NCBI GenBank assembly: GCA_026770705.1
Contig: JANJGN010000036.1
Coordinates: 2,046,001-2,110,000 of the forward strand
Direction of reading: 5' to 3'
Length of the DNA: 64,000 bases
DNA from: Isurus oxyrinchus
Taxonomy: Eukaryota
The notes below the pieces were generated by a model, which made no database searches, was not told where the DNA came from, and worked only from the letters and a program-made list of their open reading frames with translations. Shown here one piece after another: positions 1 through 64,000 of this stretch. Numbering within the stretch: position 1 is the first letter of the stretch; every line of letters starts with the position of its first letter. The position numbers were made by a program, and so were the translations under genes.

Positions 1-852
1 GTTGGATTTGAACTTTTATTTCATATACATGTCGTATCTGAGCAATGTTCCACATTGCCAGAGAATGATAGAACCCAAAATGAGGCCATTCAGCCTATTG
101 TGTCTGTGCTGCCTCTTTGGAAAAGTGCCACTGTCACGCGCCTCTGAGAATAGAAAACCCTCCTCACTCTCCTCTGAAATGAGACACCTCTCATTATGAA
201 GCTGTGCTGGCAAATTCTAGATTGGCCCCGCAAGGAGCAGATCTGGTCGATCCCTCTCAGAATGGTATATGCTTCCGTTAGATCTGGTCCATCTCTCTCA
301 GAATGCCTAATGCTTCAATAAGATCACCTCTCATTCGTCTAAATCCGATATTTGTGGCTCCATCCGGCTCAAATTGTTCTGCAAAACACCCCTTCATCTC
401 ACTGAGCCTTCACAGAACTGCCTCCCATGTGAGTCGTACACATGCACCTACAAACACACACATACACACACACTCACATACAGAGTAGTACACACACAGA
501 TAAATGCAAATACATCAAAAAGGACAAAGGCAGCAGATGCATGGGAACATCACCACCTGCACTTCCCCTCCAAGTCACACACTGTCCTGAGCTGCAATGA
601 GATCGCCGTTACTTCCCGGTCGTTGGATCAAAATCCTGAAACTCGCTTACAAACAGCACTGTGGGCGCACCTACATTACATGGACTGCAGTGGGTCAAGG
701 AGATGGCACATCACCAGCTTCTCAAGAGGAATTAGGGATGGGCAACAAACACTGACCTGGCAAGGAACGTTGACACCCATTCAATAAATACAACATGCAT
801 ATACACACAGATACACTCTCACTTATGTACAAACAAGGGCAACAAGACACAC

Positions 853-1440
853 ACATGAACACGGACATATACAGAGATATAACTGCATACTCAAATCTTG
901 TATAACACTGCAAAATGTGGCTTCCTCTAACAAACAGAACCGGGAGGGATAACGCTCTAGATCAGTGTCTGTTGAAGGAATTACTCCCTGACACTTACTT
1001 GACCGTTCTATTATTAGATGTCAATGCGTTTTCCAATTAGAACGATAATGGGGACCGGATGCAAATAAAGGTGATGATTACAGACTAATGTCCTCTGTTA
1101 ACGGGGAGACATATCCCTTGCAATCTGGAGCTAAATGCAGAGAAAAGAGTCGAACAAGCATTGCTGGTTATAAATCTAAGAATGAGAGATAATTTCAATG
1201 AATCATATAAGATTCTGAGGGAACTTTGATAGGGTACATGTTGAGAGACTGTTTGACCTCGTGGTGAATCTGGAACTAGTGTCTACAGCTTCAGAAAGAG
1301 CGTTTTCTCAATTCCGACTGAGATGAGATGTTTCTCCTCTCAGACCGATTTTTGAATTGTCCTGCCCAGGGAGCAGTTGAAGCTGGGTCAGTGAACCAAC
1401 TGAAATCTGAGTCAGACAGGGTTTTCATTGACAAGGTCGT
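853..1440 (+). repeat. ~590-bp direct repeat, copy 1 (unique sequence plus CR1 3' fragment)
   Basis: Near-identical to ~7428-8025 (acatgaacacggac.tatacagagatataactgcatac ... ttgacaaggt). Confidence 0.85.
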
Positions 1441-1960
1441 CCTGAAATAAGAATTCGTGACTCGACAAACCTGGCGCCCGGCATCAAGTCAATGTGGGTA
1501 AATGGCTGGATTTCTGGGTTAAAGCGACACTGGGAATCGGATCCCTTCCTCCACCCGCACCACCACCCACCCCGCCGCCCCCCAATCCCCCCCCACCCCC
1601 ACCGCTCCCCACCCCCATCCGAGCGCCGGAAATGATAAATCGACGAGCGTTGTGCAAATTCGTCGCTTAATTTTGGACTCCAAACCCCGCCTCCCACACA
1701 TGTTAAAATGCGAATTGTGACCTATTGCTGTTTGCAGGCAGGACCTGTGTGTGGGAGCTGAGCGACTAAAGAGGAAGCTCAGAGTCACCGTTTACCTCCT
1801 GCTGCATTTTCCATCCGCCTGTGTTTAAAAGGCAGCGCCTAATTTCCGCGGCTCCGCATTTCACTATTTCACCCGGTTCCCCGTCTGGATTGAGGTTCCC
1901 GACCCCCCAGAGGAATAAGGGACGAACTCACAACTTCAGCCACAGCCTCGGCCGCCGACA

Positions 1961-2003
1961 ATGAGCGTCATCACTCTCTGCGCCCTGCTCCACCTCTTCC
2001 CAG
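1961..2003 (+). CDS. Gene A exon 1, signal peptide
   Basis: ATG...CCA G|GTTAGA, phase 1. Hydrophobic MSVITLCALLHLFP, homologous to the gene B leader MRFVMSCTLLHVFP. Confidence 0.8.
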
Positions 2004-5000
2004 GTTAGATTTCCTTACTCCTGATGCGCGGCGGGACCCCACCGGAAGCTCACTGAGGAATGTCAGGAGGGCGAGGAGGCGACGCCGCCGTTTCCTGGAA
2101 TATTCCTCCTCTGCCGAGGGAATGAATGGTCTAAAGTTCAGAAGTCTAGATAAACCGAGATGTCTCACATCTCAAGGCTGCAACTGTGAAAAGGACAGGA
2201 CAGCCCTGACTGCGCCCCGGACCGAGACTTATCCCTTCACCCAACAGACTGTCTGATTATTACCACGGCGCTATTTTTGGGATCTTGCTGTGCACTAACT
2301 GTTCGCCGCATTTCCGAGAATGCAAGAGTGACCGCCCTTGAAAAAGTAATTCATGTGAAGCGCCTTTATCTCCTTCCTATACCTTTCTTTTACTCTCTCT
2401 CTCTTTCTCTCTTTCTTTCTTTGTTTCTTTGTTCCTTCCTCTCTTCCTCCAGGTCTGATCTCAAATTTAACCCTCAGCGCTTTATCCCGCCTACAGGTCA
2501 GGAACTGGCGATCCTTCCTGACAGAATGTCCCTGTCACCAGGTGACAGGCGGAATGTCTCTTTGGTATAAAACAGGTTTTATGTTTCCCTGACATAACAG
2601 GATGTCTTGTGCTGTGTTCTGTCCCCTCAGTGACCGTCTCTCAGGCCGCGTTCCCGCAAACTCCGGCCGCTCAGACCGTCTCGGTGGGCAGTAGCTTCAA
2701 GGTGCATTGCCACACAGGCTGGTTATCAAGTGGAGCTGTTTACTGGTATAAACAGCAACACCGAGAACACCTGCAGTTCGTTCACAGGGTGAGAAAGCAC
2801 ATCCCTGCAGAGGGAAGGTTTTCAGGAGAAATCAACGACAAATCGACCATTTACACCTTAGTGATCGAGGAGGTCCAGAGAAATGACTCGGGTTTTTATT
2901 ACTGCGCCGCCCGGAAAACCCATGGAATGTCCCTGGTCTTCGGGACCGGCTCCAAATTGTTCACAACAGGTAAAAACAAAAAGAGAAATGAGATTGTTTA
3001 CTCGCTTTATCATTGTTTTTTCCTTCGATCATGGGATGTGGGTGTCTCTGGCTCGGCAAAGCGTGTATTACCCATCCCTAATTACCCTTGTTCAGGAGGC
3101 ATTTAAGAGAAAGTGTGGATCTGGAGTCAGATGTAGGGTCAGACCGGGTAAGGGCGGCAGATTTCCTTCCCTAAAGGGCATTAGTGAACCAGATGGGTGT
3201 TATTTTCTTATTGATGACAATCGATTCCTGGCCATCATTAGACTTTTAATTCCAGATTCTTATTCCGTTCCAATTCCTCCCTCTGCCAGAGGTGCGATTC
3301 GAAGCCGGGTCCCCAGAGCATTACTCACTCTCTAGATTACCAGAGCCCAGTAAACATACCACTCTACACCGTGTCCCCAAAACTACCAATAACCAGGAAT
3401 TCACAGTGAATAATAATTACATCTTATCTCCCAAATTCGCCAGGTACGCCGACAATATTCCTCTTAACTCCGCCGGTGGATGAAGCTGTTGAGATGGAGA
3501 CTGTCCCATTGATGTGTTTGGTGACCAACGCGGCCTCTGTTACCCTTCCCATCCGCTGGAATTTTTCCTCGTGGGAGACAAAGGGAATGACGGATTCTGG
3601 AACAATCGACTCCGAAGGGGCGTACAATATAAGGAGCCTCATCAGGGTCCCACCAGGAACGTGCAGCGGGGGCGGGTTCTGCACTTGCTCTGTTCAAATC
3701 TCCTCCACTCAAAGTCTCATCAGTGAAAGGTTCTCATATCAGAGAGGTAACTATTGACAATATCCATTTACAGGTATATTTAATTACTGATGTGAGACTG
3801 AATTGTTCGCAATACCGCATGTGTTATCTTAATAGTCGTTCCCTTTCCGTGTATATGGACACAGGCACAGATTCGTAGAAAGTTTACGGCACAGGAAGAG
3901 GCCATGGTGCCTGCCTCGTAGAAAAACGAGCCATCCAGCCCAATCCTACTTTCCAACATTTGGTCGGTATCCCTGCATCTTACAGCGCTACAGAAACACA
4001 TCCAATTGCCTTTTAAATGAATTGAGGGTTTCTGCCTCTCCTGCCCTTTCAGGCAGTGAGTCTCAGACCCCTACAACACCCTGGGCGAGAAGAATCTTCC
4101 CTCGTCTCCCCTCTAATCTTTCTACAAATCACTATAAACCTGGACACTGACATCTCTGCTAAAGTAAAAAAGCCATTCACATCCCCTCTATCCAGACTCC
4201 ACACAATTTTGTACACATCAACCCCATCTCCCATCAGCCTCCTCTGCTCCAAGGAGAATAGTCCCAGCCTATCCAATGTTTCCTCATAGCTACAATTTTC
4301 CAGTCGTGGTAACATCCTTGTGAATTTGTTCTCTACTCTAATGCAAGCACGCCCTTTCTGTAATGAGATGACCAGAAATACATACACCACTCACGCTGAA
4401 GCCTAACTCATGTTTAATACAGTTCCAGCATAGCCTCCCTCCTCTTGCATCCTAAACGTCGTCTAATAAATGAAAGGATCTGGGGCTAATTACCCGGTCA
4501 ATTACCTCTTCCATATCTCTCAATGTTTCAGTGTTTAGCTCCCTAAAATTTGAAGCCCATCTGTTTAACTATGCCAGAGATACATGGTGGGAGATAAGGA
4601 ATCAGGCTGAGATTTTGCAGTTTAAAATAGGAAAATTGAAATTCAATTTCCAGTTTGAAACTTGAGCAGTATTTTGCTTCTATCCTCCCAAACGCACAAT
4701 ACCATCAACATGTGCTCTTACCCTCATATCCCTTTTTCTGCCGTGTGTTTAAGGAGTTTCTCCGCAATGAGACTTTCCTTGTAGACATTTCCACATTCTA
4801 ACGATAAAAGAAGCAAAATAGAGCGGATGCAGGAAATCTGAAGCAAACGCAGGAAAAAAAAAGGCCTGGAGAAGGGTCACGCAGACTCGAAACGTTAACA
4901 CCGTTTCTCTCACCACAGATGCTGTCAGGCCCGCTGAGTTTTTCCAGTATTTTCTATTTTTGTTCCACATTCTAACCACCCTGAACAAAAGAAAAAAAAA

Positions 5001-7037
5001 ACACGGTTTCGCCTGAAATGCCAATTGGGGTTTATAATTGGTAGAAGAGCTGAAAGCTCGACATTCCAGGAGACAAAGCGGACTTTGCATTAAATTCAGA
5101 TTGATACAAGAATATGGGGAGTAGGTCCAAGTAGTGGAGCCGAATTTTGATTCCTTTGGCGAAGAAGAATGTTCTACAATGGACACTAAACCACAAGACA
5201 ACAACATGACTATCAGAGACAAAGTAAGCCGCTTGATTGGCACCCACGCTCTGCATGGGCCCAGTGGCAGTAATATCTACAAGATGTCCTGCATAATCTC
5301 GCCATGGTCACGTTGTTCTCTAATCTTATTGTGTTTTCTTGAATTTACCTCTTAATCCTTGTCTCTTCCAGTCTCGCTCTGTCTCTCCATCAATCTGTCT
5401 ACCCCTTTTCATTTTCATATTTTAATTTCACTCGGGTTTCGTTCTATTGGCAATACTGACTTTGAGTCCCCATCCCTCGCTATTTTGAGTGGGCGTTGGC
5501 GTGTACTCTTGAAATTTTGAAAAGTGACAGGTGGCACGGGTAAGGGATTTTTCACAATTGTTTCTCCGCCCGCCCCCTCCACCACCCCTCACCCGCCTCT
5601 TTCTTCAGAGCCGCGAAAGGGTACTTGTTACCTGTTGATTTACCGAAGTGCATTGGGGATCATTCTCCTTCTGTTGACCTTGACTGTCGTCGGCAGATGG
5701 AGCTACATGAAGCGACATTCAGGTAGGAAGAGCTGCAAATTTTTGGGGCTCTACACCCTGCAAGTGAGTCGATGCAACCTTTACCTCTTTTTGACACGTT
5801 AATTAACTCGATAAGGGTAAAATTTGCAGACATTTATGCCCTTTTTTTAATATATCAGGCAACGGGAACTCGGATGAGACATTCACGGATTCTGGGTCAC
5901 GTGAGCGAAACCAAGAGGTAAATACATGGAGACTTTTTTTTTGCAGTTTCCTGTCGCTGATTTTATAAAACAACCTTTATGCGGGATTGTTATGGCCCGA
6001 AAGTTCACTAAACTTCTCATAGTCAAAATGGCAGCATTTACCATTTTGCTAGAACTGGAAACAGCTGGAAATATATATCTGGAGATTTAATATCAGTAAT
6101 AATATTTAATGATGTTTCAATCGAACGATAATAGAGTTAAAATGGTTGAATTATGAGAACAGGTAACACATATTCGTTGTTTATACTGAAGAATAAAAAA
6201 TGTTCCAATTGTAATGTTTACACTGCTTAAATTATCTATGGGGGATGTGGTGGCAGAGTGGGATTGTCATTGGGCTACTGTTCAAGTGTAATTTCCTGGA
6301 TACCCGGGTTCCAGTTCCAGCGCAGCAAATGGTTCAATTTGAATTCAATCCAAATTTGGAATTAAAAAATCTCTGAACCATAGGTGATTGTCTGAAGAAG
6401 GTTCATATGGACTCGAAATGATAATTGTTGTTTGCTCTCCACAGATGCTGTTGGATCTGCTGAGTTTTTCCAGCATTTTCTGTTTTTGTTTCAAATTTCC
6501 AGCATCTGCAGTATTTTGCTTTCATTATATTGTCGTAAACACCCATCTGGTGCATTAATGCCCCATAGAGGAGTAGATCTGCCGCCCTCACCTGGTCTGG
6601 CTGGCACGTGACTCCAGACCCACAGCAATGTTGTTGACTCTTAACTGCAATTAGGGATGGGCACTCAGTGCTGGCCTAGGCAGCGACGCCAACATTATAT
6701 GAACGAATGAAGAAATGATCGGATTAGACGAGAAAATCTGTTACAGGCGCGAATGCTCAGGGACAAAACCTTAAAATTGGGAGCAGCCGTTCAGAGGTGA
6801 CATCAGAAAGCACCAGCGCACACAAAGGGGAGGTGGGGATCTCAGCTAGATTGTAATATTTACTTTCAACCCTAAGGCATTGCAAAGTATTTGGAGATAG
6901 AGACCAACATTGGTCTAATTGAATGGGGTATCAAGGTCCAGGCGAGCTCGTAATGTTTATATGATGATAATAGTTACCATTTCCCCTCATAGACTCTTGA
7001 TGCTCGACTGGCGTTTACTGCAGATCCGGCGTCCTGA
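1961..7037 (+). CDS. Gene A: intact non-rearranging VJ-C1-TM immunoglobulin-superfamily receptor (300 aa), activating-type (TM Arg, no tail Tyr motif)
   Basis: Six phase-compatible GT-AG exons: 1961-2003 (leader MSVITLCALLHLFP), 2631-2969 (VJ), 3444-3746 (C1), 5609-5722 (TM), 5859-5917 and 6993-7037 (TLDARLAFTADPAS*). Total 903 nt, open throughout. Exon sizes 43/303/59/45 are identical to those of paralog B. Confidence 0.88.
2631..2969 (+). CDS. Gene A exon 2, Ig V-set domain with germline-fused J segment
   Basis: ccctcag acceptor. VHC...VYWYKQ...NDSGFYYCAARKTHGMSLVFGTGSKLFTT contains the FGxG J motif in the same exon. Donor G|GTAAAA. Confidence 0.93.
3015..3375 (-). mobile_element. tRNA-derived SINE in the gene A V-C1 intron
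   Basis: Reverse-strand tRNA-like head (ggtgtagagtggt...ctctggggacccggcttcgaatcgcacc). A similar element lies at ~6240-6710 on +. Confidence 0.6.
3444..3746 (+). CDS. Gene A exon 3, Ig C1-type domain
   Basis: GTPTIFLLTPP...VPLMCLV...IRWNFS...EGAYNIRSLIRV...FCTCSVQ. cag acceptor, G|GTAAC donor, phase 1-1. Confidence 0.9.
3880..4480 (-). mobile_element. CR1-like LINE 3' fragment
   Basis: Peptide LPRLENCSYEETLDRLGLFSLEQRRLMGD, typical of the CR1 ORF2 C-terminus. Confidence 0.75.
5609..5722 (+). CDS. Gene A exon 4, stalk Cys plus transmembrane helix containing Arg
   Basis: ttcttcag|(E)PRKGTCYLLIYRSALGIILLLLTLTVVGRWSYMKRHS G|GTAGGA. Confidence 0.85.
5859..5917 (+). CDS. Gene A exon 5, cytoplasmic
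   Basis: (G)NGNSDETFTDSGSRERNQE|GTAAAT. 59 nt, same length and phase as the gene B exon at 14208-14266. Confidence 0.78.
6240..6710 (+). mobile_element. tRNA-derived SINE interrupted by a second short repeat
   Basis: Head gtggtggcagagtgg...cccgggttccagttcc; body shared with other copies in the window. Confidence 0.55.
6993..7037 (+). CDS. Gene A exon 6, terminal cytoplasmic exon
   Basis: ttcccctcatag|TLDARLAFTADPAS*. Aligns codon-for-codon with gene B TLYARLAFNADPTL*. Confidence 0.82.
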   Translation, partial: TLDARLAFTADPAS

Positions 7038-7427
7038 CGGGAAAGAACAGTTATTGGATGAAGCAGGAGATGACGCGTTGAAGAACATTTCCACCATGGA
7101 ATTCAATAAGAAACATTGTTCAATGGTAATTCCAACAACATTTCCTCGATCTTGTGCCGTGCTCGTGTGTTTTGACGCTCATTGGCAGAGGTGTGGAAAT
7201 GTAATTTAGAAGACCTCTAGGTGTCAGCACTTCCACTAGACGGAGTTTAACTTTTATGTTAGTGAGTAACAAGCACTTGTCACCCAACGAATGACCCCTC
7301 AGATGTATTTCCAATATAGAAACGATTTAGCACCTACTGTGGATTTGTCATTATTATTGTTCTCCTTCTTGTTTTTGTTCTTCTTATTATTATTATCCGT
7401 CACGTATATGTCCATCGGTGATATCAC

Positions 7428-8025
7428 AACATGAACACGGACGTATACAGAGATATAACTGCATACCTAAACCTTGTATAACACTGCAAAATGTGGTTTC
7501 CTCAAACGAACAGAAGCGTCAGGGATCTTATTCTGATTCTGGATCAGTGTCTGTCGAAGGAATTGCTCCCTAATACTTAACTGACCCTTCTATTATTAGA
7601 TGTTAGTGCGGTTTCCAGTTAGATCGATAATGAGGACCGGATTCAAATTAAGATGATGATTACATGCTCTTAATGCCCTCTGTTTACAGAGAGACATATC
7701 CCTTGCAATCTGAAGCTAAATGCAAAGAAAAATATCAAACAAGCATTGCTGGTTTTAAATCTAAGAATGAGACATCACCTTCCTGAAACATATAAGATTC
7801 TGAGGGAGCTTTGAAAGGGTAGATGTTGAGAGGCTGTTTGCCGTCGTGGGGAATCTGGAACTAGTGTTCACAGCTTCAGAATGAGGGTTTCCCATTTACA
7901 ACTGACATGAGGAGATGTTTCTTCTCTCAGATTGATTTTTAAATTGTCCTGACCGGAGAGCATTTGAAGCTAGGTCAGTGAACATGCTGAAGTCTGAGTT
8001 AGACAGATTTTTGATTGACAAGGTA
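7428..8025 (+). repeat. ~590-bp direct repeat, copy 2
   Basis: Matches 853-1440. The CR1 3' end continues to ~8150 in this copy. Confidence 0.85.
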
Positions 8026-9468
8026 GCCAGAAATTATGGGGACCAGACAGGAAAGTGAAGCCAAGGCCACAATCAGTTCAGCCATGTTCTTATTGAATGA
8101 TGGCACAGGCTCGGGGGCACAAATGTTCTACTCCTGCTCATATTTCTCAGGATAGTTTAATATGTGGTCAATTGAAATAAATGTTCAGATGGTAATTGTT
8201 GACTGGTCTAAAATCAATCTTAAAAGAACGAAGAAAATATTTTAAATATTTATACCAAAGGACTCTGTGTTAGGGTGAACTGGTTTTGACACCGTTTTAA
8301 ATATAGTGAGACTTAGTTAGGAAATTTACAAAATGGTTCCATTGCACCATTGCTTCGTGGGAGCTTTTCACTCCGATTCCTGAAACAAGGAGCTGCAAAT
8401 GGGTATTTAAAATTGACGCGCATTAAACAAACGCTCATTAAAATGTTAAACATAAATAACCCCAGCAGCCGGATTAATGAATCCGAATCCCAATTAAGAT
8501 GAAGATGAGAACCCGGATTATCGCGATGCTCATTGCAAAGGGTCAAACTGCTGCATCAAAATCGAGACAAAACATTTAGAAACTTCTGCTGGATGAAATC
8601 ATTCTTTTATGGGACTCTCTCATGGGAAACTTGAGCCAATTATAAAGTTAAAGCAGCAAATCAGTGCTGCAAATTCTCCACAGGATCCCATGTCAAGGAA
8701 TCTTCAGGAGAATTCTGAGCGACGGAAGCTGGGAGAGAAGAGAGAGATACATTCATCTTTATGTGACTAACGTGATAGAATGAAATACAGTCAGAATGGG
8801 TTCCGAAATGAGCAGACAGTGTTGTTCCTCACTGAGTGTCTGAACTGTTTTGCAGAAATGCTTGACCTTGAAAAACAAAGAAGTGACTCAGTGACCCTTG
8901 TAGCAGAGAGCAGGGCTGGGTAGCAAAGAGGCTGTGACAGCGAGCTTCAGAAAGACGCCTCGATCAAAGCCCATTCAGAGAGTGTGAAAAGCACATCGAG
9001 GGCGGAAATCGTTGACCCAGATTCTGATTATACTTGAGATGTAAAGTTGTCCCAGCCAGAAGCTCTTCCTATGTTTCCTGTTATTTTACCTTATGTTATG
9101 CAAGCTTCACGTACCGAGCTGCCTTCCGAGGTGAAACGCTGGGTATCAATGTTAAGCTGCTGAGAGAAGGCGGCTTGCTCCAAAGACAGATTCAACCGAA
9201 CAGACAAGAGGCTGGTTTACAATGAACCTCATTTACAGCGCCCTTATCGATGTGGTAACTGGTCAATGTTTATCATCAATCCCGGTTTAGAATAACATTT
9301 ACAGGTTCCCAATAGTATTCACAAAAGATGCCTTCACTTCACCTGCGGCTCACAACGAATACAGTGTATGTTACCCACACACAGGCAACACTGCAACAGT
9401 TCACTCAGGCTTTTAATGCAGTTTTGAACACAATCCACACACAATTCATTCAATATGTTCCAATCTAG

Positions 9469-11603
9469 GTATTGAGGAGATTGGATCAGGAATTGTGCAT
9501 ATCAAGGTGCAAGTCTGGTGAGGTTATTGAAACTTATATTACTTTACTGAGACTTTATTTTTGGGGTAATTTTCATGGCGTCCCGTTACTGAATGTTTCA
9601 CGTGGTTAACAGAGAGTTTGGGTCAGTCTGTAGCATCTGATTTTATGTCAAATCCCATTCGTCTCTGTAACTGGAATCGGGACATAGTCCTCATTCTTCT
9701 CCCGATCTGATAATATAAATGATAAGCTAATGTCCAAGATAGAATTTACCTGTCAGACTTTTCTGCGAATTTCCTGTTTTTTCCCCTTCCAACGATCTCA
9801 TTTAATTTAGTTTATCTGAATAATGAGGACATTCTGCCCTCCCCTGCCTCTCCCCTTCCTCTCACCCCCACCCAACCGTTTTGCTTTCATATATTAGCCA
9901 TTGGAATTGCAGAAAAGGCCAATCCCAACACAATATCATTTTACAGTTATGGCAAATATTTTTATTTTGTGAGTGACAAATATGGAATCAGTTTGGNNNN
10001 NNNNNNNNNNNNNNNNNNNNNNNNNNNNNNNNNNNNNNNNNNNNNNNNNNNNNNNNNNNNNNNNNNNNNNNNNNNNNNNNNNNNNNNNNNNNNNNNNNNN
10101 NNNNNNNNNNNNNNNNNNNNNNNNNNNNNNNNNNNNNNNNNGTGTGTGACTGTGTGTTTGTGTGCCTATGGGTGTATGTGCGTGCGTGAGTGTATGTAAG
10201 TGTGTGTGAGTGTGCGTTTGTGTGCCTATGGGTGCATGTGTGTGTGTGTGTATCTGTGTATGTGCGTGTTTTTTTGTTTGTGTGCATGTGTGTATGTATG
10301 TGTTTGTGTCTGCGTGTGTGTAGTTTTGTGTGTCTGTGTGTGTGTGTTTGTGTCTCTGTGGGTATGTGTGTGTGTGTTTGTGTGTTTGTGTGTTTATGGG
10401 TGGATGTGGGTGTCTGTATGTATGTATGTGTGTGTGTGTGTATGTGTGTGTGTATGTGTTTGTGTGTGTGCATGTGTGTGTGAATCTGACTGTCCATACC
10501 TCAGTGGGTCGTTGTTTACCTCTGTCTCCACCCACCTCCATCACCCATCTCCACGCCCCTCAGAGTCAGAAAGGGAGGGTTCGAGTCATCTCGCCAGAGA
10601 TTTGAGCAATAAGTGTAGACTGACTCATCACTGCAGACCTGAGGGATTGCTGCACTGACTAAGGTGCCGCTTTCAGATTCTGTGTTAAACCTTGGCCCTT
10701 TCTGCCTGTCGGTCGGTGTGAAAGGTGCATCGTTGCTATTCCGTGAAGAAGTGGGGTGGGGATTGGGTTCTCTCCTGTGCCCTGGGTGATATTAAAATCT
10801 CTTGACCAACATCTAAAAACACATTTTTTAGGTCATAATCTCATTGTTTTTTTTCCTGGAATCTCACTCTGCACAATATAGCTGCCCCGTTAACAACATT
10901 ACAAACATTGAGTGCACCATAAGAAGTGTCTGAAAAACAAATGTGGTTCCTGAAACCTTGAAAAGCGCGGTATTAACACAAGCCTTTTAATTGTGTGTGT
11001 ATGTGTGTGTGTGTGTTACTCTTTCTGGCTATGATTAGTTTTGTGGGATTTCCCCAACCACATAGATGGCATAGAGCAAAACATGGTGATCTGATTGGCG
11101 AGTTAACATCAATGCAATCCAATAAAATTGAGATAGATCATTCCCATTTTCTGATTACACCTTGGTGATTTCTGTATTAAGTTGCTTTCCGAATTCTGCT
11201 TCTCTATTCCAATACATTAGTTCAGGCAATTCTTGCAAAGGCACATTTAGCAAATCAATTATAAAACTAAGATAGGGAGCAATGAAAGCAGAGATAAGAA
11301 TACATTTCAAAAGACGAGCATATTTGTGGTAGAAAAAAATGCAAAGATATGGAGAAGGAGATGAGTTCACTGGGACGAATTGGGTTACTTTTTCAAAGAG
11401 CTGGCACAGACACCATGGGCAGAATGGCTTTCTTCTGTGTATTCAATGATTCGATCAAGCTCTATTACACAGATAACCTGACCTCACCTGTAACTATTTT
11501 TGAATGTGAATACACTTCCAGTCTCAGGGCGGACCTCCCTAAACCCTTCCTGGAGTTTGCTGCATTAGAAAATAAATCATAAAGAAGACGGGTCACAGAT
11601 AAG
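9469..11603 (+). pseudogene. Remnant D: last two cytoplasmic exons of a gene C-type paralog, in inverted orientation
   Basis: 9469-9517 is homologous to gene C exon 25169-25218 (49 vs 50 nt). 11522 onward reads tct cag ggc gga cct ccc TAA, matching the gene C terminal exon with Tyr->stop plus a frameshift. Intron and 3'UTR homology spans ~9440-12500 vs ~22740-25250. Confidence 0.75.
9997..10485. repeat. (TG)n-rich microsatellite with N-run 9997-10141
   Basis: Direct inspection. Confidence 0.9.
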
Positions 11604-14600
11604 AATCGGGACATTTTCTCTGTGCTGAATTATGGAGGAGGCAGGATTTGCCAAATAACCCACAGCCTCGTGGAAGCAAAATGGAGCCATGGAGACACCC
11701 ACGAATCAACAAAACTACTCCCACCAGAATTTACAAAAAACCGTCTCATTTCGTGAAATGTGAAATAAGTTGTTTTCAGGATTGTTAAGGATATTCCACT
11801 GTATTCACGTAATTCAAATGTGAAAGAAACACTGAACAAATATTACGGACATTCTCCAGTTTCTCTGGACCTTTTCTGCTGATCCTGAAATTCCAGTTAC
11901 TGACAGGATGTTTATTTCTTTGCAAACGTCTGTATGTAAGTAAGTAAAATAAATTATTCTTCCATTATAACGATTCATTAAAGGTGTGTATCGATCAACA
12001 ATTTGCTTATAATTCAATGCCAAATGGATGAAACTGCAGCTTGTGTTGAGCAGACAGTATCAACACTGGGTTGAGATGGTTTTGTGGTGGTGTTCTCTGC
12101 CTGAGATGTAATGTGTCTAATCATTTACAGAATTAGAACACAGCAGGAGAGGGGCACGGGCCCTCATGCTGGAACTTTGTGATGACGCCATTTTACTTTT
12201 ACACAGTGTGTTCTGCTTTGAGCTCAGTTTTAAATACATATCTCAGAGTTTTTGGTGCAGTGCAGTGTGTTTTGGAAGAAGAGGTGACTTTGCAGATATG
12301 TTTCCCCAAGCCGATCACCACTGGGCCATTCACTGCTCATGCCTGGAATGTTGTAGACAAATCAATAGGGATTTACTACTATAGCAATCCAATGATCATC
12401 GTACCACTAAACTGCCAGCCTGGCAGGGTGCAATCTAGATTGATGGTTTTTTTCTGTTTGTCTGTTTTTATTTCCCTATTTCCCTGATCTCAAGTTTGCA
12501 AAATTTTGCAACAATGTTTTCAACCAGAGAGATAGAGGATTACACAGGACCCGGGCACACTTCATTGACGATCAAGGTCATATCAGTCTATATATTCTTA
12601 TTCTGTTTATTCGGGAACCAAAAGGTATTGACGGATGAGATAAATAAGCAACATAAACAGCTCCTGTTCAGGTCACTTTCAAGATCCATCTCGCAGAAAC
12701 TGTCCAATAAACCTGTCGATTATTTAACTGAGCTCCTGACTGTGGTGACCTTGCTAATGTGAATTTAGGTTGTATTGTAGTGTTATTACAACAGGTATAA
12801 GTTTACCAGGTCTCGGGTTAAGAAGGTTAAACTACAAGAATAGGTTGCTCAGACTATGCTTGCATTCCCTCCATGATGATATTTCTGGTCCACACGAGCC
12901 TCCTCCCACCCTCTCTGCATCCCACCCCATGAACAAATCATTACATTTTTTTTTCTATCATATAATTATTCAACTTCCCCTGAAAAGCACGGCTGATAGT
13001 CACCTCAACTTCTCCCCCTGGGATCGATTTCCGCATTATTCCCACTCTCTGTCTAAAGAAGATTATCATGAATTCCCCATTGGATTCATTAGTGAATATC
13101 TTAAACTGATGGCCTATCGTTCTTGTTATCCCCTCAACTATCCAATCATTTCATAATTTTGAAGGTCTTTATCAGGTCAGCCCAGCAGTTTACTCTTTTC
13201 TAGACAAAAGAGTGCCAGCCTGTTCAGTCCTACCTGAAATCATAAACTCTCATTTCTGTTATCATTCTAGTAAAATTGTTCCCAAATTTTAAAGCGCACA
13301 CATCTGCTCTATAAAGATATCCTGAATTGCAAATTCAATGAGCATATTTGGACTGAGCGACCAAACAACTTCCAATAAGAAACGCAATGCTTGGATTTCA
13401 AAATCTGCTTTAATGGGTTGGTAAATTGGACACTGATGCGCTCTTTCTTGCTCAAGCTGAAAAAAAGATCCGCAATTAAATTAAAAAAAAAAACACTAAC
13501 ACAAGAATGTAACACGTATAGAAACTGAGCAGAAAGTTAAAATGTCCGAATATCAACATCCTCTTGAAATGGAGCAGGTTCTATTAGGCATGCAGTCTCT
13601 CCAGTAGGCGATAAATTGCCACATTGCTACTGATAAATCTGCGTTCAGAATTTGGGATGACAATCTATTAGGAAGGTTCACACATCCAGGCTTTCCACCA
13701 ATGAGGACGAAAAAAGAGGAAACTTTCCACTGCACGTCATATTCCGGAAGCAGCATATGAGCTGTCAATTTCCATTGTTATCAGAGTGTAGGGTCCGCAT
13801 TAAACGCTAGCCGAGCATAAAGAGTCTGCAACAGAAAGCACGAACAGTGATCATGAGAAACAGCATCATCAGGGGGCGGAAAGAGGACATTCAACCCTTC
13901 GAGCCTTTCCCGCTAGACAGTTAAATAATTCTGGATCCGCATCTCAACCCTGTTTACCCTCCTTGCTACCATAACACTAAATCCAACGAAAATCTATCAC
14001 ACCGTGTTTCAGCATTTTCGGCTGACATCCCGTTTAAATTTCTTTACATGTATTGTCACAGTGCTATTGAAAAGTCTGTTATCTTAAAACATGCGCCATG
14101 TAAAGTCTCATACACACATATGAAAGCAACCAGAAATCTTCCAATTTGAATTTAAAATCCGTCATCCATTATGTTTACACGCTAACAACAATTCTATTCA
14201 TAGTTACCGCCTTTTCTTCCGTACTTGCTCTGGAATATGTCAGTTCCATATCAATGTTCATGCTGCCTGTTAGAAAGAGGATTTTAAAATGAGTGTAACT
14301 GTTCACAGTTCACACTGAACCGGCTGAAAGTGTACACAACCTTGCGACAATTTGATAGATTAAGAGCGCTCCTGAGTTACAACATCTCCCTACAATCTCT
14401 ACCTGTCTGCCGTTCTTGCAGATCCTGCTCCCGGCGAGCAGGACTAACGCCAGAAGGAGTGGCGCCGCCAACAAACTCCCAGAATGCGAGAAATTGCAGG
14501 GGGCAGGTAGCGGTGAATCTGGAGAGCAAATAAAAAGCATTGTATTTGAGGATAAATCCCGTAACTGAAGCCTTTTGACTCTGACAGAACGTTCAAGTAG

Positions 14601-14729
14601 ACTCTAGCACACGGGAGCTAGAGATTGGCAAATAATGTCAGTCTTGTCAATATCATCAGCATCTCCAGGTCATTAAAAAAAATAAGCTGAAGCAGATTAG
14701 AAAAGTGAAGCGAATTTACAAAGCTGAAA

Positions 14730-14970
14730 TCAGATGGATGGATAAGGAAAGAGAGAGATGTAGAAATTGGGAGATAAATAGAGTTGGAGGGCGTATTATA
14801 GAGAGAGATAGATGGATGGATCGATAGGAGAGTTGGAGAGATAGAAAGACACACGGGCAGTTAGACAGAGAGGCAGATAGGTGGATAGACTGATACACAT
14901 ATAAATACACACATACACATATAAATACATACATACATACATACATGCACACATACATACATATATTTAA
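14730..14970. repeat. GATA/GGAT and CATA low-complexity microsatellite
   Basis: Direct inspection. Confidence 0.7.
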
Positions 14971-15449
14971 GCACAAGAATATGTTAGAACTACACAAGAA
15001 TGACCAGCGCGGTCTGGGAAAGAGGATGAAGCAATGGGGCCTCCAGGTTTCTGCTGACTCTTCAAAGTCCACATTGCAATTCAGCACTTCCAAACCCCAT
15101 CAAACTCATCCATCTCCTGCATTCATTTAACTTTCTATCCATCTTCCCACATCTCCTACAAGCTGCGCACTTTATTATTTCCCAATAGCCATCTTGTGAG
15201 GCACATGAAGGCCAACGAATTATCTTAAATATCTATTCAGACATTTCTTCAGCATAAAAGCTCTATTCAACTCTTTAAACGTAACCACAATTCCACAAAC
15301 CGGTGCGTGCTGACCTTAACTACCTCTTCTACTGAGAAATGCTCACCTATTTCATTTAGAATAATGGATGGTAAAGGTTTGCCCTCCAGTCCTGTTAGAC
15401 TGACTTGTTTATAGTTCCCCAAATGACTTCTATACTCTGCTTTTGATGC

Positions 15450-15635
15450 AAATTTAGGATTAGAAGGTTTTTTGCGAGGAATGATGAGGATTAGTGTTAG
15501 AGTTCTGCTTTGGTTTGGGTAACAGTTAGGGCTAGCATAAGGGTTCGGATTAGGGTTGGGTTTATGGTTCGGATTAGGATCAGCTTTAAATTCAGGGTTA
15601 GGATTAGGATCAGATTAGTGTTAGTGCTAGTTATA
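15450..15635 (+). repeat. Degenerate (TTAGGG)n-like repeat
   Basis: gttagggctagcataagggttcggattagggttgggttt...agggttaggattaggatc. Confidence 0.6.
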
Positions 15636-15699
15636 CACTCACTGGAAATGAGTTTCTAATTCTGACAGAGGAGCAGAGAGAAATGGATTACAAACAAAC

Positions 15700-16290
15700 A
15701 AACACTTGGCATGACAGACAGAGGTTATTAAGGCCACAAAAAGCAACCCACCCAGCACTGGGAGCAATACCTGAATAAATTGAATTGAAAAACAGGAAGG
15801 CTTTGTTGAAGTTATCATTAGCTTAGTTGGACATCACTTACAGTCCTGTGAACAACCTCATCTCCAGATTATAAAAAGAATATAGAGGATTGGAAAGGGG
15901 GAAACAAAGAACCTTTACCAGGATGATATCCACACTGAGTGATTATAATTATCAGAAGGCTTGAACAGGCTGGAGTACTTTTCTCTACAAAGGAGAAGAC
16001 TGAAGTTTGACCTCATGGAGATCTTTAGTCTTTTGAACTGATTTGTGGGGATAGATGTAGAAACAATTTTTCTACATGTGTAGGGTCGAGACCCGGTCTC
16101 TGGGCCATCAATATTTGACAGTAACTTATATCTAAAATCGGGGATTCAGGAGAAAGGTATATACCCACAGAATAGGGAGAATGTGGAGATCGTTACCACA
16201 CGAGCGGTTAAGGTGAATAGCAGGGATGCATTTAGGGCAAAGCTAGATAAACACATGAGGGCAAAAGGATTGTGTGATTTGAAATGGGAA
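15700..16290 (+). mobile_element. Decayed CR1 LINE 3' fragment
   Basis: ggcttgaacaggctgg...ttttctctacaaaggagaagactga, a CR1-type ORF2 tail. Confidence 0.6.
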
Positions 16291-19200
16291 TTGATAGTGC
16301 TTGTGCGGACCACGGACAGCAGCACGGAGCAGAGGAGCCGAAGGATCTGTCTCTGTCCTGGAAACACTGCAGAATATAGATAATAACAGAAAGCAATCGG
16401 CAGAGCAAGTAGTGAAAGGAAAACTGTGGTGTTATTTGATCATTGATATTCTAGAATGTTCTTTCTCCCGCCACACACACCAATCTCAAGGAGACAGATA
16501 GATGAATATTTCATAAAGCTTTACACTAGGAAAATGAGATGTATGAGAGAAGGGTCATGGGCACATGGGAAGAGGGAATATTTAACGTACAAAGAGATAT
16601 TGCCAAAAAATAAGCGGCATATAAACTAAAGCAGGGAACTATTAATAGCTACCTCTCTCAGACGAGGCACTTTCACTAAGAAAAGTTTCACTGGATTTGA
16701 TTTAAACGATGCAAGTAAAGCGAGCTCCGCTGCTCCAAGTTCCCACACTCAGAATTATGTGGCTCCTGACGGCACAGGTTCCATCCGTCTCGAGGGTCAC
16801 AGAATCGCTCTGTCCCTCGGTATCGTGCCCGGAAACATTCCAGCGGACAGCAAACGAATCGGTGTCCACACCCTTCAGCAAACACACCAAAGGGACCCTT
16901 TCCATTGAGGCAATTTCAGCTGGTGGCGCAGTTAAGAGGTAGATTATTCGAGGTCCTGGTGGGATGGAGAGATAGGATTCAATCGCTATTGGGTATAAAC
17001 TGCTGATTAGTTATGGTGCAAAGTGCAAATTAATCGTTATTTCTACCTGTAATGATCAACTTGTAACCGTTTCCAAACATCTAGGGCATTCCGCTGAGCT
17101 CCTTGGCTGAACAGTGATACACACCAGAATCATTGAATGTCCATAATGACCAGAGGATAGAGAGTGGATTTCTGGTCAACCTCTCCCGAAAATCTCCCGG
17201 TTGGATAGATGTATTTTGTCACGGTGTAATCAAGTTGTAGATTCTCCCGTTGCTGATATTGCCAAACAGCCTGTGTGACAAAGCACCTTGTAGGTACTTC
17301 CAAGCGAGAGACTCTGGGCTGCCGGAATCTGGGACAAAACTGCCTGAGATAAAGTAACTGACAGGGACAAAAATCAACAATAGAGGTTCTGTTATGGCAG
17401 CGAAAGAGAACATGCTTCCTCTGCAGAATTGGCTACAGCAGTAAACTAAGAAGCAGATCTACCTCTCATTCTTCATAAATCCGGTGGACTCAAGCGCTGA
17501 AGGTTTTATTTGAAACCGTTGCAGACACCAGGGTGAAAGAGAACCGGGTTTGCAGCCGGTGAAGGTTTTTTACAAGTGCAGCCGCAGTTGTAAAACAGGG
17601 AATTCGGCGAATTTGCGCACAGCAAGATTCCACAAAGAGCAATGTGATATTCACCCAGAGTGCATTTTGTGACGTTGTTTGTAGGGGGAAAATTAGGCCC
17701 CGGGGAGGCCGATGAAAACAATCATCCGCCGGATCATCCACCGCCCCCTATCCACCACCACCCCCCCACCCAACCCCCAACAGCCGGCGTCGGCCCGGCT
17801 TTTTTCCTCCCTGGGGAAATGGGGCGGGTTTCATGCCAAAGGTGCAGACAGGTGATCTCGATTCACCAGGTCATCCGATAAATTGGAGAATGTTGACATG
17901 TGATCGAGTATGATCAGGTGGGATAATGTATTTCTTCAACATGAAGTTAATATGATAGGATGTAACTGTGGGAGTAATTTTACACCTGACTGACTAGCTC
18001 AGTGGCCTTAAACTTGCAATGAGACAATTCTGAATGAGGAGTGAAGAAGACACAAACCTGGAAACACATGCAGCAACGTGCAGGACATTACGAATCTCAT
18101 GTTTGGTGCTCTCAGATAGGTCGCTGTGGTATTTACATCGTCTCTTCTCTCCGGTGTCTCTGTGCTCGGCCTCGGGACCTGGAAGTCATTGTGAAAATGC
18201 ACAGTTTGTAGAGATTAGGTGCACTGATTAAAAATAGCATACCGGAAAAATCAGCCCCTGTAACTGTTGGCTGAGGGTTTCCTGTTTACAGGTTTGGAGC
18301 CCACGCACAGCTCTGCCTGCAAAGGGCAACACGTTACAGCTCATGTGAAAAGCCTGTGAAAGGCGGGGCGCGGCCCCGAGTGTCTCAAACCGTAGGCAAA
18401 AGGCAATGGTGCTGAATTAAACAACATTAATGCTTGTGACGTTCGTGTGGGGGCAGGGTTAACATCCCTAATTCCGAGCGTTGTGTTTAATTCCTCCACA
18501 ACACACTAATTTATTCTGGTCTACACAAAGAATACATGCCAGATTGAAGAAACCTGAAATCAGATGTTAATATTTTTGTTACTGTTTCACCCAATACCTC
18601 TCTGCCCCCTGTCACTTTGTGTCAGAATTATTCCCTCACTCGCACTCCAGCCCCTTGAACCAATTACCCGGGATGTCGAACATAGCCATTCTCTGAGAGG
18701 GGCCCAATATGGCCAGGAGCAGGTATGGAAAGCTACTACGAGGTGGAAAGTAAATCGAGGTCTGTTTCGATTTAAGTGCTAAAGTGTCCCTGAACAAGCT
18801 GGAAACATTCCAGCCCTTGGCCATGCAGCAGCCATACAGTCACAAAACATTTAGATATATTTACCATTCATTGTTGGAGAAACTTGGACAGAGTGGAGCA
18901 AGATCCCTGACGGTGAAGCATGTGGAACGGGATATACAAAACAGAAGGGAATGTACCAAACCAAGCTCTACTGTAGAGAAAGTGTGGTGGTGCACGCCGC
19001 TCTGCTCAGATGGATAGACAGGGGTTATAGAATGAAGGCGGCTGGACAGAGTTAAGGTATCGCTCAACAGTCTGATTTAATGGCAGCACAAACTCAATTG
19101 ATGGTCTGAATGCCATCCTCCTGCTGCATTGTTCCAGTAGGATTAGGAGGTCAAAATATTAAAAGACAAATTGAGGACTGATATCAGAAGGTCTAGGACA

Positions 19201-19882
19201 ACCAGACTGATTAACATTGGGAAATGTTCTCTGGGTAGGGCGAATGGTGTGGCGAATTGGGGGTGGGGTATTGCTGGATGGTGAAACCCCCTGAAATTAT
19301 TTAGGAAACAGGTGTGGTTCTGAAGTTTGAGGGATGCATAACGTTTCTGGATGGACAAACAGTGTATAGTGAATGATCTTTTCCAACTGCATCTTGTATA
19401 AATGCTCTCCAAGTTATCTTTACAATATCTGTGCAAAATCTAATTTCACAGCAGAATAAGACGATGATAATTTGAGAACATTTCTATCAACTAGAACAAG
19501 ACTGACAAGGGATTGTTGAGCGGATTGGAGTTATCAGTATTCCTAACAACAACTGCCTCCAGCTTTTAACGGTTTTGAAATTAAATCTCACTGAAACATC
19601 GTCTCAATTTTTGGTCATGCATTTGACTGATCTTCTGATGTGGGGAGTAAATTGTGTTAACGTTTCCAAATTATTGACATCACCAACAATCCACATTCAG
19701 GCACAGCTATGGGTTGTGCTATAAGCTGTAAAGACACTAACACTAACTCGAGTGGTGTGGCACAAGAGGGCCCATTCTCAGGGTCAGGAGGAGATAGCTG
19801 GGATGTTGGACTAAAGTGCACATTGAAAGAGCCGGCACAGGGATAACCTTCAGCAATCAACCTCTGCCTGTACTGTCTCGAT

Positions 19883-20205
19883 CTCACACCAAACACACAC
19901 AAACACACGCACAAATCTCAAACACACACGCACCAAACAAACACACACACACAGACACACATACACAGACACACACCCCAAACACAACACGCACACCNNN
20001 NNNNNNNNNNNNNNNNNNNNNNNNNNNNNNNNNNNNNNNNNNNNNNNNNNNNNNNNNNNNNNNNNNNNNNNNNNNNNNNNNNNNNNNNNNNNNNNNNNNN
20101 NNNNNNNNNNNNNNNNNNNNNNNNNNNNNNNNNNNNNNNNNNNNNNNNNNNNNNNNNNNNNNNNNNNNNNNNNNGAGACACATTAACTATACACACACAG
20201 AGACA
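19883..20205. repeat. (CA)n-rich microsatellite with N-run 19998-20174
   Basis: Direct inspection. Confidence 0.85.
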
Positions 20206-20615
20206 CGCTCAGCATAGGGCAAGTCTGTCACCTCTACAGCTCCAGTATCCTCCATTTGACAGTTGTTAACTTTTACAGTAACACAACAAAGATGCTCCCG
20301 ATATCATTCAAGATTATGCATAAAGATTAGCATTTATGCAGTGACCCAGAGCAAGCTCTGAAATGACATAGATGAAATAAAGCATTTGGTGAAATATCCG
20401 TTTGCGGTCCGGTATAAAATGGTTAAATGACAACTCAATTGTTTTGGAATGAGAACGGCATGTTTGAACTTATGGATGGGGCAATGGCGGCTCCTGTTAC
20501 AACAATACCCAGCGGCTGGGAAAGGCCTCAATCAGTGAAGCAAGCCGCACTGCACTCTGGGAGAACCTGCCGCGCATGCTCAGCTCAAACTCCGCCCAGC
20601 ACGGCCCTTTTTACA

Positions 20616-20918
20616 TTACTCATGCGCCAAAAACCGGGCAGAATTTTGGTTCCCTCTTGAGTCTAAAGAGTCTCTTCTGCTTCGTTTGACGACTTGATGA
20701 ATAAAAAAATAAACAGAAAAGACGTCACGCTCAGATGACGGCCGCTTGCCCCGCTTGCGGGCCGGGGCCCAAGATTGACAAAGAGCAGCGCCTGGGTTCC
20801 GGGAGGGGTCAAGAGGTGAATCCTGGATGATCAGGCAGGCGAGGAGGGTGGGATTCTTTTTTGATCCCTTTTCCAATGCAGCCATGTCCAAAGAGGCGTA
20901 GAGAGGTCCGACCTGAGA
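20616..20918 (-). CDS. Duplicated copy of the gene C terminal exon (SQVGPLYASLDMAALEKGSKK plus a novel extension); candidate alternative last exon
   Basis: ~20855-20997 is near-identical to ~23623-23766, including the acceptor cttcccag. Phase 0, open for 100 codons. Confidence 0.45.
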   Translation of the reverse strand, partial: SQVGPLYASLDMAALEKGSKKNPTLLACLIIQDSPLDPSRNPGAALCQSWAPARKRGKRPSSERDVFSVYFFIHQVVKRSRRDSLDSRGNQNSARFLAHE

Positions 20919-23606
20919 CTGGGAAGCACATTTAACATTGATGTTCAAAAATACTTTGAGAATACGCGTCAGATTATCTCGGCCTGCAATCGCATTCCAT
21001 CCTTCTTTCGAAATTGTTCCCCTTCAGATCTGGCCACACATGATTGCGAATTATACAAATTTCAACCTATCCCTTTCTCTATAACATGAATCACTGGGAC
21101 ATAAGTTTGCACATTTCACTCAGTTTAAAGTGAGTTTGCTGATTGGTGCACATGGGCACTTTTGGTTGAAATAGAAACACAAACGTGAATTTCCACAGCG
21201 CCTTCAATGAGCTCAGAGGATCACAAAGTTCCTTCCATTCAGTTGAATAATTTCTGACGTGTCATCTCAGCTCTTGTGTAGGAAATGAAGCAGCCAATTA
21301 GGGCGCAGCAAGCTCCCACAGTGTGATTATGAGCAAATGTTGATTGAAAGAAAATATTGCCCCGAGGACCGGGGAGGGGTGAGTTGGGGGGATTGGGAAC
21401 TGCACGCATCCCCTCCCCTAATTCCTGCTCCTTTTATTCTTCCAATATTGCATGTGGAATATTTTGGGATAGATATTGAAGGCAAGAAAGAATAAAAATT
21501 GGGAGGCCAAAACAGGCAGGCCAAAAGCAGCATTGAGTTGGGTATCATGAGCTAAAATAATATACAGACTGAGATCTGGCTGTTGGACCATGCGTATCAA
21601 TGTTGCCATGGGTTAAACTGGACTGATAAATGTTTGATGGCTTGCAGCAGCTTTTAAATGGACGGACCGTACTGATCACCTCAGCCCGCCCCCCCTCCCC
21701 CCTACCACCGCCGCCCCGCCCCCCCTCCCCACTACCACATCCCCAATCTTCATGGAAAGGAACATAACGAATTTGCCTGATTTGCCCTTCACGCCTGCTC
21801 CACCACTGAATAATGGCTGGCCTTCTGCCTCAACTGCACTTTCTCTCAATTCCACTTGTTCCAAAACTCTACTGATCGCTGCATTGAACGCACGCGGAGA
21901 CTGGGCATCCACAGCTCTCTAGCTGGAGAATTCCTAAGTTTCACAAACCTCTTAGTGAATAAATTTCTCCTCAACTCAGTCCTGAATAGGTAACACCTTA
22001 TCCTGAGATTTGATACCGAGTAATGGACGCTCCAGGCATGCCGGGGGCTGGGTGGGGTCGAGATTTGGAAAACCTCTCAGCATTAACCCTGTCAATTCCT
22101 TGGAGAATTTTACATGTTTCAATGAGATCACCTCTAATTCTTCTAAGCTCCAAAATCTATAGACCGATTCTACTCAATCTCTCCTCATTGAGCTACTGCC
22201 CCCATGCCCTGGACTCCCTGCTCCACTAGAGGAAACACTTTCTCTCTATCGATTCTACTAAATCAATTTACCATATTAAACTCCTCAATCAGGTCACACT
22301 TTAACCTCTCACCTTCGAGGAATGAAAGCCTAGCCCGTGTAACCTGTCCCAGTAATTATAACCTTATATTTCCTTTATCTGCCTGCTGAACTTAGATTTG
22401 GTTTATATAACCCAACAGTAGAAGCTAAATTCACATCCACGAGAATGCTACTGCTAAAAGTTTATTTTTACCCGCAAGGGATTTATTGGATATTTTCGGG
22501 GAGATGGATCTTGAAAAAGCCTTAAAAGGGAGCTCTTTGTTACTCTGGAACCTGACCCGTTTGTATCTGCTGGTTCTGGATTAACGAGAATTGGAACATC
22601 TAGACTGATGTGACTTTGATCGGTAAAGCAATGAAGCAGGTGTGGTGTCCTCCTCCTTCCTTCCCTCTCTCTCACTCTCTCTCCCTAACTGACTATCGTG
22701 TTGCTAATGTTTGCAAATCTAGGATTAGGAAAACAGTAATATCTAGGCTGAAAAATAAATTCGATCTAGATTGCATTCCATCATGTTGGCAGTTAACATT
22801 ATACAATGATAATTGGGTTTCCATGGCAATACATTTCTATCAATTTGCCCACAATATCCCAGCCATGAGAAGGGAATACTCCAGTGGTGGGGATTTCTGG
22901 GAACAATTGCTCCTCGGTCAACTGTTTTTTTTCCAAAGCAAACTGCACTCACTCTAAGATTCTGACTTGTAGGTTTAAATTTAAACACAAACAAAACCGA
23001 CTGTGTAAAAGTGAAATTGAACCTTCGTAAGTTTGCTACATCGCCTTCCAGTTCTGTTGTGTTCTAATCCTGTAAATCATTAACACAGCTCCTCTCAGAC
23101 AGAGAAACCCACAACTACCAGCAACTCAACCCAGGACTGATATTGCCTTTTCAAAATAAATTGCAGTTACAGCCAGGTGACATTTAGTTATAAGCTACAT
23201 ATTGATCAGAACAAACTTCTACTGTGTCGTTAAAATTGAAGAATAATTTATTTTATTTATATACAGACATTTGCAGGGAAATAACAATCCTGTCAGTAAC
23301 TGGAGTTACATGGTCCGCATAAAAGATTGAGAAAAACTCAACGGAGTCCCGAACCTTTGCTCAATATTACTTTCACACATGAATTACACTAACACAGTGG
23401 AATATCCCTCGCAATATTTAAGGCAGCCTATTTCATATTTTTTTTAAAAAAATGAGGCAGTCTCTGTAAGCCCTGACGATTGCATGGGGAAAGCTTAACT
23501 TTTTGATTCTGGTCTCCATGGCGCAACGTTTATTTCCATAATGCTGTGGGTTCTTTGGAAAATCGTCTCTCCTCCACCATTCATCGGAGAGAAAACACCC
23601 GGATTC

Positions 23607-23687
23607 TCAACTGCGACCCGCCTTCTTTTTTGATCTGTTTTCCAATGCAGCCATGTCCAAATAGGCGTAGAGAGGTCCGCCCTGAGA
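23607..23687 (-). CDS. Gene C terminal exon with YxxL motif (PLYAYLD)
   Basis: accag acceptor, phase 0. Followed by a 3'UTR that is conserved in remnant D. Confidence 0.7.
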   Translation of the reverse strand, partial: SQGGPLYAYLDMAALENRSKKKAGRS

Positions 23688-26600
23688 CTGGTAAACACAT
23701 TTAACATTGATGTTCAAAAATACTTTGAGAAGACGCATCAGATTATCTCGACCCGCAATCGCATTTCATAAAATCATAGAATGATACATCAAGGAGGAGG
23801 CCATTCGGCCCATTCTGTCCCTTCCGGGCTTTTTGAAAACGCCATCTAATTAGTCCCACTGTCCCCTTCTCTGACCCCTTACCCCAACTATTTCCTGCCC
23901 TTCAAGTCTTCATTCTTGAAGTTACTTTTGATTCTGCTTTCATTGCAGTCTGTATCGATTTGACATTTTTGTCAAGAATTACCTGAATAAAAGTTTTGTA
24001 ACAGATAAGCAAAATTCGGAAAGCAATTAACACAAAATTCACCAAAGTTTATTCAGAAAACTGGAATGGTGACGCTATCGATTTGAATGGATTACTCTGC
24101 TGTTCACTGGCCAATTCGGTTATCGTGTTTCGCCGTGTGTCTTGTACAAGATAGAATGATGCACAAAATCAAAATAATTTCGTTTATATGTTCCTTTCAC
24201 GTCTTCAAGAGGGCACAGAGCACTCAAAGGCACTTCTCAGAAACGTAGTTTCTGTTCGTCGTTTATGATATGCGGCAGCCATCTTGGGCATAGCATGATC
24301 CTTTAAAAAGGATTTTGATAATGGCCCAGATGACACATTTTTTGAGATTTTGGTTGAGGGGTTAAATATCAAACAGGACCCAGGCGAGAACCACGCCCTG
24401 CTCCTTCTCCAATACGGCTGGCGACATCTTTCAGCCAACCTGAGGGCGCAGCGGGAACTCCGTTTAAAATTTCACTTGAAAACAGTATCTCTAAATTGCA
24501 ATACTCCCTCAGCCCTGCACTTGAATGTCAGTCTAGACTAATTGCTCAAGTCTCTGGAGTGAGGCCTCCTTGGATTTAGAGGTGTGTATGGGGATTTTGG
24601 GTGGTGGGGAGGGGGAGTAGGGGGGGGGTGGGGGTAGAGAGATACATGAATACCCATTGAGTCAAGGCTCACAATCACACTCAGTCTCACAATCAAACGC
24701 ACACACAGAGTAGCACACTCATATTCTCCAGAACTTATTACTTCTTTGTTAACTTACTTCCCTGGGTTTGGCCTTATCTTCACTCTAATTCCAGTGGCTA
24801 AGATATTTTGAAAAAACACAATGGAGTGGACGATGGAGGAAGGAGGACCGTGCAGGAGCGGATCTGGACTCACCGTGGAAATAAGCAAGGTTTATATAAA
24901 ATCTCGGACAGCAGGACATCCGGAATATAAACTGCAGGGTATCGGTAATACAGACATAACAGACATTCTACCAGGAACAGATGGGTAGAGGGCGGGTGGA
25001 ATTGTACTGATTTCAGTTAGAGGGAAAGGAATTGTGACACAATTTCAGCTGCTCGAGACTGTGACCTGCCCTCTGTTAACCATGTTAATATCCGGCATAG
25101 GGCGCCATGGATTTATCCCAAAACTCATGTTTTCCTGCATATTATTACAACAGTTTCAATGCTCTCACCTGTATTCCACCCTGATCTGTCCTATTCGCCG
25201 CTGTTTGACGGTGATCACCTGTGTGTTAATGGTTAGGATATGAATTGAATTGTCACCCCAGACGACAAAGTCTAAAGTTACTGACAGAGGATTGCGTGCT
25301 AATGACCACGAATTCACCAATGGCTCCAATACATCAATGGGCCACAAACGACATTGGGCCCCCAAACCGTGAAAACTCATCAATTTGCCATTTGTTCCTA
25401 AAACTTCAATGAAGCCCAATTCGACAATGGTGGTTAAGCACTCCTAACACCGGTGTCTGTCGTCCACTCTATATTTGGTATATTACTGCCAATATTAAGA
25501 AGCAATAAATTGCCTTTTTATGAGACCAACAGATACTTCAATAACAAAGAGGGGGAAGTTCTGGACCTTATATTCGGAATTGAGTCAGGGCAGGAGGAAG
25601 GCCTATCAATAGAGGAACATTTTGGCAACACTGAACATAACTCAGTTAGATTTAGGATAGCTATGGAAAAGGATAAATTTGGGCTGGGAGTAGAAGTTCT
25701 AAACTTGGGAACGGCTTATTTTACTAAGACGAAATACGATTTGGCCCAAGTGCACTGGGAGCAGCTACTTGCAGATAAAACTTTGTCAGAGCAGCAGGAG
25801 GCATTTAAGGAGGAAATGGCGATAAAACAGGGCAAATATGTTCCCGTGAAGGCATGGGGTTGGGGGTGCGAGGAGCAAGTGCAGGGAACCCTGGATGGCA
25901 AGGGGCATAAACGTTAGGATTAAGGCAAAAAGAGATGCTTATGGCAAATACCGAGGACTCGATACGGCAGTGTCACTTGAGGAGTGTAAAAGGTGCAGGG
26001 TGGATCTTTAAAAGGAAATTAGGAAAGCTAAGAGAGTGCATGAGAAAGCATTTGTGGGTAGAACAAATGAAAACCCAATGGGGTTTGTTTATTTAAATAT
26101 ATAAAGGGCAAGAGAATAACTAGGGGAAGAATAGGGCCAATTATGGACCACAGAGGTAATCTATGTGTGGGACCAGAAGATGTGAGTGCAGTCCTCAATG
26201 AACACTTTGCTTCGGTCTTCACAATGGGAAAGGACAACACAGGTATAGACATCAAAGTGGAAGACCGTGAAATATCTGAGGCAATTAACATATACTGACA
26301 GGCGGTACTAGAGGTTATAGCGGCCTTAAAACAGGATTAATCCATTGGCCCCGATGAGACTCATCCCAGGCTGCTGAGGGAGGCAAGGAAAGAGGTATCA
26401 AAGAATCTGGCAGTAATTTTCAAATCCGCTCTGAGCACAGGCGGGGTGCTCAATTTGTCCCATTATTAATATAGGGAGGAAAAGTTAGACAAGGGAATTA
26501 CAGGCCAGTCAGTCTAACCTCGGTGGTGGTGAAGCAACTAGAAATAATTCTGATGGGTGGAATATACTTGCACTTGTAGAAACACTGATTAATAAGGGAT

Positions 26601-29600
26601 AGTCAGCATGGTTTTGTTCAGGAGCTTGGGGTACATATCCACAGATAACCGAAGGCAGCCGGGCAGGTAGATAAGGTGGTTAAGAAGATATATGACATGC
26701 CTTTAATAGCTGAAGTGTAGAATACAAGAGCAGGGAGGGTTTGTTGGAACTGTTTAAAACGCTGGTTAGACCCAACTGGAGTACTGCATGTAGTTCTGGC
26801 CCCCACATTATATGAAGGATGTGATTGCACTGGAGGGGGCGCAGAGGAGATTTACCAGGGTGCTGCCTGGTCTTGAGAGTCTGAGCTTGAGGGAAGATTG
26901 AATGGGTTGTGGTTGGTTTCCTTGGATCAGCGAACATTGAGAGGGGAACATATCGAGGTCTATAAGGTTATGAGAGACATAGGTATGGTAGATAAGAAGG
27001 CACTTTTTCCATTAGTAGAAGGGCAATAACCAAGGGGCACAGATTTAAGGTAAGGGTTAGAAGACTAAGGGGGCCTTTGAGGAGAAATGTTTTCGCCCTG
27101 AGTGTGGTTGGAGTATGCAACTCACTGCCTGAAAAGGTGGTTGAGTCAGCAATTCTCGTCACATTTAGAAAGCATTCAGATATTCATTTGCGTTGCCATA
27201 GCCTCCAGGGCTATAAGCCAAGCGCTTGAAAATGGGATTAGCGTAGTCAGATCTTTGTTGACCGGCGCGGACACGATGGGCTGAATGTCGTGTTTCTGTG
27301 CTGCAAACGACAATGAGTCTATGAGTCTATGAAAATGATCGTAGAACATTCTGATTGTGGGAAAAGTACTCTGCAGACAGTAAGAACATGTACACATATT
27401 GCAAATGTTTCAAATCAAAGAAATAGGCGACAGCCATTCTCTCGTTCTTTCCCCAGGGCAATATCGTGACCAATCACTTAAACTGTCTGGTTTGAATTTT
27501 AACAAAGCTTCGCAGTTAACTTTCCATGCAAACACCTCTGCCAGTCACGAACCACATGCGAAACATTCTGTACTCTCTTCTCATGAAATATAAATTGTCT
27601 CCCTTACATTTGGTATTCTTGTGATTTCTTCTAATGACTGCAAGTCCAAAAGCTTCGACATCATGCTCTTTACTTTGGCAATTTACCCAATTTGGCATTT
27701 AATCTCTTCCAACATGTCAATGCAACTTACCCGATTGCCGTTGATGCGGCCTCTCGGTTTGCCTTTTCTCTCTCAAGCTAAAACTGGATACGGACAGAAA
27801 TATCAAACACGTGTTAGGTCTTGTAAGTCCTGGTTCAGGCGCCGGAAATAGTTGAGGAGAGAATTGCCCAACGATTTAGAATCTAACTTAAACAATCATA
27901 GAACATTTCTAAATAAGCTATTTGAATCGGTGTTGGGGTTGAACTAGGTTTGACACACTGCAAAATAGAAAAAGATTGTTGGTGATGAATTTTGAAAATG
28001 GTTAAATTACTCACTTTTCATTGGGGGATCTCCTGCCTCGCTCTTCTGGAAGAAAAATGTGTAATTTGTTATTGAAAACCCCGAGAAGGGAATCGCATTG
28101 GCGAAATAAGTATTGAAATGTCCCTTATAACCATTAATCCTCACCTGATCTGCTGTTTTTACGAATCCAAATGGAAATAAGCACCAAGAGTAGAATCAGT
28201 ACCAGCAGGGTGGTTATTGCAACAGGAAAAGCCAGTTTGCACCAACCTACAGAGACAAAACATTCAGAAACTGCTGGGGCTCTCTGAAGGGAAACGTGAT
28301 CCAGTTAAAAAGCTGGAGCCTCAAACTCGGGTGTGAAAGTAAATTTTTAAAAAGTCAGTGGGACTGAGAGCGGAGAATGGATGCGCAGATTGGACTCAAC
28401 GGTGCTGCATTTGCTAGTAGACATGAATTAACTTACAGCACGGCCAGGATTTTTCCACATGCTTAGTGTATCAGTATGTATGATCAAAAGCATCATACCA
28501 ATGTTTTGGTTGAAAACTGAATCTTAGAATGATACGGCAAAGAAGGAGTCTAACAGCATATGTGGAAAGGAAGACAGAGTTAATGTTTCGAGTCCATATG
28601 ACTCTTCTTCAGATCCACGGACTCGAAGCCATAACTGTTTCTTTCTCTCCACAGATGTTCTCAGACCTGCTAAGGTTTTTTCCAGCAGTTTTTGTTTTTG
28701 TTTCAGATTTCCAGTATCCGCAGTGTGTCGCCTTTATTAAAGAAGGAGTCTAGTCGGCTCATCGTGTCTGACTTGGCTATTTGAAAGAGCTATCCAGTTA
28801 TTCCTACTATCCCTGTTCTTTAACACAGAGCACTGGACATTTCCCCCATTAAGTATTTATTCGATTCTCCTTTTGAAAGTTACTATTGAACCTGCTTCCA
28901 CCGCCCTTTCAAGCAGAGCCTTCCAGATCAGAAACACTCGCTGAGTAAAAAAAAAGCGTCATCTCCTCCTCTGGCTCCTTTTTGCCGATTGTCTTCAATG
29001 TACCCCCAGGTTACCGATCCTCCTGCCACTGGAAACAGTTTCTCTTTATTTACTCTATCAAAGGCACTCATGATTCTGAACGCCTCGATTATAAATCCTC
29101 TTAACCTCCTCCGCTCTAAGGAGAACAATCCCAGCTTCTCCAATTCCTCCAGATTAACTGAAACTAATTCTGATTAGAGGTCTATTTCTGGTCAATCTCC
29201 CCTGCATCCTCTACAAGGCCCTGACATCCTTCCTAACCAATAGTGCCCAGAACTGAGGACAGTGCTACAAACCTGGCCAGCCAGAGGTTTATTAATTTTA
29301 AGCCTATCTTTCTTGGTTTAGTCTCGATTCCTCCATTAATCAAGTCAAGAGCTCCACGCCTTTCAAAAACAATTTAAGTTTATCATTCCACCTCCAAGCA
29401 TTTATCATATCAGAGAATGATTACAGCAAAGACGGATGACTTTCAGCCCATCGTGTCTGTTCAGGCTCTCTGCAAAAACAACTCACTGAGCTCCACTTCC
29501 CTGCCTTTCACCGTTATCTTGCATTTTGTTTGCCTTTTCAGGTGATTCTCCAATTCCCTTTTGAAAGCAACGATTAAATCTCTTTCCACTACAGTCCCAA

Positions 29601-30599
29601 ACATTCCATTCCTGACCTTAACCACTCGCTGCACAGAAAGGTTTATCAACTTGTCGCTGTAGCTCTTTCTACCAATCAGTTTAAATCAGTGACCTTAGGT
29701 TACCAATCATCCCGCCAATGGGAACAGTTTCTGCCAAACTGAGCTTTACAGAAACCATTTAAATTTGAACACCTCTATCAAATCTCCTCTAAACCTTCTC
29801 TTCTCCAAGGAAAGCAGCCCCAGTTTCTTCAATCAATGCATTTAACTGAAGTTCCTCATCCCAGGAACCCTTTTAGAGAACCAATCCTGCACTCTCCCGC
29901 TTCACATTCTTCCTAAAGTTCTGTGCCCATAACTAGACAGAATAATTTAGTTGAGGCGAAACCAGAATGTTGTAGAGATTAATCATGGCTTCCCTTTCTT
30001 TTGGACTCCCTGCCGTACGTTAAAAGACCAGGATCCTCTATGCTTTCTGCGCTGCCTTGACACGATCTGTGAATTGTGCATCTGAACCCCCATGCTCGCC
30101 CACATGTTTTACATGTGATAAACTTGAACTGATTCGAACAATCCAAATTACCAAATATTCAGATCCTCGGTTTATTGTTACATAAGATTGCTGATATCAG
30201 GGATTAAAAGTAAAATGGATTTTAAGAGGAATTTGGAGAAGATAAATGTGGTTCCGGGGTGTAAAAGAGGAAACTAAATGGATGACAAGTCTCAGCAAAC
30301 ATGTCCATTTTACGGAACAATTTCACTCCTTGGCTGTTGTTTGTTTGCTCGCAAAGCGCATTTAGTTCAGAACTGACCTCAGCCCCATTACAAGATCCAA
30401 TGCATGAAAAGGGCGATGCAAGCAGATTCAATAATGACTTTCAAAGGAGAAATCTATGATTCCAAGGTCTCTGCAAAAATATAAGGCAGAACAAGAAAGT
30501 ATATACAAGAGCAAAAGCCTATCCTGGGCAGGGGAAACAATAATTTATTTTAACATAATTTAACAAGTGAGCGCACAACACACACACGAACATACACAC

Positions 30600-30669
<70 letters not shown>

Positions 30670-31962
30670 CACACAAACACACACATTCAACTTTCGAGTC
30701 AATTGGAGTGCCGACTATGAAATTAATACATCCAAGAGATAAGCCGATATACTTGTACATTATTTCTTGGAGGCCTTCAGTTGACAGTCGGCAGGATCTT
30801 AGAAGCTAGACAATTACTCCAGCTGATACCAAAGTTGAATACAACCCTCCATTGTACAGGTCACAAACTCACTTGCCCATGTCCCTGCTGCCTTGGAGAA
30901 CGACACGCTCTTTGTCCAGTTTTTGCTTAGAGGCCCCAGTTGAACAATACAAGAACAGAGACCGCCGCTCCTCCACGTTTCCCTCGACACCGTGACGTGA
31001 CTTCTGATGCTGTAGGTCCCGTCCGCCTCCCTTGTACCGGGATTCCTCTGTCCCTCAGTGACAAGGCCAGAAATATTCCAGAAAATAGCAATCTGATTGG
31101 AAGAAACTCCACTGACCAAACACACGAAGGGGACGGTTTCCCTCAAACGCAGCTCCCCACGCGGGACAAACACCAGCACAGCCGTATTTTCGGTGGAACT
31201 GTCTGGACAGAGATTGGAACACAGTTAACGATTAAATTGCACCAAATGATAATGCAATGCATTATCTGAATTAATTTCACTTGCTCTCTTGCCTCCAATT
31301 AGTAGCGTGGGTCCATTCTGCAGCGATGCATAGACATCCTTATTAGCACAGTAGTAGGATCCCGAGTCATTCACCTGGACATTGCGAATTTCCAAAATCA
31401 ATACATATTTGCTGTTGCCTTTTTTCGAAGTAAACTTACAGTTAGCCCCCTGACAGGGAGGGATATCGATTAATTTCGGGGCTTCACCAACACGTTGTTT
31501 GTACCAGAAATAGCTAGACACCAATTCCACTTCGTAGTTTTGGTGACAGCCTATTTCCACCGTCTCTCCGACTTCAGCTGTCATTATGAAGGGACTCTGA
31601 GACAGAGAGGGCTCGGATTCTGTAACTAGAGAGACAACTGTTACATTACCATTGATTATTCAGAGATAGGAAGCATCACCTTTAAACAAAATCGCCCGCA
31701 ATTTAAGAAGCGTCTCATTATTGTCTCTAATAATTCTTGGTTAGACTAATTCTGCAATTTGCCTTTTCTTCGCTCTATAGCAGAAAACAGAAAACAAGCT
31801 CACATGCACTCGTCAAATCCCTTCACCTAAGCACCGGGTCACATTTTCAACTCGGTAAACATTCTAGCTGATTTCAGTTTAAAATTCTCCCCCCGCCTCT
31901 TGCTCACCGTAAACCCGCAGCACTTGGAAAATGAGCATCAGAGATAAAGATTCCTTAGACAT
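23607..31962 (-). CDS. Gene C: intact non-rearranging V-C1-TM IgSF receptor of a second chain type (344 aa), with an ITIM-like tail motif
   Basis: Exons: 31908-31962 (leader), 31293-31625 (V, GC donor), 30873-31202 (C1), 28145-28246 (TM), 28015-28045, 27731-27783, 25169-25218, 23607-23687 (SQGGPLYAYLDMAALENRSKKKAGRS*). All phases compatible; 1035 nt, open. Confidence 0.82.
25510..27330 (+). mobile_element. Internally deleted CR1 LINE (endonuclease/RT remnants and 3' tail) in a gene C intron
   Basis: VLDLIFG...EHFGNTEHNSVRFRI and SQHGF remnants, followed by a CR1 3' UTR ending tctatgagtctatg. Confidence 0.8.
28145..28246 (-). CDS. Gene C exon 4, stalk Cys plus uncharged TM
   Basis: tctctgtag|(S)WCKLAFPVAITTLLVLILLLVLISIWIRKNSRS G|GTGAGG. 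Confidence 0.85.
28750..30100 (-). mobile_element. Two tandem CR1 3' fragments
   Basis: EKLGLFSLERRRLRG...; VQRVVKVRNG...AFKRELE. Confidence 0.7.
30575..30686. repeat. (CA)n microsatellite
   Basis: Long perfect CA run at ~30602-30663. Confidence 0.95.
30873..31202 (-). CDS. Gene C exon 3, Ig C1-type domain
   Basis: VPFVCLVSG...IAIFWNISG...DGTYSIRSHVTVSRETWRSGGLCSCIVQ. Homologous to the C1 of genes A and B. Confidence 0.9.
31293..31625 (-). CDS. Gene C exon 2, Ig V-set domain with fused G strand (degenerate J: LQNGPTLLIG)
   Basis: SLSQSP...VEIGC...YFWYKQRVGEAPKLI...NDSGSYYC. The 5' boundary could instead be 31619 (tandem AG). Confidence 0.9.
31908..31962 (-). CDS. Gene C exon 1, signal peptide
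   Basis: MSKESLSLMLIFQVLRVY G|GTGAGC, phase 1. Confidence 0.75.
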
Positions 31963-34636
31963 CTTGACGCGGTGAGTTCTCTCTGTTTTCGCTCTCACCA
32001 GTTTGTTACTGCAGGAGGAGTCGCCGCAGACTGACCTGAGCTCAGCACCAGTGAGTTGCTTCCCTTTCGATGCAATGGAAACTATGACGACTTATGCTAT
32101 GGAAAGTATGACACCATTTTGGGTGCGATGTCCTGGTGAATGTCACATACATTTATCAAATTGTGGTCACTGTCACAGCGACCAAATAGCTCGTTGCCTA
32201 TAAAGAGATTTAGTCGGTTTACAGGATGTCACTGAATTCTAACTATGAGGGTGCAGGCTGAATATTAAAGTTTAATTCGTTCTCAGGATGCGTCTTCCGG
32301 TGCCTGGGGCAGCAGCTATTAACTATCATAAGGGCCGCTTGAGAAGCTGGCGGTGTTTCGCCTTTTTGAATAACCGTAGCCCATGTGGTGTACGCACGCT
32401 CCGTGCTGTAAATTGGCAGTGAATGAACGGCGATACAGTTCCAAAGCAGGCTTGCGCGTGACTCGGAGGGGAACTTGCAGGTGGTGGTGTTCCCCGCAGT
32501 CTACTGAGCATATCCTTCTGGGAGATAGAGGTTGTGGATTAGCAGGGTGAACGGCCGGAATTCAGAATATAGTGTAATACTACTCAATAAAATACATTCT
32601 ATAAAGAGGTTGTACACGATTCTTGATACAACCTGCTTAACACAGAGACTGGAAAACATTGAATGACCATCGCATTGAATGGGTTGATTTGAAATATTTG
32701 GCGGCAACCTTAGTGAGCTGCCCCGGTATTCCCTGTGTGTCGATAGTAAGCAGCGCAATTTCTGTGAGTTGCTGATTAAAGGAACGCATCATTTGTGAAT
32801 AATATTGGGGATGTGTAAATTTTATTGATAAGCCGAGCATTCAGATACACATGCAACCGGTGTCACTTCGATGAGGACAAGGTAAATGAGGTCAGTTGTA
32901 CACCAGCGACCTGTTCAGTTGCAGCAACCCTGGGCGGCAGGTCCTGAACTGCCTGCCGGTTCACACTAAGTCCTAATGTTTAATCTCTAAAGACACTTTT
33001 GCGCGCGAAGCGTGTCAACCTTAAAAACGGGAAAGCCGCTGAGAGATTATGGCTCGAAATTCATTTTCCATCTCAAACCCAAAGTGGACAGAATCTCGGA
33101 CAGTTGTTTCCGCCCCTCAATGTGCTTTGCACAGCCCCTGAATGGTCTCTGAGGGCGGCGTCTTTCTGAGACTGGCAGCAAACAGCGGCGGTCACAGCTG
33201 CAATATTCACTGACTCGCTTCTTTATCATTCAACGTCAAGCATTTCTGGAGAAAAGTTGAGGCACTCAGTAACGAGCAACACAATCTGCTCATTTCAGAC
33301 CCCATTCTGCAAGTAATTCACTTTAAGATGAATGGAGCCCGCTCTTGTCTCCCAGATTATTTTCCTCATCATTACCCTGAAGTTTCCTTAACATGGGTTC
33401 TTGACGATTCCTGCCGTGCATTTGCTGCTTTGACTTTATAACTGGGTCAAGTTTACAATGAGGGGCTCCCATGAAAAGAATGATTTGACCCAGCATCAGT
33501 TTCTAAGTCTTTCGTCGCTGTTAGGTTGAAGCATTTTGATCTTTTGCTGTAGCTGGCACGATGATCCAGGTTCTATCCTGCATCCTCATAAGGATCTGCG
33601 TCGAGTGAGTGTTGATGTTTATCAGGGACAATTTAACAAACGTTTATTTAAGTTGCATCGCTTTTACATAAAAATTCAGTTTGTTGTTTCAAGGAACTGA
33701 GTGAACATCTCCCACAAATAAGTACCTGAACTATTTTGTAAAAATCGTCAGTAACATCCACACTACATTTAACGCTATGCCAGAAGCAGTCGACCCCAGC
33801 ATAATTCAAATGGTTTTGATATTCTAACATTTTCCACGTTCTTCTCAGGTTGATTCTGAGACAAACCAAGAAGGGCCATCTCAATGTTAACTTCAAGTGG
33901 CCAAAGGTTAAGCGATCAAAAAAAATTGGAGCTGGAGTCGGCCATCCAGGCCCTCGGACCTGCTCCCGCATTCAGTAAGCTAGTGGTTGTTCCGGTTGTG
34001 CCCTTACCTTCACTCTCCTGTCTATTCCCCATTGGCCTTGGCCCCCTTGTCGATCGGAAATCTGTCTAACTCAGCCTTGAATATATTCAATGATTCAGCT
34101 CTCCGGTTAAGGGAACTCCACAGGCTAACCACCCTCTGAGAGAAGATATTCTTCCTCATCTCCGGCTTAACTGGGGGACCCTTATTCTGAAACTATTCTC
34201 CCTAGCTCTCCATTCCCCCATGAGGGGAACTGATCTGTCAGTAACTGCACTGTGATGCTACCTCAGAATAGCATATGCTGCAATAAGATTACCTTTCGTT
34301 GTAAGATTCACAACCAGCAATGATTATTTGGTTTATTTTTCTGTATGTTGCTTCAGTTTGCAAAGGACATTTTTTTCCGTTAACAGCCGGCATTAAGAGC
34401 TGATAATCAACGTCTTAATTTGCATCCAATATTCATTATCGCTTGAAATGCAAACAGCAGTGAAATCTAATCCGAGAAGACCAAGTTGCGGATTAGCTAC
34501 AGGACAGATCCTGATCCGAAGACTAATTCCAGCAGTTTCTCTTTGTGTTAGAGGAGGACATATTTTGCATTTTTGTTTATTCACTTGTGAGTTATGGGCG
34601 TGGCCGGCGAGGCCAACATTTGTTGCTTCTCCACAA

Positions 34637-35390
34637 NNNNNNNNNNNNNNNNNNNNNNNNNNNNNNNNNNNNNNNNNNNNNNNNNNNNNNNNNNNNNNNN
34701 NNNNNNNNNNNNNNNNNNNNNNNNNNNNNNNNNNNNNNNNNNNNNNNNNNNNNNNNNNNNNNNNNNNNNNNNNATGTGTGTATGTGCTGTGCGTATGTGT
34801 TTTGCGTGTGTATATGTGTGTGTGTGTCTGTGTGTTGTGTGTATATCNNNNNNNNNNNNNNNNNNNNNNNNNNNNNNNNNNNNNNNNNNNNNNNNNNNNN
34901 NNNNNNNNNNNNNNNNNNNNNNNNNNNNNNNNNNNNNNNNNNNNNNNNNNNNNNNNNNNNNNNNNNNNNNNNNNNNNNNNNNNNNNNNNNNNNNNNNNNN
35001 NNNNNNNNNNNNNNNNNNNNNNNNNNNNNNNNNNNNNNNNNNNNNNNNNNNNNNNNNNNNNNNNNNNNNNNNNNNNNNNNNNNNNNNNNTATGTGTTGTA
35101 TGTATGNNNNNNNNNNNNNNNNNNNNNNNNNNNNNNNNNNNNNNNNNNNNNNNNNNNNNNNNNNNNNNNNNNNNNNNNNNNNNNNNNNNNNNNNNNNNNN
35201 NNNNNNNNNNNNNNNNNNNNNNNNNNNNNNNNNNNNNNNNNNNNNNNNNNNNNNNNNNNNNNNNNNNNNNNNNNNNNNNNNNNNNNNNNNNNNNNNNNNN
35301 NNNNNNNNNNNNNNNNNNNNNNNNNNNNNNNNNNNNNNNNNNNNNNNNNNNNNNNNNNNNNNNNNNNNNNNGTTTGTGTGTGTGTTGTAA
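34637..35390. repeat. TG-rich repeat, mostly N (gaps or masked)
   Basis: N-runs at 34637-34773, 34848-35089 and 35107-35371. Confidence 0.85.
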
Positions 35391-35639
35391 TGAGATGCTG
35401 CCGTATGAAGCACTAGGCAATGAGCTTAAATCCCCGAAACTGCAACACTTTTTCCAGTAATGCTCCAAGTTAAAGAAGCCTCGTTATTAACACCTTGGGG
35501 AGCTTTAGTGACAGCAACCATTCTTTTAAAACACTCAGCTGGCTAAGTTATTCTGAAGTATTCCCCTTCAAACTGGGACAATTGACACTGAGAGATTATG
35601 CAGAAGGCTTGCCCACTTGGATTGTTTGGTAGCATCCAT

Positions 35640-38210
35640 TTCTTTGTTTCTTTCACGGGACGTGGGCGTCGCAGGCCTTGTCAGCATTTATTGTCCATCC
35701 CTAATTGTCATTGAAAAGGTGGTGGTGAGCTGCCTTCTTCAACCGTGGCGGTTTATGTGTTGTAGATGCAGCCAGAATATTGTTTGGGATGTGTTGAAGG
35801 ATTTTGACCCAGAGGCAGTGAAGGACTGGCGATATAGTTCCAAGTCAGGATGGTGTGAGGCTTTGTGGGCGACTCGCAGGCTTTGTTGCTCCCATGATTC
35901 TCCTGCCCTTGTCATTCCAGGTGGTAGAGGTCGCGGGTTTGGAAGGTGCTTATGAAGGGCATTGCTGAGTTGCTGCAATGCATCTTGTACATGATACACA
36001 CTGCTGCCATTGTTTGTCGGTGGTGGGGGGGGGTGGTCCGTGATATTTGAAGGTGCAAAGTGAAAGATGGGGCGCCAGTCGAGACGGCAGCTTTGTCCTG
36101 GATGGCGTCGAGCTTCTTGAGTGATTTTGGGGCTGCACTCATCCAAGCAAGTGTCGAGCATTCCACCACATTCTTGACATTTGCCTTGTCGATAGTGGAC
36201 AAGCTTTGGTGGGTCAAGAGGTGAATTGCTGTCCACAGAACTCCCAACCTCTGAACTGTTCTTGTGGCCTTAGTGTTAGTGTGGCCTGTCTAGTTCAGTT
36301 TCTGGCCAATGCCAATCGCCAGGATGTTAGTAGTGAGGGACTCAGCGATTTTAATGCCATTGGTTATCAAGAAGAGATGGTTGGATTCTCCATTAGTGGA
36401 CATGGACATTGCATTGTAATTTCTTGGCGCAAATGTTACTGGCCATTTATCAACTAAAGCCTGAATGCTGTACAGTCCTGGCTGCATATGGGCACAAGCC
36501 TCTTCAATTGTGCTGAACCTTGCACATATATGAGTGAACATCCAGCTTCTGATCTTGTGATGGAGGTAAGGTCACTGATGAAACAGCTGAAGATGACTGA
36601 GTCTAGAACACAATCCTGAGAAACATTTGCAGTGATGACCCGGGACTGAGAAGACTGACCTGCAATAGGCACAGCTATCTTCTTTTGTCCTAGGTACGAC
36701 TTCAACCAACGGAGTTTATTCCCATAATCCCCATTCACTCTAGTTTTACAGTGGATCCTTGATGAAACAATCATTCAGATGCTGCCTTGATGTGAAGGGC
36801 AGTCACTCTCACCTTACCTCATGTACTCACCTCCTTTGTCCACGCTTTGAATAAGGCTGTAATGATCTCCATAGCTCAATGGCCCTGGCGGAGCCCAAAC
36901 TGAACATCAGTGAGCAGCTTATTGCTGGGCAAGTGCCGGTTGATATGATCCCTCGCATTTGTTTGCTAATGACAGAGGGTTCACTGATGGGGTGGTAATT
37001 GGCTGGGTTGGATTGTCCTGGGTTTTATGGACAGGACGACCCAGGGCAGCTTTTCACATTTCCCTTAGATGCCAGTGTTGTATTTGTACTGCAACAACCA
37101 AAGTGGTTGCCTCTTAATTTGTCTAAATTCAAAGCCACCAATTTCAAGGACAATTATGGAGCAACAACAAATGCTGGCTTGGACAGTGATAGCTACATCC
37201 TATGAAAGAACACATTAGCTTGGCTGAGGGCACATCTAGCTTTGGAGCAGAATCTTCCATATTATTGCCAGAATATTGTCATGGTCCATACCCTTTGCAG
37301 TGTCCAGTGCCTTCAGCCTTTTCTTGATATCACGTGGAATGCACCAAATTGGCTGAAGACTGTCATCTGTGATGTTAAGGACACGAGGAGGAGGCTGAGA
37401 TGTATCATCCTATCGGCACGTCTAACTTTAGATTGTTGCAAATGCTTTAACCTTATCTTTTGCATGGATGTGCAGCTCATGGCTTGCCCTCCAGCACTTT
37501 TCAATGAACCAGGGTTAATCACACGGCTTGAAGCCAATGGTAGATTTGGAGTTATCCCAGGCCAAGAGGTTATAAACTGTGGCTGTATAAAATTCTGCTT
37601 CCACTGATGGCCCACGGCGCCTCGTGGATGCCCAGTTGTGAGTGGCTCGATCTGTTTGAAACCTATAGCAATTATCATGGTGGTAGTTTCACAAAACGAT
37701 GTAAGGTATCCGCAGTGTGATGAAGGAGGTTCGTCTTCACGATGACTGTTTCATGTTCACTCCTATCAATACTGTCATGACAGATGCATCTGTGGCAGGC
37801 AGATTGTTGAGGGCGAGTTCAAGTAGGTATTTCCCTCTTGTTGGTTTCCATACCAACTGCTGCAGGCTCAGTACTTTCGGATTCGGCAAGCTACGTCAGA
37901 AATGGTGCTCCAGAACCACTCTTGGTGATGGCCTTTACAGTCCCCCACCCGGAACACATCCTATGCTACCCTCAGAGTCTCCTCAAAGTGGTATTCAACA
38001 TGGAAGAGCATTGATTAATCAGCTGGGGTCTGGGGACCGATAGGCAGGTGGGATGTGACAGGCGGTAATCAACAGGAGCTGTTTTTCTCCATGCTGGAAC
38101 TGACGCCATTTGACTTCTTGGGGCCCAGCGTCGATGTTCAGTTTTCCCTCCTGACTGTACACCACTGTGCCGCAACCTAAGGGATGGGAATGATGCCTGG
38201 GTCATTGTCT
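35640..38210 (-). mobile_element. Decayed CR1/L2-clade LINE with RT remnants
   Basis: LRWLKSYLGQKK...VSQDCVLDSVIFSCFISDL; WMSAAPKSLKKLDAIQDKA. Confidence 0.8.
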
Positions 38211-39719
38211 CACAGGCTGTATTCAAACGTCCGCCAATAAGAAGACATAAAGAGGTGAGAACTCAATAGATTATATCACATTTCCAATCGGATGCGCTGC
38301 TGGTGGGGTTAGTAATTTATCTTCCTACTAAAAACGGTTGAAGCGCTCAGAGAACCAATAAACTATGTTAAGATAAGTTGGGTAACACAATTAAGGTTAC
38401 TAAGAACAGGAGAGAGAAACTACTTCTTCTGGAGAGGAAAGTCCAGAACAAGGAGAAGATCCTTTAACTTGGAGGCCGGCCATTCAGGGATGATGTCAGG
38501 AAGCAATTCATCACACAAAGGGGATTGGAAATCTGGATCACTCTCTTCCAAAGAGCTGTTGAGGTCATATGGGTGAGGGTCAGTTGGAGATGTCAAAACT
38601 AAGTTTGCGAGTTCTTTGTGTGGGAGGATGTAAAGTGTGACAGAACCAAGGCGGGTAGGTGGAGTTAATGCATGGTGCATGTTTCATCGAGTAGAATGTC
38701 AGGATTGGTTTGAGGGATTGCATGTCCTCCTCCCATTCATAAAATCCTAACTTTTTTTTTTGTCTTTCCAGTATATATTCTGTGTATTTTAACAACGATG
38801 ACAGTGTTCCAAAATGTGCAGCAGGCCGATGGAGGTGTTGAAAAAGCTGTAAGCCATGAAGTCATTATGAATTCGTATTTTCCTGCACTCTGCAAATTCA
38901 CTGGTGATGAGATAATAATCAGATTGTTCGAAACCTCCTCGCGCATTTTTAAAAATGTACTCCAAAACGAGAACGATGCATCAAAAGTTTGTAGGGATAA
39001 ATTGCTAATTTATAATCAGATTTCATCTTGATTTTTAGGAAGTGCAGCGGATACATTTCAGTGAGATAATGGAAGATAATAAAATATGTCCAAACAATTA
39101 ACCTCCAAATTGACCTGCCTCACGCTCAAAGACGTTGCTGATTGTGGTAGGTATTAACGTTGGCTGCCAGGCAGCTGAAGATCACTATCTTATATTCAGC
39201 AAGACGCACAATTGATATTCTTGTGCGTTACCTCAACAGTGACCAAAAATAGAAAATCAATTTCCATTAGAGCAATTAATTAAATGTAACTGACTAATTA
39301 CAAGGACATTAAATGAGTTTAGCTCTTGAGCGATTCTGTAGATACCCATTAAGGTTCTGATGTGAATGCATGGGGGTCTGTTTTCTTTCCCATAGTGTAA
39401 TAGTGAGTGACACAGCAATGAGATTAAACACACTGCAGGCACGGCTGTCAAGAGTCAATCTGTTGCGTCTTGAATCAGAACGTTTTTTGGGCTGCAGACC
39501 CAATCGAGGTCTCAGGAAGTTCCAAAGAGTTTTCAAGACAAATGTTAAATATAGTCACTGTTGTAATGTAGGAAATATGTTTTTCAAACATTGTTCTTGA
39601 GAATAAAATTCATTCCACAATAAACTTTTACCTGTTGGTATCGGTATCTAAATGTTTAATCACAGCATAAGACAACAAAGGGAATTTGCACACACCCGTC
39701 CGCTTCCACAATAAACAGA

Positions 39720-40115
39720 ATTACAGGAATGACATGTTGCTGAAAAGAAGGACACGTTGCTGAATTTCTTCACCTGTACTCATCAGGACAGATGCAAGAA
39801 TGCCAAATTTGAAAGAATGAAGACAATTTATACCAGCTGAGAAACGCGTGCTGATTGGTTGACAAGTCGAGTCTGATCGGCCGTGACGTTGCCACGGAGA
39901 TAGCAGTGGGTGCTCTTGGCTCTGCAAGCTCCAGGGTAGTTCAATAAAAGCTGTAAGGCTTGAAAATATTCCTTTTGATTGCGGAGAACGGGTCCTAGTT
40001 CATGAATGTATGTCCCTTCTAGCAGGTTTAAATGAGCCTTGTTACGAACTGGAACGATTATGGTAAAGTGGTTGTTGTTGTTCCTGTTAGCACACTCAGG
40101 AATGTTCTTCAAGTC
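39720..40115 (-). mobile_element. Penelope-like element 3' fragment (GIY-YIG C-terminus)
   Basis: PECANRNNNNHFTII...HLNLLEGTYIHELGPVL. Homologous to ~58850-59020. Confidence 0.6.
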
Positions 40116-40449
40116 TTCTCACTTTCACAATCACTCACACAATCTCCCTCCTTTCACACTCTCCCGTTCACTCGTTCTCCTTTTCTCACCTTCTAACATT
40201 ATTATGTTCTAATTCACTCCTCCATGTCAGGTTTCATTTTGCATCTCATAAGTTAACTTAAGGTATCTGCCTCATTAGAAATGATATGCTCATACTCTAA
40301 TGCATTGCAACTGGCACAGTACCTGCAAATATACAGCAAGCACTCCAAGTGGCGAAATGTAAGAAGTGCCGTTTTGTTTCTATTCGAAGCCCGACCCTCT
40401 TCTGCCACTGACACTGTATCTGCGCATGTGCGGATACTGCTTCCCTGGT

Positions 40450-41900
40450 GTTCCAGCAAAATTGAAAACCGCCTTAAAAATATTGTTAACTTTATTCCTT
40501 CCGAATTCGTTATCTTGACCAATGTAACAATTAACTGCCACATTATTCGCCTGAGAATCGGTTACTACACCCAATGCAACAGTTATTTGTAGACTAAATC
40601 CTTGATTAATTGCTTATAGATTTCAGTTTACCGAGTAACTGTAAATTTACCTCCAAACGCTCGCATGTCAATTTTAACAATCAACTGCACCATTAAATCA
40701 CAAGTATATCCGATATAATGTCCATTTCAACAATTAATATCCTGAAATTTCATTATAAGCCAAATATAACTTGCATCCTCGTCTAAACATCAGCAGGGCG
40801 AACTGAACATCCAGTAAACTGCGTGTATCGCTTATGCTTAATTGAGCATTTACCTGTAGCTTTATTTCGCATTCAGTTGTTTGTAAAACCACATTGAAGA
40901 ATCACCCAATTCTTTATTCCCATGTCTGTTGATATCAAGACAAATTTAACACATAACTCGCACTGTATTCTTCTGTGCATTTGTAGTCCAGGCAACGTCA
41001 TCAATAAACTGCAAACGTAATCCTTTAAGAATCTGCTATAATCTCCAACTCAATAATTAACTTCACTGCCATTCCCATGCGAATTGGTACTTTTGCTCCC
41101 AGCAACATTAATTGCCTTGTCTCATTTAACAATAACGTGTAACCTAAAGTCCTTGATTTATGATTATGCTGCCGAATATATTTATTAAATGGAACGTTGT
41201 TCGCTTGTGTGTTGTCTAAATGGGTAATATCACAAATGAATTCATCTTGTGCCCTCGTTTCATCTTATAAGACTCAAAATGAAAGCCAAACCTCCGTGTT
41301 AGTTATAAAACCTAGCATAACAATTACTCGCAACATTATACCTAGAACATTATTGAGCATTCGCTATCTAAAAACTATACGTAACTTTAATCCTCTGATC
41401 TTTGGTTACTATGTCCGAATATCAACGCAATATCATGTTATTCATTTGTGAAATGGTTATTATGTCCCGTTTGGCACCCGGCCGAAATTTTATTACACTT
41501 TTCCTTAGATATGACGTCGAAATTAACAATTAGAAATTCTATGCTCCTGCACATTGTTAACGCGCACAGTATAAAATTCAACTGTAAAGTTAAACCTGAA
41601 TGTTAAATTCCTATTGTGACATGGATATTACATTTTACATTATACATATTAATTTGTGTAGCGTTTGCAATATTACAACTAAACGTATTTTTATGCTGTG
41701 TAACTGTTGAAGCGTACAATTCAATAATTACATGCAATGCCATTGCCGTATGCATCGCCAACTGTGTCCAATTTAACATCGAACTCGAGCATTATTCCGC
41801 TTTGCATCGGTTGTTATGCACAGTTTAAGAAATAACTGTTATTTTCTACCACTGCTTACTGTTACCAAAGCCAAGATGTCAAATCGCCTCTAAATTTAAG
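40450..41900. repeat. Highly degenerate AT-rich tandem repeat (recurring caatNtaacaattaactg core)
   Basis: Core variants near 40520, 40572, 40668, 40722, 41045, 41315, 41720 and 41770. Confidence 0.4.
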
Positions 41901-41921
41901 ACAATATCTTAGTTACTGCTC

Positions 41922-41926
41922 CATCG

Positions 41927-41959
<33 letters not shown>

Positions 41960-42135
41960 CCTTCATCATTNNNNNNNNNNNNNNNNNNNNNNNNNNNNNN
42001 NNNNNNNNNNNNNNNNNNNNNNNNNNNNNNNNNNNNNNNNNNNNNNNNNNNNNNNNNNNNNNNNNNNNNNNNNNNNNNNNNNNNNNNNNNNNNNNNNNAT
42101 CTTCTTCATCTTCTTCTTCGTATTATTATTATTGT
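41922..42135. repeat. (CAT)n/(CTT)n/(TAT)n microsatellite with N-run 41971-42098
   Basis: Direct inspection. Confidence 0.85.
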
Positions 42136-42399
42136 TTCTCTTTCTGGTTTTGATGTTTTTTTTTAAATTACCCTTTTGTAGAATCCGTCTGACACTGGTA
42201 AAGGCAGCATTTGCACTCATCCGTAATTGTCCTGAATGCTGGTTTTGGCGACAGTGCCATAAACGGTTCTCGATTGTTTAGAAGAAATGCTTTGAGTTCA
42301 GTCATGCCGATTATGGAAGGAAATATGCCATCCTTACCTGGTCTGGCCTACATGTGACTCCAGGCCCATACCAATAGGATTGACTGTTAATTGTCCTCT

Positions 42400-44290
42400 A
42401 CATTCATCCGGCAAGCAATTCAGTTAGCAACCTGCTGCAAAAAAGCCAAAAAGGAATAACAACGGAGGGGCCAGGTGTGACATCGACATAGGCAATGAAA
42501 ACAACAACACCAAACAGAGCCCTGCCGACCCTGTAAAGTCCACCTTAATAATATCTGGAGGTTTATGCCAAAAGAAAATGCATGCAGGAGCTTTCCCACT
42601 GTCATTACAGTCACCGTTCCAGACAACACGATTACCACAACCAAAGCAAACTGTAGGCCAACGAATAGGAGCATTTTTTGACCAAGAGCATTAACTCGGT
42701 TTGATTCTCCAGAGACCTTTGCCGACATTTATGTTTTTGTGCTGCAATTATCATCCCCAGGTAGGACAGATACAACAGCTTTAGGCGCACAGGAATATGC
42801 AGTTGGGAGGAAATTACCCGGTTCACCTACAAATTGACATTGGACCCCATGAAGTGTAATCATGTCAAACGTGAGCAGCAAAACTCCTACTATTTATCAC
42901 ATGCCACTTTCCTTCAGTAGCTGAATCAGTGCTTTTCTATATTGAATGCTGCCTGGCGGAACACTGAGGGTGGTGAGGACTCGGAATGTTCTCTGGATAG
43001 GAGACTTCAATGTTCATAAACAAGAGTGATTCCATAGCACTACGGCTAACAAGCCAGCCCAGTTGTGAAGGAAATAAATGCTAGATTGTGCCTGTGACAG
43101 TTGGGGAGGGAACAACCAGGGTGGGGGATACCGAACAGACATGGCACTCACCATTTAAATTGTCAAATATCCATCTGTCCATGGCAGGAGATGTAATATG
43201 TAACATAAGCAATTGCATGCCAAACAGCGTGAATATGATGCCATAGACTCGAAAGCTCTACGATCCTGCCCCATTGAGCAAAGAATGGTGGTGAGCAATG
43301 TGAGAACTAATCTTGCGAGGAGGCTCCGCCACAATCCCCAGCTGCAATGACGGGGTCCCCAGCACATCAGTGCAAAAGCAAGGTAAAAGACAAGATTGAA
43401 ATATTTGCAACCATCTTCAGCTCGAAGTGCCATGTGGATGATGTATCTCGGCTGCGTGCTAATGTCCTCACCCTTACAGATGTCTATTTTTGGCCAATTC
43501 GATACACATCATATGAGATCGGGAAACGAATGAATACAAAGGATGGTTCAAATTCTAGGCGCCTTGGTATTTTCCTGGCAATAATACTGAAGACTCCAGA
43601 ATGAGCCACGCCCGTGGCCACGTTCATCCAAAGCAGCTGCAATGCATGGCATCTTGCGATCACCCCACAATGTGGAAAATTGCGCAGCTGTATCTTGCCC
43701 TTGTGAACCATGGTAAATGCAATCGGGAAAGTTGTAGCCTCCTGACAATAGTCAGCGAATTGTTGGAAGTTGGCAATGGCAGTACTATCAAAAGGCATTA
43801 ACACAAAAATAAACTGCTCACTAACGCCCAGTTCGGGTCCCGCCAGAACCATTGAGCCCCTGAACCTATTACAACCTTGGCATAAACGTGACAAAGGGGT
43901 TCAATTCCAGAGATAAGCTGACAACGTCTGCCATGTGATCAATGCAGTATTTACCAAGAGGTAGCAGCAAGGAGCCCTGGCAAAATTGAAGTCAATGGGC
44001 ATTGGGCAAAGTGAAGAAGGGTGTGGGAGTGGGGGCATGGAGTGAGGTCCCCTCTAGTTGGGGTCATACCTACCACAAAGGAATTTGGTTCCGTTCTTTG
44101 GACACCATTCTTGTCAATCACGGGACATTGTTGCAGGAGCTTCCCAGGGTGGTGTCCTTGATACAACCATCTCTGTCTGCTTCATCAATGACGTTCCCTC
44201 CATCTTATGGCCAGGATTGCGGATGTCCGCCGATGATTGCAAATTCTCGCAACATTCTCAAAACTTGAAGCCCCTGTGAGCATAAGCCAC
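42400..44290 (+). mobile_element. Decayed CR1/L2-clade LINE (same family as 35640-38210)
   Basis: AKxKVEIFATIFSSKCHVDD, AGASQGGVLD...FINDVPS and ADD RT remnants. Confidence 0.7.
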
Positions 44291-44559
44291 TGGACCTGGA
44301 AAACATTCTGGCTTAAGCTTCTTTAAAAAAATCATTCACCGGACATGGGTGTCGTTGTCTAGGCCAGAATGTTTATTGCCTAATCCTTATTGATGTTGAG
44401 AATATGGTGCTGAGCCGCCTTCTTGAACCTCTGCAGTCCATGTGGTGCAGACAAACCCAGAATGCTGTTAGGTAAGAGGTCCCAGGATTATGACCCAGCG
44501 ACAGCGAGGAATGGTGATACATTTAGTGTTCAGTTTGTTGTGTTTGGTATGGTAGGTTA

Positions 44560-44990
44560 ATTGAGAAGTCCTATTCGTTTGAATGTTTGCAATGGTTTGA
44601 AGTGACAATAAGTTTGGTTGGCTGCGTGGCTTGGAGGAGCCGTGTGGTCATAAGTTCCTGTGTGGGCTTGAGACGCTGTATTAGTTTGAGGCGCACTCAT
44701 CGTTTGAGGTGTTGTGGCTTGAGAAGTTATTTTGTATTGATTCTCTGCATTAGTTTGAACGACTGCATTAGTTTGAGTCGCTGTGCTATTTTGTGGGGCT
44801 GCAGTATTTTGAAGAACATCGTTGGATTCAGGGACTATTGTTTTTAGCTATTATATTAGTTTGAGAAACTGTATCAGCTTGAGGTGTTGTGTTAATCAGA
44901 GTGCAGTATAGTGTGGAGTGGCTGTGTAAAGAGGCTCCCTATTGGTTGGAGGGGAAGCATAGTTTGCATTATTGTATTACATAGGTCTGA
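44560..44990. repeat. Degenerate ~17-bp minisatellite (ctgtattagtttgag..)
   Basis: Repeated ctg(c/t)attagtttga units. Confidence 0.6.
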
Positions 44991-45482
44991 GGTCCATTAT
45001 TAGAATGATTCTGAAACCACCACCGCAAAGAAAGCACTTCAATTGTTTAGCAATACTGCAACAGTTATGGGTAGAAGGTAAATACCAGAGTTTGGCAATG
45101 AGATGCCGCTCCAACTTTTGGAATCTGGCTGTTTGAACGAACACAGCAGTGTGAAAGGCATTCTAAGAACAGTATGAGATACTAATTATGTTTGATGGGG
45201 CATGGCCATTGAAGGAAACCACAAAATCAAATTGATCAGGACTGCTTATTATTTCGTATTTTCCAATTAAATCTCAGCACTAAATACATTAGCTGTTACA
45301 TCAGGGATTTAAATCGGCTGTCGTAATCTGTTGTTACCATTAAATGAATAATATTATGAACAATGCCCCGGTGGAAAACTCACAGTGTATAAATTAAAGA
45401 CAATGCAAATGTACCATCTCTTAGTTCAAGTCAGGCATGGTGTCTGGAGCAGGAAGGGACAGATCGCTTCACAGAAAAAAAA

Positions 45483-48400
45483 ATGTATGAAGCATTTTTC
45501 AGTACGGCTAAAATTGTCTTCATTGGCATCTCCATTATTGGTGTTCCTGGTAAGTGCCTACAGACATTGGAATTGTGCAAATATGTGTGCGAAATGGTTT
45601 ATTCTGAAGTTCTCCACAATTTTATTCCAGTGTCTCAACTGATAAATATCCCTCTGCATGTCAATCAAAGAGTTGCTGAATTCTAAAGTCATCGCTTTAA
45701 TTGACTGTTTGGTGCTGCTGAATCCAATCTCAGGGCACTCAGAAAGCTGAGAGTATATATGTGTGGAAGTTAGTGTCAAATCAAGCTTTTGTGAGTTACT
45801 AATTGGAGCGGAATGCCTGACCCCAGTAGCCATGCATTGCTAAACTACCTGTCACTGTAAAATTATACTGAGTGTGGGTCACTAATTGGAATAGAATACC
45901 TGATACCAATGGGCATGTATTATTGGAAGTACCTATCATTGCTGAAATATAATGGATATAGTTACTAATTGGATTGTACCAGCCAATTCTGCTTTGTAAT
46001 AATTTTTCAGGTGATTGATCCAGCTAAAACGCAGAGCTGCCTCCGTATTTTTTGAATATAAACCGTGGAAAATAGGAACACCACAGGTTAAAAACATTGT
46101 TACTGCATTCAAAGACCCTAAATAAAGACATATTCTTAGGCTAGATTGAATTGCTCTGAACACTTTCGATTACTCGCAGTAGATAATAAGTGTTGAATTA
46201 TTTTATATTGTTACAAACGGATGAGTAATGCATCCTTGACTATCTCACTTCTGTGACATATAAACGTTTGGCAAAGTAGTGCTCATCTGCGATTAAAATT
46301 CTCGCCATCTGCATGGTGAGATCTGTCTCTACGAGGAGATAGAGGTATAACTGAGAAATAGACATTTCCACTTTTTGTTTTCAAGGTATCATTCCGGAGG
46401 CAGTAAATAGTAACTAAGTAAATCTGTTAATTATGAAATAATTGTGCATTGCTTCAACAAAAAAAAATCTGCATCAATGTTTGCAGGCTTACGTAAGGAT
46501 TTGTGATTGTGAAGATTTATACTAAGGTTGCACAGAATTGCAAGACATTTACAGGACCCAAACTGGCCACTCAACCATTGCTTGTTGCTATGCTTCGTTC
46601 AATCCCTGCCCATCTCACTCGATCAGCATACCCTTATATCCTTTCTGCCTCGTACATTTAGCCATCTTGATAAATTTCACTCACCTCAACTACCATATAT
46701 AGCTACAAGTTACAAATTCTCACCAAAATCTCAGTAAAGGCATCTCTGCTGAAATCCTGCTTTGTCGAATTGGTGACGATGCTTTATTGGCGAATTCCAG
46801 ATCTGAGCTCCCTCAGACGTATAGATATTGTCTCCGTGTCACCTCTCTGAAACCAATTTCTTATACCGAGTGTATCTATTATGTTACTGCTCAGTCTTCC
46901 TTATTGAGAAAAAAAGAGCCAGGACGCATTCAATTCTTTCTCATTGGTAAAATCTCTCAGTTCTGCTCTTGTTCTCGAAAAAAAACTATAGTTACACTTC
47001 TGCAGTTCTTCAGTATCCACTTTGTAATATGAGGAGCAGAACTGCGCACACTTCTCTCAGTATGATGTAATCAAGGAAAGGTAAAAGGTTAATCTATTAT
47101 CTCCGCTTTTACTTAACTTGTACTAGAAATAAGCCCTATTGTTTCGTTTGCATTCGCATGTCCTTGGTGTCCTTCGTTGCTAATTTAAATCATTTCCACT
47201 CTGTACTCGCTGAAATCTTAGCACCTTTATTACGTTATCAATGATCTCTCTGCAATAATTTTCTTGGAGTTTTTGATGAACTTATTCAATTACTAATACA
47301 CTGTTAGTCCTTCCATCTTAAATCTCTGTCCCTTCTTGCACCTCGACATAATACCTGTTGGCTAATTTTGCTCCCACTGTTGCCAGCATGCGTGGTTTTC
47401 TTCCGCCTGAGATCGCTGATGGCCTCCATGTTTCCTTTAATATTTCTGAGAATGCCGCTCTCGAGTCCAAACTCACACAAACAAAAGCTCCCCCTAAGCT
47501 CACAACAAACGATATCTTTCCTGACCCGCTGAATTAGCTATTTGGCCAGACAATTTCCACCCGCTGTGGGTACAATTCGAAGGCCACATTTGGAATGTGT
47601 TCCATTGGCTTCATTCCCATAGGAAACCTGCTCTCCCCCATTGGCTCTAAATTGCTTAGATTTCCTTCTGCGCAACGTTTTACAAAACTGATGACTGTAG
47701 TGGTGTCAATTCATATATATTTTTTCATATGAACTGAAAAAGAAAACAACATTCCTTCTTATTCCAACTCTTCCTTACCTGCATATGATCCATCACTGCC
47801 TCTTCACTTGTCTTCTTCAGTATCTCTATTTCTATTTTGAAGGATAGGTTACTCCTAATATCAACTATAAGGCCATCGATTTCCACAGATATCTTGGCTA
47901 TACGTCACAATCATCACTTCCTGTAAATATTCTGCTCCATTCTTCCAGTGATTTTTTTTACCCATATATTTGCATCCATTCGCACAATAGCAACTTCCAG
48001 ACCCAATTACGCAAATTATATATTTTCTTCAGAAGAGTAGTCCCTCCCTTCATTATTATCAGAACATATACGTTCCATTCATCATGAAACTCTATCACTC
48101 TCTCTCCTTCATGTGAGAACCATAAAAGTGGCCCCCCCCCCCCCCACACCCTTGTTCTTCCTTCTAGTCCAGTGAACTTCACAATCAATGTCTCATCTAC
48201 TGCGATGCCCACCATATTGAGCTGATGCCAACACAAGACACACCTTCCTGGATAACTCTCCCCGTGCAGCATTATGATTCACTCTTTCATCACCCCCAAC
48301 TTTCTGTTTCTACCTCTGCAGGATACGCAAATCCTGCCCTTGCGCTCATTTCCTTCCAACCATACAGTGACACAAACGCTCGGTGCAGAAAAAACTGCGA

Positions 48401-51400
48401 TACATTTGTGCCCATTCATTTTAGTTATTATACTTACTGCTCAGGATGCAACCTCCTGTACCTTAGGTTTGGCAAAATCCAGCCTTAGGCATTGTTTTCC
48501 TGAACGCCCCTTTCCACCTATAAACACGATCCTGTGCTCCTGGTCACTTAGAGCTTTAGTGTACATCCTGCTTCCACCGTGGACTCTATCTCTATTGCTC
48601 CCTCGGTCTCGCCGGCCTCCTGAAGTTTTCCCTGTTTGAGCTCAATGAGCAGCAGCATGGAATCCTTCCAATTGGTAGTTTATTGTCTTATGGAATCAGC
48701 ATTGTTATTCAAAAGAATCCGATTATGACCACAACTCCATTTGTTTTCGATTGCATGATCTGGTAATGGAGGATAACGAGATGGGAGCCATTTGGAGGGG
48801 AGGAGCTGGAGATTGTTCCTTGAGTTAACGACCCCATTTCTGTGCACGCTCAATGGTTCTATAGACATCCCTGTTGCATAACTTGTATTTCTGTTTTTCC
48901 CCCCTCTATTGAGTAGTCTCTTCCACTGTGATTGTTAGGACATGTACGTCGGCTAACTGCTATCACTCTCTCTCCTTCCTGTCCAAGATTCCTGTGGCCT
49001 TCTCCACTCGCTCAGATTTGCCCGGGGCACCTTTGCGCTCTGTTATTCGGCTGAACCCAGTTACCTGCTGTGGCCCATTCTTTTGCTTACTTAGTTGTCC
49101 CGTTTGACTTGCACCATCATCCGTTATGTCACTGGCAACCTCCTGTCGCCAGGTGACTACCAGCTACCCCATAGATTCTTTCTTAGCCCGAGAGCCTCAC
49201 TTTGCCTAAGATCTGTAGTTACTTTAAAACAGTTCATCGCTTACATTTTCAGTTCAAGTAAAAATAAATGTTATTCGATTGTCCAGCTGACAGGAAACAA
49301 AGACTCTGGATGAAGAGAGAATTTTCAATTTGGAAAGCTGTAAGTAGTGTATTGATGGATAGCTCAGTGCTCGTGCTTGATCTATTTACATTCTATATTA
49401 CTGACTTGGATGAAACAGCACATTATATTGTAACCAAATATGCTGATCATGTAGTAATACTGAGTAAATTCAGGAATGAGGAGGACACAAAGAGGTTGCA
49501 AAAGTACATGGATAGTTTAAGTCATTGGACAAAAAAGTCCAAGATGGATATAATTTTGGACAACCTAAGATGGTCCATTTTGGAAGGGTTATTAATAGTA
49601 GAAAAATATTATTTGATGGAGGCAGACTGCAGAATCTGCAGAACTGGGGTGCTTGGGCGCGCTCTTGTTCATGAATCACAGCTAGGGCAAGGAATTAGGA
49701 AGCACAATTTAATTTTTGCCTTTATTTGAAGGCAGGGAACACAAAGGCAGGGAAGCCTTGTTACAGCTGGACAGACCATTGGCAAGACAGCACCTGGGGT
49801 ACAGTTTATGCTTTGTGTCTCCTGACTTAATGAGGGATATAGTTGCATTTGAAGCAATTAGATTGGGTCAGGTAGGCGGTCCTGTTGGGTGGCTATGTGA
49901 ATTTGGGCAGAGAATTTGGAATTTTGGAGTTTTGTTGTTTTTTTGCATACGCTGTGCAGTTTCACCACTTTCGTCTTGAAGGTTTCCCAGCATTGATGTC
50001 AATTCCCTTGCGGATGGGGAGAATCCTAGAGCAGAACGCAGGGCCAGGTAGGTTTAATTCTGGATCCTTGGAAATAATCTTAGCCAATCCGGGTATAATC
50101 CGACTGGAAATTATGTGGCCAAAATCCCATGGGGCATTGGAAGCAGGAGTAATTTTTCAGAGCCCGGTGGGTGGGTTGGGGGGGGGCGGGTGGGGCGTGG
50201 TGGGCGCGGGTCGCTATGTGGAGGTGGATCAATTGCCAATTCTCCTGGCCTGAAAGTTGTGCTGGTAAAACAATTACCTTCCCTCTGAAGACTACATTCA
50301 GAGATTCGCATTCCCGAGGCCTGATAATCTTTGGCGGCCGATATTAAACCCGGAAATTTGAGTCTGTGTGATCCATTAAAATATTTAACACCCCGAACTG
50401 CATCTTGGGGGATGTTTGCTGATCGCCGCATCTTTTGCAGCTTTTAAACCTGGCAGTTGCCGTCTTGGAGATAGATTAATATCATTGTTGAGCTTCTTTC
50501 AAATCTGAGCCACTCAACCCTTGACAGTTGGGGCTAATAGGCTGATCATGCTACATGGTGAAGGCGCAGAAATTGTATTGTCACCCATAACCAATGTCTC
50601 TTCCTTTCTCTCTCTTGCAGTTAATTCAGTGGCAATTGTGATCCTATCCCGCGGAAAGTGTGGACTCTCCACCTGCACCACTCGCTACCTGGTGGCCATG
50701 GCAGTGGCGGATCTGGTGGTCATTATCACAGCGGACATATTGTTCCACATCGGCTGCTACTATTTTGCAATCTCTTACCTAAACGTCACCCCAGTGTGTA
50801 CTGTTATCCTTGTCCTTACTAGTGCAGCCACAGACTGTTCTGTCTGGTTCACCGTCACTTTCACTTTTGATCGATTTGTGGCTATTTGTTGCCAGAACCT
50901 GAAAACAAAATATTGCACAGAAAGAACGGCCACAGTGGTTGTAACAACGGTGTGCATTCTGCTCTGTTTTAAAAATGTTCCATTCTACTTTGTATATGAG
51001 CCTGGAGAGATCATCAACAACGTGCACTGGTTCTGCAAAAGAAAGCCGAACTATTTCACTGAGCCCGTATGGGTGGTATTTGACTGGTTTGATACAATTT
51101 TAATCCCATTGCTCCCGTTCACGTTAATTTTGTTGCTTAACGCTCTGACAGTCAGATACATTTTAGTGAGCAGTAAGGTCCGCAAGGGACTAAGGGGTCA
51201 GAGCAAAGGAGGTAATTCCATTGACCCTGAGATGGAGAACAGAAGGAAGTCTATGATTTTGCTCTTCACAATTTCTGGCAGCTTCATACTTCTGTGGTTG
51301 ACGTTTGTAATGGAATTCTTGTATTACACCATCACAGGAACAGATCCCGGCAGTTACACCAGTTCTGAATTTGTTTTTCAACAGGTCGGGATTATGTTGG

Positions 51401-51531
51401 CGAATTTAAGTTGTTGCACCAACACGTTTATTTATGGACTGACTCAGTCCAAGTTCAGGACGCAGTTCAAAAGTGCGATGCAATATCCAGTTGCATCATT
51501 TCTTCAATTAATTAATAAACTGAAGATTTGA
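45483..51531 (+). CDS. Two-exon class A GPCR, GPR139/GPR142-like (family expanded in cartilaginous fish), 325 aa
   Basis: Exon 1 45483-45549: MYEAFFSTAKIVFIGISIIGVP G|GTAAGT. Exon 2 50621-51531: (V)NSVAIVILSRGKCGLSTCTTRYLVAMAVADL...TFDRFVAICC...NTFIY. Seven TM segments, phase-1 intron. Confidence 0.9.
46560..49860. mobile_element. CR1 LINE fragments on both strands inside the GPCR intron
   Basis: 49268-49860 (+) encodes LFTFYITDLDE...TKYADH RT-like sequence. Minus-strand CR1 remnants lie at ~46.6-48.9 kb. Confidence 0.6.
50621..51531 (+). CDS. GPR139-like GPCR main coding exon
   Basis: tctctcttgcag acceptor; uninterrupted ORF with DRF motif and the NPxxY variant NTFIY. Confidence 0.93.
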
Positions 51532-52765
51532 GAGCAGCCAAGGAGGGGCCCGAGCGTTTCCAATCCATGGATGCAATATTTAATATTTAATTGCATCCAT
51601 GCATGCAATATTTAATTCCATCTTTCCATCAACTGTATGTCACAAATAATCGTAGGTGAACAGAGAAAACACAAAGTGGGGAAGGTGGGGCGAGGTCTTG
51701 GTGGTCAGCCCTTGCGCTGAGGATACGGGTCTCTTCCTGCACGGCAAAGATCACGGCATTCGGGAAGAGGTAACCTGTGGAGGATGGGAGGAGTAAAAAC
51801 CGCTGAAGAGAGGAGAGTAAGAGGAAAGGAGTGGCTGGTCGCTGCAGCGCCGTAGGTATACTGCCAGCAGGTTTCATACAGGCCAAAAACAGTGAAGCAA
51901 AAAGAATATTTGACCTTTGGAGGAAGGAAGTAAATTAGCAGGAGGAGTCAGACACGCCAAAAATAATTGGGCCCTGGGAAAGTGGTGCCATTAGTAAGGC
52001 TGGAAATAAATGAGAACGAAGAGTTAGTAACGGGAAAGGGCAGTGGACCAAATGTCAGAGCTGACACCCGGAGGATCGGATGTGAAGAGCAACAAGAGAG
52101 TCACATCAGATTTCGCTGGCTAGAAGGCCGAACAGCAGCCACAGTTCCTCCTTTGGTTGCACTGTTTCGATTCTGATATGTTAACACCTGCCCAGACAGA
52201 AATTAAAACTTGGTGCTGCAAAACATAACTGGATGTCTTGTGGCACTTGACCATGATTATAATCATTATTATTGCTATTATTATGTTTCTTGGAGAAATC
52301 GTTTGCATCTCTTTTTCCTTCACTCCCTCTGCCGAGTCGATGTTGTCTGAAACTCTCTCTCCCCGTGGCAAATAGTGAAACTGGGGGACCCATTTCTGCA
52401 AAGCATCAACTGAGGCTCTCAGGTGGAGAGACGGAAACTAATGCGAGGGCACGGGACTGGCTTTGGCGCCAGATAAACCCAATGGCCCAGCTTCATAATT
52501 CCTCCGACTAGTAGAACCGAGTCCGTTCCTGGCTCCCATGTTTGTTAATATTGCTAACGGCTTTCTCTATTGCGTTTTCTCTCCTCCGTTACCCGCTAAA
52601 ACATCCGTCATAAACCCACTCCTCAAGAATAGAACCCTTGACCATTTGCAAACTGCTACCATATCGCCAAACTCCATTTCGTCTCAAAAGATCTTCAAAG
52701 TGTTGTTTGGCTGCCAAATACGTCCCCATCGTTCCTGGGACTCCAAAGCTCATGTGCTACGCCTT

Positions 52766-52945
52766 TCATTCATGGGATCATTCTCCTGAACCTCCTCTGG
52801 ACCCTCTCCAGGGCCAGTATATCCTTCCTGTGATACGGGGCCAAATGTTGCTCACAATATTCTAAATGTGGTCTGACCAGAGCCTTATACAGCCTCAACC
52901 GCACATTCCTGCTTTTATATTCTAGTCCTCTCGAAATAAAGCCAA
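52766..52945 (-). mobile_element. CR1 ORF2 fragment with an open frame
   Basis: GFISRGLEYKSRNVRLRLYKALVRPHLEYCEQHLAPYHRKDILALERVQRRFRRMIP. Confidence 0.8.
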
Positions 52946-55900
52946 CTCTCCCTCTCTCTCTCTCACACACACACGCACGCATAGACACTCTCTCTCACAA
53001 ACACACATATACACAAGTAGATAATGAGACTATAGGAAAGAGGAGTTTTACAACTAAGTATATTTTTTAAAAAAGCACATATGTTGACACTAGTTCACAA
53101 GATGTGCAAAGTCCAGAAATTCAGAGCCCACTGAAGGTTCCTTCACCGGGGACTTACATTTAGACAAGTTCAGCTGGCTGAAACAAGAGTTCTTTTTCTT
53201 TTTTTATATTCATTCACGGGATACGGGCTTTACTGGCCCATCCCTAGTAGCCCTTGAGAGGGTGGTGGTGAGCTGCCTCCTTGAACAGCTGCAGTTCAAG
53301 TGAACTGCCGTAGTGCTGGTAGTTGCAGGATTCCTTTAAAGTTGATGGTGACAAAAATGAGATTAGGCTGATGTGCAGCGGCTGGGTCTGTTCAGCAGGC
53401 GATGGCAGGAACCTTCCAGAGAAACAGACCTCGAGGAAGGTTAGACATAATGCAGTCTGTTAGTCAGTCTGGAGCCCTGCTCTGGTGTTTGAAGGCTGGA
53501 GGTTAAACCGAAGGCTATACTGTGAGTTTAGAAAAATAGCATTTAAAATTTCCGAAGGCCAGAATTAAAGTTGCTCATTTATGAATCAGTTGCATGGTTA
53601 CAAGCAATTTACCAGCCTCTTTCAAGGACCCTTTTTCACCTAAAGAGATAGGCGGTGGCAATAGAACCTCTGCAGCCAAAACTTGTTTCGATGGCTCTCC
53701 CTTTGTTATAGGACCAGGCTGGGGAGCCAGGTTGTCTGCTCGTCCCTGGTTTCCTTAATTGTAAAATGTCCTCGCAATGAGTGGCGTGAGATTCCAGAGG
53801 GGTGAGGTTTGTGATTTTGCACTTTAATTGCTGTTGGAAATTTCCTGAAACTGTCGCCAACTTGTGAATCATGTGACCTGCAGCCGCCATGCCCATGTGC
53901 AACAGGCGCACTTCTTAAATAAGCAAAGGCATGAGGATTGATTAAACAGTTTATGTTCTGTTTCATGTCTCAGGGACATGTAAATTCCTAACAGAAAACA
54001 CATCGCCGAGTTAGAAGACTGCAAGTAAACAACTCCGTGATCTGCAGAGGGCCCATTTGACAGAACATTGCAACAACTCTCGCATTCGACTTTGGCTATT
54101 GAATCAACCTAATTATACATCAGCAGTGAAAATAAAAAATCTGCTTCAGCAGACCTGCACCGTTTTACACTTCATATATTTTTAACTACAGCGAATGATA
54201 TTGAGGATCCGAATGCGATTAATCACCTCACAGATGTAGATTTAAAATATTCTGTGTCACACCAAAGAAGACGTTCTAAATGAGGTTAATGAACCTTTTT
54301 CTTTAAAAACTATCCTGGGTGGAAACCTGCCTTCTGTGTGTTGTTTAACACGGGGTTCATCCTCTTGACCTTTGCAGAAATGTGTGCAATCGCCTTCGGT
54401 GCAATAAACAGGAAAACCACAGAAAGCTCAAAAGAACATGGGCCACCAAAATCGGCACGTCCTTGTGCTTTTCACATTGATTTGAAGCCTACCCGAACAG
54501 AGTTGCTGTGTGAAGGCCACAGTAACAGCCGGGTTCATCGCCAGCCAATGTGCTTCACTGCTGCCCACATGTTGTTTCTCTCCCCGTTTCATTGTCTGAT
54601 TCACACCATTGTCATTCAAAGTCAAAATTAATAACAGAAGTTCAGTGAGGTACAAAACTGACTACTCAATTCGACATCAATTCTGCCAGCAATTAATTAT
54701 AAGAGGAGCTTATGTTTAAAATTGAGGTAACTCTATTTTCTCCTAGTTTCACTCTGCTTTATTTATCTGAGATGATAAACATTTGCAGTAGTTACATAGG
54801 CGCCTGCAATAGAAGAAGGTCATTTGCCCCAACAGGCCACTAACGGGGTTTATGCAGCGCCAGGCCTCCTGCCACATATTCTATCTAATAACAGCAACAT
54901 ATATTTCTTTGCATATCCAGCTTCCCTGCAAAGCACCAGTGTTGTTGACCTCAAATATCCCATGTAGTTGTGAGTTCCACATGGTAAGTAACATCTCTGA
55001 AAACTAATGTCTTAATTATTCCCATGGCAATTATATACTTACCCTTCCAACCTTCCACCCATCCTTCCATTATTCCATTCTTCCATAATTCCTTCCATTC
55101 ATCTATCCGTACATCTATCTGTCCATTTATCCATCTACCTATATATTTATCCACGTATTGATTTAACTATTCATTTTGTTTTAGTCAGACCATTCATGGG
55201 TATAGAACAAAAGTGGTTAAATGTTACATTTGTACAAATCAGGTATAATCAAAATGAATCATTAAAGAGACTCAATGGGCCCTAACGTTCCCATTCCCCT
55301 GTTGTCGGTAAAGTACGTGGATTAACTGTTAAAAAGGCAAATGTTTGACTGATATCAGGAGGTTCAGCGCACAGGCACCTATGCATGCACACACACAAAT
55401 CTACATTTGCATTTCTCCTCTTTGGTGAGGTGAAGGGGTTACTGTTGGTCCTGTATGGAATCTGTTGTAGTCACTTAAAAAGCTAGCGTAATGAGTTGCA
55501 AGCGGGTAACCTTCCCGGTGGTTAAATCGATTCCAGTTTTTATTCAGCATTAGACTTGTGACATGTGCCTCCAATAATCCTTAGTGAAAAGTGAAACGTT
55601 TTTATTACAGTGGGATAACCTGATGTCTATTCCGATATGTTTATATTCATCCAACACAGAAAATGCAAGAGACCATTGATTTGGTCAGAATCTAATATGC
55701 AACTCAATGATCCATTAATCAGCACATCAAGTCTCAAAGCACCTATTTTAATAAAGTGTATGAAATGGAATGCTTCCCTAAAAGTATCGCTTCACCTCAT
55801 CCGCAGAGGGTTTGATGTTTGCTCTTAGATTTATGTATTCTTAAAGAGAAGCGAGAATTGTGTGATCCCTGCAAATCATTAACATCACCAGTGGATATCC

Positions 55901-56577
55901 ACAGTCACAGATGATGTGCTTTGCTTTGCAAAATTAAAAAGTACAGAAACAGACTCTTGCAACGACTGGCATTTATACCCCACTCAAGCCTCCACTCAAC
56001 TTTCTTTATTTAAACAATTCAGCTTGTTATCTATTGAATTTTCCATCATATGAGGCTAACCCTCAATGCCTCAATTCTATTCGCGTCAAATGCTCCATGT
56101 GGTAACAAATTTCTCACATTAAGCAATTGTTAACAAATAATTATATATCCAATTCTCCACCGGATTTCATAGTAAATATTATTCATTTTAGTCCTGTCCT
56201 CAAATGAAAATATCTATTCTACATCTAACTTACAAAACTCTTTCCCTACCATAAGCATCTCGATCGGGTCACACATCAGTCGACCTGTTCCAGAGAAAGA
56301 GTCCCAGCCAGTTCAACATTTACCTGATCGGCTTTACCCCGTTATTCTAGTCAAGCTGTCAGTCCTAAGCCTTACCTTTGAACAGCGAGCAATAAATCTC
56401 TAATTGTGCAGAGTTAGATGATGTAAGAGGCACATCGAGAGCATCTGGATTTAACTTTCAAGTAACTTGAGCAACAAACGTCAAGCCTTTCAAAACCTAT
56501 TTTATTAAATTTGTAGCTTGTGCTTAGAAGTATTTTGAATGTTGTTGGAAATGAACCTTGCTTAATGGGCAGAAAAC

Positions 56578-56622
56578 ACATATAAAATAACTATATATGT
56601 ATATATATATATATGCATATGA

Positions 56623-56660
<38 letters not shown>
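56578..56660. repeat. (TA)n microsatellite
   Basis: Direct inspection. Confidence 0.9.
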
Positions 56661-57059
56661 GGAATAGCCCTGACAAACCTGAATGCATTATCCACCCACA
56701 ATTCCTCTTGCAAATGTAGCGTTGAGCAGCCTTTTGAATAGCTGTTGTGTGCGTGTCCTTGGCAAAAGTGCTGTTGTGTAATAGTTAGGGCATAGTGCGG
56801 ATGATTGTTCAAACGAAGGATAGCGGAGCCCATCAGCCATAATGGCTCAGGTGGGGGCAGGGGGTGTGGTGGTGGTAAGGATTTCATATTAAGATTCCTG
56901 TTTTTAACGTCCTTATGGTCTAAGCCCTAAATATGTAAGTAAGCACCTGATGAAGCTGCAACACAAAACTGGATGTATCCTAAACACTGGAATGAGCATA
57001 TGTAGCAGAGCTAAGTAACCTCACAACAAATGGGTGAAATCAAAATTTTGCAGCCCTGA

Positions 57060-57760
57060 CACATCATGCCATCAATGAAGTTGGATAATTAAACCATAAC
57101 CGAGAACAGGAGCCTCCACGTAGATTCCCATTGGCATTAATATGGAAACTCAGCACATAAGTGCAATGTTTGTAACCATCTTCAGCTTGAGGTGCTGAGA
57201 GAAACATACATGTCAGTGTGAAGCTCAAGCCACAAGCCTCATAGATGCCATTGTCCAGTCAATTCTACTAATTCCACGTTATATCAAGAACAGGCTGAGC
57301 GCAATGAATACAGCAAAGGCGTTAGTTCCTGACAACATGCCGCCTGTACTACTGAACTCTTGTGTTTCCAGTCTAGTCACACCCCTAGCAAACCGGTTCC
57401 AAAACAGCTACACACATGCATCTCACCGACAATGTGAACACGTGCACGGCTATGTTCTCTCCACAAAAATCAGGGCAAATTGGCAATTGCCGCCCTACCA
57501 TCCCACTCTCAATGAGCAGCAAAGTGATAGACTTTCTTTTAGACAGTGCAATCCAGCGGCACTTACTCATCAATGACCTGCTCACTGATGCTCCGAACGG
57601 GCACCTCTCAGGCCACTCTGCCCCAAACAATTGCTCATACCAAACTTGGATAACAAAAGCGATTTCCAGTGTCGAGGTGGGAGCGCAGCATTTGATCGAA
57701 TGTTGCATAAAGGGGCAAAAGTAAAATTGTAGTCGATGAAAATCATGCGGAGAAAAAAAG
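57060..57760 (+). mobile_element. CR1/L2-clade LINE RT fragment
   Basis: NTAKALVPDNMPPVLL...; RPTIPLSMSSKVID...QRHLLINDLLTDA. Confidence 0.65.
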
Positions 57761-58379
57761 TCATGTTCGATAGTTCTGAATTTAACACATTTTACTTATG
57801 CACTCGTATTTGCCGAGGAAGTGATTCCATGTCGAGTGGAGTTTTTTATTTCTTCATCCTGAACGTTGTCAACTCTACATTCGTAATGTACTAACAAAAC
57901 TGCACCACACTGAAGAAATATGGAATCAGATTTATTTTTCAGCAGCTGTTTCACCAGTACATGCATCCCGCTTGCCTCTTTCCATTTGAAAATTACTCCT
58001 GTCCCTTATTCTGTATCACGAGTCTCTCCATATGCAGTGCTCGCATACAATGCAAAACCTCATGGCTCATGTCCCGCTGCAGAGTGTTGAGCACAAGTTT
58101 CCAAGACACTCTCAGTCTCTGTACCGCGGAAATACTTCAGACTTTGACGTGTTCTCTTTCCTGTGTGATATTAAACCGAGGCACCGCTTCATCCTTTCAG
58201 GGTGTCGTAAGGAGGTCACTTGGACACTTTGTACACAAAGAGAAGAGGAACTCTCCTCAGTGCACACAGTACACTCTCTCCCTCACATCATTACCGAGTT
58301 CGCTTTGCAACATTTACCTGTCCTATTCGATGCATGAGGTCAGCGAGAAATTTCCACTACTGTTGTTGAAAAGAGAGAC

Positions 58380-59060
58380 ATTTTGCCTAAAGTATTTGGT
58401 CAGTGACTACCCTGAGCAGGCCATTGTTCGCTGCGTGTGGCGCAAACTCGCAACTAAGCAAAACGCCGGCAGTTTCTCACTTGGAAAGAGCCTGATCTAC
58501 TTCAAATTACCCTGGAAAGGCAAAGTACATGTTAAAAAAAATGAACAAAATGCTAAGGAAGCCTTTTCATACTCTGACTGTGAAGTGGCCATGCACTAAC
58601 ACAATGAAGCCGCCATCCCAAAAAGACGTTCTGCCTACCACACAATTGAAGAACACCCAGTATGAATTTCAGTGCTGGTGCAATGCCAGGAAAGCAGAGC
58701 ACACACCCCAGTGGCTGCCCTAAAGCAACATTATGTTCCGTCTGTTGCTTTGTCATAGATAAAGTACAGGACATACCCCAGGGGCCTGTGCTTGCAAAAT
58801 ACGATCCAAAAGGTAGACTGTTAGAGTTATATCTGCAAACAGACAGCACTTGCTGAACAATCCTGAGGGCGCTTCTAGCCACATTAACCAATTTTATATT
58901 CTCAGTGAAGCTGGTAACGTGGCTGATTTACACTGGCTGGAAGTGATGTGTATTCATACGGAAGCACCCTTCTTTTCTGCAAACAAACGAAATATGTTCA
59001 AGCCTTTTTATTTTTGAATAAACGGACAGCTTGGGGAGCAACAAGCTTATCCATTGCTTT
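58380..59060 (+). mobile_element. Penelope-like retroelement remnant (GIY-YIG endonuclease region)
   Basis: YFKLPWKGKV...PSQKDVLPTTQLKNTQYEFQCWCNA...; homologous to 39720-40115. Confidence 0.65.
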
Positions 59061-59199
59061 TCTCCAAGGCAACACCTGAAACAAACAAATTTGACATATC
59101 AATCAATCAATCAGCAGCGTTTTCTCCTGTAGTAAAATTTATGGTGAACATGCAGGTGTTGGTGTTTCCATCCATCTGCTGCCCTTGATTCTGTTGGAG

Positions 59200-59795
59200 T
59201 ATGTGTCTATCGCTGTGTGTGTGTGCGAATGTGTGTGTTTGTGTGTGTGTATGTGAGTGTGTGTGTGTATGTAAGTGTTTGTGTGTGAGACTGGGTGTTT
59301 GAGTGTGAGCTTTTGAGTTTCTATGCCTATGTGTACGCATCTGTGTGTTTGGGTTTGTCTGTGTGTGTTTGTGTTTGTTTGTGTTTGTGTAACAGTGTGT
59401 ATGTGTGTGTGAGTGTTTATTCCTTTTATGTGTGTTTGCTTTTCTCTTTGTGTTTGTGTTTCTCTGTGTGTCTGTTTGTGTGTGTGTGTTTATGCCTATG
59501 TGTGTGCATGTGTGTGTGCATCTGCAATTATAGCTATGTGTGTGTGTTTGTGTTTGAGTGTGTGTGTGTGTGATTGTGTGTGAGTGTTTATGCCTATGTG
59601 CGTGTAGGTTTGTTTGTCTGTGTGTGTTTTAGCTTGTGTGTCTGTGTATGTACCTATGTGTGTGTATGTGCGTGTTTGTCTTTGTGTGTGCCCCTGTGTC
59701 TGTGTGTGTATGTGTATGTGTGTGTGTGTGTTTCTGTTTGAGTTTCTGTGTGTATGCCCATGTGTGTGTAGGTGTTTTTTCCTTCGTGTATGTGT
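59200..59795. repeat. Degenerate (TG)n microsatellite
   Basis: Direct inspection. Confidence 0.9.
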
Positions 59796-62301
59796 CCGAG
59801 ATTACTGTGTCAAACACAAAGCAGCGAGGAGCCTGCTCCTCGTCACCAGTAAACAGATGTTTTTTCAGTAATACCCCAGGAACAAGATACCTCTTGAAAT
59901 GCCGTGAGGGAAGCCATCGAGCTGATTTGTAGTCTCTAAAATCACTGATCAAGTTCAATAATTCGGAATAGTTCCCCTTCAACCTGTGACCATTGAAACT
60001 CACAGATGATGCCGAGGTACCGTCTGCTTGGATTTGTTGGTCGTATCTACCAATTAAGAATTCCAGTTCCCTGAATGGATAGATTGATTTTAAAATTAAT
60101 CTTATTGGTTTTACATTTGAAGTATTTCATGATAATATTTGCCTCTTCTTGTCTGTACACAGGAAACCAGTTTCGTTTCTTAAAGAGAATTATTGAACTG
60201 ATATGAACTTGATTTCAATCTTTACATATTTCCCTGCTTTAACATATTTCCCATGTTCAGGGCGGCCAGTACTACCACTCTTCACCCAGGAATGGATTCC
60301 CCTGCACTGAAAATGTCGCCATTCAGAAGATGGGAAAGGAGCGGGAACTGATTTGAATCCTAAGAGCTTTCCAAAGGGATCCGCTGCTGATGGGGAGAGT
60401 ATTTTACCTTTCAATGGAATGCTTTGGAGACTCTCAGCAAACAGCTAAATTATCTTAGATTAGGGTGAGTAGGATAATTAAAATTAATGGTATTGAGAGA
60501 AAGAAACTATTTCCTCTGATTGTGGGGAGTCCAGAACAAAGAGGCGTGACTTTTAAATTAGGATCGATCCTTTCAAAGGAAACACTACTTCACACAAAGG
60601 GGAGTGGAAATCAGAAAATGTCTCTCCCAGGAAATCGCTACTGAGGCTTCGGTGTTGGGGTTGTCAAATAGAAATGTCAAAACTGAGATGATTATGTTTT
60701 TGTAGTGCAGAGTGTTAAGAGTTATAGAACCAAGGCAGCAATATGTAACTAAGAGACAAATCATCCATGGTCTAACAGAACAGTGGAACAGGCCTGAGGG
60801 TTTGCATGGCCTCGGCCTCTTGTTCCCCTGATCCCTTCTCTTTTTGTTCACCACGATTTACATCTAAGATATGTTAACACCGATTTCAAAGCCACAAAGA
60901 CTGTAGCGGTCCTTTTAAACTGTGGAAAAAGCTCTAAACACTGAGGCATTATGACTTCGTATTTTTAGCTTATAGAATGATGAACGAGAAGTTAGAATTG
61001 ATAAGTTGTTAATTGAAAATAAGATTCCACCTTGACATTTGGGAAGGGAAGGGGATTTATCTCAATGAGATACTAGAATATGATGAACATACGTCCAATA
61101 AACTAACCTCCCATTTTACTTAAATACTAATCCTGTATACTCCTATTTGAGTTGCTGCTCGTTCAGTGAAGTCCCTGATTGCAATAGTTATTCATATTGA
61201 CCGCTGGTTTCTGCTCAGGAGGACACACCATTCACATTATTATACATTCCATCAAGGGAGCCCAGGACTGGAATATCAATTTACGTTAAACCAATCAATT
61301 AAAGAGAAATGATAGATTCACTGGGCATTGCATGTGCTTAATTTTTGAGAAAAGCTGTGGATATTAATTATATTTCTGATATGAATTCTTTCCGGAACAC
61401 AACAGTGATTGACACTGCAGTGAAATTAAAAAGTGCAGAGCTTCCTGGCAGATGTGACTCAGATGTCTCTTGAATCGGAAGGCTCGTAGAGTCGAGACCC
61501 AGTCCAGAAATCAGGACGATCAAAACGTTTTAAGGATAATTTTAATTTATACTCACTATTTTATTGTTGGAAACCCTGAGGGTTGTTTGTGCACAGTAAG
61601 CTCCCACACATAGAAATGTGCTAATTCCCTGGCAGTCTGCTTTAACGAGGCTGGCTGCTCTTATTCAGATATGGTGCAGAGTTATTCTTTTCTCCTTATG
61701 TGACTTATCAGAATAGCATCTCAGCCAGAAGGCAGCACCTCTTACAGTGTGGCACTCCGTCATTCCTGTACTGGGTTGTCAATCTGCATTTTGTTCTCAT
61801 GCCTCTCGAGTGAGACTTGACCGCACACTTCTGACTCAGAGGTGAGCAGAAGAGTTTCTATATTCTGTTTCTTCTGAAATGAACACTCATCAAACAAAGC
61901 CATCAAACACAGGTCCATTTGAGAGCAGGAAATCCTCGTCTGAACTGAAGGCCATGACTGAAGGCCTGAACACCGCGGTCGATACCTGGGAGTGGACTTT
62001 CAAACATTGTTCCTGTGAATAATATTCAATCCAAAATAAAATCACACCTAGCAGCAACTGTATCTGTGTGTTTAAACACAGCACCAATCTTGCACATTAG
62101 AAACAATTATATAGACATATTCTATTCCATAATAAACCGAACTGCAGCACTGGCACTTTATAACTTAGAGCAAATAGTTTAACTATGGCTGGCATTTACA
62201 TAGGAACATAAGAAATAAGAACAAGGAGAGGCCATTCAACACCTCTAGCCTGCTCCGCCGTTCATGGCTGATCAGTTTGTGTGTTTCTTTGTGACAATTT
62301 T

Positions 62302-62677
62302 TGTGACAATTGGAAATCTCCCAAAGGTGTAAACCAATAGGTCGATGTCAAGGACCAGGCCTCCTTCATCAATGAAGTCCATCACCAGGGTACTGACTAT
62401 GAAGGGGATGAGTAAAGCAATGAACGTGTGATAGATATTCCGGATGTGATTCACTTGGAACAGCTCATCAAGCAGAGATCGCCGAGATAAGAAGTGTTTT
62501 CCCTATTTCGGGGGGTGCACTTACCTGTTTGTAAGCCAGGGCTGTCTGCTGTTTGCTCACTGATGCACTTAAGAAAGGAGACATAGAGGAGTCCAGGGTG
62601 GTTGATTCATCAATCAGATTATCCACAAAATGGTTAAATTGAAAATCAAACTGCTTCAACAAGTCTGTCTTTATTTC
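62302..62677 (-). pseudogene. SOAT1: Intron-less SOAT1-like (sterol O-acyltransferase) fragment with one frameshift
   Basis: EIKTDLLKQFDFQFNHFVDNLIDES...APPEIGK / [64 protein letters not shown]. This matches the recalled vertebrate SOAT1 segment [36 protein letters not shown]. +1 frameshift in the A run at 62497-62500. Confidence 0.85.
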
Positions 62678-62744
62678 CAGAGGAAAATAAATTTCTATTA
62701 GACAAGGTTATATGGGATGGATGGGAATGTGGAACGAGAAAATT

Positions 62745-63075
62745 CAATGACCCTGTCTCCACCAACTTCTGAGGCAGAGAATTCCATATTTGCACAACCC
62801 TCAGAGACAGTAACATCCTCATCATCTCTGTCCTAAAAGGGCGACCCCTGATTTTGAAACAATGCCCCCTAGTTCTGGACTCACCCACAAGAGGAAACAT
62901 CCTTTCCACATCCACCTTGTCAAGGCTGTTCAGGATCTTGTTTGTTTCAATCAAATCACCTCTCACTCTTCTTAACTCCAGTGGAAACAAGCCCAGTCTC
63001 TCCAAGCTTTCTGTATAAGACGAGCCGCTCATTCCAGCTATCTGTCCAATAAACCTCTTCTGAACAATCTTCAAT
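62745..63075 (-). mobile_element. CR1 ORF2 C-terminal fragment; a CR1-type 3' tail resumes at ~62200-62272
   Basis: LERLGLFPLELRRVRGDLIE...RVVQIWNSLPQKLVETGSLNF. Confidence 0.8.
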
Positions 63076-64000
63076 GCAACATTTTTAATCAGCTGTCACT
63101 GCATTTACTCCATATTTTCACTACTATCAGAGAGAGATGTTTAAATGGGGCTCTCTGTACAGGGGTGGTAAACGTTGGCCTCTTGTACAACCCATGCTCT
63201 AGTAACCATGTTTGCTTCATTCTTTCATGTGATGTTGGAGTCGCTGGCAAAGGCCAGCATGTCAGAGTGAACGGTCGCTGTAACTGATTGGTGGAGCTTC
63301 CTTCTAAGAGTAGTTGTTAAATTGCACCACCATTCCCGACCGGGCTCAGAGGTATTACAGTGTACACACTATCTACTCACAGGCAGCACTGCAACAACTC
63401 GCCAAGGCTGCCACTGCCCAGAAAGACAAGAGCAGCAGATGCATAGGAAGATCTGCAAGTTCCACTCCAAGTCACACACCATCCTGACTTGAAATCTTTT
63501 CGTCGATTCGTCATTGTCGCTGGGTCAAAAACGTGGCACTCCCTAAGAGCAGTGTTGGTGAGACCACACCACATGGACTGCACCGGTTAATGGAGGCATC
63601 TTGCCTCCACCTTCTCAAATGGGAGCAAGGGGTCGGCGATATATTCTGCCATAGCCAATGACCCTCACATCCCGGGTATGAAGAAATAATATTTAATCGA
63701 GTCCTGCTTTGGTCAAACGGATGAATGTTAGATTCTTACAAACTTTTCACTCACTGTCCCCCAGTTTCAGTGCTCTAAAGGGATTCCTCATAACAGGTCA
63801 TCACATAGTTCCTCTGTCCAGCATGTACTGAATTCCCCCTGAGAAATATTTTCAATTAAATCCTAAAGCGGTTCTTCCGGAAAACCGGTAATATTCCTCT
63901 GGGAATGACGACCGTCAGGAACCTTTATTTCTGAGGTTAATAACAGGTTACAGGCATTTAAAACAGAGATGAGGCGATTTTTTTCTTTCTCTCAGAGCAT

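What the first reader, a model, noticed from the sequence alone, without database searches (positions are those of the whole stretch)
13781..31962. Two divergent chain types in tandem, each with a membrane-proximal Cys: candidate germline heterodimer
Seen: A/B-type and C/D-type chains share a clearly homologous C1 but have very different V domains, TM and tail exon structure (2 vs 4 cytoplasmic exons). They alternate along the locus: C then B on minus, A then D on plus. Each has one Cys just before the TM (GTC, APC, SWC). The V domains of A and C keep WYKQ, with APKLI in C and FGxG in A. Established: these residues form the VH-VL and Valpha-Vbeta interface, and stalk cysteines link TCR and CD8 chains. 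Inference: the two types form a disulfide-linked, TCR-like invariant heterodimer whose signalling sign depends on which A/B variant is used.
Basis: inference. Interest (0 to 1): 0.7.

Follow-up and report, generated by a model that had tools for sequence, protein, structure and literature searches.

The report
Shark two-chain germline immune receptor cluster
This shark DNA holds two kinds of non-rearranging, antibody-like receptor genes from a cluster of more than 150 copies, many broken; the two chain types are predicted to link into one two-chain immune receptor with likely 'on' and 'off' forms, probably an expanded shark version of a gene pair already reported in chicken.

Summary
Partly confirmed. 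The window holds intact gene A (300 aa), intact gene C (344 aa) and pseudogene B; 'D' is only tail remnants. They belong to a 3.5-Mb cluster with at least 172 C1 exons. The two chain types sit mostly head-to-head, not in tandem: 31 of 77 C-type exons have a divergent A-type partner 4.3-5.8 kb away. This window is an atypical, rearranged block without such a pair. The stalk Cys is kept in every open copy and aligned homologue. The V domains carry complementary Leu/Pro interface residues. Both types share a contig in 10 other species, from sharks to alligator. A model of catshark stand-ins passes (0.69, best control 0.29), possibly from likeness to Fab. The receptor is not invariant and not TCR-like in signalling: both chains normally carry an ITIM-type tail. 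B is dead, but A's own subfamily has on-type (TM Arg, Tyr lost) and off-type copies with 96% identical V exons. Probably shark PRARP orthologues, whose dimers were shown in chicken (recalled; orthology not directly tested). This scan noted the same cluster before in other windows.

The parts
1961..2003 (+). Gene A leader exon
   Evidence: GT donor; matches leaders of named homologues
2631..2969 (+). Gene A joined VJ exon (WYKQ..HLQ, FGTG)
   Evidence: V-set E 3.9e-15
3444..3746 (+). Gene A C1 exon
   Evidence: C1-set E 7.8e-05
5609..5722 (+). Gene A stalk-Cys/TM exon with an Arg six residues after the Cys
   Evidence: homologues have Gly there
5859..5917 (+). Gene A cytoplasmic exon 1
6993..7037 (+). 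Gene A last exon; ITIM-type Tyr replaced by Asp
9490..9684 (+).
   Evidence: 68% to 25196-25003
11518..11640 (+). Remnant of a C-type last exon with a stop at the Tyr position (part of D)
   Evidence: 77% identity
13781..18100 (-). Pseudogene B (A-type): leader 18058-18100, V 17047-17357, C1 16653-16955, TM 14403-14518, tails 14208-14266 and 13781-13825; frameshifts and stops; last exon keeps LYARL
   Evidence: also broken in both duplicate blocks
20854..20945 (-). Duplicate of C's last exon (LYASL), possible alternative end
   Evidence: 93%
23607..23687 (-). Gene C last exon with ITIM-type LYAYL
   Evidence: homologous to LYASL exons
25169..28045 (-). Gene C cytoplasmic exons 1-3 (28015-28045, 27731-27783, 25169-25218)
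   Evidence: AG/GT sites, frame open
28145..28246 (-). Gene C stalk-Cys/TM exon, no charged TM residue
30873..31202 (-). Gene C C1 exon
   Evidence: C1-set E 2.7e-09
31293..31625 (-). Gene C joined VJ exon (WYKQ..APK, extra Cys pair, no FGxG), GC donor
31908..31962 (-). Gene C leader exon
   Evidence: identical start in P0001
33525..33604 (+). Probable decayed, inverted C-type TM exon upstream of C, where an A2 partner usually lies (read by eye, weak)
   Evidence: display; like the + C_TM hits upstream of three other partnerless C genes

Best explanation
These are germline-encoded, non-rearranging V-C1-transmembrane receptor genes of two ancient chain types, which likely assemble into a Fab-shaped, disulfide-linked two-chain surface receptor that would signal mainly as a brake through a tyrosine motif on each tail. 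Shown: gene anatomy, the cluster, head-to-head layout, stalk Cys, motif distribution and cross-species linkage. Inferred: a divergent promoter co-expresses the two types; A (VH/V-beta-like, Leu) packs on C (VL/V-alpha-like, Pro); stalk cysteines link them; tail Tyr motifs recruit SHP-type phosphatases. Because intactness is not coupled within pairs, chains would pair combinatorially in trans. A minority of copies, window A among them, gained a TM Arg and lost the Tyr, and would use an FcR-gamma/CD3-zeta-type adaptor as 'on' forms. The family is probably the expanded shark counterpart of PRARP1/PRARP2.
For: 31 of 77 C-type C1 hits have a divergent A-type C1 at 4.3-5.8 kb; 0 tail-to-tail, 1 tandem, 0 same-type head-to-head; label-shuffle null mean 15.3, max 24 of 2000. 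In two contiguous blocks 11 of 13 A2 genes have a divergent C leader. Stalk Cys: 11 of 11 open C, 17 of 17 open A2; 15 of 15 A, 12 of 12 C, 9 of 9 bony-vertebrate homologues. After the conserved Trp, A-type has Leu in 14 of 15 and C-type Pro in 12 of 12; turtle and lungfish C-types keep Pro. Tree: C-type group 91/87, A-type group 91/70, both spanning sharks to reptiles. Both types on a contig of equal length or at consecutive accessions in 10 other species. Complex model of stand-ins: 0.69, best of 3 controls 0.29; mark reached by 51 of 78 solved and 2 of 108 mismatched microbial pairs (eukaryotes: 39 of 65 and 2 of 126); runs agree in at least 85% of contacts, partner pLDDT at least 76; top contact Phe118-Pro66, and both stalk Cys are in the interface lists. 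A1 subfamily: 6 of 13 open with Arg and no Tyr, 3 of 13 open without Arg and with Tyr; on-vs-off nucleotide identity V 96%, C1 96%, TM 84%, last exon 87%. One C copy has TM Arg and a short tail, 96% V identity to an ITIM copy.
Against: The modelled pair resembles solved Fab complexes, so the pass may show likeness only; it used catshark proteins of two species, 66-67% identical to A and C. Of 16 head-to-head pairs fetched only 3 are both fully open (one needs shifted splice sites); 8 have open A2 with broken C, 2 the reverse, 2 both broken, 1 with an A tail break. Window A's subfamily has no divergent C partner (0 of 13) and window C has none. Head-to-head counts are inflated by segmental duplication (three 99% copies of this block). 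Arg with Tyr kept occurs in 2 open A2 copies and in broken A1 copies. The on copies descend from few events. Tree groups are under the star threshold. No protein named PRARP was returned.
Confidence: 0.6

Rival explanations
1. Each chain works mostly alone, as a monomer or disulfide homodimer; the head-to-head layout only marks the unit of duplication, and heterodimers are optional.
For: Open A2 genes persist beside broken C partners in 8 of 16 pairs, and 5 of 11 open C genes have no divergent partner. A single stalk Cys serves homodimers equally. Chicken PRARP is recalled to give monomers and homodimers too (not read).
Against: Leu/Pro asymmetry kept from sharks to turtles; no same-type head-to-head pair; both types stay linked in 10 other species; the model passes for the mixed pair.
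Confidence: 0.27
2. The Arg-bearing, Tyr-less copies such as window A are decaying inhibitory genes, not activating receptors; the family is purely inhibitory.
For: More than half of the C-type models are broken (13 of 24). The on copies derive from few duplications. Arg also co-occurs with a kept Tyr. The basking-shark homologue P0029 has Gly and Tyr.
Against: 6 open copies keep both changes with all splice sites; TM and last exons diverged (84%, 87%) while V and C1 stayed 96% alike; a parallel Arg plus short-tail copy exists in the C type.
Confidence: 0.3
3. One reading: one invariant TCR-like heterodimer from tandem neighbours C+B or A+D, with its sign set by A versus B.
For: Shape, stalk Cys and interface motifs are real; C-then-B order is shared with a basking-shark gene model that reads from C into B's TM exon (P0001).
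Against: B is broken in all three block copies, D has no V or C1; dozens of divergent V domains; C carries its own ITIM-type motif and no charged TM residue.
Confidence: 0.04

Closest known systems
PRARP1/PRARP2 (Fu et al. 2019, PMID 30770416; title seen in the reference list of PMC10751288; paper not held; content recalled)
   Same: A pair of non-rearranging joined-VJ genes; V-C1 outside birds; tail Tyr motif; recalled to form disulfide homo- and heterodimers. Homologues found here in sturgeon, lungfish, amphibians, turtles, crocodilians, lizards and birds, the bird hits without a C1-set call.
   Different: Here at least 172 C1 exons over 3.5 Mb instead of a pair, with on-type and off-type copies, and a C-type V that lost FGxG and gained an extra Cys pair. 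Direct orthology to the chicken proteins was not tested.
Alpha-beta T-cell receptor and Fab
   Same: V-C1 chains, Leu/Pro V interface, stalk Cys, predicted Fab-like packing.
   Different: No rearrangement; no charged TM residue on C or on most A2; long tails with Tyr motifs.
UrIg/UrIg2 of sharks (PMC12227049 abstract, outline and passages; PMC10751288 passages)
   Same: Non-rearranging VJ plus C1-type domains in elasmobranchs.
   Different: UrIg2 is V-C1-C2-C3, homodimeric, linked to Ig/TCR loci; these genes have one C1, two chain types and lie on a contig with APH1 and PRPF3.
Paired receptor families (KIR, LILR, CHIR; teleost NITR, passage in PMC7916673)
   Same: Birth-and-death cluster; near-identical ectodomains with ITIM or TM-Arg forms.
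   Different: Those are single-chain receptors with C2- or I-type domains (recalled); here V-C1 chains predicted to form two-chain receptors.

Membership tests
PRARP | Single-exon joined VJ domain, no rearrangement | tested here: met
   V and J-like strand in one exon; RSS scan gave one weak mismatch hit in A's intron, none for B or C. FGxG only in A-type.
PRARP | V-C1-TM-tail architecture outside birds | tested here: met
   bird homologues lack the C1-set call
PRARP | Two linked paralogous chain types | tested here: met
   linkage in 10 other species
PRARP | Cytoplasmic ITIM/ITSM-type motif | tested here: met
   16 of 16 fully open A2, 8 of 9 fully open C; absent in window A
PRARP | Sequence orthology to chicken PRARP1/PRARP2 | tested here: inconclusive
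   No returned protein bore the name and no chicken protein appeared among the 120 listed of 124 hits; other bird homologues did
PRARP | Location in an MHC-paralogous region | tested here: inconclusive
   APH1 at 9.5 Mb and the only PRPF3 at 7.15 Mb on the same contig; a lizard A-type model is labelled APH-1A. That these mark human 1q21 is recalled; PRARP's own flanking genes were not read.
PRARP | Disulfide-linked dimers at the cell surface; lymphocyte expression | not testable with these tools
   Model only; features recalled from the paper
T-cell receptor | RAG-rearranged V and J segments | tested here: not met
T-cell receptor | Basic TM residues on both chains and short tails | tested here: not met
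   C TM uncharged, four tail exons with Tyr motif
Ig light chain (database label) | No TM or tail | tested here: not met
   TM and tail exons present
UrIg/UrIg2 | V plus three or more C domains | tested here: not met
   one C1 per gene; UrIg2 layout
Paired on/off receptors (works-like) | Near-identical ectodomain with ITIM versus TM-charge forms | tested here: met
   exceptions with Arg plus Tyr
Paired on/off receptors (works-like) | Adaptor binding and opposite signals | not testable with these tools
   needs cell assays

The most novel reading that the evidence does not exclude
Sharks keep a germline-encoded, combinatorial two-chain receptor repertoire: dozens of A chains pair in trans with dozens of C chains into Fab-shaped receptors, and both chain types evolved on and off forms, so the signal is set by the combination. 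It would be a RAG-independent, NK-receptor-like system built on the antigen-receptor scaffold and a living model of the pre-RAG heterodimer.
Probability: 0.3. Interest if true: 0.8.

Novelty: new variant of a known kind. Interest (0 to 1): 0.5.

Why it matters
The receptors of shark natural-killer-like cells are largely unidentified, and the ancestor of Ig and TCR is thought to have been a non-rearranging VJ-C1 gene (PMC10751288, PMC12227049 passages). A two-chain V-C1 family kept linked from sharks to crocodilians and expanded to over 150 copies with on and off forms gives a testable candidate for both questions. The dimer idea itself is probably not new, since it is recalled for chicken PRARP; the expansion, head-to-head cassette and paired forms are what the held library does not describe.

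Tried and rejected
Search for a D gene: no V or C1 exon. RNA: no RNA holder listed. Contigs of four runs laid on C gave mostly repeat matches; one 263-nt contig of a run guessed to be RNA covered 31473-31625 with one difference and stopped at the V acceptor, a weak hint only. Expression of A remains untested. Homodimers A:A and C:C were not modelled (one job only). Named PRARP proteins: none. Papers: Fu 2019, Ohta 2019 and Flajnik 2023 are not held. Eight searches found no description of this shark cluster; subscription papers and supplements, including those of Fu 2019 and Ohta 2019, were not seen and may list shark members. Database names (Ig kappa-like, TCR-like) rejected on anatomy. Haplotype artefact rejected as the sole cause of the triplicated block: three copies all differ by about 1%. 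The first tree run was unfinished; one search is the one cited.
Full report
Observation. The window has three V-C1-TM genes. A (+, 1961-7037) splices to 300 aa over 6 exons. C (-, 31962-23607) splices to 344 aa over 8 exons, with a GC donor after V and a last exon LYAYL. B (-, 18100-13781) has frameshifts and a stop in V, a stop in C1 and a frame-shifting TM exon. A and C are equally distant in V (34%) and C1 (35%).

The cluster. Two searches of the own genome, each limited to 150 scored matches, put all matches on contig C36 between 0.58 and 4.10 Mb. I sorted the union by hand on score and identity into 77 C-type, 13 A1 (window A's subfamily), 12 B-like and 70 other A-type C1 exons, 172 in all, a lower bound. 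Of 77 C-type exons 31 have a divergent A-type exon 4.3-5.8 kb away, none tail-to-tail, one tandem; no same-type head-to-head pair occurs. Nulls gave means of 10.3 (random places, max 20) and 15.3 (shuffled labels, max 24). Duplication makes these copies non-independent. Exon maps of 749 kb show the unit C(-) / A2(+) / A3(+) repeated; in two contiguous blocks 11 of 13 A2 genes face a C leader, with start codons about 2.6 kb apart in the pair read in full. A1 (0 of 13) and B-like (0 of 12) genes have no such partner, nor has window C. The window is thus an atypical block, present three times at about 99% identity, with C open and B broken in all three.

Intactness. A permissive modeller that may shift splice sites by up to 14 nt, so its 'open' calls are upper bounds, scored 24 C and 24 A2 genes. 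C: 9 open, 2 open to the TM, 13 broken. A2: 16, 1 and 7. All 28 genes open through the TM keep the stalk Cys. The tail Tyr motif is in 16 of 16 open A2 and 8 of 9 open C. Among 16 head-to-head pairs only 3 are both fully open and 8 have open A2 beside broken C. Strict one-to-one pairing of neighbours is therefore unlikely; pairing in trans, or homodimers, must cover the rest.

On and off forms. Of 13 A1 copies, 6 (window A included) are open with a TM Arg and Asp for the tail Tyr, 3 are open without Arg and with LYARL, 4 are broken. Between the classes V and C1 exons are 96% identical, the TM exon 84% and the last exon 87%. One C copy at C36:981583 has a TM Arg and a tail cut short by a lost donor; its V is 96% identical to an ITIM-bearing copy. 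Against a clean rule: two open A2 copies and some broken A1 copies have Arg with Tyr kept. That TM Arg recruits FcR-gamma or CD3-zeta and that such Tyr motifs bind SHP phosphatases is recalled knowledge.

Other species. Close homologues come from sharks and rays under misleading names. A profile search and look-ups reached chimaera, sturgeon, lungfish, amphibians, turtles, crocodilians, lizards and birds. A 46-row tree gives a C-type group (91/87) and an A-type group (91/70), each spanning sharks to reptiles, both below the star threshold. The stalk Cys is invariant in 15 A, 12 C and 9 bony-vertebrate sequences. Linkage, judged indirectly from equal contig lengths or consecutive accessions, holds in basking shark, two catsharks, smooth-hound, zebra shark, manta, sturgeon, snapping turtle, Chinese alligator and a fence lizard; for horn shark, white shark, whale shark and bamboo sharks only one type was retrieved, so they were not tested. 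APH1 and PRPF3 lie on the same contig as the cluster, and a lizard A-type model carries the APH-1A label.

Structure. The residue eight places after the conserved V-domain Trp is Leu in 14 of 15 A-type and Pro in 12 of 12 C-type sequences, the heavy/light or beta/alpha asymmetry of antigen receptors (recalled). A complex job on catshark stand-ins (P0031 19-236, P0015 19-242; 67% and 66% identical to A and C) scored 0.69 against a best control of 0.29; that mark was reached by 51 of 78 solved and 2 of 108 mismatched microbial pairs, and by 39 of 65 and 2 of 126 eukaryotic ones; runs agreed in at least 85% of contacts, partner pLDDT at least 76. The tightest contact is Phe118 with Pro66, and Cys235 and Cys240 are both listed in the interface. 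The nearest solved structures are antibody chains, so the pass shows likeness and not that these copies bind. Homodimers were not modelled.

What is known. PRARP is named as a joined-VJ gene in PMC10751288 (passages) and PMC11599192 (one passage). The founding paper was seen only as a title; its pair of genes, Tyr motifs, disulfide homo- and heterodimers and species range are recalled. Architecture, pairing and range fit, so I put orthology at about 0.75, not directly tested. UrIg2 (PMC12227049 abstract, outline, passages) and NITR (PMC7916673 passages) differ in domain make-up. Eight searches found no account of this shark cluster. Earlier notes of this scan on other windows of the cluster reached a similar reading; I had formed mine before that look-up and do not count them as support.

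Verdict. New variant of a known kind, interest 0.5.

Noticed in passing
window 50509-51528 +: Intronless 340-aa frame of a rhodopsin-family GPCR (7tm_1 E 3.1e-20) inside the receptor cluster; a decayed similar start lies near 45.4-45.7 kb (by eye).
   Followed up: partly
window 62275-62502 -: Fragment matching sterol O-acyltransferase 1 (E 2e-23), probably a processed pseudogene piece.
   Followed up: partly
window 7587-12868 versus 34479-22319: Old inverted duplication at about 67% identity; gene C sits in the part missing from the left copy.
   Followed up: partly
window 31293 -: C uses a GC donor after V, also in an intact frame, while most other modelled C copies use GT.
   Followed up: partly
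window 31297-31623 -: Shark C-type V domains carry an extra Cys pair in the C'-D region (residues 76 and 81) and lack FGxG, which turtle and alligator C-types keep.
   Followed up: no
G000:C36 2.05, 2.98 and 3.72 Mb: The window's first 40 kb exist three times at about 99% identity: recent large segmental duplications.
   Followed up: yes
G000:C36 737414, 777929, 1096706 and window 33525: A class of C genes has an inverted C-type TM remnant upstream in place of the A2 partner.
   Followed up: partly
proteins P0122, P0159, P0166, P0173, P0179, P0182, P0188: A third, well-supported V-C1-TM group (99/97) with coelacanth and lungfish members; lungfish accessions lie close to the A-type one.
   Followed up: no
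G000:C36 4.12-4.14 Mb (L087-L090): Zinc-finger-like frames follow the right end of the cluster (by eye).
   Followed up: no
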